Below are positions 1-64,000 of a stretch of DNA of 64,000 nucleotides, one piece after another. Both the position numbers and the translations under genes were made by a program. The notes beneath the pieces are model-generated. The model was not told the origin of the DNA. It did not search any database and saw nothing but the letters and a program-made list of their open reading frames with translations. The stretch comes from Octopus sinensis. Taxonomy: Eukaryota. Location of the stretch: contig NC_043013.1 of the NCBI RefSeq assembly GCF_006345805.1, positions 38,006,001 through 38,070,000 of the forward strand. Direction: 5' to 3'. Every line of letters begins with the position of its first letter. Position 1 is the stretch's first letter.

Positions 1-350
1 GCATGTGTGTGTGCGTGTGTGTGGGTGGGTGGGTGGGTGTACGTCTCTGTTCGTATGTGTGTATGTGTGTACGTGAATACCTGCGAGTTTATGAGTAATT
101 GTTTACAAATGTTTGCTATATTGCACCAATGAATAAGTCACGACAAAATGGCGAATAAAGAGCAGTAATATTTGCTGTTATTGTTTAAAACCTAGGTCAA
201 TCATAAAGAGACCGGGCGTATAACCAATGGCATCTTAAATCTCAACATGCTACAGTTTTGTAAAATTTGCTTAGTTATATGCAGAAATAAATCATCTAAT
301 CTACCTGTAATTTTCATTGTTGCGGAATTCCTTTTAACGATATATAGATA

Positions 351-549
351 TCCAGAGGTAATGCAGTACGATCGTTTCATGCAACTTCATTTAATTGAAC
401 AATGCAATCATTACATCAATTTAAAATGCAGACCAATCTTCAGCTGCACAATGATATAGAAGATTGCTCTACATTTTAGACTGATGTAATGATTGCATTG
501 TTGAATTAATTGGAGTTGCATGAAACGATCGTACTGCATTACCTCTGGA
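351..549. repeat. Long inverted repeat (arms of ~91 bp, 17-nt loop)
   Basis: 351-441 (tccagaggtaatgcagtacgatcg...gaccaatcttc) is the near-perfect reverse complement of 459-549 (gaagattgctc...cgtactgcattacctctgga). Confidence 0.9.
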
Positions 550-910
550 GATCCTTGTTGCTTATTTTGATATATATATATATATATATAAGCCATTTCT
601 AGTGGCCGATCGCGATAAGGTAATTTACATAACATAATTTATAAAGGATAAATTTATGGTTTCATGAATTATTTAAGTATATTATCACATAAGTTAATTT
701 AAATGCACATAATCATATATTTTTCTTCATCAATCCACGTAAGAAAACCTTTCAATAAATGTATGATGAAACGTAGTACATATGTATATACTTCCAAAAT
801 TGCGGTGCGTCGAAAACACAGCATATACTGTAATTATAATACAATAACTAATTAAGACAGTTACCATATGTTTCATCTAAAAAGTAGGCCCTATTCGTGC
901 TTTGATAATA

Positions 911-1450
911 CAGGATGTTCCGTTTAAATTTGACAGTTTGTATGAAAGGAAAAGGAAATACACAATCATTAAAAATTAAAAGTATTTTTAAAAATCGAAA
1001 ATATCAACTTCATTATTGCAGTGAGATAACCGCTTACTCAAAGTAGTCGCCCTCAGCTTCTACTACAGCCTCAAAAGGTTTCTTGATACTGGCACATATT
1101 TCTGATTTTGGTCTGAGAAAGATCTTCGAGCACGTCTTTATCTTGGCCACCTCTTCGGGTTTGGTGTTGCAGGCAGAGCAGTTTGTGTATTTCTCAACTG
1201 CACCCCATGCATAAAAATTCATAGGATTAGAATCGAGGGAGTTAGTACGACACAAATTGGAGCTGATGTAGTCGTAGAAATTCTCCAGCAACTTCTGACT
1301 TTTTCCGGGGGTATGGCAAAAAGCCGAATCCTACTGTAATGCATAGAGTAGCTATCCCCTCCAGTCATGAATTGACCAGTTTCCAGCAGTTTCACATAGC
1401 TGCCTGTATTAGGATCAACCCAGGTGTGCAGACGCAGTCAGAACCCCTAC
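911..1450 (-). mobile_element. Tc1/mariner transposase 3' remnant with right terminal repeat
   Basis: The minus-strand ORF reads NSLDSNPMNFYAWGAVEK...FEAVVEAEGDYFE, a decayed WPPNSPDLNP-type motif plus C-terminus. Further decayed frames lie upstream. TA|CAGGATGTTCC at 909-921 resembles a TA-flanked TIR. Confidence 0.75.
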
Positions 1451-1718
1451 TGTGTCGCTTTCTACAGGTCACGGCGTCGTAGTCTCCATTGCAGCCTTCC
1501 ATGTCGCGTCTTACAGCGTTTACAGGTCCACAGATATAATTTTGATAACCGGCACGAATCATCAGGATAGAGGTAAGCTTTTATTCCAGTTGTCGGATAA
1601 CTTCCAGTCCTCCATATCCGCTAACTTATTCTCAATAGCAACTTTACAAATTTAATTATTATGCTGTTCAACGCCGTTGACTGGAAATAATACATCAAAC
1701 AGTTAATAAAAAAATAAA

Positions 1719-1965
1719 TGCGCCTATTTAAAGCCTAGCCAGGCTCATGGACCCGGTTTCCCGGTTTCAATGGCGTATGTGTTCCCCAGCTGGACGGGAC
1801 GCCAGTCCATCGCAGCGTTACTCACTTTTGCCAGCTGAGTGGACTGGAGCAAGGTGAAATGAAGTGTTTTGCTCAAGAATACAACTCGGCGCCCAGTCCA
1901 GGAATCGAAACTACAATCTTACGATCATGATGCTGACACCCAAATCACTAAGCCACGCCCCTCCA
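1719..1965 (-). mobile_element. tRNA-derived SINE (family A), first of two tandem copies
   Basis: Reverse strand has a tRNA-like head (ggcgtggcttagtg...gtttcgattcctgg) and a body repeated at 1966-2214 and 27490-27770. Confidence 0.8.
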
Positions 1966-2214
1966 TTTGCGCCCTTTCAAAGCCTAGCTAGACTCATGGG
2001 CCCAGTTTCCCGGTTTCAATGGCGTATGTGTTCCCTAGCTGGACGGGACGCTAGTCCATCGCAGAATTACTCATTTTTGCCATCTTAGTGGACTGGAGCA
2101 ACCTTGAAATAAAGTGTTTTGCTCAAGAACACAACTCGTCGCCGGTCCAGGAATCGAAACCACAATCTTATGATCATGGTGCTGACACCCTAACCACTAA
2201 TCCACGCGCCTCCA
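1966..2214 (-). mobile_element. tRNA-derived SINE (family A), second tandem copy
   Basis: Direct, diverged repeat of 1719-1965. Confidence 0.8.
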
Positions 2215-2689
2215 CCATCAAACTGTTACTGTTAAAAAAAAGAGAGAGGCGTGCAAAATGCTCATCCTGGATCTTATGACTAATAAACACAAGCTCTTAA
2301 TAGGGCTTCACGCACACAACAAAAACACAGACAAACACACACACGCGCGCACACACATACACAAACACACACACACAGACACACGTGTGTGCGTTAGTAT
2401 ATGTTCGTCTTGCTTTTTGCTTTGTTTCTTGTTTCTTTTTGCAGTTTTAACTCTATGAGACTTATAATGTGAATATATTGTGCAACAGGTTGACTTTTCA
2501 GGTCAACAGTTTAATGTTTTAAGTATTTCGTTGTTAAGCATAAGTGTCTTTCAAAGAGTTAACTAGGTTATTGGTATTTGAAATATCAATTGAAAGAAAG
2601 ACAAAGTAAAAAGAAATAATTTTGAAATAAATAAAGGTAGGGCTCTCATTCATAAGAGTTACATTGAAAAAAATATATATAAATATATA

Positions 2690-2745
2690 TAAAGAGGGAG
2701 AGAGGGGGAGAGAGGAGGAGGGAGAGAGAAGTTTGTGGCTCTGTG

Positions 2746-2780
<35 letters not shown>

Positions 2781-2933
2781 CACAAACTTCCTCTCTCTCT
2801 ATATATATATATATCATAAGTATGTATATGTTTGTAACTATATTTCTCTTTACCTTTCTCTCTCTTTCTTTCACTCTTTCTCTCTGCCTCTCTCTCAGTG
2901 TCTATATACATATATATATATATATATATAGCG

Positions 2934-3024
<91 letters not shown>

Positions 3025-3031
3025 GATAGAT

Positions 3032-3072
<41 letters not shown>

Positions 3073-3090
3073 GAGATAGATAGATAGACT

Positions 3091-3122
<32 letters not shown>

Positions 3123-3123
3123 T
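2690..3123. repeat. Compound microsatellite (GA/TA/TC, then long (GATA)n)
   Basis: Visible directly. The GATA run spans ~2933-3122. Confidence 0.95.
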
Positions 3124-5682
3124 GTTTCTTTATTAGCCACACAGGGCTGCACACAGATAGAACAAATTACAAGGTAGAGCTTTTCTTTTGAAGGGGTAAA
3201 AAAAAAAGGAAGGGGGGAGTTTCGATCAAAAGGGATCGTAAAAGGAGAGAAGGAGGACAAAAAAGGGGAGGTTAAAAAATAAAAGGGGGAGAGGAAAAAA
3301 AAAAATTGATCATTAGGGATCGTTATCACAGAAATGTCAATATGAAGTGTAAAGGGGAGGACAGGTGAGGTTTACCCGTGGAAAGAAAAGCCTACGGAAA
3401 AGACCACGGTAACCTCGGTCAATGAAGTCACATTTTATATTTCTTTTTTTTTTTTTTTGCAAATAAGCAACTCTCTGTTTTCGATTTCTGTGTTCATAGG
3501 ACTATGCTCAAGGTGGCTTCGTCATTCATACGTGCCATTCTTGCTACATTCACCCATCTTTTTAAAACATTCGCTAGACAAAACTTGCCTCTCTACTCTC
3601 ACTTTCCTTTTCAAGTGGTACTTGAAGAAGTTGATGAGAGATTGACCAGAGAGGAAAGTGTTTGTCTCCAATCCTTTCAGACGCGTCCACCAGATACATT
3701 CTTTCGCCATAGCCACAAGGATGATGAAAATAGCTCTTCCTTCCCGTTTGAAGGAAGGAGGCGTGACAATATTGACGATAGACTCAGCTGATAACCGACT
3801 CGTCCCACACGTGACAGCAGTTGTTCGACATAAGCCCACAGGTCGGAAATTGTTGGACACTGAACGAGTGCGTGCAGAACGGTTTCGTCGCTCTGACCGC
3901 ATCTCGGGCAGGTCGGCCCCGTGTTTCTCGAGCCGTGTCTGTAGAGCTTATCCCGAACGGGTAGCGCTTCTCGGTAGCACTGCCAGGCCAGGGATCTCTG
4001 GAAGTTGTCCATGGGCCCTGGCCCGAAAGTCGTCCTGAACAGGCGGGTCAGGTACTCCTCGTCGACGTCCAGGTTCGCCCCGATCTTGTCGTCGTACCTC
4101 CCCTCCACTAAACCCCTATAGAATGCTTTGGTTGTGTTGAAGTCACTTAAGGTTGACCCAGGACGGCAGAGTTGCTTGAGAGCAACGCGACACTCGCGGT
4201 GCCATTCGCCCTTCCTCGGCCTCTTTTGATCCACGACTGCAGTTCGGTCATGGAGACGAGCTGCGGGAAAGCGTGCCTCACAAACGGCGACCACACTCTT
4301 CACCGTCGTCTACATAGAGCCAGAGATGTCGCAGTCTCAGCGCGTGTCTGCGCATCATCAACCACGGCATGCCCAGCCCTCCTTTTAACGGGGTTGACAG
4401 CAAATGGATCGCCTGACCATCGGGACGCATCCTTTCCACAAGAAGCGAAAGAGGATGCGTTGTAGTTTGGTGATGGTAGGGTCGGGACAAGGTACGACGG
4501 TCAGGCGGTAGTAGATGACGGACGCGATGTACGTGTTCGCCACCTCCGCTCGACCTTTTAGGGACAGTTTCCTCTCGGCCCATTGCCGGGCGAGAGTGAC
4601 CACCCTACTCGTTATCTCGTTCCAGTTCTTCTCCACTTGGAGGTCCGGACCAAACCAGACCCCGAGCAACTCAACCGGTTCGTCGGTCCAGCGTCCCACG
4701 ACGGAGGCGCTGGTGGACGGCATGGGCTTGCTTCTCCAGGTGCCTAGTCGCAAGCCCACTGACTTTTCCCGGTTGATTTTCGCTCCTGTCACCGCTTCGT
4801 AGTTTTTCAGTGTCTCGCCGACCAGCTCGATGTGCTCGTGGCTAGACACTATGACGGTGACGTCGTCCGCGTATGCAGACACGCTCGTCCCGCATCCCAA
4901 TTCTCGCGGGATGCCCCTTAGAGTTGCCAGCTTCCGCAGTAGTGGCTCAAGAGTCAATACGTATAGAAGTGCCGAGAGGGGGCATCCCTGACGGACCGAA
5001 CGTGCAATGTCGAAAGGTCTCGATAGATGTCCATTTACGCGAATTATCGAACGGATGCCTCTGTACAAGGCAGCTATCCAGCCGCGGAAGACGGGACCGA
5101 AACCAGCCGCTCTCAGGACTGCCTCCAAGTATCGATGGTCTACCCTATCAAAGGCTTTCGATTGATCCAAGTTGATCAGGGCCCCACCCATGCCAGGTTC
5201 GTTAACTACCCTGTCTATGATGTAGCGCATCAGATGGAGGTTGTCATGGATGGTCCGGCCTGGCACGGCGCATGTTTGCGCCTTGTCGACCAGTTTCTCG
5301 ATGACAAGCGCCAACCTCTTGGCTAGCACCTTGGCCAAAATTTTCAAGTCTGCATTAAGCAGAGTGATGGGCCTAAAGTTATCTATTACATTTCCCTTGT
5401 TTAGATCTTTCTTCAGCAGTGTTACGGCTCCTCGGCTCACAAAACCAGGAATGCTCCCGTTTTGCTGCCAGTTGCAGTACACCGCCGCCAAGAGATCTCC
5501 AAACATGTCTGGCATACAATTGTAAAGCTCGTAGGTTAGACCATCCAAACCCGGTGATTTGTCCCTCGAGCATTCTGCCATCGCTTCCCGCACTTCCGCC
5601 GCCGTGATGGCACCTTCGCAGCACCCTGCCTTTCTTGTCGAGAGTCGTGGTAGGCTATGTAGGTAGGCACTGAAGTCCACCC
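3124..5682 (-). mobile_element. 5'-truncated Tx1/L1-clade LINE embedded in (GATA)n
   Basis: RT motifs KSPGLDG, NFRPITLLNADLKILAK, LDQSKAFDRV, VRQGCPLS, AYADDV, then zinc-binding CPRCGQSDETVLHALVQC. The 3' UTR ends aataaagaaa before (tatc)n. Confidence 0.92.
3522..5680 (-). pseudogene. Tx1-type ORF2 (RT plus C-terminal zinc-binding domain), frameshifted
   Basis: ORF pieces 4385-5680, 4278-4583, 3677-4303 and 3522-3902 join into one RT/zf-RVT protein across about three frameshifts. Confidence 0.88.

Positions 5683-5760
<78 letters not shown>
5683..5760. repeat. (GATA)n microsatellite at the Tx1 5' junction
   Basis: Pure GATA run begins immediately after ...gtccaccc. Confidence 0.95.
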
Positions 5761-5994
5761 TTTGCTACACTCACAACCCGAATGAATAAGAAAAACTTAA
5801 GGTACTAGATTTAGACTTCAATTTTCTTTTTCTTTATTTCATGTCAGTGAATAAATTTTCTGTCCTCCTCTCTATCTATCGCTCTTTCTCTCTCTTTCTC
5901 TCTCTCTCCCTCTCTTACTCACTCTCTCAATCACTCACGGGATGCGCGTGCGCTCGCACAGACGAGTATGCAACACAACCGACAGAAACAGAGT

Positions 5995-6479
5995 GGGGGG
6001 GGCAATGGCCCAGTGGTTAGGGCAGCGGACTCGCGGTCGTAAGAACGTGGTTTCGGTTCCGAGACCGGGCATTGTGAGTGTTTATTGAGTAAAAACACCT
6101 AGGCTCCACGAGGCTCCGGCGGGTGGGTGGGTGTTGGGGTGAACCCCGCTGTACTCTTTCACCACAACTTTCTCTCACTCTTCCTTCCTACTTCTACTAC
6201 AAAGCAGAGGAACCATGGTGCAATTCACTACGGTGGGGTAAACTTTCAGACCCTATTCTAGATTGCGAATCCTCTGTACCCAAGGATGGTTCACCTCTCC
6301 ACCCGTTAAAATCCACCGTTTACGGAATGAGGATAACAACGTAGCTTTCGCGCCCGTGCAACTGCCTGTCTATCGCGTGTGGTGGGTGGATCTTCAAGTT
6401 GCCACACGCATTCGTAGTAGCTTAGAGTAGGCTCGAATTAGAGATTATTCTTTGTGGCTTATGGGGTGAGTCCTGATTG
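5995..6479 (+). mobile_element. tRNA-derived SINE (family E) with a ~290-bp distinctive tail, followed by (AAT)n(GAA)n
   Basis: Head gcaatggcccagtggttagggcagcggactc...gtttcggttcc. An inverted homologue lies at 40445-40912. Confidence 0.85.
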
Positions 6480-6511
6480 TAATAATAATAATAATAATGA
6501 TAATAATAATA

Positions 6512-6578
<67 letters not shown>

Positions 6579-6922
6579 AAGAAGAAGAAGAAGAAGAAAG
6601 AAGAAGAAGAAGAAGAAGAAGAGGAACAGAACGAAAGTAAAGTTTGTGTTGACCCATGACTAGCTCACTCTCAGGTGTCAAATTTCACTCAAATCGAATC
6701 CTGTTTTGAGGGAAAATATAAACGATATATAATGTAATTACCTCGTCACAAGGCCTGTCATTTCCACACTAATTTATTTCTCTTTTTGCTCATGTTTTCT
6801 TAAGAGTCAACCTCAACCAACAGATCAAACCGGACATTAATTGTATCGATTCTCACTGAGGGTCTAAGATGGTCATGGTCACAATCCCTCCCTTCATTTT
6901 AATAATAAATAAAGTCCTATGT

Positions 6923-7232
6923 TTGGCTCAGTGGTTAGAATGTCAGGCTCACAATCATGAGATAGTGGGTTCGATTCCCGGATCAGGCTGTGTGTTGTGT
7001 TCTTGAGCAAGACACTATTTTCCATTGCTCCAGGTCACGTAGCTGTAGAAATAAGTTACTACGTCACCGGTGTGAAGCTGTACTGGCCTTTGCCTTTCCT
7101 TTGGATAACGTCTGTGGTGTGGAGAGGAGTGGCTGGAATCCATGGGTGACTGTTGGTTTTCCATAAACAATCTTGCCTGAACCTGGTGGGATAACTTTCT
7201 AGGTGCAATCCCATGACCATTCATTCATTCAT
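6923..7232 (+). mobile_element. tRNA-derived SINE (family D) with (CATT)n tail
   Basis: A-box-like ggctcagtggttag, B box gggttcgattccc, body ttgtgttcttgagcaagacac, ending cattcattcatt. Confidence 0.8.
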
Positions 7233-7364
7233 TACCGACGGATGTCTTTACATTTTATGGTGCTCTTAGGATTAAGAAAATACCATAATAAAACGCCAAA
7301 TGTAAAACGAGAAAATTAAATACACCTGTACACCAGAAATTTCTTCCACTCCAGTATAATAACC

Positions 7365-7540
7365 ATTTCTACAAAATGTACAAGGCCTTAAAATTTAGGG
7401 GAGGGGACCACTGGATTATATCGACTCCAGGATAAAAGGGACAGTCGACTTCGGCAGAATTTGAACTCAGAACGTAGCGGCGGGCGAAATACCGCTAAGC
7501 ATTTCATCCAGCGTGCTAACGATTCTGCAAGCTCACTGTC
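7365..7540 (-). mobile_element. SINE family B fragment
   Basis: gtcgacttcggcagaatttgaactcagaacgtag...gctaacgattctgc is shared with many copies in the window. Confidence 0.75.
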
Positions 7541-7546
7541 TTTTAG

Positions 7547-7722
<176 letters not shown>

Positions 7723-8059
7723 GAGAAGTACGTGGAACAACTTGCAGAAAACAGCACTGCTTGGAACCGCTCGAATACTGCGGAAGGTACTCGAAAGATA
7801 AGAGGTGTTACCTTAGTTCACTGGTAGTGAACAGCTGACACTGTAGTACATCTCTAGCGTTAGAAGCTGTGCAAAGGCAACAACAACGAAAACAACAACA
7901 ACAGCAACAACAACAACAACAACAACAACAATAATAATAATAATAACTCTTTCTAAGTCCGCGAGTTGGCAGAGTCGTTAGCACGCTGGACGAAATACTT
8001 AGCATTTCGCCCGGAATGCTAACGACTCTGCCAACTCGCCGCCCTGTTTTTATTATTAA

Positions 8060-8090
<31 letters not shown>

Positions 8091-8091
<1 letters not shown>

Positions 8092-8832
8092 GCTCAAAAG
8101 CTACCTGGGCAGTTTTTTAGCTAGCTCCTGTAGTGGGATCTTCATTAGGCTCGTTCTCTCTCTCTCTCTCTCTCTCTTTCTCTTTCTGTTGATTGTTTTC
8201 AACCATGATCATCACCAGTACCACCACCATCGCCACCACCACTGCCATACACACACCATTCAGACTTCTGACGCCACTACCATCAGTACATTTGATTTGG
8301 CCACCTTCCTCTTCCACCACCATGACCACTGTCTTTCACATAGCTTACTTTTACCATCATCCCTCACCATCACCACCACCACCACTACCATCACCGCCGC
8401 CTCCGCTTCTATCATTACTTACAGCTCATACTATTATTATCACACCATTACCCTCATAAAAAGGCTAAATATGTGTGTTCGTTCAGTTTGTTATTGAGCA
8501 TGTTACTTCAGTGTTCGGTCCTTCCTTCTCTCATATACCCACTCTTTCTCTCACTCTTATTATTACTCCCACTACCATCATCAACACTCTCTAAATTTCC
8601 TTGTCTCTCTTTCTCTCCCTCACTTTTTCTTACTCTCTTTCTCTCTCACTCTGTCCGTCTTCGCCACTGCCCTCACCGTCACTATCCCTACTATTACTCT
8701 CATCCCGTCATGAGGAATACTAGGAGTGTCATTGAATACTGAAAAGGGGGGGGGGTCTAAGTGTGGCACACTGACGCACAGAAATAAGTTTTTGCACTTA
8801 TTTTCTTATTTTTTTTCTTCTTCTTCTTCTTC

Positions 8833-8908
<76 letters not shown>

Positions 8909-9649
8909 GCTCAAAAGCTACCTGGGCAGTTTTTTAGCTAGCTCCTGTAGTGGGATCTTCATTAGGCTCGTTCTCTCTCTCTCTCTCTCTCTCTTTCTCT
9001 TTCTGTTGATTGTTTTCAACCATGATCATCACCAGTACCACCACCATCGCCACCACTACTGCCATACACACACCATTCAGACTTCTGACGCCACTACCAT
9101 CAGTACATTTGATTTGGCCACCTTCCTCTTCCACCACCATGACCACTGTCTTTCACATAGCTTACTTTTACCATCATCCCTCACCATCACCACCACCACC
9201 ACTACCATCACCGCCGCCTCCGCTTCTATCATTACTTACAGCTCATACTATTATTATCACACCATTACCCTCATAAAAAGGCTAAATATGTGTGTTCGTT
9301 CAGTTTGTTATTGAGCATGTTACTTCAGTGTTCGGTCCCTCCTTCTCTCATATACCCACTCTTTCTCTCACTCTTATTATTACTCCCACTACCATCATCA
9401 ACACTCTCTAAATTTCCTTGTCTCTCTTTCTCTCCCTCACTTTTTCTTACTCTCTTTCTCTCTCACTCTGTCCGTCTTCGCCACTGCCCTCACCGTCACT
9501 ATCCCTACTATTACTCTCATCCCGTCATGAGGAATACTAGGAGTGTCATTGAATACTGAAAAGGGGGGGGGGTCTAAGTGTGGCACACTGACGCACAGAA
9601 ATAAGTTTTTGCACTTATTTTCTTATTTTTCTTCTTCTTCTTCTTCTTC

Positions 9650-9703
<54 letters not shown>

Positions 9704-9716
9704 TATTATTATTATT
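8091..9716 (+). repeat. Tandem duplication with 817-bp period, bounded by (ATT)n
   Basis: agctcaaaagctacc starts at 8091 and at 8908. The ORF track shows matching ORFs offset by 817 (8117/8934, 8189/9006). Confidence 0.95.
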
Positions 9717-12700
9717 CTATGTTTGACTTTTGCTTTATATTTGTACAAGTTGGCTCCAAGTCTCACCCAGAGACCTCAAGAGACAACAGGGTTGGAAGTT
9801 CATCTTGTTGTTATGCCTAGTGTGCCATATATTTGGGGGGTGGGGATGTTGTACTAATGAATGTCTAAAAAAAAAAATTTTTTTTTTTTTTTTTTTTTAA
9901 ACCGAAATTTATGGTTGTTTTAAACCTTGAGGTTACATAGAGAGTATTTTGCGTAGGATATGAGCAGTTCCCATGAGCACTATCTTTTGAACTTCTGCCA
10001 TTTTTGGGTTTCCTGGTATCTGAGTTAGGTAGCTATCAGCCCCTTTTGCTATCATTCCCAGGGCACCAATGACAACAGTATTGTTTTAGTCTTCAGCTTC
10101 CACATTTTGCTGATTTCTATTTCAAGATCTTTATATTTGCTCAGTTTTTGGTAGGTCCTGACAGATACGTTTATATCGATTGGGACAGTCATATCAATGA
10201 GGAGGCATGTTCTTTGTTTGAAGTCTTTCAATATGATGTCTGGCCTATTTGCATCTATCTTCCTGTCAGTTTGAATGGTGAAGTTCCAGAGGAGTGAGAT
10301 GTGGTCATTTTCAAGCACTGGGGGTGGTTTGTGTTCCCACCAGTTTTTTTCATGGGGCAAATCCAGGTTTTTACAGATTACCCAGTGAATATATTGTGCA
10401 GCTCTATCGTGCCTGTTGAGATACTCTGTAGGCGCTAGAAGACTGCACTTGGAGACCACATGGTCAATGGTTTCATTTTGTTGCTTGCATACACGACACG
10501 TTGGACTGCTTCTGATCTTTAATATGTTGGCCTGGTAGTTTCTTGTTGGTAGGCATTGATCTTGAGCTGCTATGATAACCCCTCTGTTTCAGATTTTAAG
10601 CCAGAGGCCATTAGCCATTGATGGGTCAGGGCTTTGTCGATATCTGCATTATTCGCTCTCTTGGGTATTTGCCGTAGAGAGGTTTTTCTTGCCATTTATT
10701 ATTCAGAATATCTAAGGCCGCAGTTTTGGCACGGGTTTTCATGCGCCTAGCTTTTTCTGTGCTTGTTTCTTGTATGTCTATCTCTAATTCCGAAATTGGT
10801 TGTATTCGGAATTCACTTAGATATTCCTTTGCCTGTTTTGTGACTGAGTATGATGCTTTCTTGTTTTCATGTTTTGAGACAAGTTTTAACATCCAGTCCT
10901 CAGAGTTTTTCAGGTAGGTGTTTAGGCCAATTGTAGCAATCTTCATTGTTATTGCCAGTTGCAAAAGACCACGGCCTCCCTCTTTTCTTGGCAGATAGAG
11001 TCGTTCTGTATCTGCCTTAGGGTGGTGCATTCTATGCATTGTCAACAGTTTCCTTATTTTTCTGTCGAGCTGACATATTTCAGTAATTGACCAGTTAACA
11101 ATATTGAAACTGTAAGTCACGACTGGTATAGCTAATGCATTGATTGCTTCGATCCTGTTTCTTGCATTCAGCTCTGTCTTGAGTATTGCTCTCACTCTTC
11201 GATAGCATTCTCTCCTGATCCTTTCCTTCATCTCTGAATGCCTTATTCCGTTCCCTTCAATTACCCCTAGGTACTTGTAGCTCTCCGCTGGGTCTAGTTC
11301 TTTTATGACATTCTGTTGGTCAAGGTTAACGTTAGATGTTTCTGTCATTTTTCCTTTGATAAAGGTAGCCTTTTCACATTTATCGATGCCGAATTGCATT
11401 CTGATGTCGTCACTGAATTGTTTGACTATCGCTAGTAAGCCCTTGAGTTGTTAATCATTTTTTGCAAAAAGCTTTAAATCATCCATGTAAACGAGATGAT
11501 TTATATTTTTATCAAACATTTTATACCCGTACTGCGCGTCATTGAGCAGCTTTGAGAGAGGTATTAAGGATAAACAAAAGAGGAGTGGTGACAGTGAGTC
11601 ACCCTGGAAAATGCCACACGAAGTTTTTACATCACCAGCATTTAGGGATTCACTGTCACTGTTCAGAGTTAGTGTGGTTCTCCATGATCTCATACTTACA
11701 GTCAAGAAGTTTCGCAGAGTTGGTGCTATCTTATACATTTCAAGGTATTTCCTAATCCAGCTATGTGGTAGGCTATCAAAAGCCTTTTTATAGTCTATCC
11801 AAGCTATTGATAAGTTTTTGTGTCGTTTGTGACAATCTTCTAAGATCATCTTATTGATGAGTAGTTGGTCTTTACAGCCGTAGGATCCACGTTTACATCC
11901 TTTCTGTTCATTAGGGAATATGCTGCTGTCTGTTAAAAAACTATAGGTATATTCCGTCAGGACAGATGTTAGAGTTTTGTACATAGTTGTTAAGCAGGTT
12001 ATGGGTCTATAGTTTTTTGGTTCATTTGTTTCTTCACTTTTTGGAAGCAGGAATGTTAACCCATTAACTAGCCAAGGAGGCATCCTACTAGGGTGTTGCA
12101 GAACATCATTGTACAGTTCTGTTAGCAGTTCATGGCTCTCTGGGAAGGCATTCAGCCAGAAGTTAGGAATTTTATCCTTTCCTGGAGACTTCCATTTGCT
12201 TGACCTCCTGAGAGCAAATCTTATATCTTCTACCTTGAAACCCTCCCACTTTTGCTCTTCTAAGGGGTCCAGTTCTGTAGATATTCTGTCAATCCAGGGG
12301 GCCTTTTCGTTGTGTGTTTTTTCTTCTGCCCAGATTTTATTCCAAAATCTCTGCACTTCTTCTTTTGATGGTACAGACCCTGCAGTAAACGCTGTTTTCC
12401 TATCTTCCTGTAAAAATTCTTGGTGTTATTTTTGAACATGTTGTTGTCCTTGAAAAATCTAACACGCTTTTCATACCTCGCTATGCGGGTAGCTTTGGCA
12501 GATACCTTTTGTTTGATGGTTTCTATGGTGGCATCAATATCAAGTATAGTTTTCATATTGTATTTTTTCAGTAATTTTTGGGTTTTTGTAGGTTTGGTAG
12601 TCTTGTGAGCCTTAAGGTTTTTCAAATATTCAATGTCAGATCTAAATACTTTAATTTGTTGTTGCAGACGCTCTTGCCAAGAAAGCTTTTTGTGGGACTG

Positions 12701-13750
12701 TTGCCGTTTTCTAATCTTTACACCACATAGGATCGTTGAGATTTTCGCGGATGCATAGTATAGGTGGTTGAGGTTTGTGATATCAACATCATTAACTGAA
12801 ATTATATCCTTAAGTGCAAGCCGGATTTTACCAATTATTTTCATGTTTTGGTTAGAGTTGCGGATTTTAGGAAGTGTATCACGCTCATCCATGCTGGTTT
12901 CTTTAATTTTCAGCCATTCAATCATGATTTGATTTTTTAGCTCATGTAGTTCTGTTGGGTCAATATTTGTGTGACTTTCTTTATCTATTTGATGCTCATC
13001 TGTCTTAGTGTTTATGATTGGTTCAGGGCGTATTTCACTTTGCCTATCACTTATACTAACTCTTTCAATCCTCTCTTCGTTTTTATCCGCCCTGGGCTGG
13101 TCTATAATCATTTCCTCTGTATTATCTTCTCTAGCTGCAGCTTCGTTCATTTTATCCGATATTGCTTGTCTAACCTGATCAATCTCTACTTCAGTCAGTA
13201 ATTTCTTTTTTATAATGTTTCTTCTAACATTGACAAGCTTGTTACTGTCTATGTAGGGTCTTACTTCAGGGTGTTTCTGTCTCCAGTTTAAGTATGCTTG
13301 TACAGTGCTAGACTTATCTGTGGGGAAATATATGGCATGGTAGAAGGCCTCGAGAACTTCTTTATTATCTTCCCTAGACCATTTTTCCTTCTTTTTCTTT
13401 TGATTATTTGGTGATGAGCATGGATGGCCATCTGTTGGAATATTCCGGTTGTGGGGTTCGTCCAGCTCCTGTGTGTTGGGAAGATTTGATCCAGTAACTG
13501 ATTTTTCAATCAGGATTTGGTTCAATTTTCGGGTACGTGGTCTTTTGTAATCCGCGCAATGACCAATGCGGTTTATTGTTTGATTTGTTGACCTTGAAGC
13601 ATGACGAGCATCCATTCTTATATTAGGAGATGGATCTGTCAGTTTAGGGTTCACTACATGTAAGCTTTGCTCATAGCGCCGCTTCTTAAGACTAGCAGAT
13701 CTATATTCGTCTGTTTTTCTTTTGTTGATAGTTTTATCTCCGGACATTTT
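9717..13750 (-). mobile_element. R4/Dong-clade non-LTR retrotransposon (family A), near full ORF, disrupted
   Basis: Myb-like KWSREDNKEVLEAF; RT KSPGKDKIPNFWL, NYRPITCL, IDYKKAFDS, FQGDSLSP, YMDDLK; CCHC knuckle; endonuclease NRPDIILKD...LIDMTVP...KLSKYKDL. The 3' end runs into (TAA)n. Contains an in-frame stop and frameshifts. Confidence 0.93.
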
Positions 13751-14029
13751 TTTTTTTCCTCCTTTCCTCCTCTTCCTTTCTTCAAGGCTTACTGTGTCTG
13801 TGTTAGTTCGAAATAATGAGAATAAAATACGGAGAAGGAAACGAAAAGAAACGGAAAAAGACGGGATCTGTTAGTTATTATTGTTATTACTATCATCTTC
13901 ACCACCATCACCATCATCAGCAACATCACCATCACCATCATCATCTTCAATGTGTAGCCACAGCCACCATCAACACTCCATTGTGTTGGAGAATGGGTGG
14001 TTAAAGAATTCATGTTCTTTGGGTCTATA

Positions 14030-14061
<32 letters not shown>

Positions 14062-14069
14062 CATTATCA

Positions 14070-14141
<72 letters not shown>

Positions 14142-14142
<1 letters not shown>

Positions 14143-14358
14143 GGTAGCGAGCTGGCTGAATCGTTAGCACGCCGAGCAAAGTGCTTAACGGCATTTCGTC
14201 TGTCTTTATGTTCCTAGTTCAAATTTCACCGTGGTCGACTTTACCTTTCCTCCTTTCGGGGTCGATAAAATAGGTACCATTTGAACACTAGGGTCGATGT
14301 AATCGACTCATCCCCTCCCCAAAAATTGCTGCTCCTGAAGCAAATTTTGAATCCATTA
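14142..14358 (+). mobile_element. SINE family B
   Basis: gcgagctggctgaatcgttagcac...cctttcggggtcgataaaataggtacc. Confidence 0.8.
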
Positions 14359-16324
14359 TCCCGAGCAGATCTATCCGCGACAACCTCCACCTTATGCGAT
14401 ACATCAGAGATAGGGCCAGGAACGAAACTGGCTTCGTTGGTACACTGATCAATTTAGATCAATCGAAAGCATTCGATAGAGTCAACTATCGCTACTTGGA
14501 AGCCGTCCTGAAAACATTCAGTTTCGAAACCATTTTCAGAGGATGGCTCGCTTCAATACGCAACGGCATCTGTTCCTTGGTCAACGTAAACGGTCACCGA
14601 TCGGAATCGTTTGGCATCGCAGGCTCGGTCCGACTGCGCTTCCCGTTTTCGCCTCGAGTCACTACTGTGGAAGTTGGAACAGTTAAGGGGCATCCCTTTC
14701 GTACTGGGACAGGTAAAGGCAGTGTCAGCATACGCAGATGACGTCACCGTCATGTGTCGGACGTTTCCAAAGTGATACGGTCGGCACCATCCTATAGGAA
14801 TATGAGTCTGTTACAGAGGCTAAAATCAACGCCGACAACTCAGTGGATTTGCGGTTGGGCTCCTAGAGAGGTAGGTCGATGCCATCGGACGGCGTCGTCG
14901 GACGCTGGATCGACGGACCAGTTAAACTGCTCGAGGTCTGGGTTAGTCCCAACCTCCAGGTTGATAAGAACTGGGACATGGTGGCGAGGGCTCAGAGGAA
15001 GCGGTCCCCGAAAAGTCGGGCAGAAGTGGCGAATGCCTACATCGTCTCCATTATGATTTATCGCCTGATCGACGAGCGTTTCTCCGGTTACTGCTTGACC
15101 GGGTTGAATTTAAATTCTTGTGGAAGGGAGAGTGGCGGATTAGGTATGCCGTGGCACCTAATGCGCAGGCAGGATCGTAGGTTACGCTACCTGCAAAGAT
15201 TTCTGGTAGGTGAGTGTATGAGAGCTCCTCCATTTGTGAGGCTTGTCCTTCCCCAGCTCGTCGCTTTAGCAGAGCTGCAGCTCTATGTGAAGAAAAGACC
15301 GAGACTGGATGCCCGGCGCCTAGGATGTTGTCAGGTGCTCACAGCTCCCAACCAATCGGCCAGAGGGATCGATAGATGTTCCGCTTCAGAAATTTATAGA
15401 GGATTAGTAGTGTGGAAGTGCGACGACGTTCTCGGGGAGAATCTGAGCGCCGACGAAAATGAACTGGCTAGTCTATTCCGGAGTACTTTCCGGTCAGGAA
15501 ATATCATGGGTAATTTCCAGATGTCCTTGGCCTGGCAGTGCTACCGGAGGCACAACTGTTTCGAGATAAACTTTACAGGCACGGATGTGGTGTCAGACGG
15601 GCTTTACAGACGGATGTGGTGTCAGGTACGAGCAGAGTGATAAAACCATTCTGCACGCACTCGCTCAGTGTCCGGGCATTGTTGATTTGCGGGGTTTTGT
15701 AGAATAGCTGTTGTCACGTATGGGACAGATCTGTCTATCAGTCGATTCTGTAGTGATGATTACACCGTCGTCCCTCTTCAATCGCGCTGGCAAGGCAGTT
15801 TTCCATTGTCTGGTGGCTGTGGTGAAAGAGGTTGTTTGGTGGACAAGGCTGAAAGGCATGAAGACAGACGCATTCTTCTCTGGTAGAGCTCTCGTTGATT
15901 TTTTCAAGTTTCACTTGAAAAGAAAATTGAGAGTGGAGAGAAGTGCTGTCCTCACTTGAGTTTATTGAAAGGTGAGTGAAAGTTACGAAAATGGCAAGAA
16001 TGGATGGTACCTCACTAAGTGTAGACCTGTGAGTCGGAATGAAGTAACTGGAGAAAGCGCTGGCTCTTACTGTTCAGGGAAATCTCGGACAGTGGGGTTC
16101 TTCGATTATCCCTAGAAGTCATCCTGTATCAGGAGGGCAACATCTCTATAATCCTCTCCCCTTTTTTTAACCTCTGTATACTATGTATATGTCCTTTCCT
16201 TTCCATTGTACACTGTGTATAGTTACATTGTTTTTTTCTATCATTTCATGTAAACCCCCACATTTTATATTTGCCTTTGTATTGACCACCTCATCCTTCA
16301 CCCTGGTAGCAAATAAATGAAAAC
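14359..16324 (+). mobile_element. Degenerate 5'-truncated Tx1-clade LINE
   Basis: MRYIRDR...LINLDQSKAFDRV, AYADDV, GLGMPWHLMRR, NFQMSLAWQCYR and WWTRLKG are all homologous to 3124-5682. The 3' end aaataaatgaaaa precedes a TCC/TCA repeat. Confidence 0.88.
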
Positions 16325-16390
16325 CTCCTCCTCGTCATCTTCCTCCTCCTCCTCCTCATCATCATCATCATCATCATTATTATTATCATT

Positions 16391-16845
16391 GAGTGAGAGA
16401 GCAGTGCATGCCATCAAAGTGACACTGAGGTAAAATATACGAAGCCCAGTATACCCATCATGACTACCCGTCTGATAAGGGTACTCTAGACACATGCATC
16501 ACAACCATGCGCGACATGGTGATCTCATATCAAGATAAGCAGTTCGAGTAGCCAATCCTGCTCAAAAGGTCCTTAAGTAAGGATTGTTTAAGGATATTGA
16601 ACGAACCACCCATGTTTCCAAAGGTGAATTATCCAAACCTCTAAGAATTCCTTTCAGCACACGGTTATGATGCTCCCCCCACTACTTCTGCTCAAGATCA
16701 GAGATGCACATATCATCAGCCACTAAGGGACATGGTCAACTGGTTATGGTCAAACAACTGACAAGCAAATCTGTGGTAGGGAGCAGAATATTTGCTGTAG
16801 CCCATCTTTTATACCAAGACAAAGCAATGTACATGACACGATAAA
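16391..16845 (-). mobile_element. Element X (555-bp non-coding family), truncated and internally deleted copy
   Basis: Starts att|gagtgagagagcagtgcatgcc, as do the copies at 36192, 59244 and 59829. Strand is inferred from the TAA tail orientation. Confidence 0.85.
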
Positions 16846-16876
16846 TAATATTACTATAATAATATAATAAATAATA

Positions 16877-16929
<53 letters not shown>

Positions 16930-16961
16930 TAATTATAATAATAATAATAATAACAATAATA

Positions 16962-17000
<39 letters not shown>

Positions 17001-17165
17001 GGAGAACACCGGGGGACTTTTAAGGGAGAACACCGGGGGACTTTTAAGGAGAACACCGGGGGACTTTTAAGGGAGAACACCGGGGGACTTTTAAGGAGAA
17101 CACCGGGGGACTTTTAAGGGAGAACACCGGGGGACTTTTAAGGAGAACACCGGGGGACTTTTAAG
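17001..17165 (+). repeat. Seven tandem 24/23-bp repeats GGAGAACACCGGGGGACTTTTAA(G)
   Basis: Unit lengths counted as 24,23,24,23,24,23,24, starting directly after a (TAA)n run. Confidence 0.97.
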
Positions 17166-20100
17166 ATGTAAGAAGGAAAATTCAGAGCTCCGAAACCTAT
17201 CCACAAACATCGAAAACAAGGACATCCTATGGAGCCAAAGTTTACTAACAAAGAATTGGACTTATCCGAGTAAGTAATACAAATTGAAATTTATTACTAT
17301 TTTCGAAACGAAATGATGTATTTTGACTCGATATCATCTCCACCTCTAACGCAACACATGTAAACATGCGTGAAACATCACGATCATCTCCGACCCCAAC
17401 ACCATGTACAAAGGAACTACGAGAAATTAAATGCCACCGATACTATTCAACCCAAGAATAACAATCGAGCGGTACGTACATTAAACTACAACAAAAAATG
17501 TACGAAAAACTACACGTGCGAAATAATGTGACAACAGAAATAAACGGACCGGTACCCTACGAAAATGACGACCGTCAAAATAATGGGCCGGACGTTGTAC
17601 CTCATGTCCCGCAAATAAAACCCAAAAGACGTAAATGGACACGTGAGGAATACATTTCTATCTTACACGCATACTTCACAGCAGTACTCTACCCAAAAAA
17701 TGAAAATACAAACAACACATACATATAAAATATGGAAGGAAAATAATAGAGATTTAGACTTGGATACAGCAATGAACCCTAATAAATTAGCAGTACGAAG
17801 AAGATACATTCTCAACACAAAAAAAATATCAGAAATAGAAATAGAACACCTAAAAGAAAACATACACCAGGAAAATGTAGATAGAAGCCACACAACAATG
17901 CCCAATAATATAAACACTGAAACTGTAAACACGAAGACAAACGCACATTCCCAACAAACACGATGTAAACAACGAAGGGAGCCTAATGATTATGATAATA
18001 AAAAAATAAAATAATCAAGAACTAAAACCACAGAGCTCAAAATGGACCACCGACCATACCTCCCAAGAATAAAATAAACGCAATAACAACACCAATTATA
18101 AACAACATATAAACCTAGCCGTCACTGAACTAGCCACTGAAACAAAAAAAAGTGATATCACTGAACTAAATGACTTGATATACGCAGCAGCCACTGCAGC
18201 CACAAAAAGAAGCTGGATACTCACCCAAACCCGCCCAAACAGGAGTACCACCACCCAAACAAACCCTGTGGATAAATAACATCCAAAACAAAAAAAAAAA
18301 AATTAGAAAAGACCTGTCGATTCTTAATGAAATCAGCAAACAAGCAACGCTACTGAGCAACAAAAAGAGAACAAAAATGCTCCGCAAATATAACATCACA
18401 GAAAAAGATTTGCCGGAGATAAAAGAAAAGCTGAAGCAAGATATCCTTGCCAAAGCTCAAAGGATCCGCCGGTACGAGAAACGCCAACGCTTCTTTGAAC
18501 AGAACAAAAAGTTCAACTCCGACCCCAAAAAGTTCTACCAAGAACTGGGCAAAAATAAAATAGAAGTCACTGCAGCACCAACGGCAGAAGAATTGGAAGA
18601 ATTCTGGAGAGAAATATGGTCGGCGAACGAACCACCAAAAAAAAGGAGTATCAAAATAAAAACTCGGCATCTGAACAAACTTGGACCCCCATAACAACTG
18701 AAGAGGTCACCCAGGCACTGCAAAGACTAAGCAACTGGAAGGCACCTGGGCATGACAAGATCCCCAACTTCTGGTTGAAATATCTAACAGGAATGCACAA
18801 AAAGCTGGCTGAAAACTTTAACAACGTACTAGCAGAGCCAGAGACAATGCCTGAATGGCTCACGAAGGGGAAAACCATCTTAATTCCCAAATCAAATGAA
18901 ACAGAAAAACCAGAAAACTACAGACCAATAACCTGCCTCCCTACTATGTTCAAGGCATTTACTGCAGTGATATCACAAAGGCTGAACAAGCACCTGGACG
19001 AAAACAAACTGTTCCCAGAAGAGCAGAAAGGATGCCGCAAAGGCTCATATGGCTGTAAAGATCAACTAATGATTAATAAAGCCATAACTGAAGACAGCCA
19101 CAGAAAGAAGAAAGGCCTCAGTATGGCCTGGATTGACTACAAAAAGGCGTTTGATAGCATCCCCCACACATGGATCCTCGAAACACTAGCCCTTAACAAA
19201 GTAGCACCAACAATCATAAAATTCATAGAACACTCTATGAATAAATGGCAAACAGTCCTACACCTCCCAAACAAAAGAGGGACTCATGAAAACCAAAGAC
19301 ATCCCCATTAGAAGAGGAATATTCCAGGGAGATACGCTCTCTCCACTCCTTTTCTGCTTGGCACTGTCACCTCTATCTGATATGCTAAATAGAACTGGAT
19401 GTGGTTATAAATGTTACGGCAAAACGATCAGCCGCCTTTTATATATGGATGACCTAAAACTATACGCTGCAAATGACAAACAGCTGGAAACACTATTAAA
19501 GACAGTTCATGGATTTACCAAAGAAATAGATATGAAATTTGGATTAGAAAATGCGCCAAAGTAACCATGAAAAGAGGAAAACTAGTTAAGAGTAACAACA
19601 TCACACTAGATGAAGCAAATGAAATAAAAGAATTAGACCAAAGCCAAACTTACAAATACTTAGGAATCCATGAACTAGATAAGACACAACACACACAAAT
19701 GAAAGGAAAATAAAAAAAGAATATTATAGACGAGTTAGATCAATACTAAACAACAGACCTCAATGCTAAAAAACAAGATATAGGTATCAACACTTTAGCT
19801 GTCCCAGTTATAAGTTACAGCTACAAAAATCCTTAACTGGACACGAAACGAAATGAAACTGACCAAAATAGACAGGAAAACAAAAATAAATGACAGGATC
19901 TAGGATGCATCACCCAAATCTGACATAGAAAGACTATATATACAACGTATAGAAGGTGGTAGAGGCGTATACAGCTGGAAAACTACTATAAAATAACCAC
20001 CATAGGACTGCAAAAATATCTACTTCAGAAGGAAGGAAAACTGATCCAGATAGCGGCAAAACACGAGCAAAACAAAAAACTGTTCTCAGTATTTAAGGAA

Positions 20101-21132
20101 GCTGACAAATACAAACAAGAAATCATACCACCTAATAAACATGAAGAAGAAGAAGAAGAAGAAGAAGATAAACAACAAAAGAAGAAAAAAAAAAGAAGAA
20201 ACCAAAAGCTATAACAAAAAAAGAAATCCAAACTAAAAATAGAACAGCAACGAACATGATAAAACGATGGCAAGAAAAGCCCCTTCATGGTAAATACTGG
20301 ACTAAACTAAACGCAAAAGAAATAGACAAAGAAAAATCCCAGCAATGGTTGAGAAGCTCAGGACTCAAAGCAGAAACAGAGGGATTTTTAATTGCAGCAC
20401 AAGACCAAGCCTCCCCACCAGAAATTACCAAAAACATGTAATGAAAAGAAATATTACAAGTAACTGCAGAATATGTGGAGATGGACAAGAAACAATAAAT
20501 CATATTATCTCTAGCTGCCCAGTCCTGGCTAAGAAGGAATATATTCACAGACATGACAGAGTTGGAACTTACATACATTGGAAGCTATGCCAACATTATG
20601 GAATAACAACAGAAAAAAGATGGTATAGGCACACACCAGAAAAGGTCACAGAAAACGAGAAAGCAACCATACTCTGGGATATGCCGATACACAGATAGAG
20701 AAATTAGGCCAACAGACCAGATATAGTTGTCAGAGACCATGAAGAAAAAAAATGCTTTCTAATTGATGTATCAGTACCGGCAGATGACGACGTGTCTCTA
20801 AAGAAATGGAGAAACTCTCAAAATACAAAGACCTGGAAATAGAGGTAACTAGAATGTGGAATCTGAAAACAGAAACAATTCCTATCATAGTAGGTGCATT
20901 AGGCATGATAAAAAAATATTCAGACAAATACATAACAAAAACACCAGGACTTACAAACACATATAACATACAGAAAATTGCACTACTAGGCACTGCACAC
21001 ATCCTACGCAGAACACTTTCCATACAATAACCATCAGAGCATCACAACAAATCACAGCACATACCCAAGGCACACAGAGCTGCGCTCGGTAAGTGAAGTG
21101 AAAGCACGCTATAAAAATAAAACTACTGAATA
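17001..21132 (+). mobile_element. Apparently full-length R4/Dong-clade retrotransposon (family B), frameshifted, flanked by (TAA)n at both ends
   Basis: Myb-like KRRKWTREEYISILHAYF; RT KAPGHDKIPNFWL, IDYKKAFDS, FQGDTLSP, YMDDLK; CRICGDGQETINHIISSC; KLSKYKDLEIE...LLGTAHILRR. Confidence 0.93.
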
Positions 21133-21144
21133 ACAATAATAATA

Positions 21145-21181
<37 letters not shown>

Positions 21182-21185
21182 TATA

Positions 21186-21228
<43 letters not shown>

Positions 21229-21384
21229 TATTATTATTATATTATTATTATATTATTATTTATTCCTTCTTTTGCTCAGTGATGATCGGTTGAACCCTGA
21301 ATGGTTTAACTGACATCCTGTAACTTCAGATAAGCAGTACTTCCCGCAGGATATTGTTTTCTTCCCAAAGGTGTTGTCTTATGC

Positions 21385-21560
21385 AATGTCGTTGCGCTGG
21401 GACAGATTCCATGTGTGTCGACTGTTCCTGAATGCTTTTCGTGACTGACCCAAGTGCTCCAATTCCCATTCATACATGTGAATGAGTGCTCCAGCAAATT
21501 TAACAATAGACAGAGGGTCACAAACTATATGTAATTTTTGTGTTGTGTTATTTTTCAGTG
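21385..21560 (-). other. Possible decayed or mis-assembled Sushi/CCP-like exon
   Basis: IVCDPLSIVKFAG and HSFTCMNGNWS lie in adjacent frames and resemble the second half of a CCP module. It needs a frameshift and no first Cys is found. Confidence 0.2.
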
Positions 21561-22193
21561 TAGTGTTCTGAAGCTGTGTTGCTCTTTGGAGAGGAAGATG
21601 TGTTTCTGTTAGTGGCGTAAAGTTTAACAAGTCTAAAATTTTTGAGGGTGGAAACATGGTGGATCTGGGAAACATGCATTATACGTCACTTAGGCTTTCT
21701 TTGCGCAGAGAATTTCTACAATTTTTGTTCAGCCACGAAACACTGAGAAATTGACATTGTTGATACGAATAGTTGTGAATATTGGTAATAATTCCTTCAT
21801 GCTCCTAGGTGTATAATGCGTATATTTATGACTATGTCTAGCACTATAGTGTTGGAGTTTTTCATGACATTACTGTTGATGTTATGTTATCGAACGAAAG
21901 GAAAGTGCCAGATTCTTAATCTAGGCAGGAAATGCTGATTTTCCATTTTCTGCTTCTGTGTTCTTTGTATGGTAGTTTATTTTCGAGAAATATTTTATAA
22001 AAGATAAAAAAGATGCATCAATCTAAGATGGTTTATTGATTGTGTTACTAGTAGATCGGTCAACATATTTTGGTGCATTATGTTCTTTCCATACTGGCAG
22101 AAATTTCTACGACAACACTGGGGCTCTGTTGCTTCAACCCCAAATCAATTGTCTATTTTTCTTTTTTACTGGGGAGGAGACGGAGAGACTTAC

Positions 22194-22247
22194 GAACATG
22201 GCTAATTGCCACCCTTCGTCACAAAATGTTGCCCAAGTCTGTGCATA
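22194..22247 (-). other. Possible 54-nt exon (YAQTWATFCDEGWQLAMF)
   Basis: Bounded by cag| and |gtaagt on the minus strand. Loosely resembles the SRCR W-x-T-x-CD-x-x-W motif. The polypyrimidine tract is weak. Confidence 0.2.
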
Positions 22248-22442
22248 CTGGTGTAGATGTAGTTTGAAAACTGACTGACGGAAGCTCTTACAGTTTGTGT
22301 ATCGCTTAATGTGACTATGCTTGAGTATACATTCATACATATATACACATACATACACACACACACATATTTGTGTGTGCATATGTGTGTGTGTATTACA
22401 TATTACAGATATATATATATATATGTATTACATATTACAGAC

Positions 22443-22475
<33 letters not shown>

Positions 22476-24182
22476 ATACATATATACATATATGCACACA
22501 GAGAGACACACAAACACGTTACATACTCTGGTATTTATTTTCTAGGATTACCAATAATTAAAAAGCTAAGTCTCAAAAGAAACTGCTGCTATTACAACAC
22601 AGCAGTCTGTCTTTTTGATATTGTACGTAACAGATACATTCATTTCTTTTCTAAAAGGAAAATGGTTTGTCATTCGTAAGGTTATTGTAAGCAACTAAAA
22701 GTTTTAAATTCTTAACAAATGCAGCGAGATTATCAGACTATCGGAATATAGTTAGAATCTGACTTAACCATCCACTTGGATGTTAATGTAGAAAACGCAA
22801 GAGAAAATTTGTATTGATTAAAAATGACATTGACAATATCAGAAGCGACATAAAGGATTATTGTTGAATGAAGAATCTAACACTGTTATCATTAAGGTGA
22901 AGGGCAACAGCTGCTGCATGTTAATGGTAAATTGTTCCTCAGAAATTATTAGTTATTTTTACCAGTAGTAAACACTTCTATTGACGCCACTGAAATACAG
23001 GTATCTGTTTCAATTAAATATTGCTCTGTGAAGATGAAGCTGTGAGGCAAGTGAAAAGAGCTTTCATTAGCGTCTACAGTTATGAATAAATTTCAATATA
23101 AATCAAGTTAATTAATTAGCTGGTGCTTCTATATCAATAATGATTTTGTTTTTCTGATTGTAGGTGAATGCACTAGCAGCTTCAATGTGAATGCACATCT
23201 TTAGTTTAATTTTGATGTGCTTATTCGGTCTGAAATTGGAATGTGCTTACATTATATTTTACTCCCCACCCATTTAACTATATATATATCAGCTATAACA
23301 TGAGATTTCCTCGGTATAGTTTGCATGTTATACGGCTTTTCTGCTTAAATGTAAATTCACTATACTTGTAAAGCTAATACTCTTGACGAATGCATCATAT
23401 ATACAGAACCTAACACCTGTGTTTGTGTATTTGTAGTTTAGAGTTTAAGCGAGAAATGTATACGATTTCATAGCATACGAATGGTGTCGTTACACAACGA
23501 GGAAAGCATTGAACTATTTATCTCAATATCTCAGTATTTTCGCCAGTAAGTAATTCCGTGTTCAAAAGTTTTCATGGGGCGTAAATTACCCTTTTATTCC
23601 TCCAGGTGTCCATAAAATGAATACCTTTAATATAGTAGGATCGATTTGATCGAGTAATACCTTTGCTAGACAAAAAGGAAAGAATATGATTCATTTTTCT
23701 TTTTGTAGACAAAGTCCAACACCAATAGATTGTCTGCCCTTAGGACCAAACTCGTCGTTATAAAGACAGATGATGTCATATCACTTGAGACACACACAAA
23801 AAAAAATTCAATAACTTATCTACTCAACCTAAGAGAGAAGAAATGAGAAGATTTGATCTTCATGCTTTTCTCAATGGAATTAGCAGCCTAAGTGGAGAGC
23901 ATTCAGCGTAGAAAGGAGATATTTTGTAATGTTTAATCTAGAGCGCACAGAACGCATTGAGCCGTGTAAATTGAACGAATTAATATTTTCAACCTATGTT
24001 CCTTCCAGGTGGATGTCTATAGGAATTTAAAAACAAAAGATATGAGGCAGCCAAGTGAAGGAAATGTTTGGGGGTGGAATATAAAACTAAATGTATCATG
24101 AATTTAATAAGCACCGGCGGATAACTGTACGAAAAAGCAAAACAAAAGCTATAAATAATAATAATAATAATAATACTAATAC

Positions 24183-24241
<59 letters not shown>

Positions 24242-24505
24242 GTGATATCAGCTCGCCTATCGTGAAAATCTTTTCACCAATGAAATTGATTCGTTTCGTT
24301 TGTTTGTGATGTTAATTAAGTCTGTTAGTGGAACAAGTTCCTTTCAAACTTTTAGCTCTCACTTCGTTGAAACTAAATTCGCTTCACTGGGTTTTTTCTT
24401 CTTCTAAACACATATACATTTACGCAGTGTACATCATCCTCTCTATTCTACATCTCACGCATTATTTTTCATTACACATATATGTGTTTGGGTGCGTGTT
24501 TTTGC

Positions 24506-24600
<95 letters not shown>

Positions 24601-24621
24601 ATCTATCTATCTATCTATCTA

Positions 24622-24683
<62 letters not shown>

Positions 24684-25689
24684 TGAGAGAGAGAGAGAGA
24701 GAGAGAGGTCTACATCGAAACACGCATGTGTCCACATGAATGGAAAGTTTAGAAAAAATCAAAAGTCCTTTTGTATTATTTGGCCTGGCTATACAGCACC
24801 AATATACGCATAGATACATGCATACGTAAATACACACACACATACACACATATATGTATGTATGTGTGTATGTATACATATATACAAGTATTATATATAA
24901 ATACGTAAATATGTGTGTGTGCGGGCAGGCGCGTGTGCGTGTACATATATACCTTCATACAAACATACTTACGTTCCTTCTTGATAAGAAATTACTGGCG
25001 TGCATGTACGCGTGTATATGTGTATGAAACTGTGTATTTGCCAATATGTAGCTGGGTATGAATAAAAGCCACATGATACCTAAATACTAGAAGGGCCATG
25101 CAAAACAGAAAATATATCGCATATAATGAATGCGAAATACGAATTCATGTTTCATTAACGGATTTGAACATCGTATTGGTTGGGGCCGACTGCTTTTTAC
25201 AAAGCCTGCACCTGTACCTATGTATGTGAGGTGGATAGAGAACGGTGGGGGATTTTGCATTCGCATATAACATGTAATTCAATTAGGTTCATACGACAAC
25301 TCCGCATGAGTACACATGTTATATTAAAGTACTGAAGTCACCTTATTTTTAAGGTAAGTACGAAAAGAAAAGCAAAATTGTTTACTTCTCTGATAATGAT
25401 TGAATGATTATGAGAAATAGCGAGTTCTGTAAACTATAGCCTTCTTAAGACACACAGGAGTTTTGTTTTTCATTTTCAATCCCAACTCAGTGTTACTGAA
25501 ACAGACCTCAACCTTCCTTATTTTTTATTAAACCTGCTTTTTGGGAATTGATTTACTTAATATCTTATTTCCATTTGAATACAGCAGAGTAATATAATAT
25601 TTGAAGGTTATGTGACGTTAATCTTTTTTTTTTTTAAGCACAACGAATGTTTATTTTGTTTTTGTTATTTAAACTTAGCAGATGAAATA

Positions 25690-25930
25690 GATATATATTT
25701 CTTTACTGCCCAGAAGGGGCTGAACATAGAGGGGGCAAACAAGGACAGACAAAGGGATTAAGTCGATTACATCGATCCCAGTGCGAAACTGGTACTTTAT
25801 TTATCGACCCCGAAAGGATGAAAGGCAAAGTCGACCTCGGCAGAATTTGAACTCAGAAAGTAACGACAGACGAAATACCGCTAAGCATTTCGCCCGGCGC
25901 GCTAACGTTTCTGCCAACTCGCCGCCTTCG
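25690..25930 (-). mobile_element. SINE family B
   Basis: atttatcgaccccgaaaggatgaaaggcaaagtcgacctcggcagaatttgaactcag...ctgccaactcgccgcc. Confidence 0.85.
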
Positions 25931-26149
25931 GATGAAATAGATATAGACTTCGAAATGTTCATTTAACATCTCGTCGTTTTTACAGCAATAAAGTTTATCT
26001 TGAACTACATTGTTTAATGTATCCCTCGGTTTGGTAATCGTTAGGATGAAATATGTACGTGTTTGGTGGCTGTTTCTATCGGAAAGACAGACCATTTTAT
26101 TTTCTGTTCTGTAGCCCCTGTTGATGATCTAAAATGCTCTCTAATTTTA

Positions 26150-26330
26150 GGACAAGACCAGCAGTTTTGAAGAAAGTGGTTGGTCAATTACATCGACTCC
26201 AGTACTCAACTGGTACTTATTTTATCGACTCCGAAACGATGAAAGGCAAGCCGACCTCGGCAGCTTGAACTCAAAAGGTAAAGAGTCGGGAGGAATGTCG
26301 TTAAAGATTCTGCCAGTTCGCCATCTCAAA
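26150..26330 (-). mobile_element. SINE family B, diverged
   Basis: Same central domain as 25690-25930. Confidence 0.7.
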
Positions 26331-26871
26331 CAGACTTAGAATGAAAGGTACAGTAATCCTTCGCCATATCACGGCTCATCTGTCATGGATTATTATTTAA
26401 GCTTATGTCGATTACTTCGTTGTGTTGTTTTGCATTTATAATAAATACAAATTATAAAAATAATTTTAAAAATACAATACAGTACTGTTTCTACTTCGCG
26501 AACTTCCACCTATCACGGGGTGGGTCTTTAAAGCTTAACGCTTGCGATTGTCGAGGGTTATTGTATTCCATTACAAAACTACCTCGTACTTTTTACTATT
26601 GACGCACAGTAGATCTAAGATTACATAAACTTATATTTTCCTCACTTTTGAAGAGAGTAGAGAGATATTTAAACGAATTTTGGTTCCCATTTCTAGCAGC
26701 AAATACTACCATTTTGATGGTTTGATGTTCAATCTCAGCTTTATGCTGGGGTTAGGCTACAAATTCAAAATCAAATGTTGCGCGGTACTTTGGGCGAATA
26801 CCTTCAACTATAATCCGGGGAAGACCAAAGCGAATTTAGTAGACAAAAAAGTTGTGGACGCTCGTTGAGTA

Positions 26872-26926
<55 letters not shown>

Positions 26927-27489
26927 ATGTTTGTGATTGCCCCACTGTCGTTTGACAACCGGTATTGTTTTATTTTCGTTCCAGTAACTTGGCAGTTCGA
27001 CAAAAGAGTGTACTAGCCATTAAAAATCAAGTAATTGGGTTGATTTGTTCGACTGCATTATTCTATTCGGTACCCCATGAATAGCACCAGTTTAATGATT
27101 CAAAAAATATAACAATAAAAGGTAAATCAACACTTGTGTTTTTAGACCCCTTCCCTCAAAAGTGTTAGCATTATACCTAAATTTGAAGCACATATTACTT
27201 CTAAAGATGAAAGATGGCAGAAGGGATAGAGAATTACATTACGAATTGCAAGTATTGAGTTTCTTACCCTGATATCGTTACTGAGAAATGCACCACGATT
27301 GACTTTGTGACATTTACCTTAGCACTGTTGTTAAAACAAATACCAATCAAATATTGAGATCAATCAAATCCAGTTGCCCTTCAGTTAGGTATCTACCATC
27401 GTATCGATTTTAGAAATCATTAGTCATATATATATATATATATATATAATATATATATATATATATAATTTCGAGTTGCTGAAATGTGG

Positions 27490-27770
27490 AGTGAATCTCT
27501 TGCAGTTTGTAGGTGAAATGTTTCCTTCTCGAGCCATGCCAGGCTCATAAGGGCCGGTTTCCCGGTTTCAGTGGCGTATAAATTCCCCATTTGGACAGGA
27601 CGCCGATCAGTCACAGGATTACTCATTTTTGCCCACTGAGTGGACTGTAGCAACGCAAAATATAGTGTTTTGCTCAGGAACACAACACATCGCCCGGTTC
27701 AGGAATCGAAACCACAATCTTACGACTATGAATCCAGCACCCTAACCACTAAGCCGCGCACCTCCATAGT
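27490..27770 (-). mobile_element. SINE family A
   Basis: Homologous to 1719-1965. Confidence 0.8.
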
Positions 27771-29340
27771 ATGTAGTTAGGGATCATCAATTTTCCTCTG
27801 CAGATTCAATTTTTTCATCCCATAAAACTCAAGAGGATAAGTACCAATAAAGTATATGGGCTTGATTAAATGACTACACACCTTAGTCGAATATTGGGGC
27901 ATAATATTAAATATGATTAATCGGTATAATTTTCAGACACGGTTGTTTAAATTACGCACCATCCATACTTATCTCTGGTTTTTGAACTGTAAATCTAAGG
28001 AGGAAAATTAATTTTGGATTAGGACATCCAATTCGTTGTAGGACATTTGCCTCAGGCAGAATGGAAATTGAACCTGGAAGCTTATAATTCCATTGACAAT
28101 TTCGAAGTATTATAGTTGCTTACACCTAACATGGCATACTTAGAGGAAGACGGGTAGTGTTGTTAATATAATTACAGGGATTCCCTGATAAACGAGTAAA
28201 GAAGAAAGAAAGTAAAGATTTGGTTGGAAAGCTTACAGGATCATGGGCTGTGTGAAGGATCAAGTTTACCAACTAAAATCAGAGAAGAGCCCGTCCGAAC
28301 ATCTCCCTGCTCCGACTCTGTCAAAGCCAGTTTTATTTACAAAACTTCGGTCCCCCGCCCCATGTGTGTGGTAAGATACTCCTGCCTGAAATGACAAAAC
28401 CTCTCGATTTCCACCGAACTTGTTAACTTCATAGACATGCATTCCGCCATGATGTTAGCTGTAGTCTTGTTAATTGTATTTTCAATGTCTTAATATTTTT
28501 TGTTTTAGCTACAGGCATATTAAATCACGAGTGATGGCATGTAAAACACTTTTCTCAGTATCAAATTCCATTAAAGAATATGCCATTTCCTTACATCTTT
28601 CGAGAAATGGAGTTGTTTCGTCTTTATTTTTGGTGGAGTCAAACTGAACGAATACCAAGTTCATATGTGCCAAATACCTTAGAATAAACATAATCCTCAT
28701 TGTTCCGAGTTTGTGAGTATGTTTTGGTTCTTAGTTAGAAAGAATTCACTCCGATCACACCACTAATGATATTGAAAAAAACATAAATGCCAGACAGTCT
28801 CATTTCGTTCACCCCATCACATTCATGGCTTTGTACCTAACTTTGAAATTATTCTTGCATCAATGTACTCTTTATATTTTCATACTGTGGATTGTTTAAT
28901 GCGTCTAACATGGTTTTCTCCTTTCATTCTTACGCTTCTATTGTGCATTTTGCACCTTGTTGCCCTCTACTTTTGTATAAAATATGTATTATACGGTTAA
29001 AACAGTCTGCCAAACTTCCCTTTTAACTGAGTTACATTTCAAAACCTTATTAACGCTATTTAAAGAAGATCTATTTTGTAGTTTACCTTTTTCAAATGGT
29101 GACACCGCGCATGTATATGAATTTGTATATGCATGTATGTACTCAATTGTTTAATCATACAAACATACTTACATATACGTATGTATACACATACATATAT
29201 TATATATATATATATATATATACATGTACATATACTTACATGCATGCATATATACATACATACATATATACATATATACATACATACATTCATACATACA
29301 TACATACATATATATACATATATACATATATACATACATA

Positions 29341-29375
<35 letters not shown>

Positions 29376-31295
29376 ACTTGTATTTATTACTCGAATTTAT
29401 TATACTTAACAATGGTTAGAAAAAATAAATCCCTGATTCTTTGTATTATGATGTTATTTGTAAATTGTAAAGAGTACCAATTTCCTCTCAAACGTTTTTG
29501 TCCATGTTTACACGCGTGACCACTTTGAACAATGTTTCAAAAGTCGTTTTACGTATGCTCAAAGTTCTGAAAGAGCAATCAATTCATTGCTCCCACCCAG
29601 CCTTTTACATATAGGTAGGCTTTCTCTTGTATACACTGCACAAACATAATATCACTTCAACTTTTCCTCATTACCCCCATACTTTGTCTGGTTCCTTAAG
29701 AGTTTGTCATATTTTAGTATGTCAACGTAAATAATTGTGAAAAAATATCACGTTCTCTAGATTGTATAAAAATGAGTAAAATTTCTAATTTCTGACTGAA
29801 GTGCCGTCACGAATTTGGTTAGTTTTCACACACTAAGAGACAAAAAGAAAAATAAATGTAGAAAACTTCCGATTCTAACATGTGGAGAATCCATTAAATA
29901 ATTTTGTCCTTTGCTCATACGTATATTTTATAAAATTCTCACACCGGTTACGATTACTGTTGCTTATTCTTGTACATTAATGTGTATCATTATACTGATT
30001 TCTTTTCACCAATCTGCCAAATACAGAGAAAGTTAAAGCCCAAAGAGATTCGGATTTGCCAATGGAACCTGCTCATCTTATATTGCTACAACAGTATTCA
30101 TTGATATGGTTTTCTCCTCCTCGTCTCATTAAACTGTTAGCAACTAATTTTATTTCCAGGCAATACATTAAAATATGATGGCCACGAACGCGACTTTTTA
30201 CGCATTGTATTCAGTGAAATTATTATTCATGAAATGTTGAATAATTATTAATAGTTTTGAAGTTTCGTTGCCAGAATCTTACCATCCAAACAGCAATCAT
30301 ATATTTTTCTCTCTTAGTTTGTTGTTTATATTTTAAAATACCACATGTCCTCTCTCAATAAACATGACATATTTCTCTGTAAACCTTATTCAGCTCTATT
30401 TTACATTGTTTTATCCAGTGACATTAATGCATATTTGAATATAATATGCAGCTATACCATATGACGCCTTGTAAATACATGTGGAATACTCGAGAAAAAT
30501 GTCCCTTATTGTTTCCTTGTCTTATACAACCTTCTGTGTCTCTTGAAGTGAAAAATTACATCTAATATTTATGATCGTCTGCATTGTACAATATATTTCT
30601 GTATATTTCATCTCATACACAATCATACAAAGTAGAGTACCACTTTCATAAAGTCAATGAATAATAACTCCATTGTCTCCTTCAGTTTGAAATCTATGAA
30701 TTTTTTATTTGTCGCTGTTTCTTTTCCATCAAAATCTGCTTAAAATTTACAGGAGGAAACCAAACTTCATGTGCGACAGTTCAAGGCTTCCGAACATATT
30801 CTCTTCTCTATACACCATTACTAGCTTCATTGAAACACCCGCTTATTTTAACACCACTACCTACATCTCCTATATCACTACCGCTACTGCTACCTCACTC
30901 ATACTTTTGTGTTTATGCGACTGTATTCCTACCTATATCTGCGTAAGACCCTCAACCATTTGGCTTTCGAGTCCGTCATGTGTTTAGGGCAAAATGAAAT
31001 GCATTCTAATGGATTCCTTTTCTCTAATAAAGCATATTGACTCGTAATCCCAATAATCTAAATCTTTTATTTCAAATAACCTAGCCATATTCCGCGTAAC
31101 CGATAACTCCAGGACTTATTTGGAAATATGCATCGGGCTTCTGGACGGTTTCGTTTAGCAAATTCCACTCACAAGGTTTTGGTGAATCTGAGGCTTTAAC
31201 AGAAGACCAGGTGCCAGACAATGGAAAGTAAACCCTGGAACTAAGTGTTTGCGAATTACTTAACAGGTCAAGTAGGACCTCGCCTAACTAGTAGC

Positions 31296-31426
<131 letters not shown>

Positions 31427-31449
31427 TATGGTGTATGGTGGTGTTGGTT

Positions 31450-31690
31450 ATAAGGCAGCGAGCTGGCAGAAATGTTAGCGCGCCGGGCGAAATGCTTAGC
31501 AGTATTTCGTCTGCCGCTACGTTCTGAGTTCAAATTCCGCCGAGGTCGACTTTGCCTTTCATCCTTCCGGGGTCGATTAACTAAGTACCAGTTACGCATT
31601 GGGGTCGATATAATCGACTTAATCCGTTTGTCTGTCCTTGTTTGTCTTTTCTGTGTTTAGCCCCTTATGGGTAGTAAAGAAATAGGTGGT
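31450..31690 (+). mobile_element. SINE family B
   Basis: ggcagcgagctggcagaaatgttagc...catccttccggggtcgatt. Confidence 0.85.
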
Positions 31691-32066
31691 GGCTATGTTG
31701 GCGCTGGAAATGGATGTAACGACGAGCAACGTTGTAATGAAAAAAATTTTCTAATAGTAGCCGATGCTGTTCCTTTGTTAATATCCCTATCATCTCCATG
31801 AAATACAAGATAATTACAGCTGAAGCAGCAATAAAAAGACATCACGTTAATACTGTTAACGTCCCAAGCACATTGAACGTGATTGCTGGCCAAGTTTTTC
31901 TTAGATGATCTTACATGAGTAGAATGTGTGGCCTGTCGGTTACGCTAGATGGAAAGAAGAGTATAACAACAAACGGAGTGGGAGTGAGTGGAAACTGTAA
32001 TAAGACATCCATACATACATACATACATACATACATACATACAAATACATACACACACACACACAC

Positions 32067-32106
<40 letters not shown>

Positions 32107-32114
32107 ATATATAT

Positions 32115-32169
<55 letters not shown>

Positions 32170-32176
<7 letters not shown>

Positions 32177-32330
32177 ATCCAAACAAGAAAACACAAAAAA
32201 ACACAACAACGCGAGGACGTGGAACAAATATAGTATTATTGGACGCTCAGGAAAGAAGGAAAGAAGGAGGGTTTAACGTTTCGAGCGGAGCTCTTCGTCG
32301 GAAATATAGGAGAAGGAAAGATCCAGGCGA
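32170..32330 (-). mobile_element. Penelope-like terminal-repeat fragment (homologue of 50610-50780)
   Basis: The reverse complement matches 50610-50780. It carries a hammerhead motif and abuts (TA)n. Confidence 0.65.
32271..32305 (-). ncRNA. Minimal type I hammerhead ribozyme motif (family 2)
   Basis: UUU|CCGACGA|A-GAGC-ucc-GCUC|GAAA|CG|UU|AAAC on the minus strand. Confidence 0.6.
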
Positions 32331-32334
32331 TTCT

Positions 32335-32790
32335 TTCTGTTTCCGTCTACCAAATCCACTCACAAGGCTTTGGTCGGCAAGAGGTTATAGTAGAAGACAC
32401 TTGCCCAAGGTGCAACGCAGTGGGACTGAACCCGGAACCATGTGGTTGGTAAGCAAGCTACTTACCACTGGTTTCAAACATTGGGATCAGGCCAATAATT
32501 TCGCGAGGACGGTTAAGCTGATTACATCCACCCTAGTGCTCAACTGGCACCTATTTGATCGAGCTTGAGGGCATGAAAGGTAAAGTCGACCTCGGCAGAA
32601 TTTGAACTCAGAATGTAGAGACAGACGCAATGCCGCTAAACATTTTGCCCGTCGCCAAAGTTAACAATGATTTCGAATTTTGACAGAAGGACAGAAATTT
32701 CAGGAAACGCTTAAGGCGATTACATTGACCCCAGTGGATGAAAGGATAAAAAGCAAAGCCGACCTCGTTAAATGGCTGAATCGGTTTGAA
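32335..32790 (-). mobile_element. Cluster of SINE C head and SINE B fragments
   Basis: caaatccactcacaaggctttggtcggc...gcaagctacttacc, followed by two gtcgacctcg domains. Confidence 0.75.
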
Positions 32791-32830
32791 CGTTGGATAG
32801 AATGACATGCAATATTTGTAATGTACAGCT

Positions 32831-32876
32831 AAGATTAAATGCCATGAGAGCCACTGCCTGGTACTGCATCAGGGCA
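32831..32876 (-). mobile_element. Element X terminal fragment
   Basis: gccatgagagccactgcctggtactgcatcagggca then (ATT)n, identical to the end of 59244-59798. Confidence 0.8.
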
Positions 32877-32913
<37 letters not shown>

Positions 32914-32992
32914 GTTATTATTATTATTATTATTGTTGTTGTTGATGTTGTTATTATTATTATTATTGTTATTATTATTGTTGTTGTTGTTG

Positions 32993-33024
<32 letters not shown>

Positions 33025-33084
33025 GTTGTTGTTGTTGTTATATTATCATTATTATTATTGTTGTTGTTGTTATTACTATTAATA

Positions 33085-33345
33085 TCACGGGTCTACTCTA
33101 AGCCTGTGCCATAAGCGATAAGAATAGGGCATTTGTGCTAGTGATCAAGGCCTTCATAATTTTGTGGGGGTTTCCACTAGTAGCCCAAGTGAGCCTCACT
33201 CTCTGGGAGAATTTTTCATTAAAATTTAATTTTACAGTTTTCACGGTTTACACGCTCCATTTTATGCAACACTCACATTGTATTGTCTTGTATCGTCCCG
33301 AACGTGTTTTATGTGAACCCTTAATGGTTAATAAAGAAAACATCA
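33085..33345 (+). mobile_element. Probable Tx1-like 3' UTR remnant ending in (CAT)n
   Basis: Ends gtgaacccttaatggttaataaagaaaa, compared with gtgcagccctgtgtggctaataaagaaa at the 3' end of the 3124-5682 element. Confidence 0.5.
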
Positions 33346-33347
33346 CT

Positions 33348-33397
<50 letters not shown>

Positions 33398-33399
33398 TA

Positions 33400-33600
33400 T
33401 TAGCTGGCAGAAACGTTAGCACGCCGGGTAAAATGCTTAGCAGCATTTCGTCTGTCTATCTGAGTTGAAATTACGCCGAAGTCGACTTTATATTTCATCA
33501 GTTCGGGTTCGATAAATAAGTACCAGTTGAGTATTGGGGTCAATGTGATCGAATGTTCCCTTCCCCACGAAACCCCGGCCTTGTGCCTATCGCAGAAAGG
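33400..33600 (+). mobile_element. SINE family B
   Basis: agctggcagaaacgttagcacgccggg...gggttcgataaataagtacc. Confidence 0.8.
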
Positions 33601-33689
<89 letters not shown>

Positions 33690-33691
33690 TA

Positions 33692-35296
33692 TTCAGTAGT
33701 TTTATTTTTATAGCGTGCTTTCACTTCACTACCGAGCACAGCTCTGTGTGCCTTGGGTATGTGCTGTGATTTGTTGTGATGCTCTGATGGTTATTGTATG
33801 GAAAGTGTTCTGCGTAGGATGTGTGCAGTGCCTAGTAGTGCAATTTTCTGTATGTTATATGTGTTGATACATCAATTAGAAAGCATTTTTTTCTTCATGA
33901 TCTCTGACAACTATATCTGGTCTGTTGGCCTTAATTTCTCTATCTGTGTGTATCGGCATATCCCAGAGTATGGTTGCTTTCTCGTTTTCTGTGACCTTTT
34001 CTGGTGTGTGCCTATACCATCTTTTTTCTGTTGTTATTCCATAATGTTGGCATAGCTTCCAATGTATGTAGGTTCCAACTCTGTCATGTCTGTGAATATA
34101 TTCCTTCTTAGCCAAGACTGGGCAGCTAGAGATAATATGATTTATTGTTTCTTGTCCATCTCCACATATTCTGCAGTTACTTGTAATATTTCTTTTCATT
34201 ACATGTTTTGGTAATTTCTGGTGGGGAGGCTTTGGTCTTGTGCTGCAATTAAAAATCCCTCTGTTTCTGCTTTGAGTCCTGAGCTTCTCAACCATTGCTG
34301 GGATTTTTATTTGTCTATTTCTTTTGTGTTTAGTTTAGTCCAGTATTTACCATGAAGGGGCTTTTCTTGCCATCGTTTTATCATGGTTCGTTGCTGTTCT
34401 ATTTTTAGTTTGGATTTCATTTGTTTTATAGCTTTTGTTGTTTCTTCATCTTCTTCTTCTTCTTCGTGTTTATTAGGTGGTATGATTTCTTGTTTGTATT
34501 TGTCAGCTTCCTTAAATACTGAGAACAGTTTTTTGTTTTGCTCGTGTTTTGCCGCTATCTGGATCAGTTTTCCTTCCTTCTGAAGTAGATATTTTTGCAT
34601 TCCTATGGTGGTTATTTTATAGTAGTTTTCCAGCTGTATAAGGCCTCTACCACCTTCTATACGTTGTATATATAGTCTTTCTATGTCAGATTTTGGGTGA
34701 TGCATCCTAGATCCTGTCATTATTTTTCTTGTTTTCCTATCTATTTTGGTCAGTTCATTTCGTGCCCAGTTAAGGATATTGTAGCTGTAACTTATAACTG
34801 GGACAGCTAAAGTGTTGATACCTATTATCTTGTTTTTAGCATTGAGCTCTGTGTTTACTATTGATCTAACTCGTCTATAATATTCTTTTTTTATTTTCTC
34901 TTTCATTTGTGTGTGTTGTGTCTTATCTAGTTCATGGATTCCTAAGTATTTGTAAGTTTGGATTTGGTCTAATTCTTTTATTTCATTGGTTTTATCTAGT
35001 GTGATGTTGTTACTCTTAACTAGTTTTCCTCTTTTCATGGTTACTTGGCGCATTTTTCTAATCCAAATTTCATATCTATTTCTTTGGTAAATCCATGAAC
35101 CGTCTTTAATAGTGTTTCCAGCTGTTTGTCATTTGCAGCGTATAGTTTTAGGTCATCCATATATAAAAGGTGGCTGATCGTTTTGCCGTAACATTTATAT
35201 CCGCATCCAGTTCTATTTAGCATATCAGATAGAGGTGACAGTGCCAAGCAGAAAAGGAGTGGAGAGAGCGTGTCTCCCTGTAATATTCCTCTTCTA

Positions 35297-35297
<1 letters not shown>
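33692..35297 (-). mobile_element. 5'-truncated R4/Dong family B copy with internal deletion, (ATT)n on both sides
   Basis: Nearly identical to ~19307-21130, with a 248-aa open frame at 34307-35053. Confidence 0.93.
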
Positions 35298-35370
<73 letters not shown>

Positions 35371-35371
<1 letters not shown>

Positions 35372-35759
35372 CGTTTGACTTTTGCTTTATGTTTGTACAA
35401 GTTGGCTCCAAGTCTCACCCAGAGACCTCAAGAGACTACAGGTTGGAAGTTCACGTTGTTGTTATGCCTAGTGTGCCATATATTTGATTTTTTTGGTGTT
35501 GTACTAGTGAATGTCTAATACATAAAAAAATAAGAAAAGTTTGTTTTAAACCTTGGGATTACATAGAGAGTATTTTGCGTAGGATATGAGCAGTTCCCAA
35601 GAGCACTATCTTTTGAATTTCTGCCATTTTGGGGTTTCCTGGTATCTGAGTTAGGTAGCAATCAGTCTCTTTCGCTATCATTCCCAGGGCACCTATGACA
35701 TCAGGTATTGTTTTAGTCTTCAGCTTCCACATTTTGCTGATTTCTATTTCAAGATCTTA
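35371..35759 (-). mobile_element. R4/Dong family A 3' end
   Basis: Homologous to 9717-10130, with (ATT)n on both sides. Confidence 0.9.
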
Positions 35760-35764
35760 TATTA

Positions 35765-35813
<49 letters not shown>

Positions 35814-35818
35814 CATTT

Positions 35819-36139
35819 TATGTTTGACTTTTGCTTTACATTTTGCTCCAAGTCTCACCCAGAGACCTCAAGAGAAAGAAGTTAGAAGCTCATGTTGGTG
35901 TTATGCCTAGGGTGTCATATATTTAGTTTCGCACATAGTATTGTTCTAGAGAATGTTTAAAAAAAGAACATTAGAAAATTATGAGTTTGTTTTAAAATTT
36001 GAGATTACATAGACAGTATTTTACATTGGATATGGGCAGTTACCATGAGCACTATCATTTGAATTTCTGCCATTTTGAACTTTCTTGGTATCTGGGCATG
36101 GTAGCAATTAGCCCCTTTTGCTATCATTGCTAGGGCACA
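35819..36139 (-). mobile_element. R4/Dong family A-like 3' end, more diverged
   Basis: Homologous to 9717-10050, with (ATT)n on both sides. Confidence 0.85.
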
Positions 36140-36160
36140 TTATTATTATTATTATTATTA

Positions 36161-36191
<31 letters not shown>

Positions 36192-36732
36192 GAGAGAGAG
36201 AGCAGTTCATGCCATCAAAGTGACACTGGGGTAAAATATACGAAGCCCAGTATACCTTTCATGACTACCCGTCTGATAAGGGTACACCAGGCACATGCAT
36301 CACAAACATATGTGCGCGACACGGTGATCTCATATCAAGATTAACAGCACATGACCTTGCAGGTGGGGCCCAGTTAGAATTTTCTTCTGGTCGAGTAGCC
36401 CATCCCACTCAAAAGGTCCCTGAATAAAGATTATTAAAGGGTGTTGAGGGAACGACCCATGTTTCCAAAAGTGAATTATCCAAACCTACAAGAATTCCTT
36501 TCAACACAAGGCTATGATGCTCCCACACTACTTCTGCTCGTGGTCAGAGATGTACATATCGTCAGCCACTAAGGGACATGCTCAACTGGTTAAGGTCAAA
36601 CAACTGACAAGCAAATCTGTGGTATTGAGCAGAATATTTGCTGTAGCCCATCTTTTATACCAAAACAAAACAAAGTACACGATAACACTTCCAATCAGTT
36701 AAGATCAGAAGCCACCTGAGCCACTGCCTAGT
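36192..36732 (-). mobile_element. Element X, near-complete copy
   Basis: Homologous to 59244-59798. Confidence 0.88.
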
Positions 36733-36757
36733 AAAAAATAAACTGAAACAAGGTCAA

Positions 36758-37165
36758 GGCGTAGGAGTGGCTGTGTGGTAAGTAGCTTGTTTAACAACCA
36801 CAGGGTTCCGGGTCCAGTCCCACTGTGTGGTAACTTGGGCAAGTGTCTTCTACTATAGTCTCGGGCCGACCAAATCCTTGTGAGTGGATTTTATTGACGG
36901 AAACTGCAAGAAGCCTGTCGTATATATGTACGTCTGTGTATATGTATGTGTGTCTGTGTTTGTCTCCCCCCACCCCAACATCGCTTGACAACCGATGCTG
37001 GTGTGTTTACGCCCCCGTAACTTAGCGGTTCGGCAAAAGAGACCGATAGAGTAAGTACTAGGCTTACAAAGAATAAAGTCCTGGGGTCGAATTGCTCGAC
37101 TAAAGCCGGTGCTCCAGCATGGCTACAGCCAAGTGACTGAAACAAGTAAAAGAGTAAAAAGAGTA
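36758..37165 (+). mobile_element. tRNA-derived SINE family C
   Basis: ggcgtaggagtggctgtgtggtaagtagcttg head, internal GT/AT repeat, tail gctccagcatggctacag...aagtaaaagag. Confidence 0.85.
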
Positions 37166-37743
37166 GTTATTAATGTCATTGAAGTTGCTACTACCACCCT
37201 ACTACTACCGCTACTACTGCAGCTACTGGTGCCGCTGCTGCTACTACTACTACTACTACCACCACCACCATTGCTATTGGTGTTTTTGTTTGTTACTGCC
37301 GTCAGCGTCGTTATTATTTTTGTCTCTTCATCTGCTGCTATTGTTTTGCCTTTGTTTTGCGTTGCCTGTCGTGCTGTTCGTTCGTCTGCACCAGTTTGGA
37401 GGAATCCATTATGCGCAGCTTGGACGTGTCGTTGGCTTTGACCTTTTAACAACATCATTGGACTAAATTAGCATTTTGATACTGGAACAAAGTGAGCAAC
37501 AAAGAAAGAATAAACTGAAACAAGGTCAAGTGGATGAGAGGAGAGGTGTGGTGGGTGGTGCGGTGGTGTGAAGTGAAAACTGGAAATGGCGGAGGAAGTG
37601 AAGAGCTTGGAAGAGATGTGGAAGAGGAGGAGAGAGAGGAGATAGATTGTGAGAGGAGAGAGATTTATATGTGTGTGTGAGAGGAGAGAGATTGTGAGAG
37701 GAGATATATATATATGTGAGTGAGAGGAGAGAGAGAGAGAGGC

Positions 37744-37775
<32 letters not shown>

Positions 37776-38039
37776 CCAGACGAAGAGTGAGAGTGAGACA
37801 AAGAAAGAAAAAGAAAGAAAGAAAGAATGAAAGAAAGAAAGCAAAAAGTGAAAACGAAAGAAAGAAAGAAGGAAGGCAAGAAAGAGTGAGAAAGAGTTGA
37901 GGGTGGAATGTAAGGGAAGAGGGGAACCTATATGAGGGACCATTCAAAATAGTAAATAGGACCAAAAACAAAACAAAACAAGGCACATCAAAGCAAAACA
38001 ACGAAAACTAACAAATAAGAGACGATAAACGACAGCGGT

Positions 38040-38210
38040 GTTGCTGCTGATGATGATGACGACGTCGATGATGATCATGATGATGACGACGAAGATAATG
38101 AGGTAGACGAGGAGTAGGACGCTGATGATAATGATGATGATGATGAGGAGGTAGGGGAAGATGAGGAGAGGATGGTAATGATGATGATGATGATGAGGAT
38201 GAGGATGGTA

Positions 38211-38250
<40 letters not shown>

Positions 38251-38600
38251 CGACGACGATTATGATGATGACGATGCAGATAATGAGGAGGACGAGGATG
38301 AGGACGGTGATGATAATGATGATGAGGAGGAGAGGATGGTAATGATGACGATGACGATGATGACGACGACGACGACGACGACGATGATGATGTTGATGAT
38401 GATGATGATGATGATGATGATAATGATGATGATTAAGACGACGACAACAACAACTGACAACGATATCAACGAGGACGACCATCGACTACTATTACAACGA
38501 CCATGATTGATCATGAGGCAATGATGTTGATGATGACGATGTTGATCCTCAACATCAACGTCGTCGTCGTTATCGGTCGTGTGATGTATATGATGACGTA
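38040..38600. repeat. Degenerate (GAT/GAC/GAG)n trinucleotide tract
   Basis: Visible directly. Confidence 0.9.
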
Positions 38601-39030
38601 GCTAAGGATTATAGTGAGCGTTGATGGTGGGGCAGGATGATGGTTGGTTAAAGACGTAGAATGCGTTAAGTATTATCATCATTTAGTATCATTATGCTCA
38701 TCGTTGTCGTCCATTGTCGTGAGCGTCATCAATATCTTCATCTAAATATTGTCCCGTTAGTCACGAAATGTTATTGCTCTACATCCACAAGACCGTCAAC
38801 AACACATCATTGGTCGCCATATTCATTATTGCCTAAAAAAACTGTATAAAAGCTAACGGCATGGCCGAGATCTGATCCTTTATTTTACCCCTTTTTTGTG
38901 TAAAACAAAAAATTGCTTTCTTTTTAAAACTCGTCTTGGATTTGAGGGATTTCTCAAAAATTTCGCGTAAGTAATTAATAATTAAAATTTAATCAAAGCA
39001 CACACATGAAATTTAAATAAAACCATTATA

Positions 39031-39079
<49 letters not shown>

Positions 39080-39129
39080 TATATATATAGTAAATTAGAA
39101 TGTTGAAAAAATATACACCTACACACACA

Positions 39130-39165
<36 letters not shown>

Positions 39166-39309
39166 CTTACTTGGAGGCATGTTGCTCCAGTTCACTCAGC
39201 TGTAGAAATAGATTGCAATGTCACTGGTGCCAAGCGGTATCAGTGTTTGCCTTTCCTTTGGACAATATCGGTGGTGTGGAGAGTGGAGGGTGGATGTATA
39301 TATATATAA

Positions 39310-39404
39310 TGTGGGCAAGTGTCTTCTACTATAGCTTCGGGCAGACCAAATCCTTGTGAGTGGATTTGGCAGACGGAAACTGAAAGAAGCCCGTCATCTA
39401 TATG

Positions 39405-39446
<42 letters not shown>

Positions 39447-39690
39447 AGTGTGTGTGTGCGTGCGCGTATATGTTTGTATGTCTGTGTTTGTACCCCCAAC
39501 ATAGCTTGACAACCGATGCTGGTGCGTTTACGTCCCCGTAACTTAGCGGTTCGGCAAAAGAGACCGATAGGCTAAGTGCTAGGCTTACAAAAAATAAATC
39601 CAGGGGTCGATTTGCTCGACTAAAGGCGGTGCTCCAGCATGGCCACAGTAAAATGACTGTAACAAGTAAAAAAGTAAAAGAGTAAAAGGG
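39310..39690 (+). mobile_element. SINE family C lacking most of its head
   Basis: Homologous to 36836-37165. Confidence 0.82.
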
Positions 39691-40212
39691 AATATTACTG
39701 TAGCAAAGTGATATAACCTCCTTTTCTTCTCGCCCATTATTTTGATAAGTTGCATTCAAAGAGAGATGCAGACAGCAACGGTTAGGGAAGCGAAAGTGGT
39801 CAGATTGAGAAGAAAATATAACGAAATGGATATCAACATAATATCAACATAATATCAACAGATAATTTTTCAGTAGTCGTTATCTGTTGGTGGTTTTCGC
39901 TCATTATTAATTATCTTTGAATATTTAAGTTTTTAAAACAATGAAATAAGAATTCTGAAAACTTTAAAATGTCATGGATTAAAGTAAAGAAAATAGGAAA
40001 ACAATTTCGAGGCATGGATTTGATCGGAACAAAAAATTATAATTATTGGTGGCTTTCTTGTATTACTTATTGCGCCTAACAGTCAGAATTTCAATACTGC
40101 CTAGGAAAGTTTATCCTTCATGTCTCAGGGATTGATAAAAATGATATCAACCGTTATCGACTAACTCCTTCCTTACATTTTGGTCATGAGCCTGTCTTAG
40201 AAACTAATTCGA

Positions 40213-40444
40213 CAGCTTCTTCTTCTTCTTCTTCTTCTTCTTCTTCTTCTTCTTCTTCTTCTTCTTTCTTCTTCTTCTTCTTCTTCTTCTTCTTCTTCTC
40301 TTCTTCTTCTTCTTCTTCTTCTTCTTCTTTTCTTCTTCTCTTCTTCTTCTTCTTCTTCTTCTCTTCTTCTTCTTCTTCTTCTTCTTCTTCTTCTTCTTCT
40401 TCTTCTTCTTCTTCTTCTTCTTCTTCTTCTTCTTCTTCTTCTTC
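40213..40444. repeat. (CTT)n microsatellite
   Basis: Visible directly. It forms the tail of the SINE at 40445-40912. Confidence 0.95.
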
Positions 40445-40912
40445 CAATCAGGACTCACGCCATAAGCCACAAAGAATAATCTCTAATTCGAGAGCCTACT
40501 CTAAGCTACTAAGGATGCACCCACCACACGCGATAGACAGGCAGTTGCACGGGCGCGAAAGCTACGTTGTTATCCTCATTCCGTAAACGGTGGCTTTTTT
40601 TAACGGGTGGAGAGCTGAACCTTCCTGGGGCACAGAGGATTCGCAATCTAGACTAGATTCTGAAAGTTTACCACGCCATAGTGGGTTACACCATGGTTCC
40701 GCTGCTTTGTGGAAGAAGTAGGAAGAAAGAGTGAGAGAAAGTTGTGGTGAAAGATCACAACAGGGTTTACCCCAACACCCACCCACCCGCCGGAGTCTCG
40801 TGGAGCTTAGGTGTTTTTGCTCAATAAACATTCTCAATTCAAGGTCTGGGAATCGAAACCACGTTCTTACGACCGCGAGTCCACTGCTCTAACCACTGGG
40901 CCATTGCGCCTC
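40445..40912 (-). mobile_element. SINE family E with the same tail as 5995-6479
   Basis: Reverse complement of 5995-6479 with a ~20-nt indel. Confidence 0.88.
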
Positions 40913-41124
40913 AACAGCTGCTGCTGCTACTTTTGAGGCTCTCTCCGTTGCTACTATTGCTGTAGTGCTGCGGTTAAGATATCATTCACATTAGAGTATC
41001 CTTTTTTTACATATTGTATTCGAACGCCATCAACGCTGATATTGCATTTCATGCGTCCGAGATCGATAAAGTAACGAACCAATTTTCTTGCACTTTGTTT
41101 CACATTTATGTGCTTACTTGGGTA

Positions 41125-41352
41125 TATATATATTCTTTTATTGGTATCAGTCGTTTGACTTCGGCCATGCTGGAGCACCACCTTTAATCGAACAAGTCGA
41201 CCCCAAGACTTATTCTTTGTAGGCATAGTGCTCAATTTATCGGTGACTACTGCAGAACCGGTAGTTTACATAGAAATAAACATATCAACATCGGTTATCA
41301 AGCGATGGTAGGTGGAACAAACACAGACATACAAATACACATACATACATTC

Positions 41353-41394
<42 letters not shown>

Positions 41395-41460
41395 TTACGA
41401 CAGGCTTCTTTCAGTTTCCGTCTGCGATGTTGGGGGACAAACACAGATACACAACATATA
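41125..41460 (-). mobile_element. SINE family C, rearranged
   Basis: ggccatgctggagcaccacctttaatcgaacaagtcgacccc...tttcagtttccgtc. Confidence 0.7.
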
Positions 41461-41719
41461 CACACATGCATACATACATACATACATATATAAGAAATAT
41501 TGAATTTCTAAATCTCTCGTAGAGACATGTACGGTGGTGGGCGATAGAATGGTTGTATATTGTCAATCTAACAAGAACGTGACAGTAGGGGGTACATCAC
41601 CGCTGTATAGCCCTAGGAAGCATCGAACGCCTCCTGATAGCTTTGACACATTTTTTTTCCCTGTGTCCTTATATACATATACGAAGGGGAGACAAACACC
41701 CCCGGCCGCCGGAACTGCA

Positions 41720-41765
41720 TCTAGGGACACCGTGTTTCAGGATCGTTGTCCTTCATCGGCCTAGA
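41720..41765 (-). ncRNA. Type I hammerhead ribozyme motif (family 1)
   Basis: UCUAGG|CCGAUGA|AGGA-caacga-UCCU|GAAA|CACGGUG|UC|CCUAGA: 6-bp stem I, 4-bp stem II, palindromic stem III, GUC site. Confidence 0.75.
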
Positions 41766-41922
41766 GTAGCAGACACCGGTCAGCTGGTGATATTTGCCTC
41801 GACTTCGTAATTGTATATATGTATATTCAGTGAAGTCTATTCACTGATTATCAAAATAAGAAATATTGAATTTCTAAATCTCTCGTAGAGGCAAATATCA
41901 CCAGTTGACCGGTGTCTGCTAC

Positions 41923-41968
41923 TCTAGGCCGATGAAGGACAACGATCCCGAAACACGGTGTCCCTAGA
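41923..41968 (+). ncRNA. Type I hammerhead ribozyme motif (family 1), second copy
   Basis: Same as 41720-41765 except that stem II ends UCCC (A-C mismatch). Predicted cleavage is after C41962. Confidence 0.7.
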
Positions 41969-42146
41969 TGCAGTTCCGGCGGCCGGGGGTGTTTGTCTCC
42001 CCTTCGTATATGTATATAAGGACACAGGGAAAAAATGTGTCAAAGCTATCAGGAGGCGTTCGATGCTTCCTAGGGCTATACAGCGGTGGTGTACCCCCTA
42101 CTGTCACGTTCTTGTTAGATTGACAGTATACAACCATTCTATATAT

Positions 42147-42402
42147 ATATATAGAAAATAGTAAAAAGTGAAAAAACTACAGAAGGCTTGTTTTAAAAGG
42201 TTAAAAAATATATATTTGAATCAATATGTCTGAAGAATGTTATAAATTTTTTTCATACAATGCATAGTATACTATTTTATTTATATCATTGTATGAAAAA
42301 AATTTATAACATTCTTCAGACATATTGACTCAAATATATATTTTTAACCTTTTAAAACAAGCCTTCTGTGGTTTTTTTCACTTTTTACTATTTTCTATAT
42401 AT
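42147..42402. repeat. AT-rich long hairpin (arms of ~115 bp, 24-nt loop)
   Basis: 42147-42262 is the near-perfect reverse complement of 42287-42402. Confidence 0.92.
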
Positions 42403-42433
42403 TCAACCACGTTCTTTCACATACCAACTTTCT

Positions 42434-42522
<89 letters not shown>

Positions 42523-42809
42523 AAATGTAAAAAAAATACAAACTGGGACAAGAACGTAAAACATTTAGGAGACGATACAAATACCACGGACGGCACATTC
42601 GAAGCCTTCAAACTTCAGTCAAGAACCGGATCATCCTTGCAATTTCGTCTGATTAATCTTGAGATTGCTCCGATCTGGCCAGCCCCAAAGGAAAATCTAA
42701 GCCAAGCGCATTAGATTCCTTGGAAGAAAACCTCGAATGTATACAAAACAAGGACGGAAAACCGGACGATGTTGTACGAATAAAAATACAAAAATACGTA
42801 AAAACAATA

Positions 42810-42975
42810 ATGATACGACTGGATTCTTTCAGTTTCCTCTACCAAATCCACTCACAAGGCTTTGGTCGGCTAGAGGTTATAGTAGAATACACTCGCCCAA
42901 GGAGCCACGCAGAGGAACTGAACCCGGAACAATGTGGTTGGTAAGCAAGCTACGTAACACACAGCCACTCCTGTG
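42810..42975 (-). mobile_element. SINE family C head fragment
   Basis: accaaatccactcacaagg...acacagccactcctgtgcc. Confidence 0.75.
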
Positions 42976-43371
42976 CCTATATATATCTATATATATACGC
43001 ATTTGTGCGTTTGTGTATAATTATACATAAATCAGTAAAACGTTGAACAAAGTATCACTCAAAACATTTAAGAAGAGTTGCCAGTTCATAGATACCAGCA
43101 AAATCTGGATGCAGTTTCACAATCTGATGAATCCATAATTGGAAGAGCTTCGGAGTCACTGTCATCTATTTTCCTTGTGTGTGTGCGTGCGTGTGTGTGT
43201 GCGTGCGTGTGTGTGTGCTTGCGTGCGTTTGTGTGCGTGTGTGCGTGCATGAGTGCATGACTGTATCTGTGTGTATACACACACAGACACATATATATAT
43301 ATGTATGTATATATGCGCTCATATTTAGATATGCATTACGTATGTATATATGTTCATATATATATATACTC

Positions 43372-43590
43372 TTCAACTCTTTTACTTGTGTCAGTCATTT
43401 GACTGTGGCCATGCTGGAGCACCGACTTTAGTCAAGAAAATCGATCCCAGGACTTATTCTTTGTAAGCCTAGTACTTATTCTATCGGTCACTTTTGCCTA
43501 ACAGCTAAGTTACGAGGACGTAAACACACCAGCATCGATTGTCAAGCGATGTTGGGGGACAACCACAGACACACAAGCCTATACAGACAC

Positions 43591-43634
<44 letters not shown>

Positions 43635-43790
43635 GACAAACTTCTTTCAGTTTTCCGTCTACCAAATCCACTCATGTTAGGTCGGCCCTAGGCTATAGTA
43701 GAAGACACATGTCCAAGGTGCCACGCAGTGAGACTGAACCCAGAACCTTGTGGTTGGTAAGCAAGCTACTTACCACACAGTCACTCCTAC
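43372..43790 (-). mobile_element. SINE family C, complete
   Basis: Reverse-complement homologue of 36758-37165. Confidence 0.85.
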
Positions 43791-43795
43791 ATGCA

Positions 43796-43831
<36 letters not shown>

Positions 43832-43885
43832 TGTATGTATGTATTTATTCAATATAAGGTTTTTCCTTGAATTTTATAATCTTTA

Positions 43886-43945
<60 letters not shown>

Positions 43946-44235
43946 ATTTTGAGCTAATTTTTGTTTATCGCTCGAAGATTGACCGTTATTTCTAAAGGGC
44001 CAATCAAACAAGTCCATTTTTTAAAGGTGTAGCGTTTGTAATAGTCTGGATAGAATTGACATATCGGTTCCATTCTAGCAAAAACTGTCCGATGAACAGG
44101 TTTTGTTGAATTTTCTGCTGCTTTAAATAAAGCATATATATATATATATATACTTATGTATTTTATTGTGTTTAACAACCCCTTACGGGGAGATTGCTTC
44201 CTCTAATTATATATATAATATATATATATATATAT

Positions 44236-44267
<32 letters not shown>

Positions 44268-44276
44268 ATATATATA

Positions 44277-44505
44277 CAGGATGGTGCAAAATTAGGTATA
44301 CAGTTATGAAAAAGAAAACACGTACAGTTACGATAAGATTAAAAGTTACGATAAAAGCATTATCATAGTTATGGTAGATGTATTATGATTAATGACACTG
44401 AAAATATCAAAAATGAGCCTAATTTAATTTACTAATAATCTTAATGAATTATTTATTATGATATTGATATAATGCTTTCTGTATACTTACATTTGCAACG
44501 CGACG
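44277..44505. mobile_element. Tc1/mariner-type MITE (TA-flanked, ~27-bp degenerate TIRs)
   Basis: ta|caggatggtgcaaaattaggtatacag ... ctgtatacttacatttgcaacgcgacg|ta. A homologous left end lies at 52795. Confidence 0.6.
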
Positions 44506-45084
44506 TATATATAACTACATATCTATCTATATACATACATGGACATATGGACATATTTATATATATTTATGAAAATTTTCAAATATTTATATGTATGTGT
44601 ATGTTCTGAAAGTTAGGTAAAATCAGGAGCCGTTATGGAATGACATTATGCCAACGACCAATGTGTAATGCCAGCTGTTTTCTTGACCACAAATGACATG
44701 GCAGAAAATATCTCGTATATTATTAACCAAGCAGTTGTCTCGATACCTGTGTCCGAAGAATTAATGAATAAATGAAAGGCGGAAGGAAAGAAAGATTGAA
44801 TGAGGTAATTAAATAATTAATTACCTAATTAATTAATGCCTTCTTAAATATTTGAAATGCTGCAGTTTAATGAGAATCAGATATGAAACAAAGTTGCTTC
44901 TTCCTCACCCTCTCCCTCCGACTCTTTTTCTCATTTCTCTTTCTCTCCCACTGACAGGCTCTCTTTATGTGTGTCTGTGTGTGTTGTGTGTATGCATGCA
45001 GGTATGTAATTATAAATGTATGTAGACATGTGTGTGTGTGTGTATGTATTAGCTTGGTGACTGATATTACAGAGTTGCTACATC

Positions 45085-45215
45085 AGACGGTAGATGTCGT
45101 TGAATAAACAAGTGGTTGGTGCGGCATTTAAATACATTAATGGATCTAGACAGTCGGAAATCAACTGAAAGGGCATTCCAATATTTGGGGGCGTGGGGAG
45201 CGAAGAGGCAACGAC
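45085..45215 (-). mobile_element. L2/CR1-group LINE 3' coding remnant
   Basis: APKYWNALSVDFRLSRSINVFKCRTNHLF resembles the conserved WN-x-LP...FK...K-T-H-LF C-terminus. Confidence 0.55.
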
Positions 45216-46203
45216 AGGGAGAAAAAGAGGGAAAAGAGACAGACAGAAAGAGGGACAAACAGAAGTAGACAAGAATAGAAAATTGTCAGAGGAGTACTAA
45301 ATAAGTAAACGGTCAATGTCAACCAACGCAGAACACAATGATACAGCGATGAGGTTTCAATTCCCCTGTTATGCTAGCAGTATTATATTATACGGCTAAC
45401 GAACCGAGATGCCATTGTATGTGCAGCTACTGGATCCTTTTAGAAGTAGTAATCAAGTGTCCCCTAAATCAGGCCTTAATTATCTTAAAATGAGGTTTGA
45501 CATATTGAATGCTGTTGGCCATAGCTTGAAGGTCTGTGATCGAAGAACTTCAGATTCCAGAGAATCCAGAGAGATTTCTACAGCAAAATATGGCCGATCG
45601 CAAGTAGACAAGAGGATATTTAAGTGGTCGCTCGGTGTGCTAGATATAACAGCAAAATCTCATTAAACCTCTTCTAGAATGAAGAATACGTAGATAATAT
45701 TGTCTTAGATGCATTATATTTCGAAATAATAATGAGATGTTGTTGAATGGAGCGCCTTTGTCGATTAGGACAAAATCAGGGTAAAGCAACAGCCGAAAGA
45801 ATTTACGCTTGCAAAATGTTTCGGAAAGATATTTACGTTCCATTTTTTTCTTTTCTTTTTCTTTTACCTACACCTTGGCGAAGGGATGGGGGTATTGTTT
45901 TCAGTCGTGTTTGTTTGTTTGTTGGTTTGTCGTGGGAAAAACTAACTCAAGAATTGCTGGGTGGATTCAGATGAAACGTTCAGGGATGTTTAGCCTCGTG
46001 ACTGGCACGAACTGATTAGATTTTGGGATCGATCCGGTGCCGGACAAAGATTCTGGATTATTTTTCCTATTTAATTACATAATTTTTGAGAGCGATCGGG
46101 ATCATTTTTAGTATTTTCGTTTGTGAGAGCATTCTAGATTTTTCGTCTTTTCGTTTTTCTTGTTTCAGCTCAGAGCTGCGGCCATGCTGATGCACCGCCG
46201 TTT

Positions 46204-46214
46204 AAAAAAAAAAA
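46204..46214 (-). terminator. Pol III oligo-T terminator of tRNA-Gly
   Basis: An 11-T run on the minus strand, 9 nt downstream of the discriminator base. Confidence 0.8.
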
Positions 46215-46223
46215 GCTATCGCC

Positions 46224-46295
46224 TGCGTCGGCCGGGAGTCGAACCCGGATCGACTGCTTGGAAGGCAACTATGCTAACCGTTACACCACCGACAC
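46224..46295 (-). tRNA. trnG: tRNA-Gly (anticodon TCC)
   Basis: GTGTCGGTGGTGTAACGGTTAGCATAGTTGCCTTCCAAGCAGTCGATCCGGGTTCGACTCCCGGCCGACGCA: 72 nt, cloverleaf, intact A and B boxes. Confidence 0.93.
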
Positions 46296-46757
46296 TGATA
46301 TTTTCATTTTAAAAGTCATCTCTGGCTAATCGTTGAAAGGACGTTGGTGTTGCTTTGGCGGCGGTTTGCGCTCTCTGAGCTTTCTTGTTTTTATCATTTT
46401 TGTTCTTAAGGAGGCGAGCTGGCTGAAATCTTTCGCCGCCAGACACAATAACAAGTGGCATTTCCATCTTTATGCTCTGAGTTCAAATTCCACCGAGGTC
46501 AACTTTGTCTTTCATCCTTTCGGGGGCTGATAAAATATGTGCCAATTGAATACGGGAATCAATGATTAAATTGCGAAACTGATCGGCTATTATTTTTTAT
46601 TATATTGATTGTGGGCCACCAAAACGATAAAAAATAAATGACACCTATGTTTAGTTTTCAAATTAAAACGTGAAAAATGTAATAGAGTATAAATATTCTC
46701 AGAGTGTTCATCACTAGCTGATCTTAACCGTTTGAAATGTAATTATTACTACCACAG

Positions 46758-47240
46758 TGGAGGCGCAATGGCCCAGTGGTTAGTACAGCGGAGTCGCGGT
46801 TTCAATTCTCAGACCGGACAGACTGGGCTCGATATAATCGACTTAATCCGTTTGTCTGTCCTTGTTTGTCCTCTCTGTGTTTAGCCCCTTGTGGGTAGTA
46901 AAGAAATAGGTATTTCGTCTGCCACTAAGTTCTGAGTTCAAATTCCGCCGAGGTCGACTTTGCCTTTCATCCTTTCGGGTCGATTAAATAAGTACCAGTT
47001 ACGCATTGGGGTCGATATAATCGACTTAATCCGTTTGTCTGTCCTTGTTTGTCCTCTCTGTGTTTAGCCCCTTGTGGGTAGTAAAGAAATAGGTATTTCG
47101 TCTGTCTTTACGAGGTCGACTTTGCATTTCATCCTTTCGGGGTCGATAAATTAAGTACCAGTTATATACTGGGGTCAATCTAATCGACCAGTACTCTTCC
47201 CCCCAAAATTTCGGGCTTTGTGCCTAGAGTAGAAAAGAAT
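46758..47240 (+). mobile_element. SINE E head joined to tandem SINE B bodies (183-bp period)
   Basis: gatataatcgacttaatccg occurs at 46831 and 47014. Confidence 0.8.
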
Positions 47241-47606
47241 ATACGTTCTCTCATTTTTTCATGCATTGACATCAACATGCATACTTTGCTTAAATCCTTT
47301 CCGCATTGTTCAAACATTTCTGCAAATATTCCTCTCCTACACAACTACGTCTATATATAAATATATATATATGTGTGAGTTCTTGTAGATGAGGTTGTGT
47401 GCGCGTGTGTGTGTCTGTATGTATGTGTGAGACAGAATAAACTTGAAGTGCGTGGCCACATAACTATAAACACGTGTATTTTATTTGAAGTATAATAATG
47501 AATTACGATGGTACACCACCTCTTCAAATTTGTGGTGGAACAGTATAATTCAGTCAATAATTTGAAGCATATAACTGGTACATTTTTTTATTGACCACTG
47601 CGAGAC

Positions 47607-47695
<89 letters not shown>

Positions 47696-48579
47696 GTTCG
47701 GCCCAGGCTAGATTTGAATTCAGAATATAAACATTTTTTACTATGATACTGAAAACAAGATTTAGTTCAATTTCCCGTCATACTACAAGACAAAACCAGC
47801 TTTTATAGTATTTTATTTTAAAGTTTTTGTAAAAAGTTTAAATATTCCCATGGGCAAAACAAGTTTACTCACCATAGTCAGAGAGGTGCCGCTATAAAAT
47901 TAAAGCCGCTACACATACTTTTATTATTATCCTTACATTAACTATACTTTCATGAAGAATTGCGCAATCGGGCAGATTTCATCATGGGACTCGTATATGA
48001 TCAGCTAAGATCTTATTTTTAACGTTTTTTTTTTAAACGAATCATGAAGGGTCTAAGCAATAACTATCCACTTCTTGCTCTCTGTCTGCACAGTTTAATA
48101 CCAAAAGGGCTATAAATTCAATTTATCTGAAAGATGAAACAATAAAGGAGTCAAATATAATTTTTTATGACGTATAAATGAAACCTATCTTCCTTCAGCA
48201 AGTAGGAACTTCTCACCCGTTTGAAAGGACATGGTATCATATGATATAGCAAAGACAACACAACTCTTTGTAGGCAATAACTCCTTTGTATTTACTGTGA
48301 GGTTTTTGTAGTCTTTTTTTTAAAAAAAAAAACTTATCCAAACAGTATTAAAATGTTCCCCAATGACTAATATGTTACTCTGAAGCGTTACAACGGTGAG
48401 TTAATGCGGATATGTATATACAGTATATGTATATATGTATATGCCTATATGTGGATGTGTGTTTATGGATATCATAAATTTTTTGAGCATAAATGCGTTT
48501 CTGGACCGTTTGGAGTAAATACATAATACGTAATACATATAGATACCTACATACATATATATCATAATGTATATGTATG

Positions 48580-48617
<38 letters not shown>

Positions 48618-48736
48618 CATACATACATAAATACATATATGTATATAACACGCGTGCGCGCACTCACATATGTATATATATATAATATATGTAATCGTAT
48701 CATATATTATAGATATGCATGTATATACGTTTATAT

Positions 48737-48768
<32 letters not shown>

Positions 48769-48771
48769 CAG

Positions 48772-48822
<51 letters not shown>

Positions 48823-48929
48823 ATATATATGTATATATATATATTATATATATATACACATATACTTTACACATGCACCACACAACACATACATACATAC
48901 ACCCATATACATAAACACCCACAACCCAC

Positions 48930-50300
48930 ATACTCCTATACGCACATACATACACACAGACATACACACATACACACTCACCACAACATACACACACACA
49001 TACTTACACACACACTCACCTGCACGCGCACACACATGCATGACAAACACCCATACACTCACACTCACATACGCACACACCAACTAAACACGCACACGCA
49101 CACGCGCACACACACACCTACACTCCCACACACATACACACGCACCTACATACACACACGCACGCATACACACGCATACACACATACATTACACACGTAC
49201 AACACAACCTACATACACATGCATACACACACACACAAACATGCACGGACACACCCAGACATACACACATACACCTATATACACACGCCCACACACCTAC
49301 AACACACACATATACACACGCCCACACACCTACATACACACACATACATACACACACATACACGGACACACCCATACATACTTACATACATACACCTATA
49401 CACACACGCCTACACACCTACATACACACACATGCATACACCACACACAACATGTACGCACATACACACACATATACGCACATACATATATACCCACACC
49501 ACATGCACAACACACACATACGCACATGCATGCATGCATGCATGCACACGCGCACACCTACACGCATACACACACACACACGCACGTACACATACATACA
49601 TACACACACGCATACATACACCCATACACATACATGCATCCTACACACACATACATACCACTCACACATACATACACACACACACACTCACTCACACACC
49701 TGTATGTACGCGCACACACATGCACATACACACACTTCCCCACACCCACACGTACATACATACACACTCACACACATACACACACACACACACGGACATA
49801 CATCTATGCACACACATACATACACACATACTCACATACATTCATCGGACACACTGCCACCCGGACATACACACAGACACACTCACACATCCACACACAT
49901 ACATACTTACGCACATACTCGCAGGCGCGCGCACGCACGCGCTTGCGCCGGTTCGCGCACGCATACGCTCCGCAGGCACCTCGCTCTTGGAACCGACAAG
50001 ACCTCCCGCCCGTTCCTGGGACCGTCGCGTGTCGTTGGGTTTTCCCACGCCCGCCTCCGCGGGACCACTCTTCCATCTTCCCCTCAGCTGGAGTCCTTTT
50101 TCCTTAAACCCCCCTTTTTCGTTACATACACGCGCACACATATACACACATTGCTTAAATATATACATTACTCTTACACACATTCAATCTACTCGCCATT
50201 TATACCACCACGACACTGGACACACACACACACTACTACTCAACACACGCTGGCACGCTACATACGCCCCACCCCTTCCCCTCCCCCCCTTCCTCCTTCC
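48930..50300. repeat. Long degenerate (CA/TACA)n low-complexity tract
   Basis: Visible directly. It accounts for the 549-aa His/Thr-rich ORF. Confidence 0.92.
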
Positions 50301-50609
50301 TTCTTTTTCTTACTACTGACCTTTGTCTGCTAAGCTGACCATTGTCTCGCCCTACCTCACACGCCTACACACAGACGCACACACTAACACACACATATAT
50401 ATTTTTTTGTTTTTTCATCTCGCCTCACACACACACATACACACACGCACACGCACACACTCACACATACACACACATCTGTTGCGTTACCAACCTTGTC
50501 TCCACTCTTTTGCCTTTAAAAACCCACTTTGCTCTGTTTTCGTAAACATCCGCCTTTCACCATGTGCAACTCGTAAACACCAGTCGTCTTTTTTCTCTTT
50601 CCCTGTTGC

Positions 50610-50780
50610 CCGCTCTGGGATCTTTCTTTCCTCTCTCTTCCTTCTTTATGTTTCCGACGAAGAGCTCCGCTCGAAACGTCATACCTCCCTGCTTCCATCT
50701 CCTGAGCGCCTATTAATAATAATACTGTAATTGTTCCATTGTTGTTGTTTTTTTGTTTCCCGTTTGGATTAAAATTATAT
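50610..50780 (+). mobile_element. Penelope-like terminal-repeat fragment (homologue of 32170-32330)
   Basis: Shared ccgacgaagagctccgctcgaaacgt...cctgagcg...gtttggatta. Confidence 0.65.
50650..50684 (+). ncRNA. Minimal type I hammerhead ribozyme motif (family 2)
   Basis: GUUU|CCGACGA|A-GAGC-ucc-GCUC|GAAA|CG|UC|AUAC. Confidence 0.62.
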
Positions 50781-51399
50781 ATATATATATATATATACAA
50801 AATATGGGGGTTTAGTTCACAGGTGATCTAAACGATTAGGTGCGCTAAGTAAGTGCTGTAACGGATTACATATGTGCGTGTGTGTGTGTACACACATCCA
50901 TACGTACATACGTATATATATAACATATAGTATACATTCACACACATATACACATGCACACATCCTTGTGTATACGTGTGCATCTGTCTGCACGTCTGGA
51001 AGTACGAATAATTGCGCGTATAGCTATGTATCTACGCTGAACAATGGTGGTAAATTCCTGTAATGGTGATTAGCGATGTGGTTTCGGTTATTGGTTGGGC
51101 TAAGGCATACAACTCGGTCTCCATGCCCTTTTTGGGTTTCCTACTAGAGACGTTTTGAAATATCATACCTACTGTGTACACTTCGCTGATATATTTGTTA
51201 AGGCAAATTTTAGCACTCACACTGGACTTATGATTGATAGTTATATTATATTTAGCCCTGTATGATCAAATTGTAATTTTATGAAGATGTTAATGTTAAA
51301 TTTCCGGAATATATTTCTGTAATTTTTAATAGGGATGGCCAACACCCAAACTCTCTGCGCAGCTTGTTGATATTATATCATTGACAAATAATACAATTG

Positions 51400-52160
51400 G
51401 TGAAGCTGCAAAGTTAGGGTATTGCACTTGCGATTGCTAGATCTTAAGCTCAAATCCGGACCGGTCGCCCGGCGCGTTGTGTTCTTGAGCAAAACACCTC
51501 ATTTCATAGTGTCCCAGTTCACTCAGCTATTAATGGGTAATTCTGAGATGGAATAGCCTTTCGGTCAGGAGTAGTGGGTGTTAATTACCCAGCCAGTGGG
51601 CTGGCATCAATTTAAAGCTGAATAATGGGAAGCGCATTGTGACCAGCGATGTATAACAATATCCGATAGGCTGGTCGATACCGTGATATCACAAACTAAT
51701 TTAGGACGGCGAGATAGCAGAATAGTTAGAGCACCGGGCAAAATGCTTACCAGTATTTCGTCCACCTTTACCTTGCCGAGATGGACTTTGCCTTTCGCAG
51801 TCGATAAAATAAGTACCATTCGAGAACTGGGGTCGATTTAATCGATTCGCCCAGTTTCTGGAAATTACTGACCTTGTGTCAAAATGTGACATATTAGTAC
51901 AATATTAGTACAATAATAGCACAATATTAGTACAAGTGTGTGAGGCGATGCGCTGGCAGAATCGTGAGGACACCGGGGAAAAGCTTAACGGCATTTCGTG
52001 CTTCTTTACATTCTGTGTTCAAGTTCTCCCGGGGTCAACTTTGTCTTTCGTCCTTTCGGGGTCGATAAAATAAATATTAGTTGATCACTGGGGTCGATGT
52101 AATCGACTTACTCCCTCCTCCCAAACTGCTGGCCTTGTGCCAAACTTTGAAACCAATATT
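51400..52160 (+). mobile_element. Cluster of three SINEs (one A/D-like, two family B)
   Basis: gttgtgttcttgagcaaaacac body, then two ggcgag...gtcgataaaat copies. One has an atattagtaca tandem tail. Confidence 0.7.
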
Positions 52161-52794
52161 AGTACGAGTATGGATGCGTAAAACATTTGTACTCGGTGCC
52201 CTAATACGGCCGTTGACCGATGACCAAAAGAAGCAATAGAGTAAAAGAATATGCAAAAATTGGAACACGTTGTATGATCGCAGTTTGAATCTTCCTAATT
52301 GGACTTGATAAGCGCCACTAATCAAGGAAAATCGCTAAATCGGGCATCATACCAAATTCTTATTATAGACATTATGCACAATACAAAATTCAATGCGTAG
52401 GAGCGTTTATTTTATTATCTTTTTCCTTCTTATTTTGCCTCAGAATACAACGTATTTTTTTTCTCTACAATTTGCGCTTTCTATAAATCATGTTACTGCT
52501 ACTATTGCTGCTACTGCTGCTGCTGCTGCTACTACTACTACTACTACTACTACTATACTACTACTGTTCTTGTTGTTCTGGATACTGTGCAGTCGTTACT
52601 ATTGATGTTATATAGCTTTTTTTAAAATTCCTTTTGTTATGCACATCATTATTTAAGATGCAAAAAATGATATATATTTATAGGCATGTACACATGCACA
52701 CATTCGTGGACGTAAATACATACATACATACATACATACATACATACATACATACATACATACATACATACAAACATACATACATACATGCATA

Positions 52795-52908
52795 CAGAGG
52801 GGTGCAAAGGTATGTATACAGTTACGAAAAAAGAAAACATGTACAAATTAAAAGTTACAATAAAAGTGTTACTATAGTTATGATAAATGTATTATTATGA
52901 TTAATGAC
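52795..52908. mobile_element. Left part of the MITE family seen at 44277, interrupted by a SINE
   Basis: ta|cagaggggtgcaaaggtatgtatacagttacgaaaaaagaaaac aligns with 44277-44400. Confidence 0.6.
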
Positions 52909-52911
52909 GGT

Positions 52912-53140
52912 GGAGGCACATGGCTTAGTGGTTAGAGCAGCGATCTTGCGGTCGAGGGATCGCGGGTTCGAATCTCAGACCGAGCGATGTGTGTGTTTAT
53001 GAGCGATACACCTAAGCCTCACGCGGCAGACAGAAGGTAATGGCAAACTTCTGCTGACTTTTTCGCCACAACGTTCTCTCACTCTTTCCTCCTGCCTCTT
53101 GCAGCTCACCTGCGACGGACCCGATGTCCCGTCCAGGCTT
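52912..53140 (+). mobile_element. SINE family E with short tail
   Basis: ggaggcacatggcttagtggttagagcagcg...gggttcgaatctc head, ending cctgcgacggacccgatgtcccgtccagg. Confidence 0.8.
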
Positions 53141-53262
53141 TAAAAGAAAATAAGTACTGGGATCGACAATTCCACTAAAAATTCCTCAAGGCAGTACCCC
53201 AGCATGGCCGCAGTCTAATGACTGAAACAAGTAATAGATAAAAAGATAGATACAAATATATG

Positions 53263-53309
<47 letters not shown>

Positions 53310-53373
53310 ATATAGATATAAATAGATAGATAGATACATACGTACATACATACATGAATGCATAGAAAAAACA

Positions 53374-53765
53374 AAATGCCCATTGATGAACCTCTGTTTG
53401 AATAGGAATGTTGTATATAAGTTCACCCGACATGCAAGGTGAGGATTGTACGTTTACATTGGTGCAAAAGCTGATATGTTCAAGATCCGATATCGAAACC
53501 ATGTCACCAGCTTCAATTAAATCAGCAAGAGATACACGACAGCTTTGACTGATTTTGTGTGGCATTTTAAGGCGGTTAGGATTAAATATGATCTCACTTG
53601 GTCCATAATAAGACATGCACAACTGTACGATATCTTTTTCCAGGAGATGGCGACTGTACTCTAAGGAATCGCAATCCAGTTTGTGGACCAATGTGACGCT
53701 CATAAATATGGTCTCTGAAAGAATATGAAGACGCTTGCATGCCACTAAATGCACTTTCGCACGAT
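53374..53765 (+). pseudogene. GIY-YIG endonuclease remnant of a Penelope-like element
   Basis: My own translation (absent from the ORF track): CPLMNLCLNRNVVYK...*GLYVYIGAKADMFKIRYRNHVTSFN*...TTALTDFVWHFK...YDLTWSIIRHA. This matches the CPL..C...VY / YIG / FK.RY.NH..SF pattern of PLE endonucleases. Confidence 0.8.
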
Positions 53766-54590
53766 ACAGTGGGCATGAATTAGAATAACCGTTTACTGCA
53801 TTAATAACCACACTCTACCTAAATGCATGGATGAATGACCGCAAACTCTCCATCTTTATAAACACAATACCACCCCATCACTTACATACCTCTTGGCCAT
53901 CATATATTGCTTCAAGTGAGAAAAATACTAACTTCAGTCTCTCAAGAAATATCCTTCACTGTGGGATGAAAACCTACGCCTATCCACACTGGATATTCCA
54001 ACCCTGGCATCGATGCTTTCTTCAGTTTATCGGTTGTTTCATTTACCATTCATTCAACAAATGCACAACCACTGTGTCAGTATTTATATCCATATTTATA
54101 ATCTTTTATATCCATATTTACAACTTTTATAAGTATACCAGCCAGACCCAGTGAACCGCATCACAGAATTTGTGAATCTTCACCAAGTGGAGTTATATTC
54201 CTAGCCAGTAATTATCACTGACTTTATTAATATCTACTTAATTCTATGTGCGGGCCTATGTGTATCAAAACCACGTGTGTGTTTGTACGAGTGAGTGTAC
54301 GTGCGCCAGACTACGTGTGTGTGGGCGTTTGTACGTCCTTATATATTAGCGGTTATATCGAATGATGTTTTGCAGTATTACGTATGTTTCTTTCCGTATC
54401 TGATATTTGTTGTGTATCTTCTATAAGAATGAAGCCGTATACCTTAATTTACCACTTCTATATACCAAGACCAAGAAAAAATCTTGCAAAAAAAATTATT
54501 TTAATGAGATACCTCTTGATATTACCTCAGAAGACACATCTACATTGAAGGATACGCCTAAACCAGTTGTTCAGCAACCCGACCGCGATG

Positions 54591-54627
54591 GATCGATGCG
54601 AGATAGGTCGAAACAATTGTAGCGATC
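54591..54627 (+). ncRNA. Degenerate hammerhead motif downstream of the GIY-YIG remnant
   Basis: GAUCG|AUGCGA|GA-uagg-UC|GAAA|CAAUUG|UA|GCGAUC. The stems and palindromic stem III fit, but the core is damaged. Confidence 0.4.
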
Positions 54628-54723
54628 AATGAAGATTCTCGTATCTTCCATCTTCCGTCTCTCTCTATTAATTACATACCTAACGAACACTGAACTAGTG
54701 AACGGCAAACATACATACATACA

Positions 54724-54811
<88 letters not shown>

Positions 54812-54881
54812 CATAAATACAGAGCGACAGCTTGATAGATATTCATATATACATACAAACATGCATACGTACATATATATA

Positions 54882-54912
<31 letters not shown>

Positions 54913-54945
54913 CATACATATACATGTATATATTATATATATATA

Positions 54946-54984
<39 letters not shown>

Positions 54985-55549
54985 CGTATATGTGTGTGTA
55001 TGTATGTATATATATATCCATACATACACATACACACATACACACATACACACACACACATATGCACATGGTCGCCATTACACCATTATACCACTTTCAA
55101 CGCTTCTGAAGGTCAATTCGTTAGACAACGATGTACGTACATGAAAATCTAGTTAACTTAATCCCACCACATTTTCTACCAATACCACCACTACCACTAC
55201 CGACAACAACAACAACAACAATGACACCATCATTACTAGAGCTCTCATCACCATTACTACCACACTACCACCACCACATCCACTAGTTATCATCATCATC
55301 ATCATCATAGTCCTAACTATGCACAAACGATACATTTGTATTTATAAGTGTGTGTATATGTGCGTTCGTGTGTGCGACTGTACGTGTGTCTGTATGTGTG
55401 TGTTTGAGTGTGTGTGTGTGTGTGGTGTGTGTGTGTGTTTCACCCTGATGAGTTCTTAATTGGATTAAATAGAACAATTGAATGACAAATAACAGAGAAG
55501 GCGACCTTAAATAATAACGCTTCCTTTCTCTCGCTTTCTCTAATTTCAT

Positions 55550-57220
<1,671 letters not shown>

Positions 57221-57365
57221 ATAATGAACGCCGAAGAATTTTAATTTTTCATTCAAATGTTAGCACAGAGGCTAGCAATTTTGAACGGGGGAGGGCGGAG
57301 GGCAAGTCGATTATATTGAACCCAGTATATCACTGGTACGGAAGGCTGAAAATCAAAGTCTTCCT

Positions 57366-57550
57366 TGTAAGATATATTTTCATCCACCCCTAGATACCTG
57401 TAACATTCCTCGTCAGATACAGGGGAAACAGTCAAATCATTGATGGAGATGTCACTAGTCTGGGTTATAGTTTTCCCCCTTTCCACCAACATATAACAAC
57501 ATTTATCCTAACCAAACTCCATGCCTGCGTTCTTTGAGAATGTTGAAACT
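57366..57550 (-). mobile_element. Internal RT fragment of a further R4/Dong-like element
   Basis: GMEFG*DKCCYMLVERGK...CYRYLGVDE parallels MQFGIDKCEKATFIKGK...YKYLGVIE of family A. Confidence 0.7.
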
Positions 57551-59010
57551 AAGTGAAGGCTCCTTTTTTATCTCGTGCTTATTCTTTGCCTAAAGTATGT
57601 ATGTATGTGCGCATGTATGTGAGCATGCATGTATGTATGTGTACGTATGTCTATATGTGTGTATGCATGTACGTAAGTATGTACGTATGTATTTATGTAT
57701 GTATGTATTTATGTACGTATGTATGTATGTGCGTACGTACGTGTATGTATGTATGTATCATATGTGCGTATGTGTACATGATTGATACGTTTAGAAATAT
57801 TGTATACTTAAATGTGTGTTAGCATCTGTACGTGTTAGTTTATAACTGTACTTTAGACCTGGTGAAAGTGGCTATGCCCGTAGCCTTCACAATCTTTCTG
57901 ATATCACTGAGATTGGGGTGTTTATCTTCCTATTTAAAATGTTGCAAAACGGAGCCATAATTTGCTTTCAAACGTATAAAGAATGGCGTATATATTCGCA
58001 TTAAATATGTGATTCTTCTGTTTGGATTTTGACGCTCTTATTTTTTACATTTACATGTGAAACACCGCGTAACGTTACATTGCGATTGATTTCTTTTACG
58101 TTTGATTGTTCTGCCAGAAGAGCACACGTTTTTCACATATTAATTGAATTGAAACCAGTATATAACTCGTACATTTTATGGACTAACGATGAATGAAAAG
58201 ATAAGTTAATGCCCTGCATAATTTCGAATCAGGATCTAAAGCAAGCTTGGACAACATTTTGTGAGAAGCGGGCCATGTGAAACATACTCATCATTTGGTG
58301 GGGCCGGACTATAAAAATACTATAAAAATGTTATTGGGTTCCCTTTCAGAAATTGCTGCTGGCCTCAGTTTGTTCATGACTGATCTAAAGAGACCTTGTC
58401 GTGGGCAAAATCCCTTACTGTTTTTAGTTACAAGACTTCTTCCGGCCCTTTACATTCTGAGTTCAAGTACCACCAAAATCGATTGTAGTTTTTACCCTTC
58501 TCCGCAGCTAAGGTCTATGTAATTGATTTATACATCTTCCCTAAATTTCTATCTTTGTGCCTCTGCAAGAAGTCAATAATCACCAAATTCGAATTATCGG
58601 AATTGTTAGAGCGTTGGACAAAATGCTTTTCACTATTATGTTACGATTCTTCACATTATAAATTAAAAATTCAAAGGTGTTAATTTGGCTTTTCATCCCT
58701 GCCGGATCGATAAACAAACTGTGGCACAATTAGGCATTAGTTAATCGACGATACACTATAGTGAAATTTGTGCTTATGATTAAAAACTCAACTCAGTGTT
58801 TCAAATCTCATTTTTGTTTTTGTTTTTTTTGTTTCATGGACGAAGGTGAATGGCAGATATTTTCCCAGCTACTGGAGTTACCGAGAAAGTTTTAATCTTC
58901 TACAACATCTATGGTATTTTCCATAAGGAATAACAAAAGTTTCACTGTTGCTGCTGCTGCTGCTGCTACTACTACTACCAATACAACAAATAATAATGAT
59001 GATGATGATG

Positions 59011-59107
<97 letters not shown>

Positions 59108-59243
59108 AATAATAATAATGATAATAATAATGATAATGACAATGACAATGAAAATATTATTTTCTCTTGGAAAACACCACCGATGTTGTGAAAGAGTATT
59201 ATTATTGTTTATTATTATTATTATAATTATTATTATTATTATT

Positions 59244-59797
59244 GAGTGAGAGAGCTGTTCATGCCATCAAAGTGACACTGGGGTAAAATATACGAAGCCC
59301 AATATACCCATCACGACTACCCGTCTGATAAAGGTACACCAGGCACATGCATCACAAACATATGTGCGCGACATGGTGATCTCATATCAAGATAAACAGC
59401 ACATGACCTTGCAGGTGGGTCCCAGTTAGAATTTTCTTCAGGTTGAGTAGCCCATCCCGCTCAAACGGTCCCTGAATAAGGGTTGTTTAAGGATGTTGAA
59501 AGAACCACCCATGTTTCCAGAGGTGAATTATTCAAACCCCAAAGAATCCCTCTCAACACATGGCTATGATGCTCCCCCACTACTTCTGCTCGTGATCAGA
59601 GATGCACATATCGTCAGCCACTAAGGGACATGCTCAACTGGTTAAGGTCAAACAACTGACAAGCAAATCTGTGGTATTGAGCAGAATATTTGCTGTAGCC
59701 CATCTTTTATACCAAGACAAAACAATGTACATGATAACACTTCCAATCAGTTAAGATCAGAAGCCATGAGAGCCACTGCCTGGTACTGCATCAGGGC

Positions 59798-59798
<1 letters not shown>
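59244..59798 (-). mobile_element. Element X, complete 555-bp copy
   Basis: (att)n|gagtgagagagc...ctgcatcagggca|t(tta)n. Confidence 0.9.
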
Positions 59799-59828
<30 letters not shown>

Positions 59829-60295
59829 GAGTGAGAGAGCAGTGCATGCCATCAAAGTGACACTGGCGTAGAACATACGAAGCCCAGTATACCCATCATG
59901 ACTACCCGTCTGATAAGGGTACACTAGGTACATGCATCACAACCATATGTGCAAGACATGGTGATCTTATATCAAGATAAACAGCCCATGACCTTGCAGG
60001 TGGGGCCCAGTTAGAATTTTCTTCCGGTCCAGTAACCCATCCCGTTCAAAAGATCTCTGAATAAGGGTTATTTAAGGATGTTGAACGAAACACCTTATGT
60101 TTCCACAGGTGATTTATTCAAATCTCAAAGAATCCCTCTTAACACATGGCTATGATGCTCCCCCACTATTTCTGCTCGAGATCAGAGATGCGTAGTCCAT
60201 CTTTTACACCAAGACAAACCAATGTACATGATAACACTTGCAATCAGTTGAGAACAGAAGCCACGAGAACCACTGCCTGCTACTGCATCAGGGCA
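59829..60295 (-). mobile_element. Element X, copy with ~90-bp internal deletion
   Basis: Same two termini as 59244-59798, separated from it by ~30 bp of (ATT)n. Confidence 0.88.
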
Positions 60296-60343
60296 CTTAT
60301 CATTATTATTATTATCATTATCATCATCATCATCATCATCATT

Positions 60344-60386
<43 letters not shown>

Positions 60387-60402
60387 TTATCATTATTATT
60401 AT

Positions 60403-60614
60403 TTTCTTTTTATCACAACTTTTGTTGGAACCTCTCTGGTCTTGCATGCGTATCGGGCTTGCTACCTGCAGCCTAGGGCACTATGCTGTCCATTCTTTTT
60501 CACCTATCTAATAGTTTCCTGATTATTTTTGCTGTGCCAGAGACAAACATTTTATAAGGATTCTACTAGGCACTCTGTTTCAATCTAACAGTTCTACTGG
60601 GCACTCTATGCCAA
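60403..60614 (-). mobile_element. 3' end of a third R4/Dong family (family C)
   Basis: Minus strand encodes ...SGTAKIIRKLLDR*, compared with LLGTAHILRRTLSIQ* in family B. Short UTR, (ATT)n on both sides. Confidence 0.65.
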
Positions 60615-60673
<59 letters not shown>

Positions 60674-60734
60674 CATCATCATTATTAGTAGTAGTAGTAG
60701 TAGTAGTAGTAGTAATAGTAGTAGTAGCAGCAGC

Positions 60735-60773
<39 letters not shown>

Positions 60774-60842
60774 GGTGGTGGTGGTGGTGGTGTTGGTGGT
60801 GTCGGTGGTGGTGATAGTAGTAGTTGTAGTAGTAGTAGTAGC

Positions 60843-60910
<68 letters not shown>

Positions 60911-61070
60911 TAGAGTTACACAGAAAAGCGTTATTGTGAAGTGAGTGTGGAAAAAAAAAATTTTGAAATCAAGAAAAATGCTATACTAATGATGCATGCT
61001 ATATCTGCTATGCACTTATATCAGACTCTATGCATGGCTGTATGTGTGTATGCGTGTGTGTGCGTGTCTG

Positions 61071-61101
<31 letters not shown>

Positions 61102-61529
61102 CTGTGGGTGTGTGTGTGTGTGTGTGTACGTTTCATAACATATTGACTGCATTATGGTCAGCTGGTAATGTTTCCTATTATCAACGTTTGAATTATTGCT
61201 ACTTTAATTCAGTCGATGTGTACGACACGATGATCGCCAGGTGTTTTAGTGTCTTAACAACACCCTACATCCACCAACACATTCACAGCTCCTACACCTG
61301 CCCATGCCACAACTGCTGACCACTACAATGGCGACGAGGACGGCTACGACGGCGACGGCAACAACGCCGTCACCCTCACCGGGATCGCATAAGCTCTAGC
61401 ATAAGCTAAATATATTTCAGTGTTAACCATACGTTTGTCTTTGTGCATGTATGTATGTAAGTATGTATGTATCTGTGTATGTATTTATGTATGTATGTGT
61501 GTATGTATGTATGTATGTATGTATGTATG

Positions 61530-61560
<31 letters not shown>

Positions 61561-61740
61561 GTATGTATGCATGTATGCCTGTATGTATGTATGTATGCAT
61601 GTTTGTATGCATGAATGTAGGTATGGATATATATATGTATGTATATATTTGTGTGTATGTGTGTATATATGTCTACATATATATCTATAGTTATACACAC
61701 AGGTAGACATGCATACATACATACACACACATATATAAAT

Positions 61741-61775
<35 letters not shown>

Positions 61776-61928
61776 CATACATACATACATACTACATACA
61801 TACATACATACATACATACATACGTACATACATACATAGATATACATGAACATATACATACACACACACATACATATATAAATATGTATACATGCAAATT
61901 TATTCATATGCATATATTTGTATGTTTG

Positions 61929-62300
61929 GAGGAACAATGGTCCAGTGATTAGGGTAGCAAACTCGCAGTCGTAGGATCGCGGTTTCGATACCCAGACCGC
62001 CAGTTGTGGGTGTTTAATGAGCGAAAACACCTAAAGCTCCACGAGACTCCGGCAGGGGATGGTGCCGAATCCTGCTATACTCCTTCGTTACAACTTTCTC
62101 TCACCGTTCTTTCCTGATTCTGTTGTGCCAGCCTTGTCACACACTGTGTCACGCTGAATCATGAATCATCTTGAGAACTACGTTAAGGGTACACATGTCT
62201 GTGGAGTACTCAGCCACTTGCACGTTAATTTCACGAGCAGGCTGTTTCGTGGATTAGATCAACTGGAACCCTCGTCGTTGTAACCGACGGAGTGCCACGA
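61929..62300 (+). mobile_element. SINE family E with a third tail type
   Basis: Same head and body as 5995-6190, then gggtacacatgtctgtggag...gacggagtgcca. Confidence 0.8.
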
Positions 62301-62374
62301 TGATATTTGTATGTATGTTCATCTATGTGTATGTGTGTGCGCGCGCGCTTCATCTTACGTCATCTATATGCATG

Positions 62375-62845
62375 TATTCTCGAAAGAGTCCAGAAGCTGG
62401 CTACCTGCATGGTTCTTGGTCTCAAGAATTTGTCTTATGAAGACCGGTTGAAGACGCTCGAACTTTATTCTCAAGAAAAACGACGACGCCGTAGTGATCT
62501 CCTTCTTGCTCACAACATCATAAGCGGAAAGTTTAACCTCTCGAAAGAGCTGTTCTTCACTCCTGCTCCAGAGCGTCGGCTGCAGGGTCACTCCGAAAAG
62601 CTCTATCTGCGTCGATTTCATCTCAATCGAAGGAGAGGGGCTTTCTCCGTCCGGGTTGCGGATCCGTGGAATAAGCTGCCGGACGAGATGGTGAAGATGT
62701 CGACGACCGCTCGGTTCAAAGTCTCCCTTGACCACAAGTGGCCTGAACTCTTTACATGAACACCACCCTGTACATAACTCCATGTCCCCCTACATGGCCT
62801 TGTCTTTGCTTTTTGAGCCCAAAATTAACTAACTAACTAACTAAC
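62375..62845 (+). mobile_element. CR1-clade LINE 3' end with (TAAC)n tail
   Basis: LERVQKLAT...LSYEDRLKTLEL...RRRRSDL...FSVRVADPWNKLP...FKVSLD, then a short UTR and ttaactaactaac. Confidence 0.88.
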
Positions 62846-62933
62846 ATACGATGTATATGTAATTCATACAGAAATATTTGCTTTAACAAATATACACATA
62901 GTTATAAATACATACATACATAAAGATATGTGC

Positions 62934-63128
62934 CTAGGCGCAGGAGTGCCTGTGTAGTAAGTTGCTTGCTTACCAACCACATGACTCCGGGTTCAGTCCC
63001 ATTGCGTGGCACCTTGGGCAAGTGTCTTCTATTATAGCCTCGGGCCGACCAAAGCATTGCGATGGATTTGGTAGATGGAAACTGAAAGAATCCCATCGTA
63101 TATATGCATATATATTATATATATATAT

Positions 63129-63188
<60 letters not shown>

Positions 63189-63388
63189 TGTACGTATGTG
63201 TGTGCGTTTATGTGCTGACAACCGATGGTGTGTGTGTTTACGTCCCCGTAACTTAGCGGTTCGGCACAAAAAGACCGATAGAATAAGTACTAGTCTTACA
63301 AAGAATAAATCATAGGGTCGATTTGCTCGATTAAAGGCGGTGCTCCAGTATGGCCACAATCAAATGACTGAAACAAATAAAAGAGTAC
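62934..63388 (+). mobile_element. SINE family C, complete
   Basis: Homologous to 36758-37165. Confidence 0.85.
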
Positions 63389-63389
63389 A

Positions 63390-64000
63390 GAGTATATTTC
63401 TTTATTGCCCACAGGGGGTCAAACACAGAGGGAACAAACAAGGACAGATAAAGGGATTAAAACGATTACATCGAACCCAGTGCGTAACTGGCACTTGATT
63501 TATCGACCCCGAAAGGATGAAAAGCAAAATCGACCTCGGCGGAATTTGAACTCAGAACGTAGCAGCAGACGAAATACCTATTTCTTTATTACTCACAGGA
63601 GGCTAAACATAGAAGGGACAAACAAGGACAGACATAGGTATTAAGTCGATTACATCGAACCCAGTGCGTAAGTGGTACTTAATTTAGGCGGTGAGCTGGC
63701 AGAAATGTTAGCACGCCGTGCAAAATGCGTAGCCGTATTTCGTCTGCCGCTACGTTCTGAGTTCAAATTCCGCTGAGGTCGACTTTGCCTTTCATCCTTT
63801 CGGGGTCGATTAAGTAAGTACCAGTTACGTACTGGGGTCGATATAATCGACTTAATCCGTTTGTCTGGCCTTGTTTGTCCCCTCTATGTTTAGCCCCTTG
63901 TGGGTAGTAAAGAAATAGGTACTTAATTTATCGACCCCGAAAGGATGAAAGACAAAGTCGACCTCGGCGGAATTCGAACTCAGAACGTAGCGACAGGCAA
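63390..64000. mobile_element. Array of SINE family B bodies in alternating orientation
   Basis: Minus-strand copies at ~63390-63685, a plus copy at ~63686-63920, and a minus copy running off the window. Confidence 0.82.

What the first reader, a model, noticed from the sequence alone, without database searches (positions are those of the whole stretch)
45864..46388. tRNA-Gly gene lying inside a Helentron/HINE-like element
Seen: a complete tRNA-Gly(TCC) with terminator lies antisense between a 5' hairpin/subTIR plus (GTTT)n block and a 3' subTIR plus stem-loop. Established: this end architecture characterises non-autonomous Helentrons, and rolling-circle elements capture host DNA. Inference: either a rolling-circle element is carrying and amplifying a Pol III gene, or the tRNA entered this single copy later.
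Basis: partly seen in the sequence, partly recalled or inferred. Interest (0 to 1): 0.75.

Follow-up and report, generated by a model that had tools for sequence, protein, structure and literature searches.

The report
Retro-copied tRNA-Gly nested in repeat
The glycine tRNA gene is real, but the surrounding mobile element did not capture it: it arrived later as a reverse-transcribed copy of an unprocessed tRNA fused to the last ~50 bases of a LINE, one of many such copying accidents in this octopus genome.

Summary
A complete tRNA-Gly(TCC) with a T11 terminator lies on the minus strand at 46224-46295. It sits inside one copy of a ~380-bp high-copy repeat whose ends are built like a Helentron-derived HINE.

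The capture-and-amplify reading is refuted. All 29 other copies I fetched are continuous across the site, and the tRNA/host junction occurs once in the 2.7-Gb genome.

The 152-bp insert (46144-46295) is one retroposed unit. It holds the tRNA from about its first base, the 3' trailer GGCGATAGC, T11, a ~42-nt two-hairpin tail and an A-rich simple repeat. That tail is the 3' end of an abundant LINE with endonuclease and reverse-transcriptase domains, and also of the commonest SINE.

At least 10 more tRNA-Gly+tail units exist, with at least 4 different trailers; three are 5'-truncated. Genome-wide, 76 exact-pattern matches join the 3' halves of about 20 tRNA types to this tail, and 39 join U6 to it (controls 0).

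This is best read as LINE reverse transcriptase switching template onto oligo-U-ended Pol III transcripts. That is a known kind of accident, here with an unusually fixed junction.

The scan had already noted 5.8S rRNA::SINE-tail chimeras elsewhere in this genome (s1-514796).

HINE membership of the host repeat rests on structure only; no autonomous partner was found. Interest is moderate.

The parts
45860..46143 (+). Left part of one decayed copy of a ~380-bp HINE-like interspersed repeat (host element)
   Evidence: It aligns at 82-86% to 29 other genomic copies, and the alignments stop at 46131-46143. This copy is 88.6% identical to the family consensus; the family median is 92.5%.
45867..45892 (+). 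5' subterminal inverted repeat plus its complementary inner repeat (hairpin), decayed here
   Evidence: The family consensus is CCTCCGCCTTAGCGAAGGCGGAGG. L030 folds at -10 kcal/mol, z -4.97; the window copy has z -1.65. The motif occurs 788 times in the genome against 0 for the control.
45908..45930 (+). (TGTT)n microsatellite of the host element
   Evidence: TRF reports period 4 with 5.8 copies. It is present at the same place in all aligned copies.
46144..46161 (-). A-rich simple-repeat end of the inserted retrocopy (reads ...AAGAAAAACGAAAAGACG on the minus strand)
   Evidence: It is absent from all 29 other host copies. Other tRNA+tail units end in comparable 5-7-nt A-rich repeats.
46162..46203 (-). 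LINE/SINE 3' tail module, two hairpins (AAACGGCGGTGCATCAGCATGGCCGCAGCTCTGAGCTGAAAC)
   Evidence: It is homologous to the 3' UTR end of LINE copy L077 (1033-aa ORF; RVT_1 and endonuclease domains) and to the tail of the commonest SINE. The consensus fold has two hairpins, with compensatory changes in hairpin 2.
46204..46214 (-). T11 run: Pol III terminator of the source tRNA gene, kept inside the retrocopy
   Evidence: Read directly. A T-run sits between the trailer and the tail in the other chimeras.
46215..46223 (-). 3' trailer GGCGATAGC of the source tRNA-Gly gene
   Evidence: The same trailer follows tail-less tRNA-Gly genes L034 and L040, and chimeras L032 and L038; L033 and L049 differ from it by one or two bases. 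Other chimeras have different trailers.
46224..46295 (-). tRNA-Gly(TCC), 72 nt, complete cloverleaf
   Evidence: ARAGORN and Rfam at 58 bits. It differs from the canonical sequence (17 identical copies in the sample, 62.5 bits) by C2>T and G26>A.
46296..46389 (+). Right part of the host HINE-like copy
   Evidence: It aligns to the same 29 copies, directly abutting their left parts.
46358..46381 (+). 3' subterminal inverted repeat (GGCGGCGG here, GGCGGAGG in the consensus) and 3' palindrome (GCACTC-TCT-GAGTGC in good copies), decayed here
   Evidence: Consensus. The L030 stem-loop is predicted, z -2.24; the window copy has z -0.90.

Best explanation
An old, decayed copy of a non-coding ~380-bp HINE-like repeat was later hit by a LINE-mediated retroposition event. 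The inserted 152-bp unit is a chimeric cDNA with two parts.
- Its 5' part is a copy of a tRNA-Gly(TCC) transcript. The 5' end is at or within 2 nt of the mature first base. The 3' end is still unprocessed, keeping the trailer GGCGATAGC and the oligo-U terminator run.
- Its 3' part is the last ~42 nt of an abundant LINE (endonuclease plus reverse transcriptase, probably RTE-like), which form two hairpins, followed by an A-rich simple repeat.

Proposed mechanism:
1. The LINE reverse transcriptase starts target-primed reverse transcription on the tail of a LINE or SINE RNA.
2. It copies the two recognition hairpins.
3. It jumps onto the 3' oligo-U end of a nascent Pol III transcript and copies that to its 5' end.

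The host element played no part and never propagated the tRNA. The copy keeps the internal A and B boxes and a terminator, so it could be transcribed. It has two substitutions and there is no evidence of function.

Shown here:
- the insertion is private to this one host copy;
- it entered as a single unit;
- its tail is homologous to the LINE 3' end;
- many independent sister chimeras exist, some 5'-truncated.

Inferred:
- template switching as the joining step;
- the identity of the acceptor RNA as a 5'-processed, 3'-unprocessed pre-tRNA;
- the RTE clade of the LINE.
For: **The insertion is private to this copy.** 29 of 29 other host copies are continuous across the site, reading ...GAGTTTATTT|CAGATATT..., and none has a tRNA-Gly. 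The tRNA/host junction pattern has one genome hit, the window itself.

**The unit recurs elsewhere.** The same unit (tRNA, trailer, T-run, tail, simple repeat) occurs at 10 or more other loci at 78-90% identity. Three of them are 5'-truncated inside the tRNA (L035, L038, L049). At least four different trailers are seen.

**The tail is a LINE 3' end.**
- L077 has a 1033-aa ORF with RVT_1 (5e-26) and Exo_endo_phos_2. It is followed by ...CGGTGCCCCAGCATGGCCACAGCTCGTGAGCTGAAACTAGA(ATCA)n.
- A search with the last 81 aa of this LINE's ORF returned 19,833 first-look candidates.
- The tail folds into two hairpins, and hairpin 2 covaries between the LINE-type and SINE-type variants.

**The process is general in this genome.**
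- The pattern 'tRNA T-arm, N15-45, tail' gives 76 hits with 0 in the control. They cover about 20 acceptor types and many trailers.
- The U6 3' end plus T-run plus tail gives 39 hits with 0 in the control.
- Six fetched examples were checked by sequence, ARAGORN and Rfam. tRNA-Asp, tRNA-Lys and U6 (113 bits) are full-length. L080 and L084 are 5'-truncated, and tRNA-Glu in L083 is incomplete. L079, L080 and L084 have the same microsatellite on both flanks.

**The copy drifts as a retrocopy would.** It has two transitions against the canonical gene and scores 58 against 62.5 bits.
Against: - No clear target-site duplication flanks the window insert. The A-rich tail merges into A-rich host sequence, and the candidate 15-nt duplication matches only 10 of 15.
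- The junction between the small RNA and the tail is fixed within about 3-6 nt in all chimeras. Classical U6-L1 template-switch chimeras have variable LINE lengths. Simple template switching does not explain this.
- Several Gly chimeras share a trailer (four with ATC.CTTCGTTTTT). Some amplification as a SINE, or repeated sampling of one source gene, cannot be separated.
- The LINE clade was not tested.
Confidence: 0.8

Rival explanations
1. Rolling-circle capture: the Helentron-like element picked up the tRNA gene at the DNA level and carries or amplifies it.
For: - The tRNA lies between the two ends of a HINE-like element.
- The genome holds more than 1300 Helitron-like Rep candidates, some with intact ORFs.
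- Helitrons are known to capture host DNA (established knowledge; PMC4344730 abstract).
Against: - 0 of 29 other copies carry it.
- The junction is unique in 2.7 Gb.
- The insert starts at tRNA base 1, ends in a LINE tail plus simple repeat, and has sister units at unrelated loci outside any host-family copy. These are marks of retroposition, not of DNA capture.
Confidence: 0.02
2. The insert is a member of a true, self-propagating tRNA-Gly SINE family. A master copy would be transcribed by Pol III through its T-run and mobilised by the LINE. It would not be a one-off chimera.
For: - Eleven or more copies have a tRNA-Gly head and the LINE tail.
- The window copy and L032 share both the trailer and the tail variant GCATCAGC at 90% identity.
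- Four copies share another trailer.
- An 8-copy set with one identical trailer exists for another tRNA-like head.
- SINE birth from tRNA plus LINE tail is documented elsewhere (PMC5729268).
Against: - A run of 5-11 T between head and tail should stop Pol III before the tail (established knowledge).
- At least four unrelated trailers imply several independent fusions.
- The same architecture at low copy number for about 20 tRNA types and for U6 fits repeated accidents better than about 20 separate SINE families.
Confidence: 0.13
3. DNA-level event without reverse transcription. The tRNA+tail segment would have been copied from another locus into a double-strand break (filler DNA or ectopic gene conversion).
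For: No clear target-site duplication at the window insert.
Against: - The insert boundaries coincide with the transcript start and the end of the retroposon tail.
- Sister units are 5'-truncated and end in variable simple repeats at unrelated sites.
- A DNA-level copy would be expected to carry arbitrary flanking DNA.
Confidence: 0.03
4. This rival concerns the host only. The ~380-bp family is not a Helentron derivative. It would be a non-coding retroposon read on the other strand, ending in the hairpin plus (TAA)n, and mobilised by the (TAA)n-specific Dong/R4 LINEs of this genome.
For: - TTATTA directly precedes the hairpin end in 14 of 18 copies, as a fixed (TAA)2 tail would. The other end abuts variable sequence. 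About 40% of copies sit next to TTA/TTG/TTC microsatellites.
- Earlier scan notes report Dong-type LINEs and a (TAA)n-specific passenger in this genome and window.
- No Helentron with these termini was found, and the best intact Rep/helicase ORF has no endonuclease domain.
Against: - A 9-10-bp inverted match (ACCTCCGCC / GGCGGAGGT) sits at the positions of HINE subTIRs. It is followed by a 6-bp palindrome 12 nt from the end, and the element has a 4-nt microsatellite and internal tandem repeats. Together these reproduce the HINE plan in order (PMC4067079, PMC7492417).
- Many copies have unique, non-microsatellite flanks on both sides.
- There is no sequence similarity to Element X, the (TAA)n passenger in this window.
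- Partial truncations occur at both ends at similar rates.
Confidence: 0.2

Closest known systems
U6-L1 and related bipartite chimeric retrocopies made by LINE template switching (mammals; MINE elements of Magnaporthe; PMC4476161, PMC2104539)
   Same: - The 5' part is a copy of a small nuclear RNA and the 3' part is the 3' end of a LINE or SINE.
- It inserts as one unit.
- 5' truncations occur.
- Many independent formation events are seen.
- U6 is a frequent partner here too.
   Different: - The LINE part is a fixed ~42-50-nt module joined within a few bases of the base of hairpin 1. In U6-L1 chimeras the L1 segment varies in length.
- The partners are mostly tRNA precursors that keep their 3' trailer and U-run.
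- The enzyme is a LINE whose tail is two hairpins plus a short repeat, not L1 with poly-A.
- The host is a cephalopod.
De-novo SINE emergence from tRNA plus LINE tail (for example passerine TguSINE1 with a CR1 tail, PMC5729268; 'common tail' SINE/LINE pairs)
   Same: - A tRNA head with an internal Pol III promoter is joined to the recognition tail of the partner LINE.
- The most abundant SINE of this genome shares the same tail.
   Different: - The head is an unmodified tRNA gene copy with its own terminator between head and tail, which should block transcription of the tail.
- Copy number per fusion is 1-4, not thousands.
HINE / DINE-1 non-autonomous Helentrons (PMC4067079), including oyster Cg_HINE (PMC7492417). 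This is the closest known kind for the host element.
   Same: - A 5' subTIR lies near the end, with a complementary IR 3 nt away.
- A 4-nt microsatellite and internal tandem repeats follow.
- A 3' subTIR is followed by a 6-bp palindrome about 12 nt from the 3' end.
- The termini are T-rich, there is no target-site duplication, and there are thousands of copies.
   Different: - The perfect subTIR match is 9-10 bp, against 11-15 bp in the described families.
- TTATTA is fixed at the 5' end, and TTA-type microsatellites are frequent at both ends.
- No autonomous Helentron with the same ends was identified.
Helitron gene capture (for example plant and bat Helitrons carrying host gene fragments)
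   Same: A host gene lies between the two termini of a rolling-circle-type element.
   Different: - The gene is absent from every other copy.
- It bears the marks of a later, independent retroposition, so this is nesting and not capture.

Membership tests
Helitron/Helentron gene capture | The captured segment is shared by other copies of the same element (it propagates with it) | tested here: not met
   0 of 29 other copies hold it. The junction pattern is unique in the genome. Only the window itself matches the full 525-nt query.
Helitron/Helentron gene capture | The captured DNA carries arbitrary genomic flanks of the donor locus, with no retroposition marks | tested here: not met
   The insert starts at tRNA base 1 (within 2 nt) and ends in a LINE tail plus simple repeat.
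HINE (non-autonomous Helentron), for the host repeat | Subterminal inverted repeats: the 5' one a few nt from the end, the 3' one about 38-60 nt from the end (11-15 bp) | tested here: inconclusive
   ACCTCCGCC lies 6-7 nt from the 5' end and GGCGGAGGT lies about 33-45 nt from the 3' end. The perfect match is 9-10 bp (11 of 14), shorter than in described families (PMC4067079).
HINE (non-autonomous Helentron), for the host repeat | An inner repeat complementary to the 5' subTIR (or a palindromic subTIR) and a short palindrome 8-35 nt from the 3' end | tested here: met
   The 5' hairpin in L030 folds at -10 kcal/mol, z -4.97. The 3' palindrome GCACTC-TCT-GAGTGC lies 12 nt from the end, z -2.24.
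HINE (non-autonomous Helentron), for the host repeat | A microsatellite after the 5' module and/or central tandem repeats | tested here: met
   (TGTT)n is present in all copies. Two ~37-nt internal repeats are present (D1/D3).
HINE (non-autonomous Helentron), for the host repeat | Insertion between T and T in T-rich DNA, without target-site duplication | tested here: inconclusive
   No duplication is seen in 18 copies and the flanks are T-rich. No empty site was found to fix the exact target, and TTATTA is fixed at the 5' end.
HINE (non-autonomous Helentron), for the host repeat | An autonomous Helentron (Rep/helicase/endonuclease) sharing the termini | tested here: inconclusive
   More than 1300 Helitron_like_N candidates exist. 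One intact copy (L078) has Rep plus PIF1 but no endonuclease, and none of the family's core or terminal sequence in 10 kb; the only matches were to microsatellite.
LINE template-switch chimeric retrocopy | The 5' part is a copy of a cellular small RNA and the 3' part is the 3' end of a LINE or SINE, in the same orientation | tested here: met
   tRNA-Gly plus trailer plus the LINE tail.
LINE template-switch chimeric retrocopy | Inserted as one unit, with retroposition marks (duplicated target, 5' truncation, tail repeat) | tested here: met
   Single-unit entry is shown by 29 paralogous empty sites. Sister units are 5'-truncated and end in simple repeats. No target-site duplication is discernible at the window copy itself.
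LINE template-switch chimeric retrocopy | Many independent fusions with different partner RNAs | tested here: met
   76 tRNA-type and 39 U6-type junctions with controls of 0, and different trailers.
LINE template-switch chimeric retrocopy | A variable break point in the LINE part | tested here: not met
   The junction always falls within about 3-6 nt upstream of GGCGGTGC.
SINE | Pol III head, LINE-derived tail, and amplification from master copies into a high-copy family | tested here: inconclusive
   Head and tail are present. Only 1-4 copies exist per trailer type, and a terminator lies between head and tail.

The most novel reading that the evidence does not exclude
In octopus, the ribonucleoprotein of an abundant LINE (whose tail is also carried by the commonest SINE) regularly starts on a short, protein-protected tail fragment of about 50 nt. 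At a fixed point at the base of the first hairpin it jumps onto nascent oligo-U-ended Pol III transcripts: 5'-processed but 3'-unprocessed pre-tRNAs, and U6. This would be a systematic route that scatters promoter-bearing, potentially transcribable tRNA gene copies through the genome. It would also supply the raw material for new SINE heads, so SINE birth could be studied directly from hundreds of dated intermediates.
Probability: 0.35. Interest if true: 0.55.

Novelty: new variant of a known kind. Interest (0 to 1): 0.4.

Why it matters
**For the finding as posed.** It removes an attractive but wrong idea, a Helentron spreading a Pol III gene, and replaces it with ordinary nesting of one mobile element in another.

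**More broadly.** The locus is a clean, empty-site-verified example of a class that appears common in this genome. The class consists of intact tRNA and U6 copies, with their own terminators, fused to a fixed LINE tail.
- tRNA gene counts from tRNAscan or ARAGORN in cephalopod genomes will include such retrocopies. The tail is an easy flag for them.
- The chimeras record which Pol III transcripts the LINE machinery meets, and in what processing state.
- They are the kind of intermediate from which tRNA-headed SINEs are thought to arise.
- The fixed junction is unexplained and may say something about how this reverse transcriptase handles its recognition hairpins.

Tried and rejected
1. **Autonomous Helentron partner.**
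   - PF14214 gave 150 scored Rep loci.
One 10-kb region (L078) passed.
   - Its 1515-aa ORF has Helitron_like_N and PIF1 but no endonuclease.
   - BLAST of the host-family consensus against it and against L061-L077 gave only microsatellite matches. This is no link, and also no evidence against one.
2. **Proximity by eye.** I compared the 100 listed hairpin positions with the Rep positions. None lay within 15 kb, but only 100 of 788 positions were listed, so the test is weak.
3. **Target-site duplication of the window insert.** The candidate pair (AAATGAAAATATCAG / AAACGAAAAGACGAA) matches 10 of 15 in A-rich sequence. I treat it as tail repeat, not as a proven duplication.
4. **5' leader.** An 11-nt resemblance between the window sequence upstream of the tRNA and the upstream flank of gene L034 (query 5-107) is better explained as host sequence, which matches 18 of 20 to the host consensus.
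5. **Directional truncation test for the host family.** I dropped the plan to compare counts of 5', middle and 3' motifs. The unequal conservation of the motifs would make a two-fold difference uninterpretable.
7. **Empty sites for the host family.** A search among the fetched loci found none.
Full report
**1. Observation**

ARAGORN finds a single tRNA in the 64-kb window: tRNA-Gly(tcc) at 46224-46295 on the minus strand. Rfam's tRNA model scores it 58 bits against a gathering score of 29, and it is the only Rfam hit in the window. Read on the tRNA strand, the gene is followed by GGCGATAGC and eleven T (46214-46204).

A (TGTT)n block lies at 45908-45930. They are real at family level, as section 2 shows.

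**2. The flanks are one copy of a high-copy repeat, and the tRNA is private to this copy**

A search of the window's own 2.7-Gb genome with 45864-46388 gave 4800 first-look candidates. In every scored copy, query 1-280 and query 434-525 lie 3-4 bp apart. Only the window itself matches 1-525.

Local BLAST and MAFFT of 29 fetched copies show the family running from ...TTATTA-CCTCCGCC... to ...CTCTTGTT, about 380 bp. It reads straight through the site as ...GAGTTTATTT|CAGATATTCTCATTTT.... None of the 29 loci has a tRNA-Gly. A pattern spanning the tRNA/host junction has exactly one hit in the genome, the window.

So 46144-46295 (152 bp) is an insertion into a pre-existing copy. That copy is old: 88.6% identical to the family consensus, against a family median of 92.5%. 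This refutes 'carried and amplified' and confirms 'entered this single copy later'.

**3. What the insert is**

A search with 46130-46310 on the minus strand found the same unit at unrelated loci at 78-90% identity: L032, L033, L035-L039, L043, L049 and L059. The alignment shows a common plan:
- tRNA-Gly(TCC);
- a short trailer;
- a T-run;
- (A)AATGGCGGTGCCCCAGCATGGCCACAGCTCGTGAGCTGAAACTAGA;
- a 5-7-nt A-rich simple repeat.

Three units start inside the tRNA (L035, L038, L049), which is 5' truncation. The trailers fall into at least four unrelated types:
- GGCGATAGC-like, also found after the tail-less genes L034 and L040;
- ATC.CTTCG;
- ATACCTGGTGTC;
- ATCCTTTCTTTTG.

The fusions therefore arose several times, from different source genes.

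In the window, the 5' edge of the insert falls at tRNA base 1, within 2 nt. Host sequence is recognisable up to ...AAAATGAAAATATC. The 3' edge is an A-rich repeat (…AAGAAAAACGAAAAGACG) that runs into host ...AAAAATCTAGAATGCTCTCAC. I could not demonstrate a target-site duplication.

**4. The tail is the 3' end of a LINE**

The ~42-nt module also ends the most abundant SINE of this genome (25 of the 35 distinct occurrences in my loci and window). It directly follows a coding-looking sequence in L051.

The 81-aa C-terminal ORF of L051 has 19,833 first-look candidates in the genome. One copy (L077) has a 1033-aa ORF with RVT_1 (5e-26) and an endonuclease domain (Exo_endo_phos_2, 1.6e-9). Its 3' UTR ends ...AAATGACGGTGCCCCAGCATGGCCACAGCTCGTGAGCTGAAACTAGA(ATCA)n.

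RNAalifold on 17 tails predicts two hairpins. In hairpin 2, two pairs change on both sides between the LINE-type (CAGCTC/GAGCTG) and the SINE-type (CAGTCA/TGACTG). The tail thus looks like a conserved recognition structure.

Octopus genomes are reported to hold RTE and Dong LINEs with full ORFs (PMC9115989). The single ~1030-aa ORF fits RTE, but I did not test the clade.

**5. The window copy is one of a general class**

The exact pattern GGTTCRANNCC-N(15-45)-GGCGGTGCNNCAGCATGGC has 76 genome hits, against 0 for the reversed control. The hits show about 20 different T-arm/acceptor sequences. Each is followed by varied trailers and a T-run, and then by AAT, AAC or AAA before GGCGG.

I predicted that other oligo-U-ended Pol III transcripts should be caught too. 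The U6 3' end plus T-run plus tail gave 39 hits, with 0 in the control.

Six small regions were fetched to check:
- a complete tRNA-Asp(GTC) (L079);
- a complete tRNA-Lys(CTT) (L081);
- a full-length U6 at 113 bits, model positions 1-105 (L082);
- a 5'-truncated tRNA-Glu-type copy (L080) and an incomplete tRNA-Glu(TTC), called at 66 nt (L083);
- a 5'-truncated U6 (L084).

All are fused to the tail. L079, L080 and L084 have the same microsatellite on both flanks.

I did not test that note, but it points the same way.

**6. Mechanism**

The best-supported reading is a LINE-mediated chimeric retrocopy:
1. Reverse transcription begins on the tail of a LINE or SINE RNA at the target nick.
2. The enzyme copies the two hairpins.
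3. It then switches to the 3' end of a second RNA and copies it towards its 5' end, often incompletely.

This is the mechanism proposed for U6-L1 chimeras and for fungal MINE elements (PMC4476161, PMC2104539).

The acceptor here kept its trailer and U-run but, in the window copy, no more than 2 nt of leader. That is what a pre-tRNA looks like after RNase P and before 3' cleavage. This step rests on general knowledge of La-bound precursors and was not shown here.

One observation remains unexplained. The junction is fixed within about 3-6 nt of the base of hairpin 1 for all three tail variants, unlike the variable L1 lengths in mammals. A short protected tail fragment as donor, or a structure-induced jump, are guesses.

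**7. Is the tRNA copy functional?**

It keeps the cloverleaf, the internal promoter boxes and a terminator, so transcription is possible. It differs from the canonical sequence (17 identical copies in my sample) by C2>T, which makes a U·G pair, and by G26>A. It scores 58 bits against 62.5 for the canonical sequence.

From memory, the 2:71 pair matters for glycine identity; I did not check this.

**8. The host family**

Its consensus has, in this order:
- TTATTA;
- ACCTCCGCCTT;
- a 3-nt spacer;
- AAGGCGGAGGT, together with ACCTCCGCCTT forming a hairpin (z -4.97 in L030);
- (TGTT)n;
- a body with two ~37-nt repeats;
- GGCGGAGGT;
- the palindrome GCACTC-TCT-GAGTGC;
- CTCTTGTT.

This is the order of substructures given for DINE-1/HINE (PMC4067079) and for oyster Cg_HINE (PMC7492417): 5' subTIR, IR, microsatellite, repeats, 3' subTIR, palindrome, T-rich ends, no target duplication. 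The 5' motif occurs 788 times at up to 2 mismatches, with 0 in the control.

Several points weigh against full membership:
- The perfect inverted match is only 9-10 bp.
- The TT target is unresolved.
- No autonomous partner was linked.

The frequent TTA-type microsatellites and the fixed TTATTA next to the hairpin leave room for a rival. On that reading the family is a retroposon on the other strand, mobilised by the (TAA)n-specific Dong-type LINEs noted earlier in this genome. I put HINE-like at about 0.75 and the rival at about 0.2.

**9. Verdict**

The locus is a nested insertion. It is an instance of a known kind of retroposition accident, in a form (fixed tail, unprocessed tRNA precursors, a cephalopod LINE) that my three full-text searches did not turn up. 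The library is limited, so this is not proof of novelty.

Noticed in passing
genome-wide; examples L082 (G000:C2:197817280-197817630) and L084 (G000:C3:28403250-28403600): U6 snRNA copies, both full-length (113 bits) and 5'-truncated, are fused through their T-run to the same LINE/SINE tail. There are 39 exact-pattern hits against 0 for the control.
   Followed up: partly
one search list: G000:C27:8266872, C27:11333352, C27:15868702, C27:15890005, C28:4603019, C1494, C2670, C8867: Eight near-identical units read GGTTCAAGTCCCATGGCTGGTTGTTGACAAATTTTT plus tail. This may be a chimera that did amplify (a young SINE) or a segmental duplication cluster on contig 27.
   Followed up: no
all chimeras: The small RNA joins the tail within about 3-6 nt upstream of GGCGGTGC for three different tail variants (AATGG, AACGG, AAAGG). 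Why the break point is fixed is unexplained.
   Followed up: partly
window 46420-46560, 46750-47030, 47100-47245: Directly downstream of the host element lie three copies or part-copies of another tRNA-like-headed SINE (GGAGGCGAGCTGGC...GAGTTCAAATTCCACCGAGGTCAACTTTG...). Two of them are about 183 bp apart and look like a short tandem array. The same SINE lies close to host-family copies in several other loci (L004, L005, L010, L013, L020).
   Followed up: no
L078 4355-8902 (G000:C12599:163000-172999): An apparently intact Helitron ORF of 1515 aa carries Helitron_like_N (2e-60) and PIF1 helicase (3e-63) but no endonuclease domain. It is preceded by a 437-aa ORF with no Pfam match. The genome has more than 1300 Rep candidates.
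   Followed up: partly
L050, L054-L058 (G000:C7:15473570-15494589): A dense tandem array of tRNA-Gly(TCC) genes, at least 14 within 20 kb. Most are canonical and some are variant copies. It is a likely source region for the abundant Gly transcripts.
   Followed up: no
L042 1504-1575: A tRNA-Gly-like gene has the anticodon ACC instead of TCC (one substitution in the anticodon). L044 has a Gly-like body called as tRNA-Arg(TCT). These are anticodon-shifted copies.
   Followed up: no
window 59244-60295: Two copies of the 555-bp (TAA)n-embedded 'Element X' already reported by the scan. It has no sequence similarity to the host family studied here.
   Followed up: partly
L047 700-770: A chimera keeps only the last ~15 nt of a tRNA-like 3' end (...GGGGGCGTCCCCTCCA) before GTTTTT and the tail. 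It may derive from a mature CCA-ended tRNA or be an extreme 5' truncation.
   Followed up: no

What the first reader, a model, noticed from the sequence alone, without database searches (positions are those of the whole stretch)
59244..60295. Element X: a 555-bp non-coding element with fixed ends, no tRNA head, and (TAA)n specificity
Seen: five copies (16391, 32831, 36192, 59244, 59829). One end is always (att)n|gagtgagagagc, and where complete the other is ctgcatcagggca|(tta)n. I find no TIR, no clear A/B box, no long ORF, and no similarity to the 3' ends of Dong families A-C. Established: Dong/R4 elements insert into TAA repeats. Inference: X is a non-autonomous partner of a TAA-specific endonuclease, with minus as the sense strand. 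Its fixed 5' end must come from something other than a tRNA promoter. The first ~56 nt can pair extensively (ccaggcagt/actgattgg, ggc/gct, gat-g-cag/ctgatc) but do not match a canonical hammerhead or HDV ribozyme.
Basis: partly seen in the sequence, partly recalled or inferred. Interest (0 to 1): 0.8.

Follow-up and report, generated by a model that had tools for sequence, protein, structure and literature searches.

The report
TAA-repeat-specific non-coding octopus retroposon
Element X is a real 555-bp non-coding mobile element of octopus genomes that always sits in one orientation inside (TAA)n microsatellites, most likely copied there by the Dong-type LINEs that use the same target; it is an ordinary kind of genomic parasite, and what defines its sharp 5' end is still unknown.

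Summary
The window, from an Octopus-type cephalopod genome, carries five same-orientation copies of a 555-bp non-coding repeat. One end, GAGTGAGAGAGC, always abuts (ATT)n. The other, CTGCATCAGGGCA, abuts (TTA)n in every copy that keeps it. More copies turned up through spurious gene models of Octopus bimaculoides and three Logan contigs; one contig holds two tandem copies, 69-74% identical to X, with the same ends and flanks.

X has no ORF, terminal inverted repeat, tRNA, A/B-box pair or Rfam match, and no similarity to the Dong-type LINEs nearby. Minus is the likelier sense strand. The CTC|AAT junction keeps one phase in 6/6 copies, while the TGCCC junction varies in phase and carries extra bases. 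X also shares the orientation of Dong elements relative to the TAA strand. Truncated copies exist at both ends, so polarity is not proven.

The ribozyme idea is not supported. The first 76 nt fold no better than shuffles. A weak HDV-like candidate matches chance and is not conserved.

Best reading: a non-autonomous retroposon inserted by target-primed reverse transcription into TAA repeats by Dong-type machinery. Its 5' end reflects a defined RNA 5' end of unknown origin. Modest interest.

The parts
59244..59798 (-). X copy, full length (555 bp). Minus-sense 5' end TGCCCTGATGCAGT at 59798-59785; 3' end GCTCTCTCACTC at 59255-59244.
59829..60295 (-). X copy with both ends intact and an 89-nt internal deletion (minus-sense nt 105-193). 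It lies in tandem upstream of the 59244 copy and is 90% identical to it.
36192..36733 (-). X copy lacking the first 13 nt of the minus-sense 5' end. It heads a same-orientation chain of TAA-flanked elements (X, two Dong A 3' fragments, Dong C).
16391..16841 (-). X copy lacking the first ~59 nt (minus sense), with a 42-nt internal deletion. Its 3' end abuts an (ATC/ATT)n repeat. Its truncated 5' end abuts an oppositely oriented (AAT)n run that precedes Dong C.
32813..32876 (-). 'Head-only' fragment: minus-sense nt 1 to about 61 (possibly 76 with a deletion). It is preceded by a long (TAA/CAA)n repeat and followed by unrelated SINE-like sequence.
59785..59798 (-). 5'-terminal 14-mer TGCCCTGATGCAGT. 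It is identical in 3 window copies and in the 69%-identical Logan copy L005a, where it is the longest identical run of the whole alignment.
59739..59764 (-). The only recurrent predicted hairpin of the head (minus-sense nt 35-60, 10 bp with 3 G-U pairs). It is kept mostly through one-sided changes, with no compensatory changes.
59799..59828 (-). (TAA)n spacer between the tandem copies. It is the tail of the 59829 copy and the 5' flank of the 59244 copy.
59198..59243 (-). (TAA)n-type repeat directly 3' of the 59244 copy; the junction reads CTC|AAT.
60296..60403 (-). Degenerate (TAA/GAT)n repeat 5' of the 59829 copy.
36139..36191 (-). (TAA)n 3' of the 36192 copy, followed by a 5'-truncated Dong A fragment.
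32877..33085 (-). (TAA/CAA)n repeat 5' of the head-only fragment.
9717..14025 (-). Context: Dong A, an RLE-type LINE flanked by (TAA)n on both sides. It has RT ORFs and a C-terminal PD-(D/E)xK nuclease motif; among solved structures its RT is closest to R2. Candidate source of the machinery. No sequence is shared with X.
17001..21134 (+). Context: Dong C, a second RLE-type LINE family, with (TAA)n on both sides and seven 23-bp repeats at its 5' end. A 94%-identical 5'-truncated copy lies at 33686-35296 (-).

Best explanation
X is a family of non-autonomous, non-coding non-LTR retroposons found in octopods.

Proposed mechanism (inferred):
- The minus strand of the window is the RNA sense strand: 5'-UGCCCUGAUGCAGU ... 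GCUCUCUCACUC-(UAA)n-3'.
- An RLE-type, TAA-repeat-specific LINE of the Dong/R4 kind nicks a (TAA)n microsatellite. Two such families sit in this window.
- The (UAA)n end of X RNA pairs with the nicked repeat and is reverse-transcribed in place (target-primed reverse transcription).
- Every copy therefore lies in one orientation inside a TAA repeat. Its own tail becomes a new target, which gives tandem pairs and head-to-tail chains.
- Recognition appears to need little more than the (UAA)n end, because X shares no 3' sequence with the Dong families seen here.
- The sharp 5' end reflects a defined 5' end of the RNA, from a transcription start or an RNA-processing event at or next to T1. The cDNA end is then joined to the upstream repeat with a few extra bases.

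Shown: the anatomy, the strand-specific target association, the recurrence in a second genome, and the absence of coding, pol III or known ribozyme features.

Inferred: the LINE partner, the polarity and the origin of the 5' end.
For: - Five copies with fixed ends, all abutting TAA-type repeats at base resolution although such repeats cover only 2.7% of the window.
- The same organisation in an independent genome: Logan contig L005 carries two tandem copies, 69% and 74% identical to X, reading (ATT)n|GAGTGG...CTGCATCAGGGCA|(TTA)n|GAGTAG....
- At least ten spurious gene models or ORFs of Octopus bimaculoides and Logan runs derive from X.
- Polarity, junctions: the CTC|AAT junction has the same phase in 6/6 copies. 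The other junction reads ...TAAA|T...TAAG|T...AATA|T...ATAA|T...ACTA|T, as expected of a 5' junction made anew at each insertion.
- Polarity, orientation: X minus strand and Dong sense strand both read (TAA)n in their flanks, and X heads a chain X-(TAA)n-DongA-(TAA)n-DongA-(TAA)n-DongC.
- Window copies 36192 and 16391 keep the 3' end and lack 13 and 59 nt at the 5' end. One O. bimaculoides copy (P0125) stops about 95 nt in and is followed by a run of Ile codons (poly-I in the peptide), consistent with (ATT)n.
- The LINEs are RLE-type: RT closest to R2 among solved structures, a PD...D...K motif, and TAA on both sides. Bombyx Dong inserts in (TAA)n (PMC3774820).
- At least five unrelated sequences in the window end directly at (TAA)n in this polarity: Dong A, Dong C, X, element D and antisense SINE heads. 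This fits tail-based, relaxed recognition.
- X is not a pol III SINE: no tRNA or Rfam head, no A/B boxes, and T4 runs at nt 77 and 511 of the sense strand.
Against: - No autonomous element sharing X's 5' or 3' end was found. X shows no nucleotide or translated similarity to Dong A or Dong C.
- Copies that keep the minus-sense 5' end but lack the 3' part also exist: 32813-32876, L003h (nt 4-64), L003a (2-470) and L004 (4-182). They are about as many as the 5'-truncated ones. Read on the plus strand they would look like classic 5' truncations.
- Most truncated ends do not abut TAA repeats.
- Some O. bimaculoides copies have only short or degenerate TAA remnants at the 5' flank. These flanks come from gene models and may be spliced.
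- Only 11-13 copies could be examined.
- No empty target site and no transcript data are available.
Confidence: 0.6

Rival explanations
1. SIDE-like origin with a self-cleaving 5' end. X would be an internally deleted derivative of an unseen Dong-family LINE, keeping its 5' UTR and last ~85 nt. Its 5' end would be cut from a (UAA)n-X co-transcript by a ribozyme, as in Bombyx Dong and the R2 SIDEs.
For: - Bombyx Dong's 5' end is an HDV-like ribozyme that cleaves exactly at the (UAA)n/element junction, and R2 SIDEs keep only the ribozyme plus 3' UTR (PMC3774820).
- X lives in repeats without an obvious promoter.
- The extreme 5' 14-mer is the best-conserved stretch between X and the 69%-identical L005a.
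- In Logan contig L003, X-like nt 1-470 is followed, in the same orientation, by the C-terminal RLE-coding part of a Dong-type ORF, collinear with Dong A nt 3601-4088 (tblastn E from 3e-5 to 9e-3).
Against: - No Rfam ribozyme family matches, even in a 123-nt search with lax filters.
- My HDV-fold descriptor recovers the CPEB3 control. In X it gives only a weak candidate (P1 nt 2-7/31-36 with a mismatch, no stable P2).
- Such hits arise in 25% of shuffles and at many internal positions, and are absent from L005a, L003a and L005b.
- The R2 core CCUCCUCGUGG is absent.
- The head is no more stable than shuffles and shows no covariation.
- The L003 junction contains TTAATAATTT. It may simply be the usual chain X-(TAA)2-truncated Dong with a shrunken repeat. 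L004 shows an X piece next to an unrelated LINE-B fragment.
- X's last 90 nt are not similar to the L003 continuation.
Confidence: 0.15
2. Plus strand is the sense strand. X would be a retroposon 5'-GAGUGAGAGAGC...CUGCAUCAGGGCA-(UUA)n-3', mobilised by a LINE that integrates in the opposite orientation relative to the repeat.
For: - Four copies keep the ...CAGGGCA end and lack variable amounts of the other side (about 491, 480, 373 and 85 nt). On the plus strand this is the classic 5'-truncation series.
- tRNA-SINE heads in the window abut TAA-type repeats in both orientations.
Against: - The element/(TTA)n junction varies in phase with 0-2 extra bases. That should not happen if the repeat were copied from the RNA. 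The other junction is constant in 6/6 copies.
- The orientation is opposite to every Dong element seen.
- A U-rich tail is unusual.
- Three of the ten pairs of the recurrent hairpin are G-U and would be A-C mismatches in plus-strand RNA.
- Three or four copies are truncated from the ...CAGGGCA side.
Confidence: 0.12
3. The first ~60-76 nt are a small-RNA unit of unknown type, ended by the T4 run at nt 77, that acts as a SINE-like head. The head-only copies would come from reverse transcriptase jumping from the 5' end of one template to the 3' end of this small RNA, as in U6/L1 chimeras.
For: - Two independent head-only pieces of similar length sit next to the upstream repeat: window 32813-32876, and L003h at nt 4-64 directly 5' of a full head.
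- A T3-T4 run at nt 75-80 is present in all seven copies that cover it, as T4 in four.
- tRNA-SINE head-only pieces also flank TAA repeats.
Against: - No match to any Rfam small RNA.
- No A/B boxes.
- No stable or covarying fold.
- A pol III unit ended at nt 77 could not make the 555-nt RNA.
- Two cases may be deletions.
Confidence: 0.08
4. X moves or spreads at the DNA level: a TIR-less transposon with a TAA/TTA target, or amplification by unequal exchange between microsatellites.
For: - Both ends are sharp.
- Truncations occur on both sides in similar numbers.
- Tandem pairs separated by the repeat occur in two genomes.
Against: - No TIR.
- The ends do not fit Helitron (5' TC / 3' CTRR) or Harbinger ends on either strand.
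- Dispersed copies are 83-92% identical and sit next to different neighbours.
- The tandem copies are 10% diverged with a private deletion, so they are not a recent duplication.
- The two junctions behave asymmetrically.
Confidence: 0.05

Closest known systems
R2 SIDEs (short internally deleted elements of Drosophila; Eickbush and Eickbush 2012, as described in PMC3774820)
   Same: Short non-coding passengers of a site-specific RLE-type LINE. They share the LINE's target and orientation and have a precise 5' end and a precise 3' end.
   Different: SIDEs visibly share the R2 ribozyme and the R2 3' UTR. X shares nothing detectable with the Dong families at hand and has no recognisable ribozyme.
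Dong of Bombyx mori and the R4 clade (autonomous, (TAA)n-specific)
   Same: Insertion inside (TAA)n with the sense strand reading TAA, and a sharp 5' junction with the repeat (PMC3774820). The window's own Dong-like LINEs have the same flanks.
   Different: X has no ORF. Dong's 5' end is an experimentally active HDV-like ribozyme, and none is detectable in X.
Classical pol III SINEs, including the tRNA-derived octopus SINE present in this window (for example 25699-25930 and 31452-31685)
   Same: Short, non-coding, LINE-dependent, multi-copy.
   Different: X has no tRNA, 5S, 7SL or snRNA head and no A/B boxes, and its sense strand has internal T4 runs. The window's tRNA SINE inserts with ordinary target-site duplications outside repeats.
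Drosophila I factor (LINE ending in (TAA)n; cited in PMC3747384)
   Same: A (TAA)n 3' tail copied by or slipped on by the reverse transcriptase.
   Different: The I factor is autonomous and carries the repeat only at its 3' end. X has TAA repeats on the 5' side too, in 6-7 of 8 full 5' ends.
U6/L1 chimeric retro-copies (template switching of LINE reverse transcriptase; from my own knowledge, not checked here)
   Same: A possible model for the head-only pieces that sit 5' of another retro-copy (L003h + L003a).
   Different: No small RNA corresponding to the X head is known. Only two cases were seen.

Membership tests
Non-autonomous partner of a site-specific LINE (SIDE-like) | No coding capacity | tested here: met
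   The longest stop-to-stop frame in any copy is 75 aa, and no frame is conserved between copies.
Non-autonomous partner of a site-specific LINE (SIDE-like) | Same target sequence and same orientation as the autonomous LINE | tested here: met
   X minus strand and Dong A/C sense strands are all flanked by (TAA)n. They also form a head-to-tail chain at 33686-36733.
Non-autonomous partner of a site-specific LINE (SIDE-like) | 3' end shared with the LINE's 3' UTR | tested here: not met
   X ends ...GCTCTCTCACTC, Dong A ends ...GTCAAACATAG and Dong C ends ...CTGAATAAC. BLAST (word 7) and nhmmer find no similarity. Only the two or three LINE families in the window could be compared.
Non-autonomous partner of a site-specific LINE (SIDE-like) | 5' end shared with the LINE (ribozyme or 5' UTR) | tested here: inconclusive
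   The 5' ends of Dong A and Dong C are unrelated to the X head. L003 shows X-like nt 1-470 joined to a Dong C-terminal coding part, but a contracted TAA chain explains this equally well.
Retroposon made by target-primed reverse transcription | Intact 3' ends with variable 5' truncation | tested here: inconclusive
   Copies 36192 (-13), 16391 (-59) and P0125 (about -95) fit. Four copies lack the 3' part instead.
Retroposon made by target-primed reverse transcription | Constant 3' junction and variable 5' junction with extra bases | tested here: met
   CTC|AAT in 6/6 copies. The 5' junctions differ in phase and carry an extra A or G.
Pol III SINE | Head derived from tRNA, 5S, 7SL or snRNA with an internal promoter | tested here: not met
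   ARAGORN finds none. Rfam finds none at E<=10 in 1351-nt and 123-nt searches. There is no A-box/B-box pair.
Pol III SINE | Sense strand free of T4 terminators | tested here: not met
   TTTT at nt 77 and 511 of the minus sense, and at nt 189 and 462 of the plus sense.
HDV-like self-cleaving ribozyme at the 5' end (as in Dong, R4, R2) | Nested double pseudoknot (P1, P2, P3, P1.1) starting at the cleavage site, kept among relatives | tested here: not met
   The descriptor was validated on the CPEB3 ribozyme. The weak hit in window copies matches a 25% shuffle background. There are no hits in L005a, L003a or L005b. The R2 core motif is absent, and Rfam HDV-type models are silent. The octopus Dong 5' ends also gave no hit, so the test has limited power.
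Hammerhead ribozyme / retrozyme | CUGANGA ... GAAA core with three stems | tested here: not met
   The head has CUGAUGC (A9 replaced by C) and GAAG. No Rfam hammerhead, twister, pistol or hatchet match.
DNA transposon / MITE (PIF-Harbinger, TAA or TTA target) | Terminal inverted repeats | tested here: not met
   The best local alignment of the two 60-nt ends scores 6, against a shuffle mean of 6.5.
Helitron | 5' TC, 3' CTRR with a subterminal hairpin, inserted between A and T | tested here: not met
   The ends are TGCCC...CACTC (minus) or GAGTG...GGGCA (plus).
Described repeat family (Repbase/Dfam) | Match to a curated consensus | not testable with these tools
   No repeat library is available. 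Paper searches found no description.

The most novel reading that the evidence does not exclude
The X head (conserved 5'-terminal 14-mer UGCCCUGAUGCAGU, first ~60-76 nt, recurring as head-only copies) could be a new kind of 5'-end-defining RNA module. It might be a self-cleaving or nuclease-guiding motif unlike HDV-like and hammerhead ribozymes, or a new small-RNA-type head. It would do for a TAA-repeat passenger what the HDV-like ribozyme does for Dong.
Probability: 0.1. Interest if true: 0.7.

Novelty: new member of a known kind. Interest (0 to 1): 0.3.

Why it matters
Microsatellite-specific LINEs such as Dong are known. I found no description of short non-coding passengers that ride on them, though no repeat library could be checked.

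X offers a clean case in three respects:
- It has two sharp ends.
- It has a strict orientation within the repeat.
- It shares no detectable 3' sequence with the LINEs present, which suggests that a (UAA)n end alone may be enough for mobilisation.

Such elements, together with Dong, would help explain why TAA repeats in octopus genomes are long, numerous and packed with head-to-tail insertions.

X is also a practical annotation issue. At least ten 'uncharacterized proteins' or ORFs of Octopus bimaculoides and of Logan assemblies are spurious frames inside X copies.

The one open question of wider interest is how an element without a pol III head or a recognisable ribozyme obtains a reproducible 5' end.

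Tried and rejected
Searches that found nothing or could not go further:
- Two scans of JGI metagenome contigs, with an invariant X 21-mer and with a gapped head pattern, returned nothing.
- Exact look-up of ten window ORFs in the protein collection found none. No Octopus assembly could be reached.
- O. bimaculoides hits come from UniRef only, without contigs.

Structure and motif tests that were negative:
- Rfam on the whole window, on the pair of copies and on the head alone gave only chance-level hits.
- The HDV-like descriptor search was at background level and not conserved.
- The octopus Dong A and Dong C 5' ends gave no hit either, so they could not serve as positive controls.
- The R2 ribozyme core motif search was negative.
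- I considered a C/D-box snoRNA reading of UGAUGC...CUGA and dropped it. There is no terminal stem, the C box is imperfect, and Rfam gives no support.
- The tRNA cloverleaf and A/B-box reading was rejected.

Similarity tests that were negative:
- Translated comparison of X pieces with Dong A and Dong C gave nothing significant.
- X's last 90 nt are not similar to the Dong-like continuation of L003.
- P0128 and P0132 from the representative search are unrelated tandem-repeat ORFs.

Other leads dropped:
- The inverted repeats around the tandem pair are just oppositely oriented microsatellites.
- The accession search for the Logan runs gave no paper, so their species and library type are unknown.
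Full report
**What is there**

The window is AT-rich (38% GC), full of microsatellites and LINE/SINE debris. An RT ORF finds its best named relatives in Argonauta hians and Acanthosepion pharaonis. Frames inside X itself match 'uncharacterized proteins' of Octopus bimaculoides at 77-95%. The source is therefore an octopod, O. bimaculoides or a close relative.

BLAST and a profile HMM built from the copies find exactly five copies of X, all in one orientation:
- 59244-59798: full length, 555 bp.
- 59829-60295: both ends present, with an 89-nt internal deletion.
- 36192-36733: lacks 13 nt at the right end.
- 16391-16841: lacks about 59 nt at the right end.
- 32813-32876: about 60 nt of the right end only.

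Among the four long copies, the other three are 90-92% identical to 59244 over aligned columns (BLAST gives 83% for 16391 once its deletions are counted). The two end motifs are far above chance.

**Ends and flanks**

On the + strand every left end reads (ATT)n|GAGTGAGAGAGC. Every intact right end reads CTGCATCAGGGCA|(TTA)n. TAA-type runs cover only 2.7% of the window in 31 runs, so exact adjacency of seven ends to such runs is not chance.

X has:
- no open frame of 76 aa or more between stops;
- no terminal inverted repeat;
- no tRNA;
- no A/B-box pair;
- no Rfam match, even when only the 123-nt head region is searched with lax filters;
- no nucleotide or translated similarity to the LINEs in the window.

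**More copies from elsewhere**

No Octopus assembly is reachable and two metagenome scans were empty. I therefore used X's accidental open frames as protein queries. They recover at least seven O. bimaculoides UniRef entries, one unnamed MetaClust entry and three Logan ORFs, all spurious frames on X copies. The three Logan contigs could be fetched (L003-L005).

L005 carries two tandem copies that are only 69% and 74% identical to X yet have the same architecture: (ATT)n|GAGTGG...CTGCATCAGGGCA|(TTA)n|GAGTAG....

The peptides P0124, P0127, P0129, P0130 and P0134 all run to the codons of ...TGCATCAGGGCA and diverge or stop right after.

The TGCCC end is therefore a true terminus. The family is at least genus-wide. 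The species of the Logan runs is unknown.

**Which strand is the RNA?**

- RT domains, closest to R2 among solved structures.
- A C-terminal ...RPDI..D...LID..VP.D...KYKDLE... nuclease motif.
- (TAA)n on both sides in their sense orientation.

X's minus strand has the same relation to the repeat. X 36192 heads a chain X-(TAA)n-Dong A fragment-(TAA)n-Dong A fragment-(TAA)n-Dong C.

The junctions behave asymmetrically. ...CTC|AAT has one phase in 6/6 copies from two genomes. The TGCCC junction reads TAAA|, TAAG|, AATA|, ATAA| or ACTA|. A constant junction is expected where priming starts or where the repeat is part of the RNA. A variable junction with extra bases is expected at the 5' end of a target-primed insertion. 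These points favour minus as sense, at about 0.75.

Truncation does not settle the matter. Copies 36192, 16391 and the P0125 copy lose the minus-sense 5' end. Copies 32813-32876, L003h (nt 4-64), L003a (nt 2-470) and L004 (nt 4-182) lose the 3' part. Most broken ends do not abut TAA.

**The 5' end**

The literature makes the ribozyme idea reasonable. Bombyx Dong's 5' end is an HDV-like ribozyme that cleaves exactly at the (UAA)n/Dong junction, and R2 SIDEs are ribozyme plus 3' UTR (PMC3774820). I tested it in several ways:
- Rfam is silent.
- A descriptor for the HDV-like fold, checked on the cellular CPEB3 ribozyme, finds only a weak candidate in the window copies: P1 nt 2-7/31-36 with a mismatch, L3 CAGUGGC, and no consistent P2.
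- Comparable hits occur in 25% of dinucleotide shuffles for the same three start positions, and at dozens of internal positions of X.
- None occurs in L005a, L003a or L005b.
- The conserved R2 core CCUCCUCGUGG (PMC5035012) is absent.
- Heads of 69-76 nt are no more stable than shuffles, with z from -1.8 to +1.2.
- RNAalifold on five heads finds one recurrent hairpin (nt 35-60) with one-sided changes only and an unfavourable (positive) covariation term.

The ribozyme idea is therefore unsupported, though not excluded. The octopus Dong 5' ends were also silent in these tests, so I had no local positive control.

What remains:
- The terminal 14 nt TGCCCTGATGCAGT are the longest identical run between X and L005a. 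They are not shared with any other element of the window.
- T4 runs at nt 77 and 511 argue against pol III transcription of the full unit.
- Two head-only pieces of about 60-76 nt sit directly after the upstream repeat.

I read the sharp 5' end as a defined RNA 5' end, from a start site or a processing event. The mechanism is unknown.

**Link to Dong**

In L003 the X-like nt 1-470 are followed, in the same orientation, by the C-terminal RLE-coding part of a Dong-type ORF, collinear with Dong A nt 3601-4088. An internally deleted Dong or a template-switch chimera would look like this.

However, the junction contains TTAATAATTT, so an ordinary X-(TAA)2-truncated Dong chain fits as well. L004 shows an X piece next to an unrelated LINE-B fragment. 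X's last 90 nt do not match the L003 continuation. I treat this as a lead, not as evidence.

Since X shares no 3' sequence with Dong A or Dong C, and at least five unrelated sequences end at (TAA)n in this polarity, tail-based recognition is the simplest inference.

**Verdict**

X is a real, discrete, non-coding, TAA-repeat-specific element. It is best explained as a non-autonomous retroposon riding on Dong-type LINEs (confidence 0.6).

It works like an R2 SIDE or a SINE. It fails the defining tests of both: no shared LINE ends were found, and it has no pol III head. I could not check Repbase or Dfam.

Novelty: a new member of a known kind. Interest is modest and rests mainly on the unexplained 5' end.

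Noticed in passing
window 8047-8901 and 8863-9716: A 99% identical tandem duplication with a period of about 816 bp. It contains 'element D', about 740 bp of purine-rich, low-complexity, non-coding sequence. Each copy starts after (TAA)n(GAA)n and ends ...GCTTTTGAGC|(TAA)n in the Dong/X polarity. It may be another TAA-specific passenger or just a segmental duplication.
   Followed up: partly
window 7947-8045: Two tRNA-SINE head fragments face each other as a palindrome (GGCGAGTTGGCAGAGTCGTTAGCA...TGCTAACGACTCTGCCAACTCGC), each preceded by a TAA-type repeat. Other SINE heads abut TAA repeats directly at 7549 and 14142. Head-only pieces next to TAA repeats are therefore not peculiar to X.
   Followed up: partly
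window 25699-25930 and 31452-31685: A tRNA-derived SINE of about 230 bp, with the head GGCGAGTTGGCAGAA...GAGTTCAAATTC, and many copies in the window. Full copies have ordinary target-site duplications (for example the 15-bp GATGAAATAGATATA) and no TAA tail, so a different LINE moves it.
   Followed up: partly
window 2500-5700 (-) and 14373-16330 (+): The LINE families here (RVT_1 plus zf-RVT) are not Dong-type. Relatives in other cephalopods carry an Exo_endo_phos (APE) domain. The + copy ends with an AATAAA signal followed by a (CCT)n(CAT)n(ATT)n repeat, into whose opposite strand X 16391 is inserted.
   Followed up: partly
window 17001-17165: Seven copies of a 23-bp unit (GGAGAACACCGGGGGACTTTTAAG) lie directly after an (AAT)n run. 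They appear to be the 5' end of the Dong C element.
   Followed up: no
window 16844-17000, 21129-21260, 58989-59243: Places where an (AAT)n run and an (ATT)n run meet or face each other on the same strand. They coincide with oppositely oriented TAA-specific insertions.
   Followed up: no
window 46224-46295 (-): A tRNA-Gly(TCC) gene or pseudogene scoring 58 bits in Rfam. It is the only Rfam hit above threshold in the window and lies among SINE copies.
   Followed up: no
UniRef A0A0L8G4R8, A0A0L8GKS7, A0A0L8I5U5, A0A0L8FGT8, A0A0L8HKP9, A0A0L8HJ33, A0A0L8FNA5, A0A0L8HAP1, A0A0L8H6S8: These 'uncharacterized proteins' of Octopus bimaculoides (50-117 aa) are accidental open frames on the plus strand of X copies. 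They are annotation artefacts.
   Followed up: yes
locus L003 1-537 (Logan SRR11869384): The C-terminal RLE-coding part of a Dong-type ORF (...IPINVGALG...LQKTALFGT...), with frameshifts. It lies directly 3' (minus sense) of an X-like copy that lacks its last ~85 nt, with only TTAATAATTT between them.
   Followed up: partly
window 41714-41727 (-) and 41961-41974 (+): An inverted pair of TCCCTAGATGCAGT, three mismatches from the X 5' 14-mer. It probably marks the ends of an unrelated inverted repeat.
   Followed up: no
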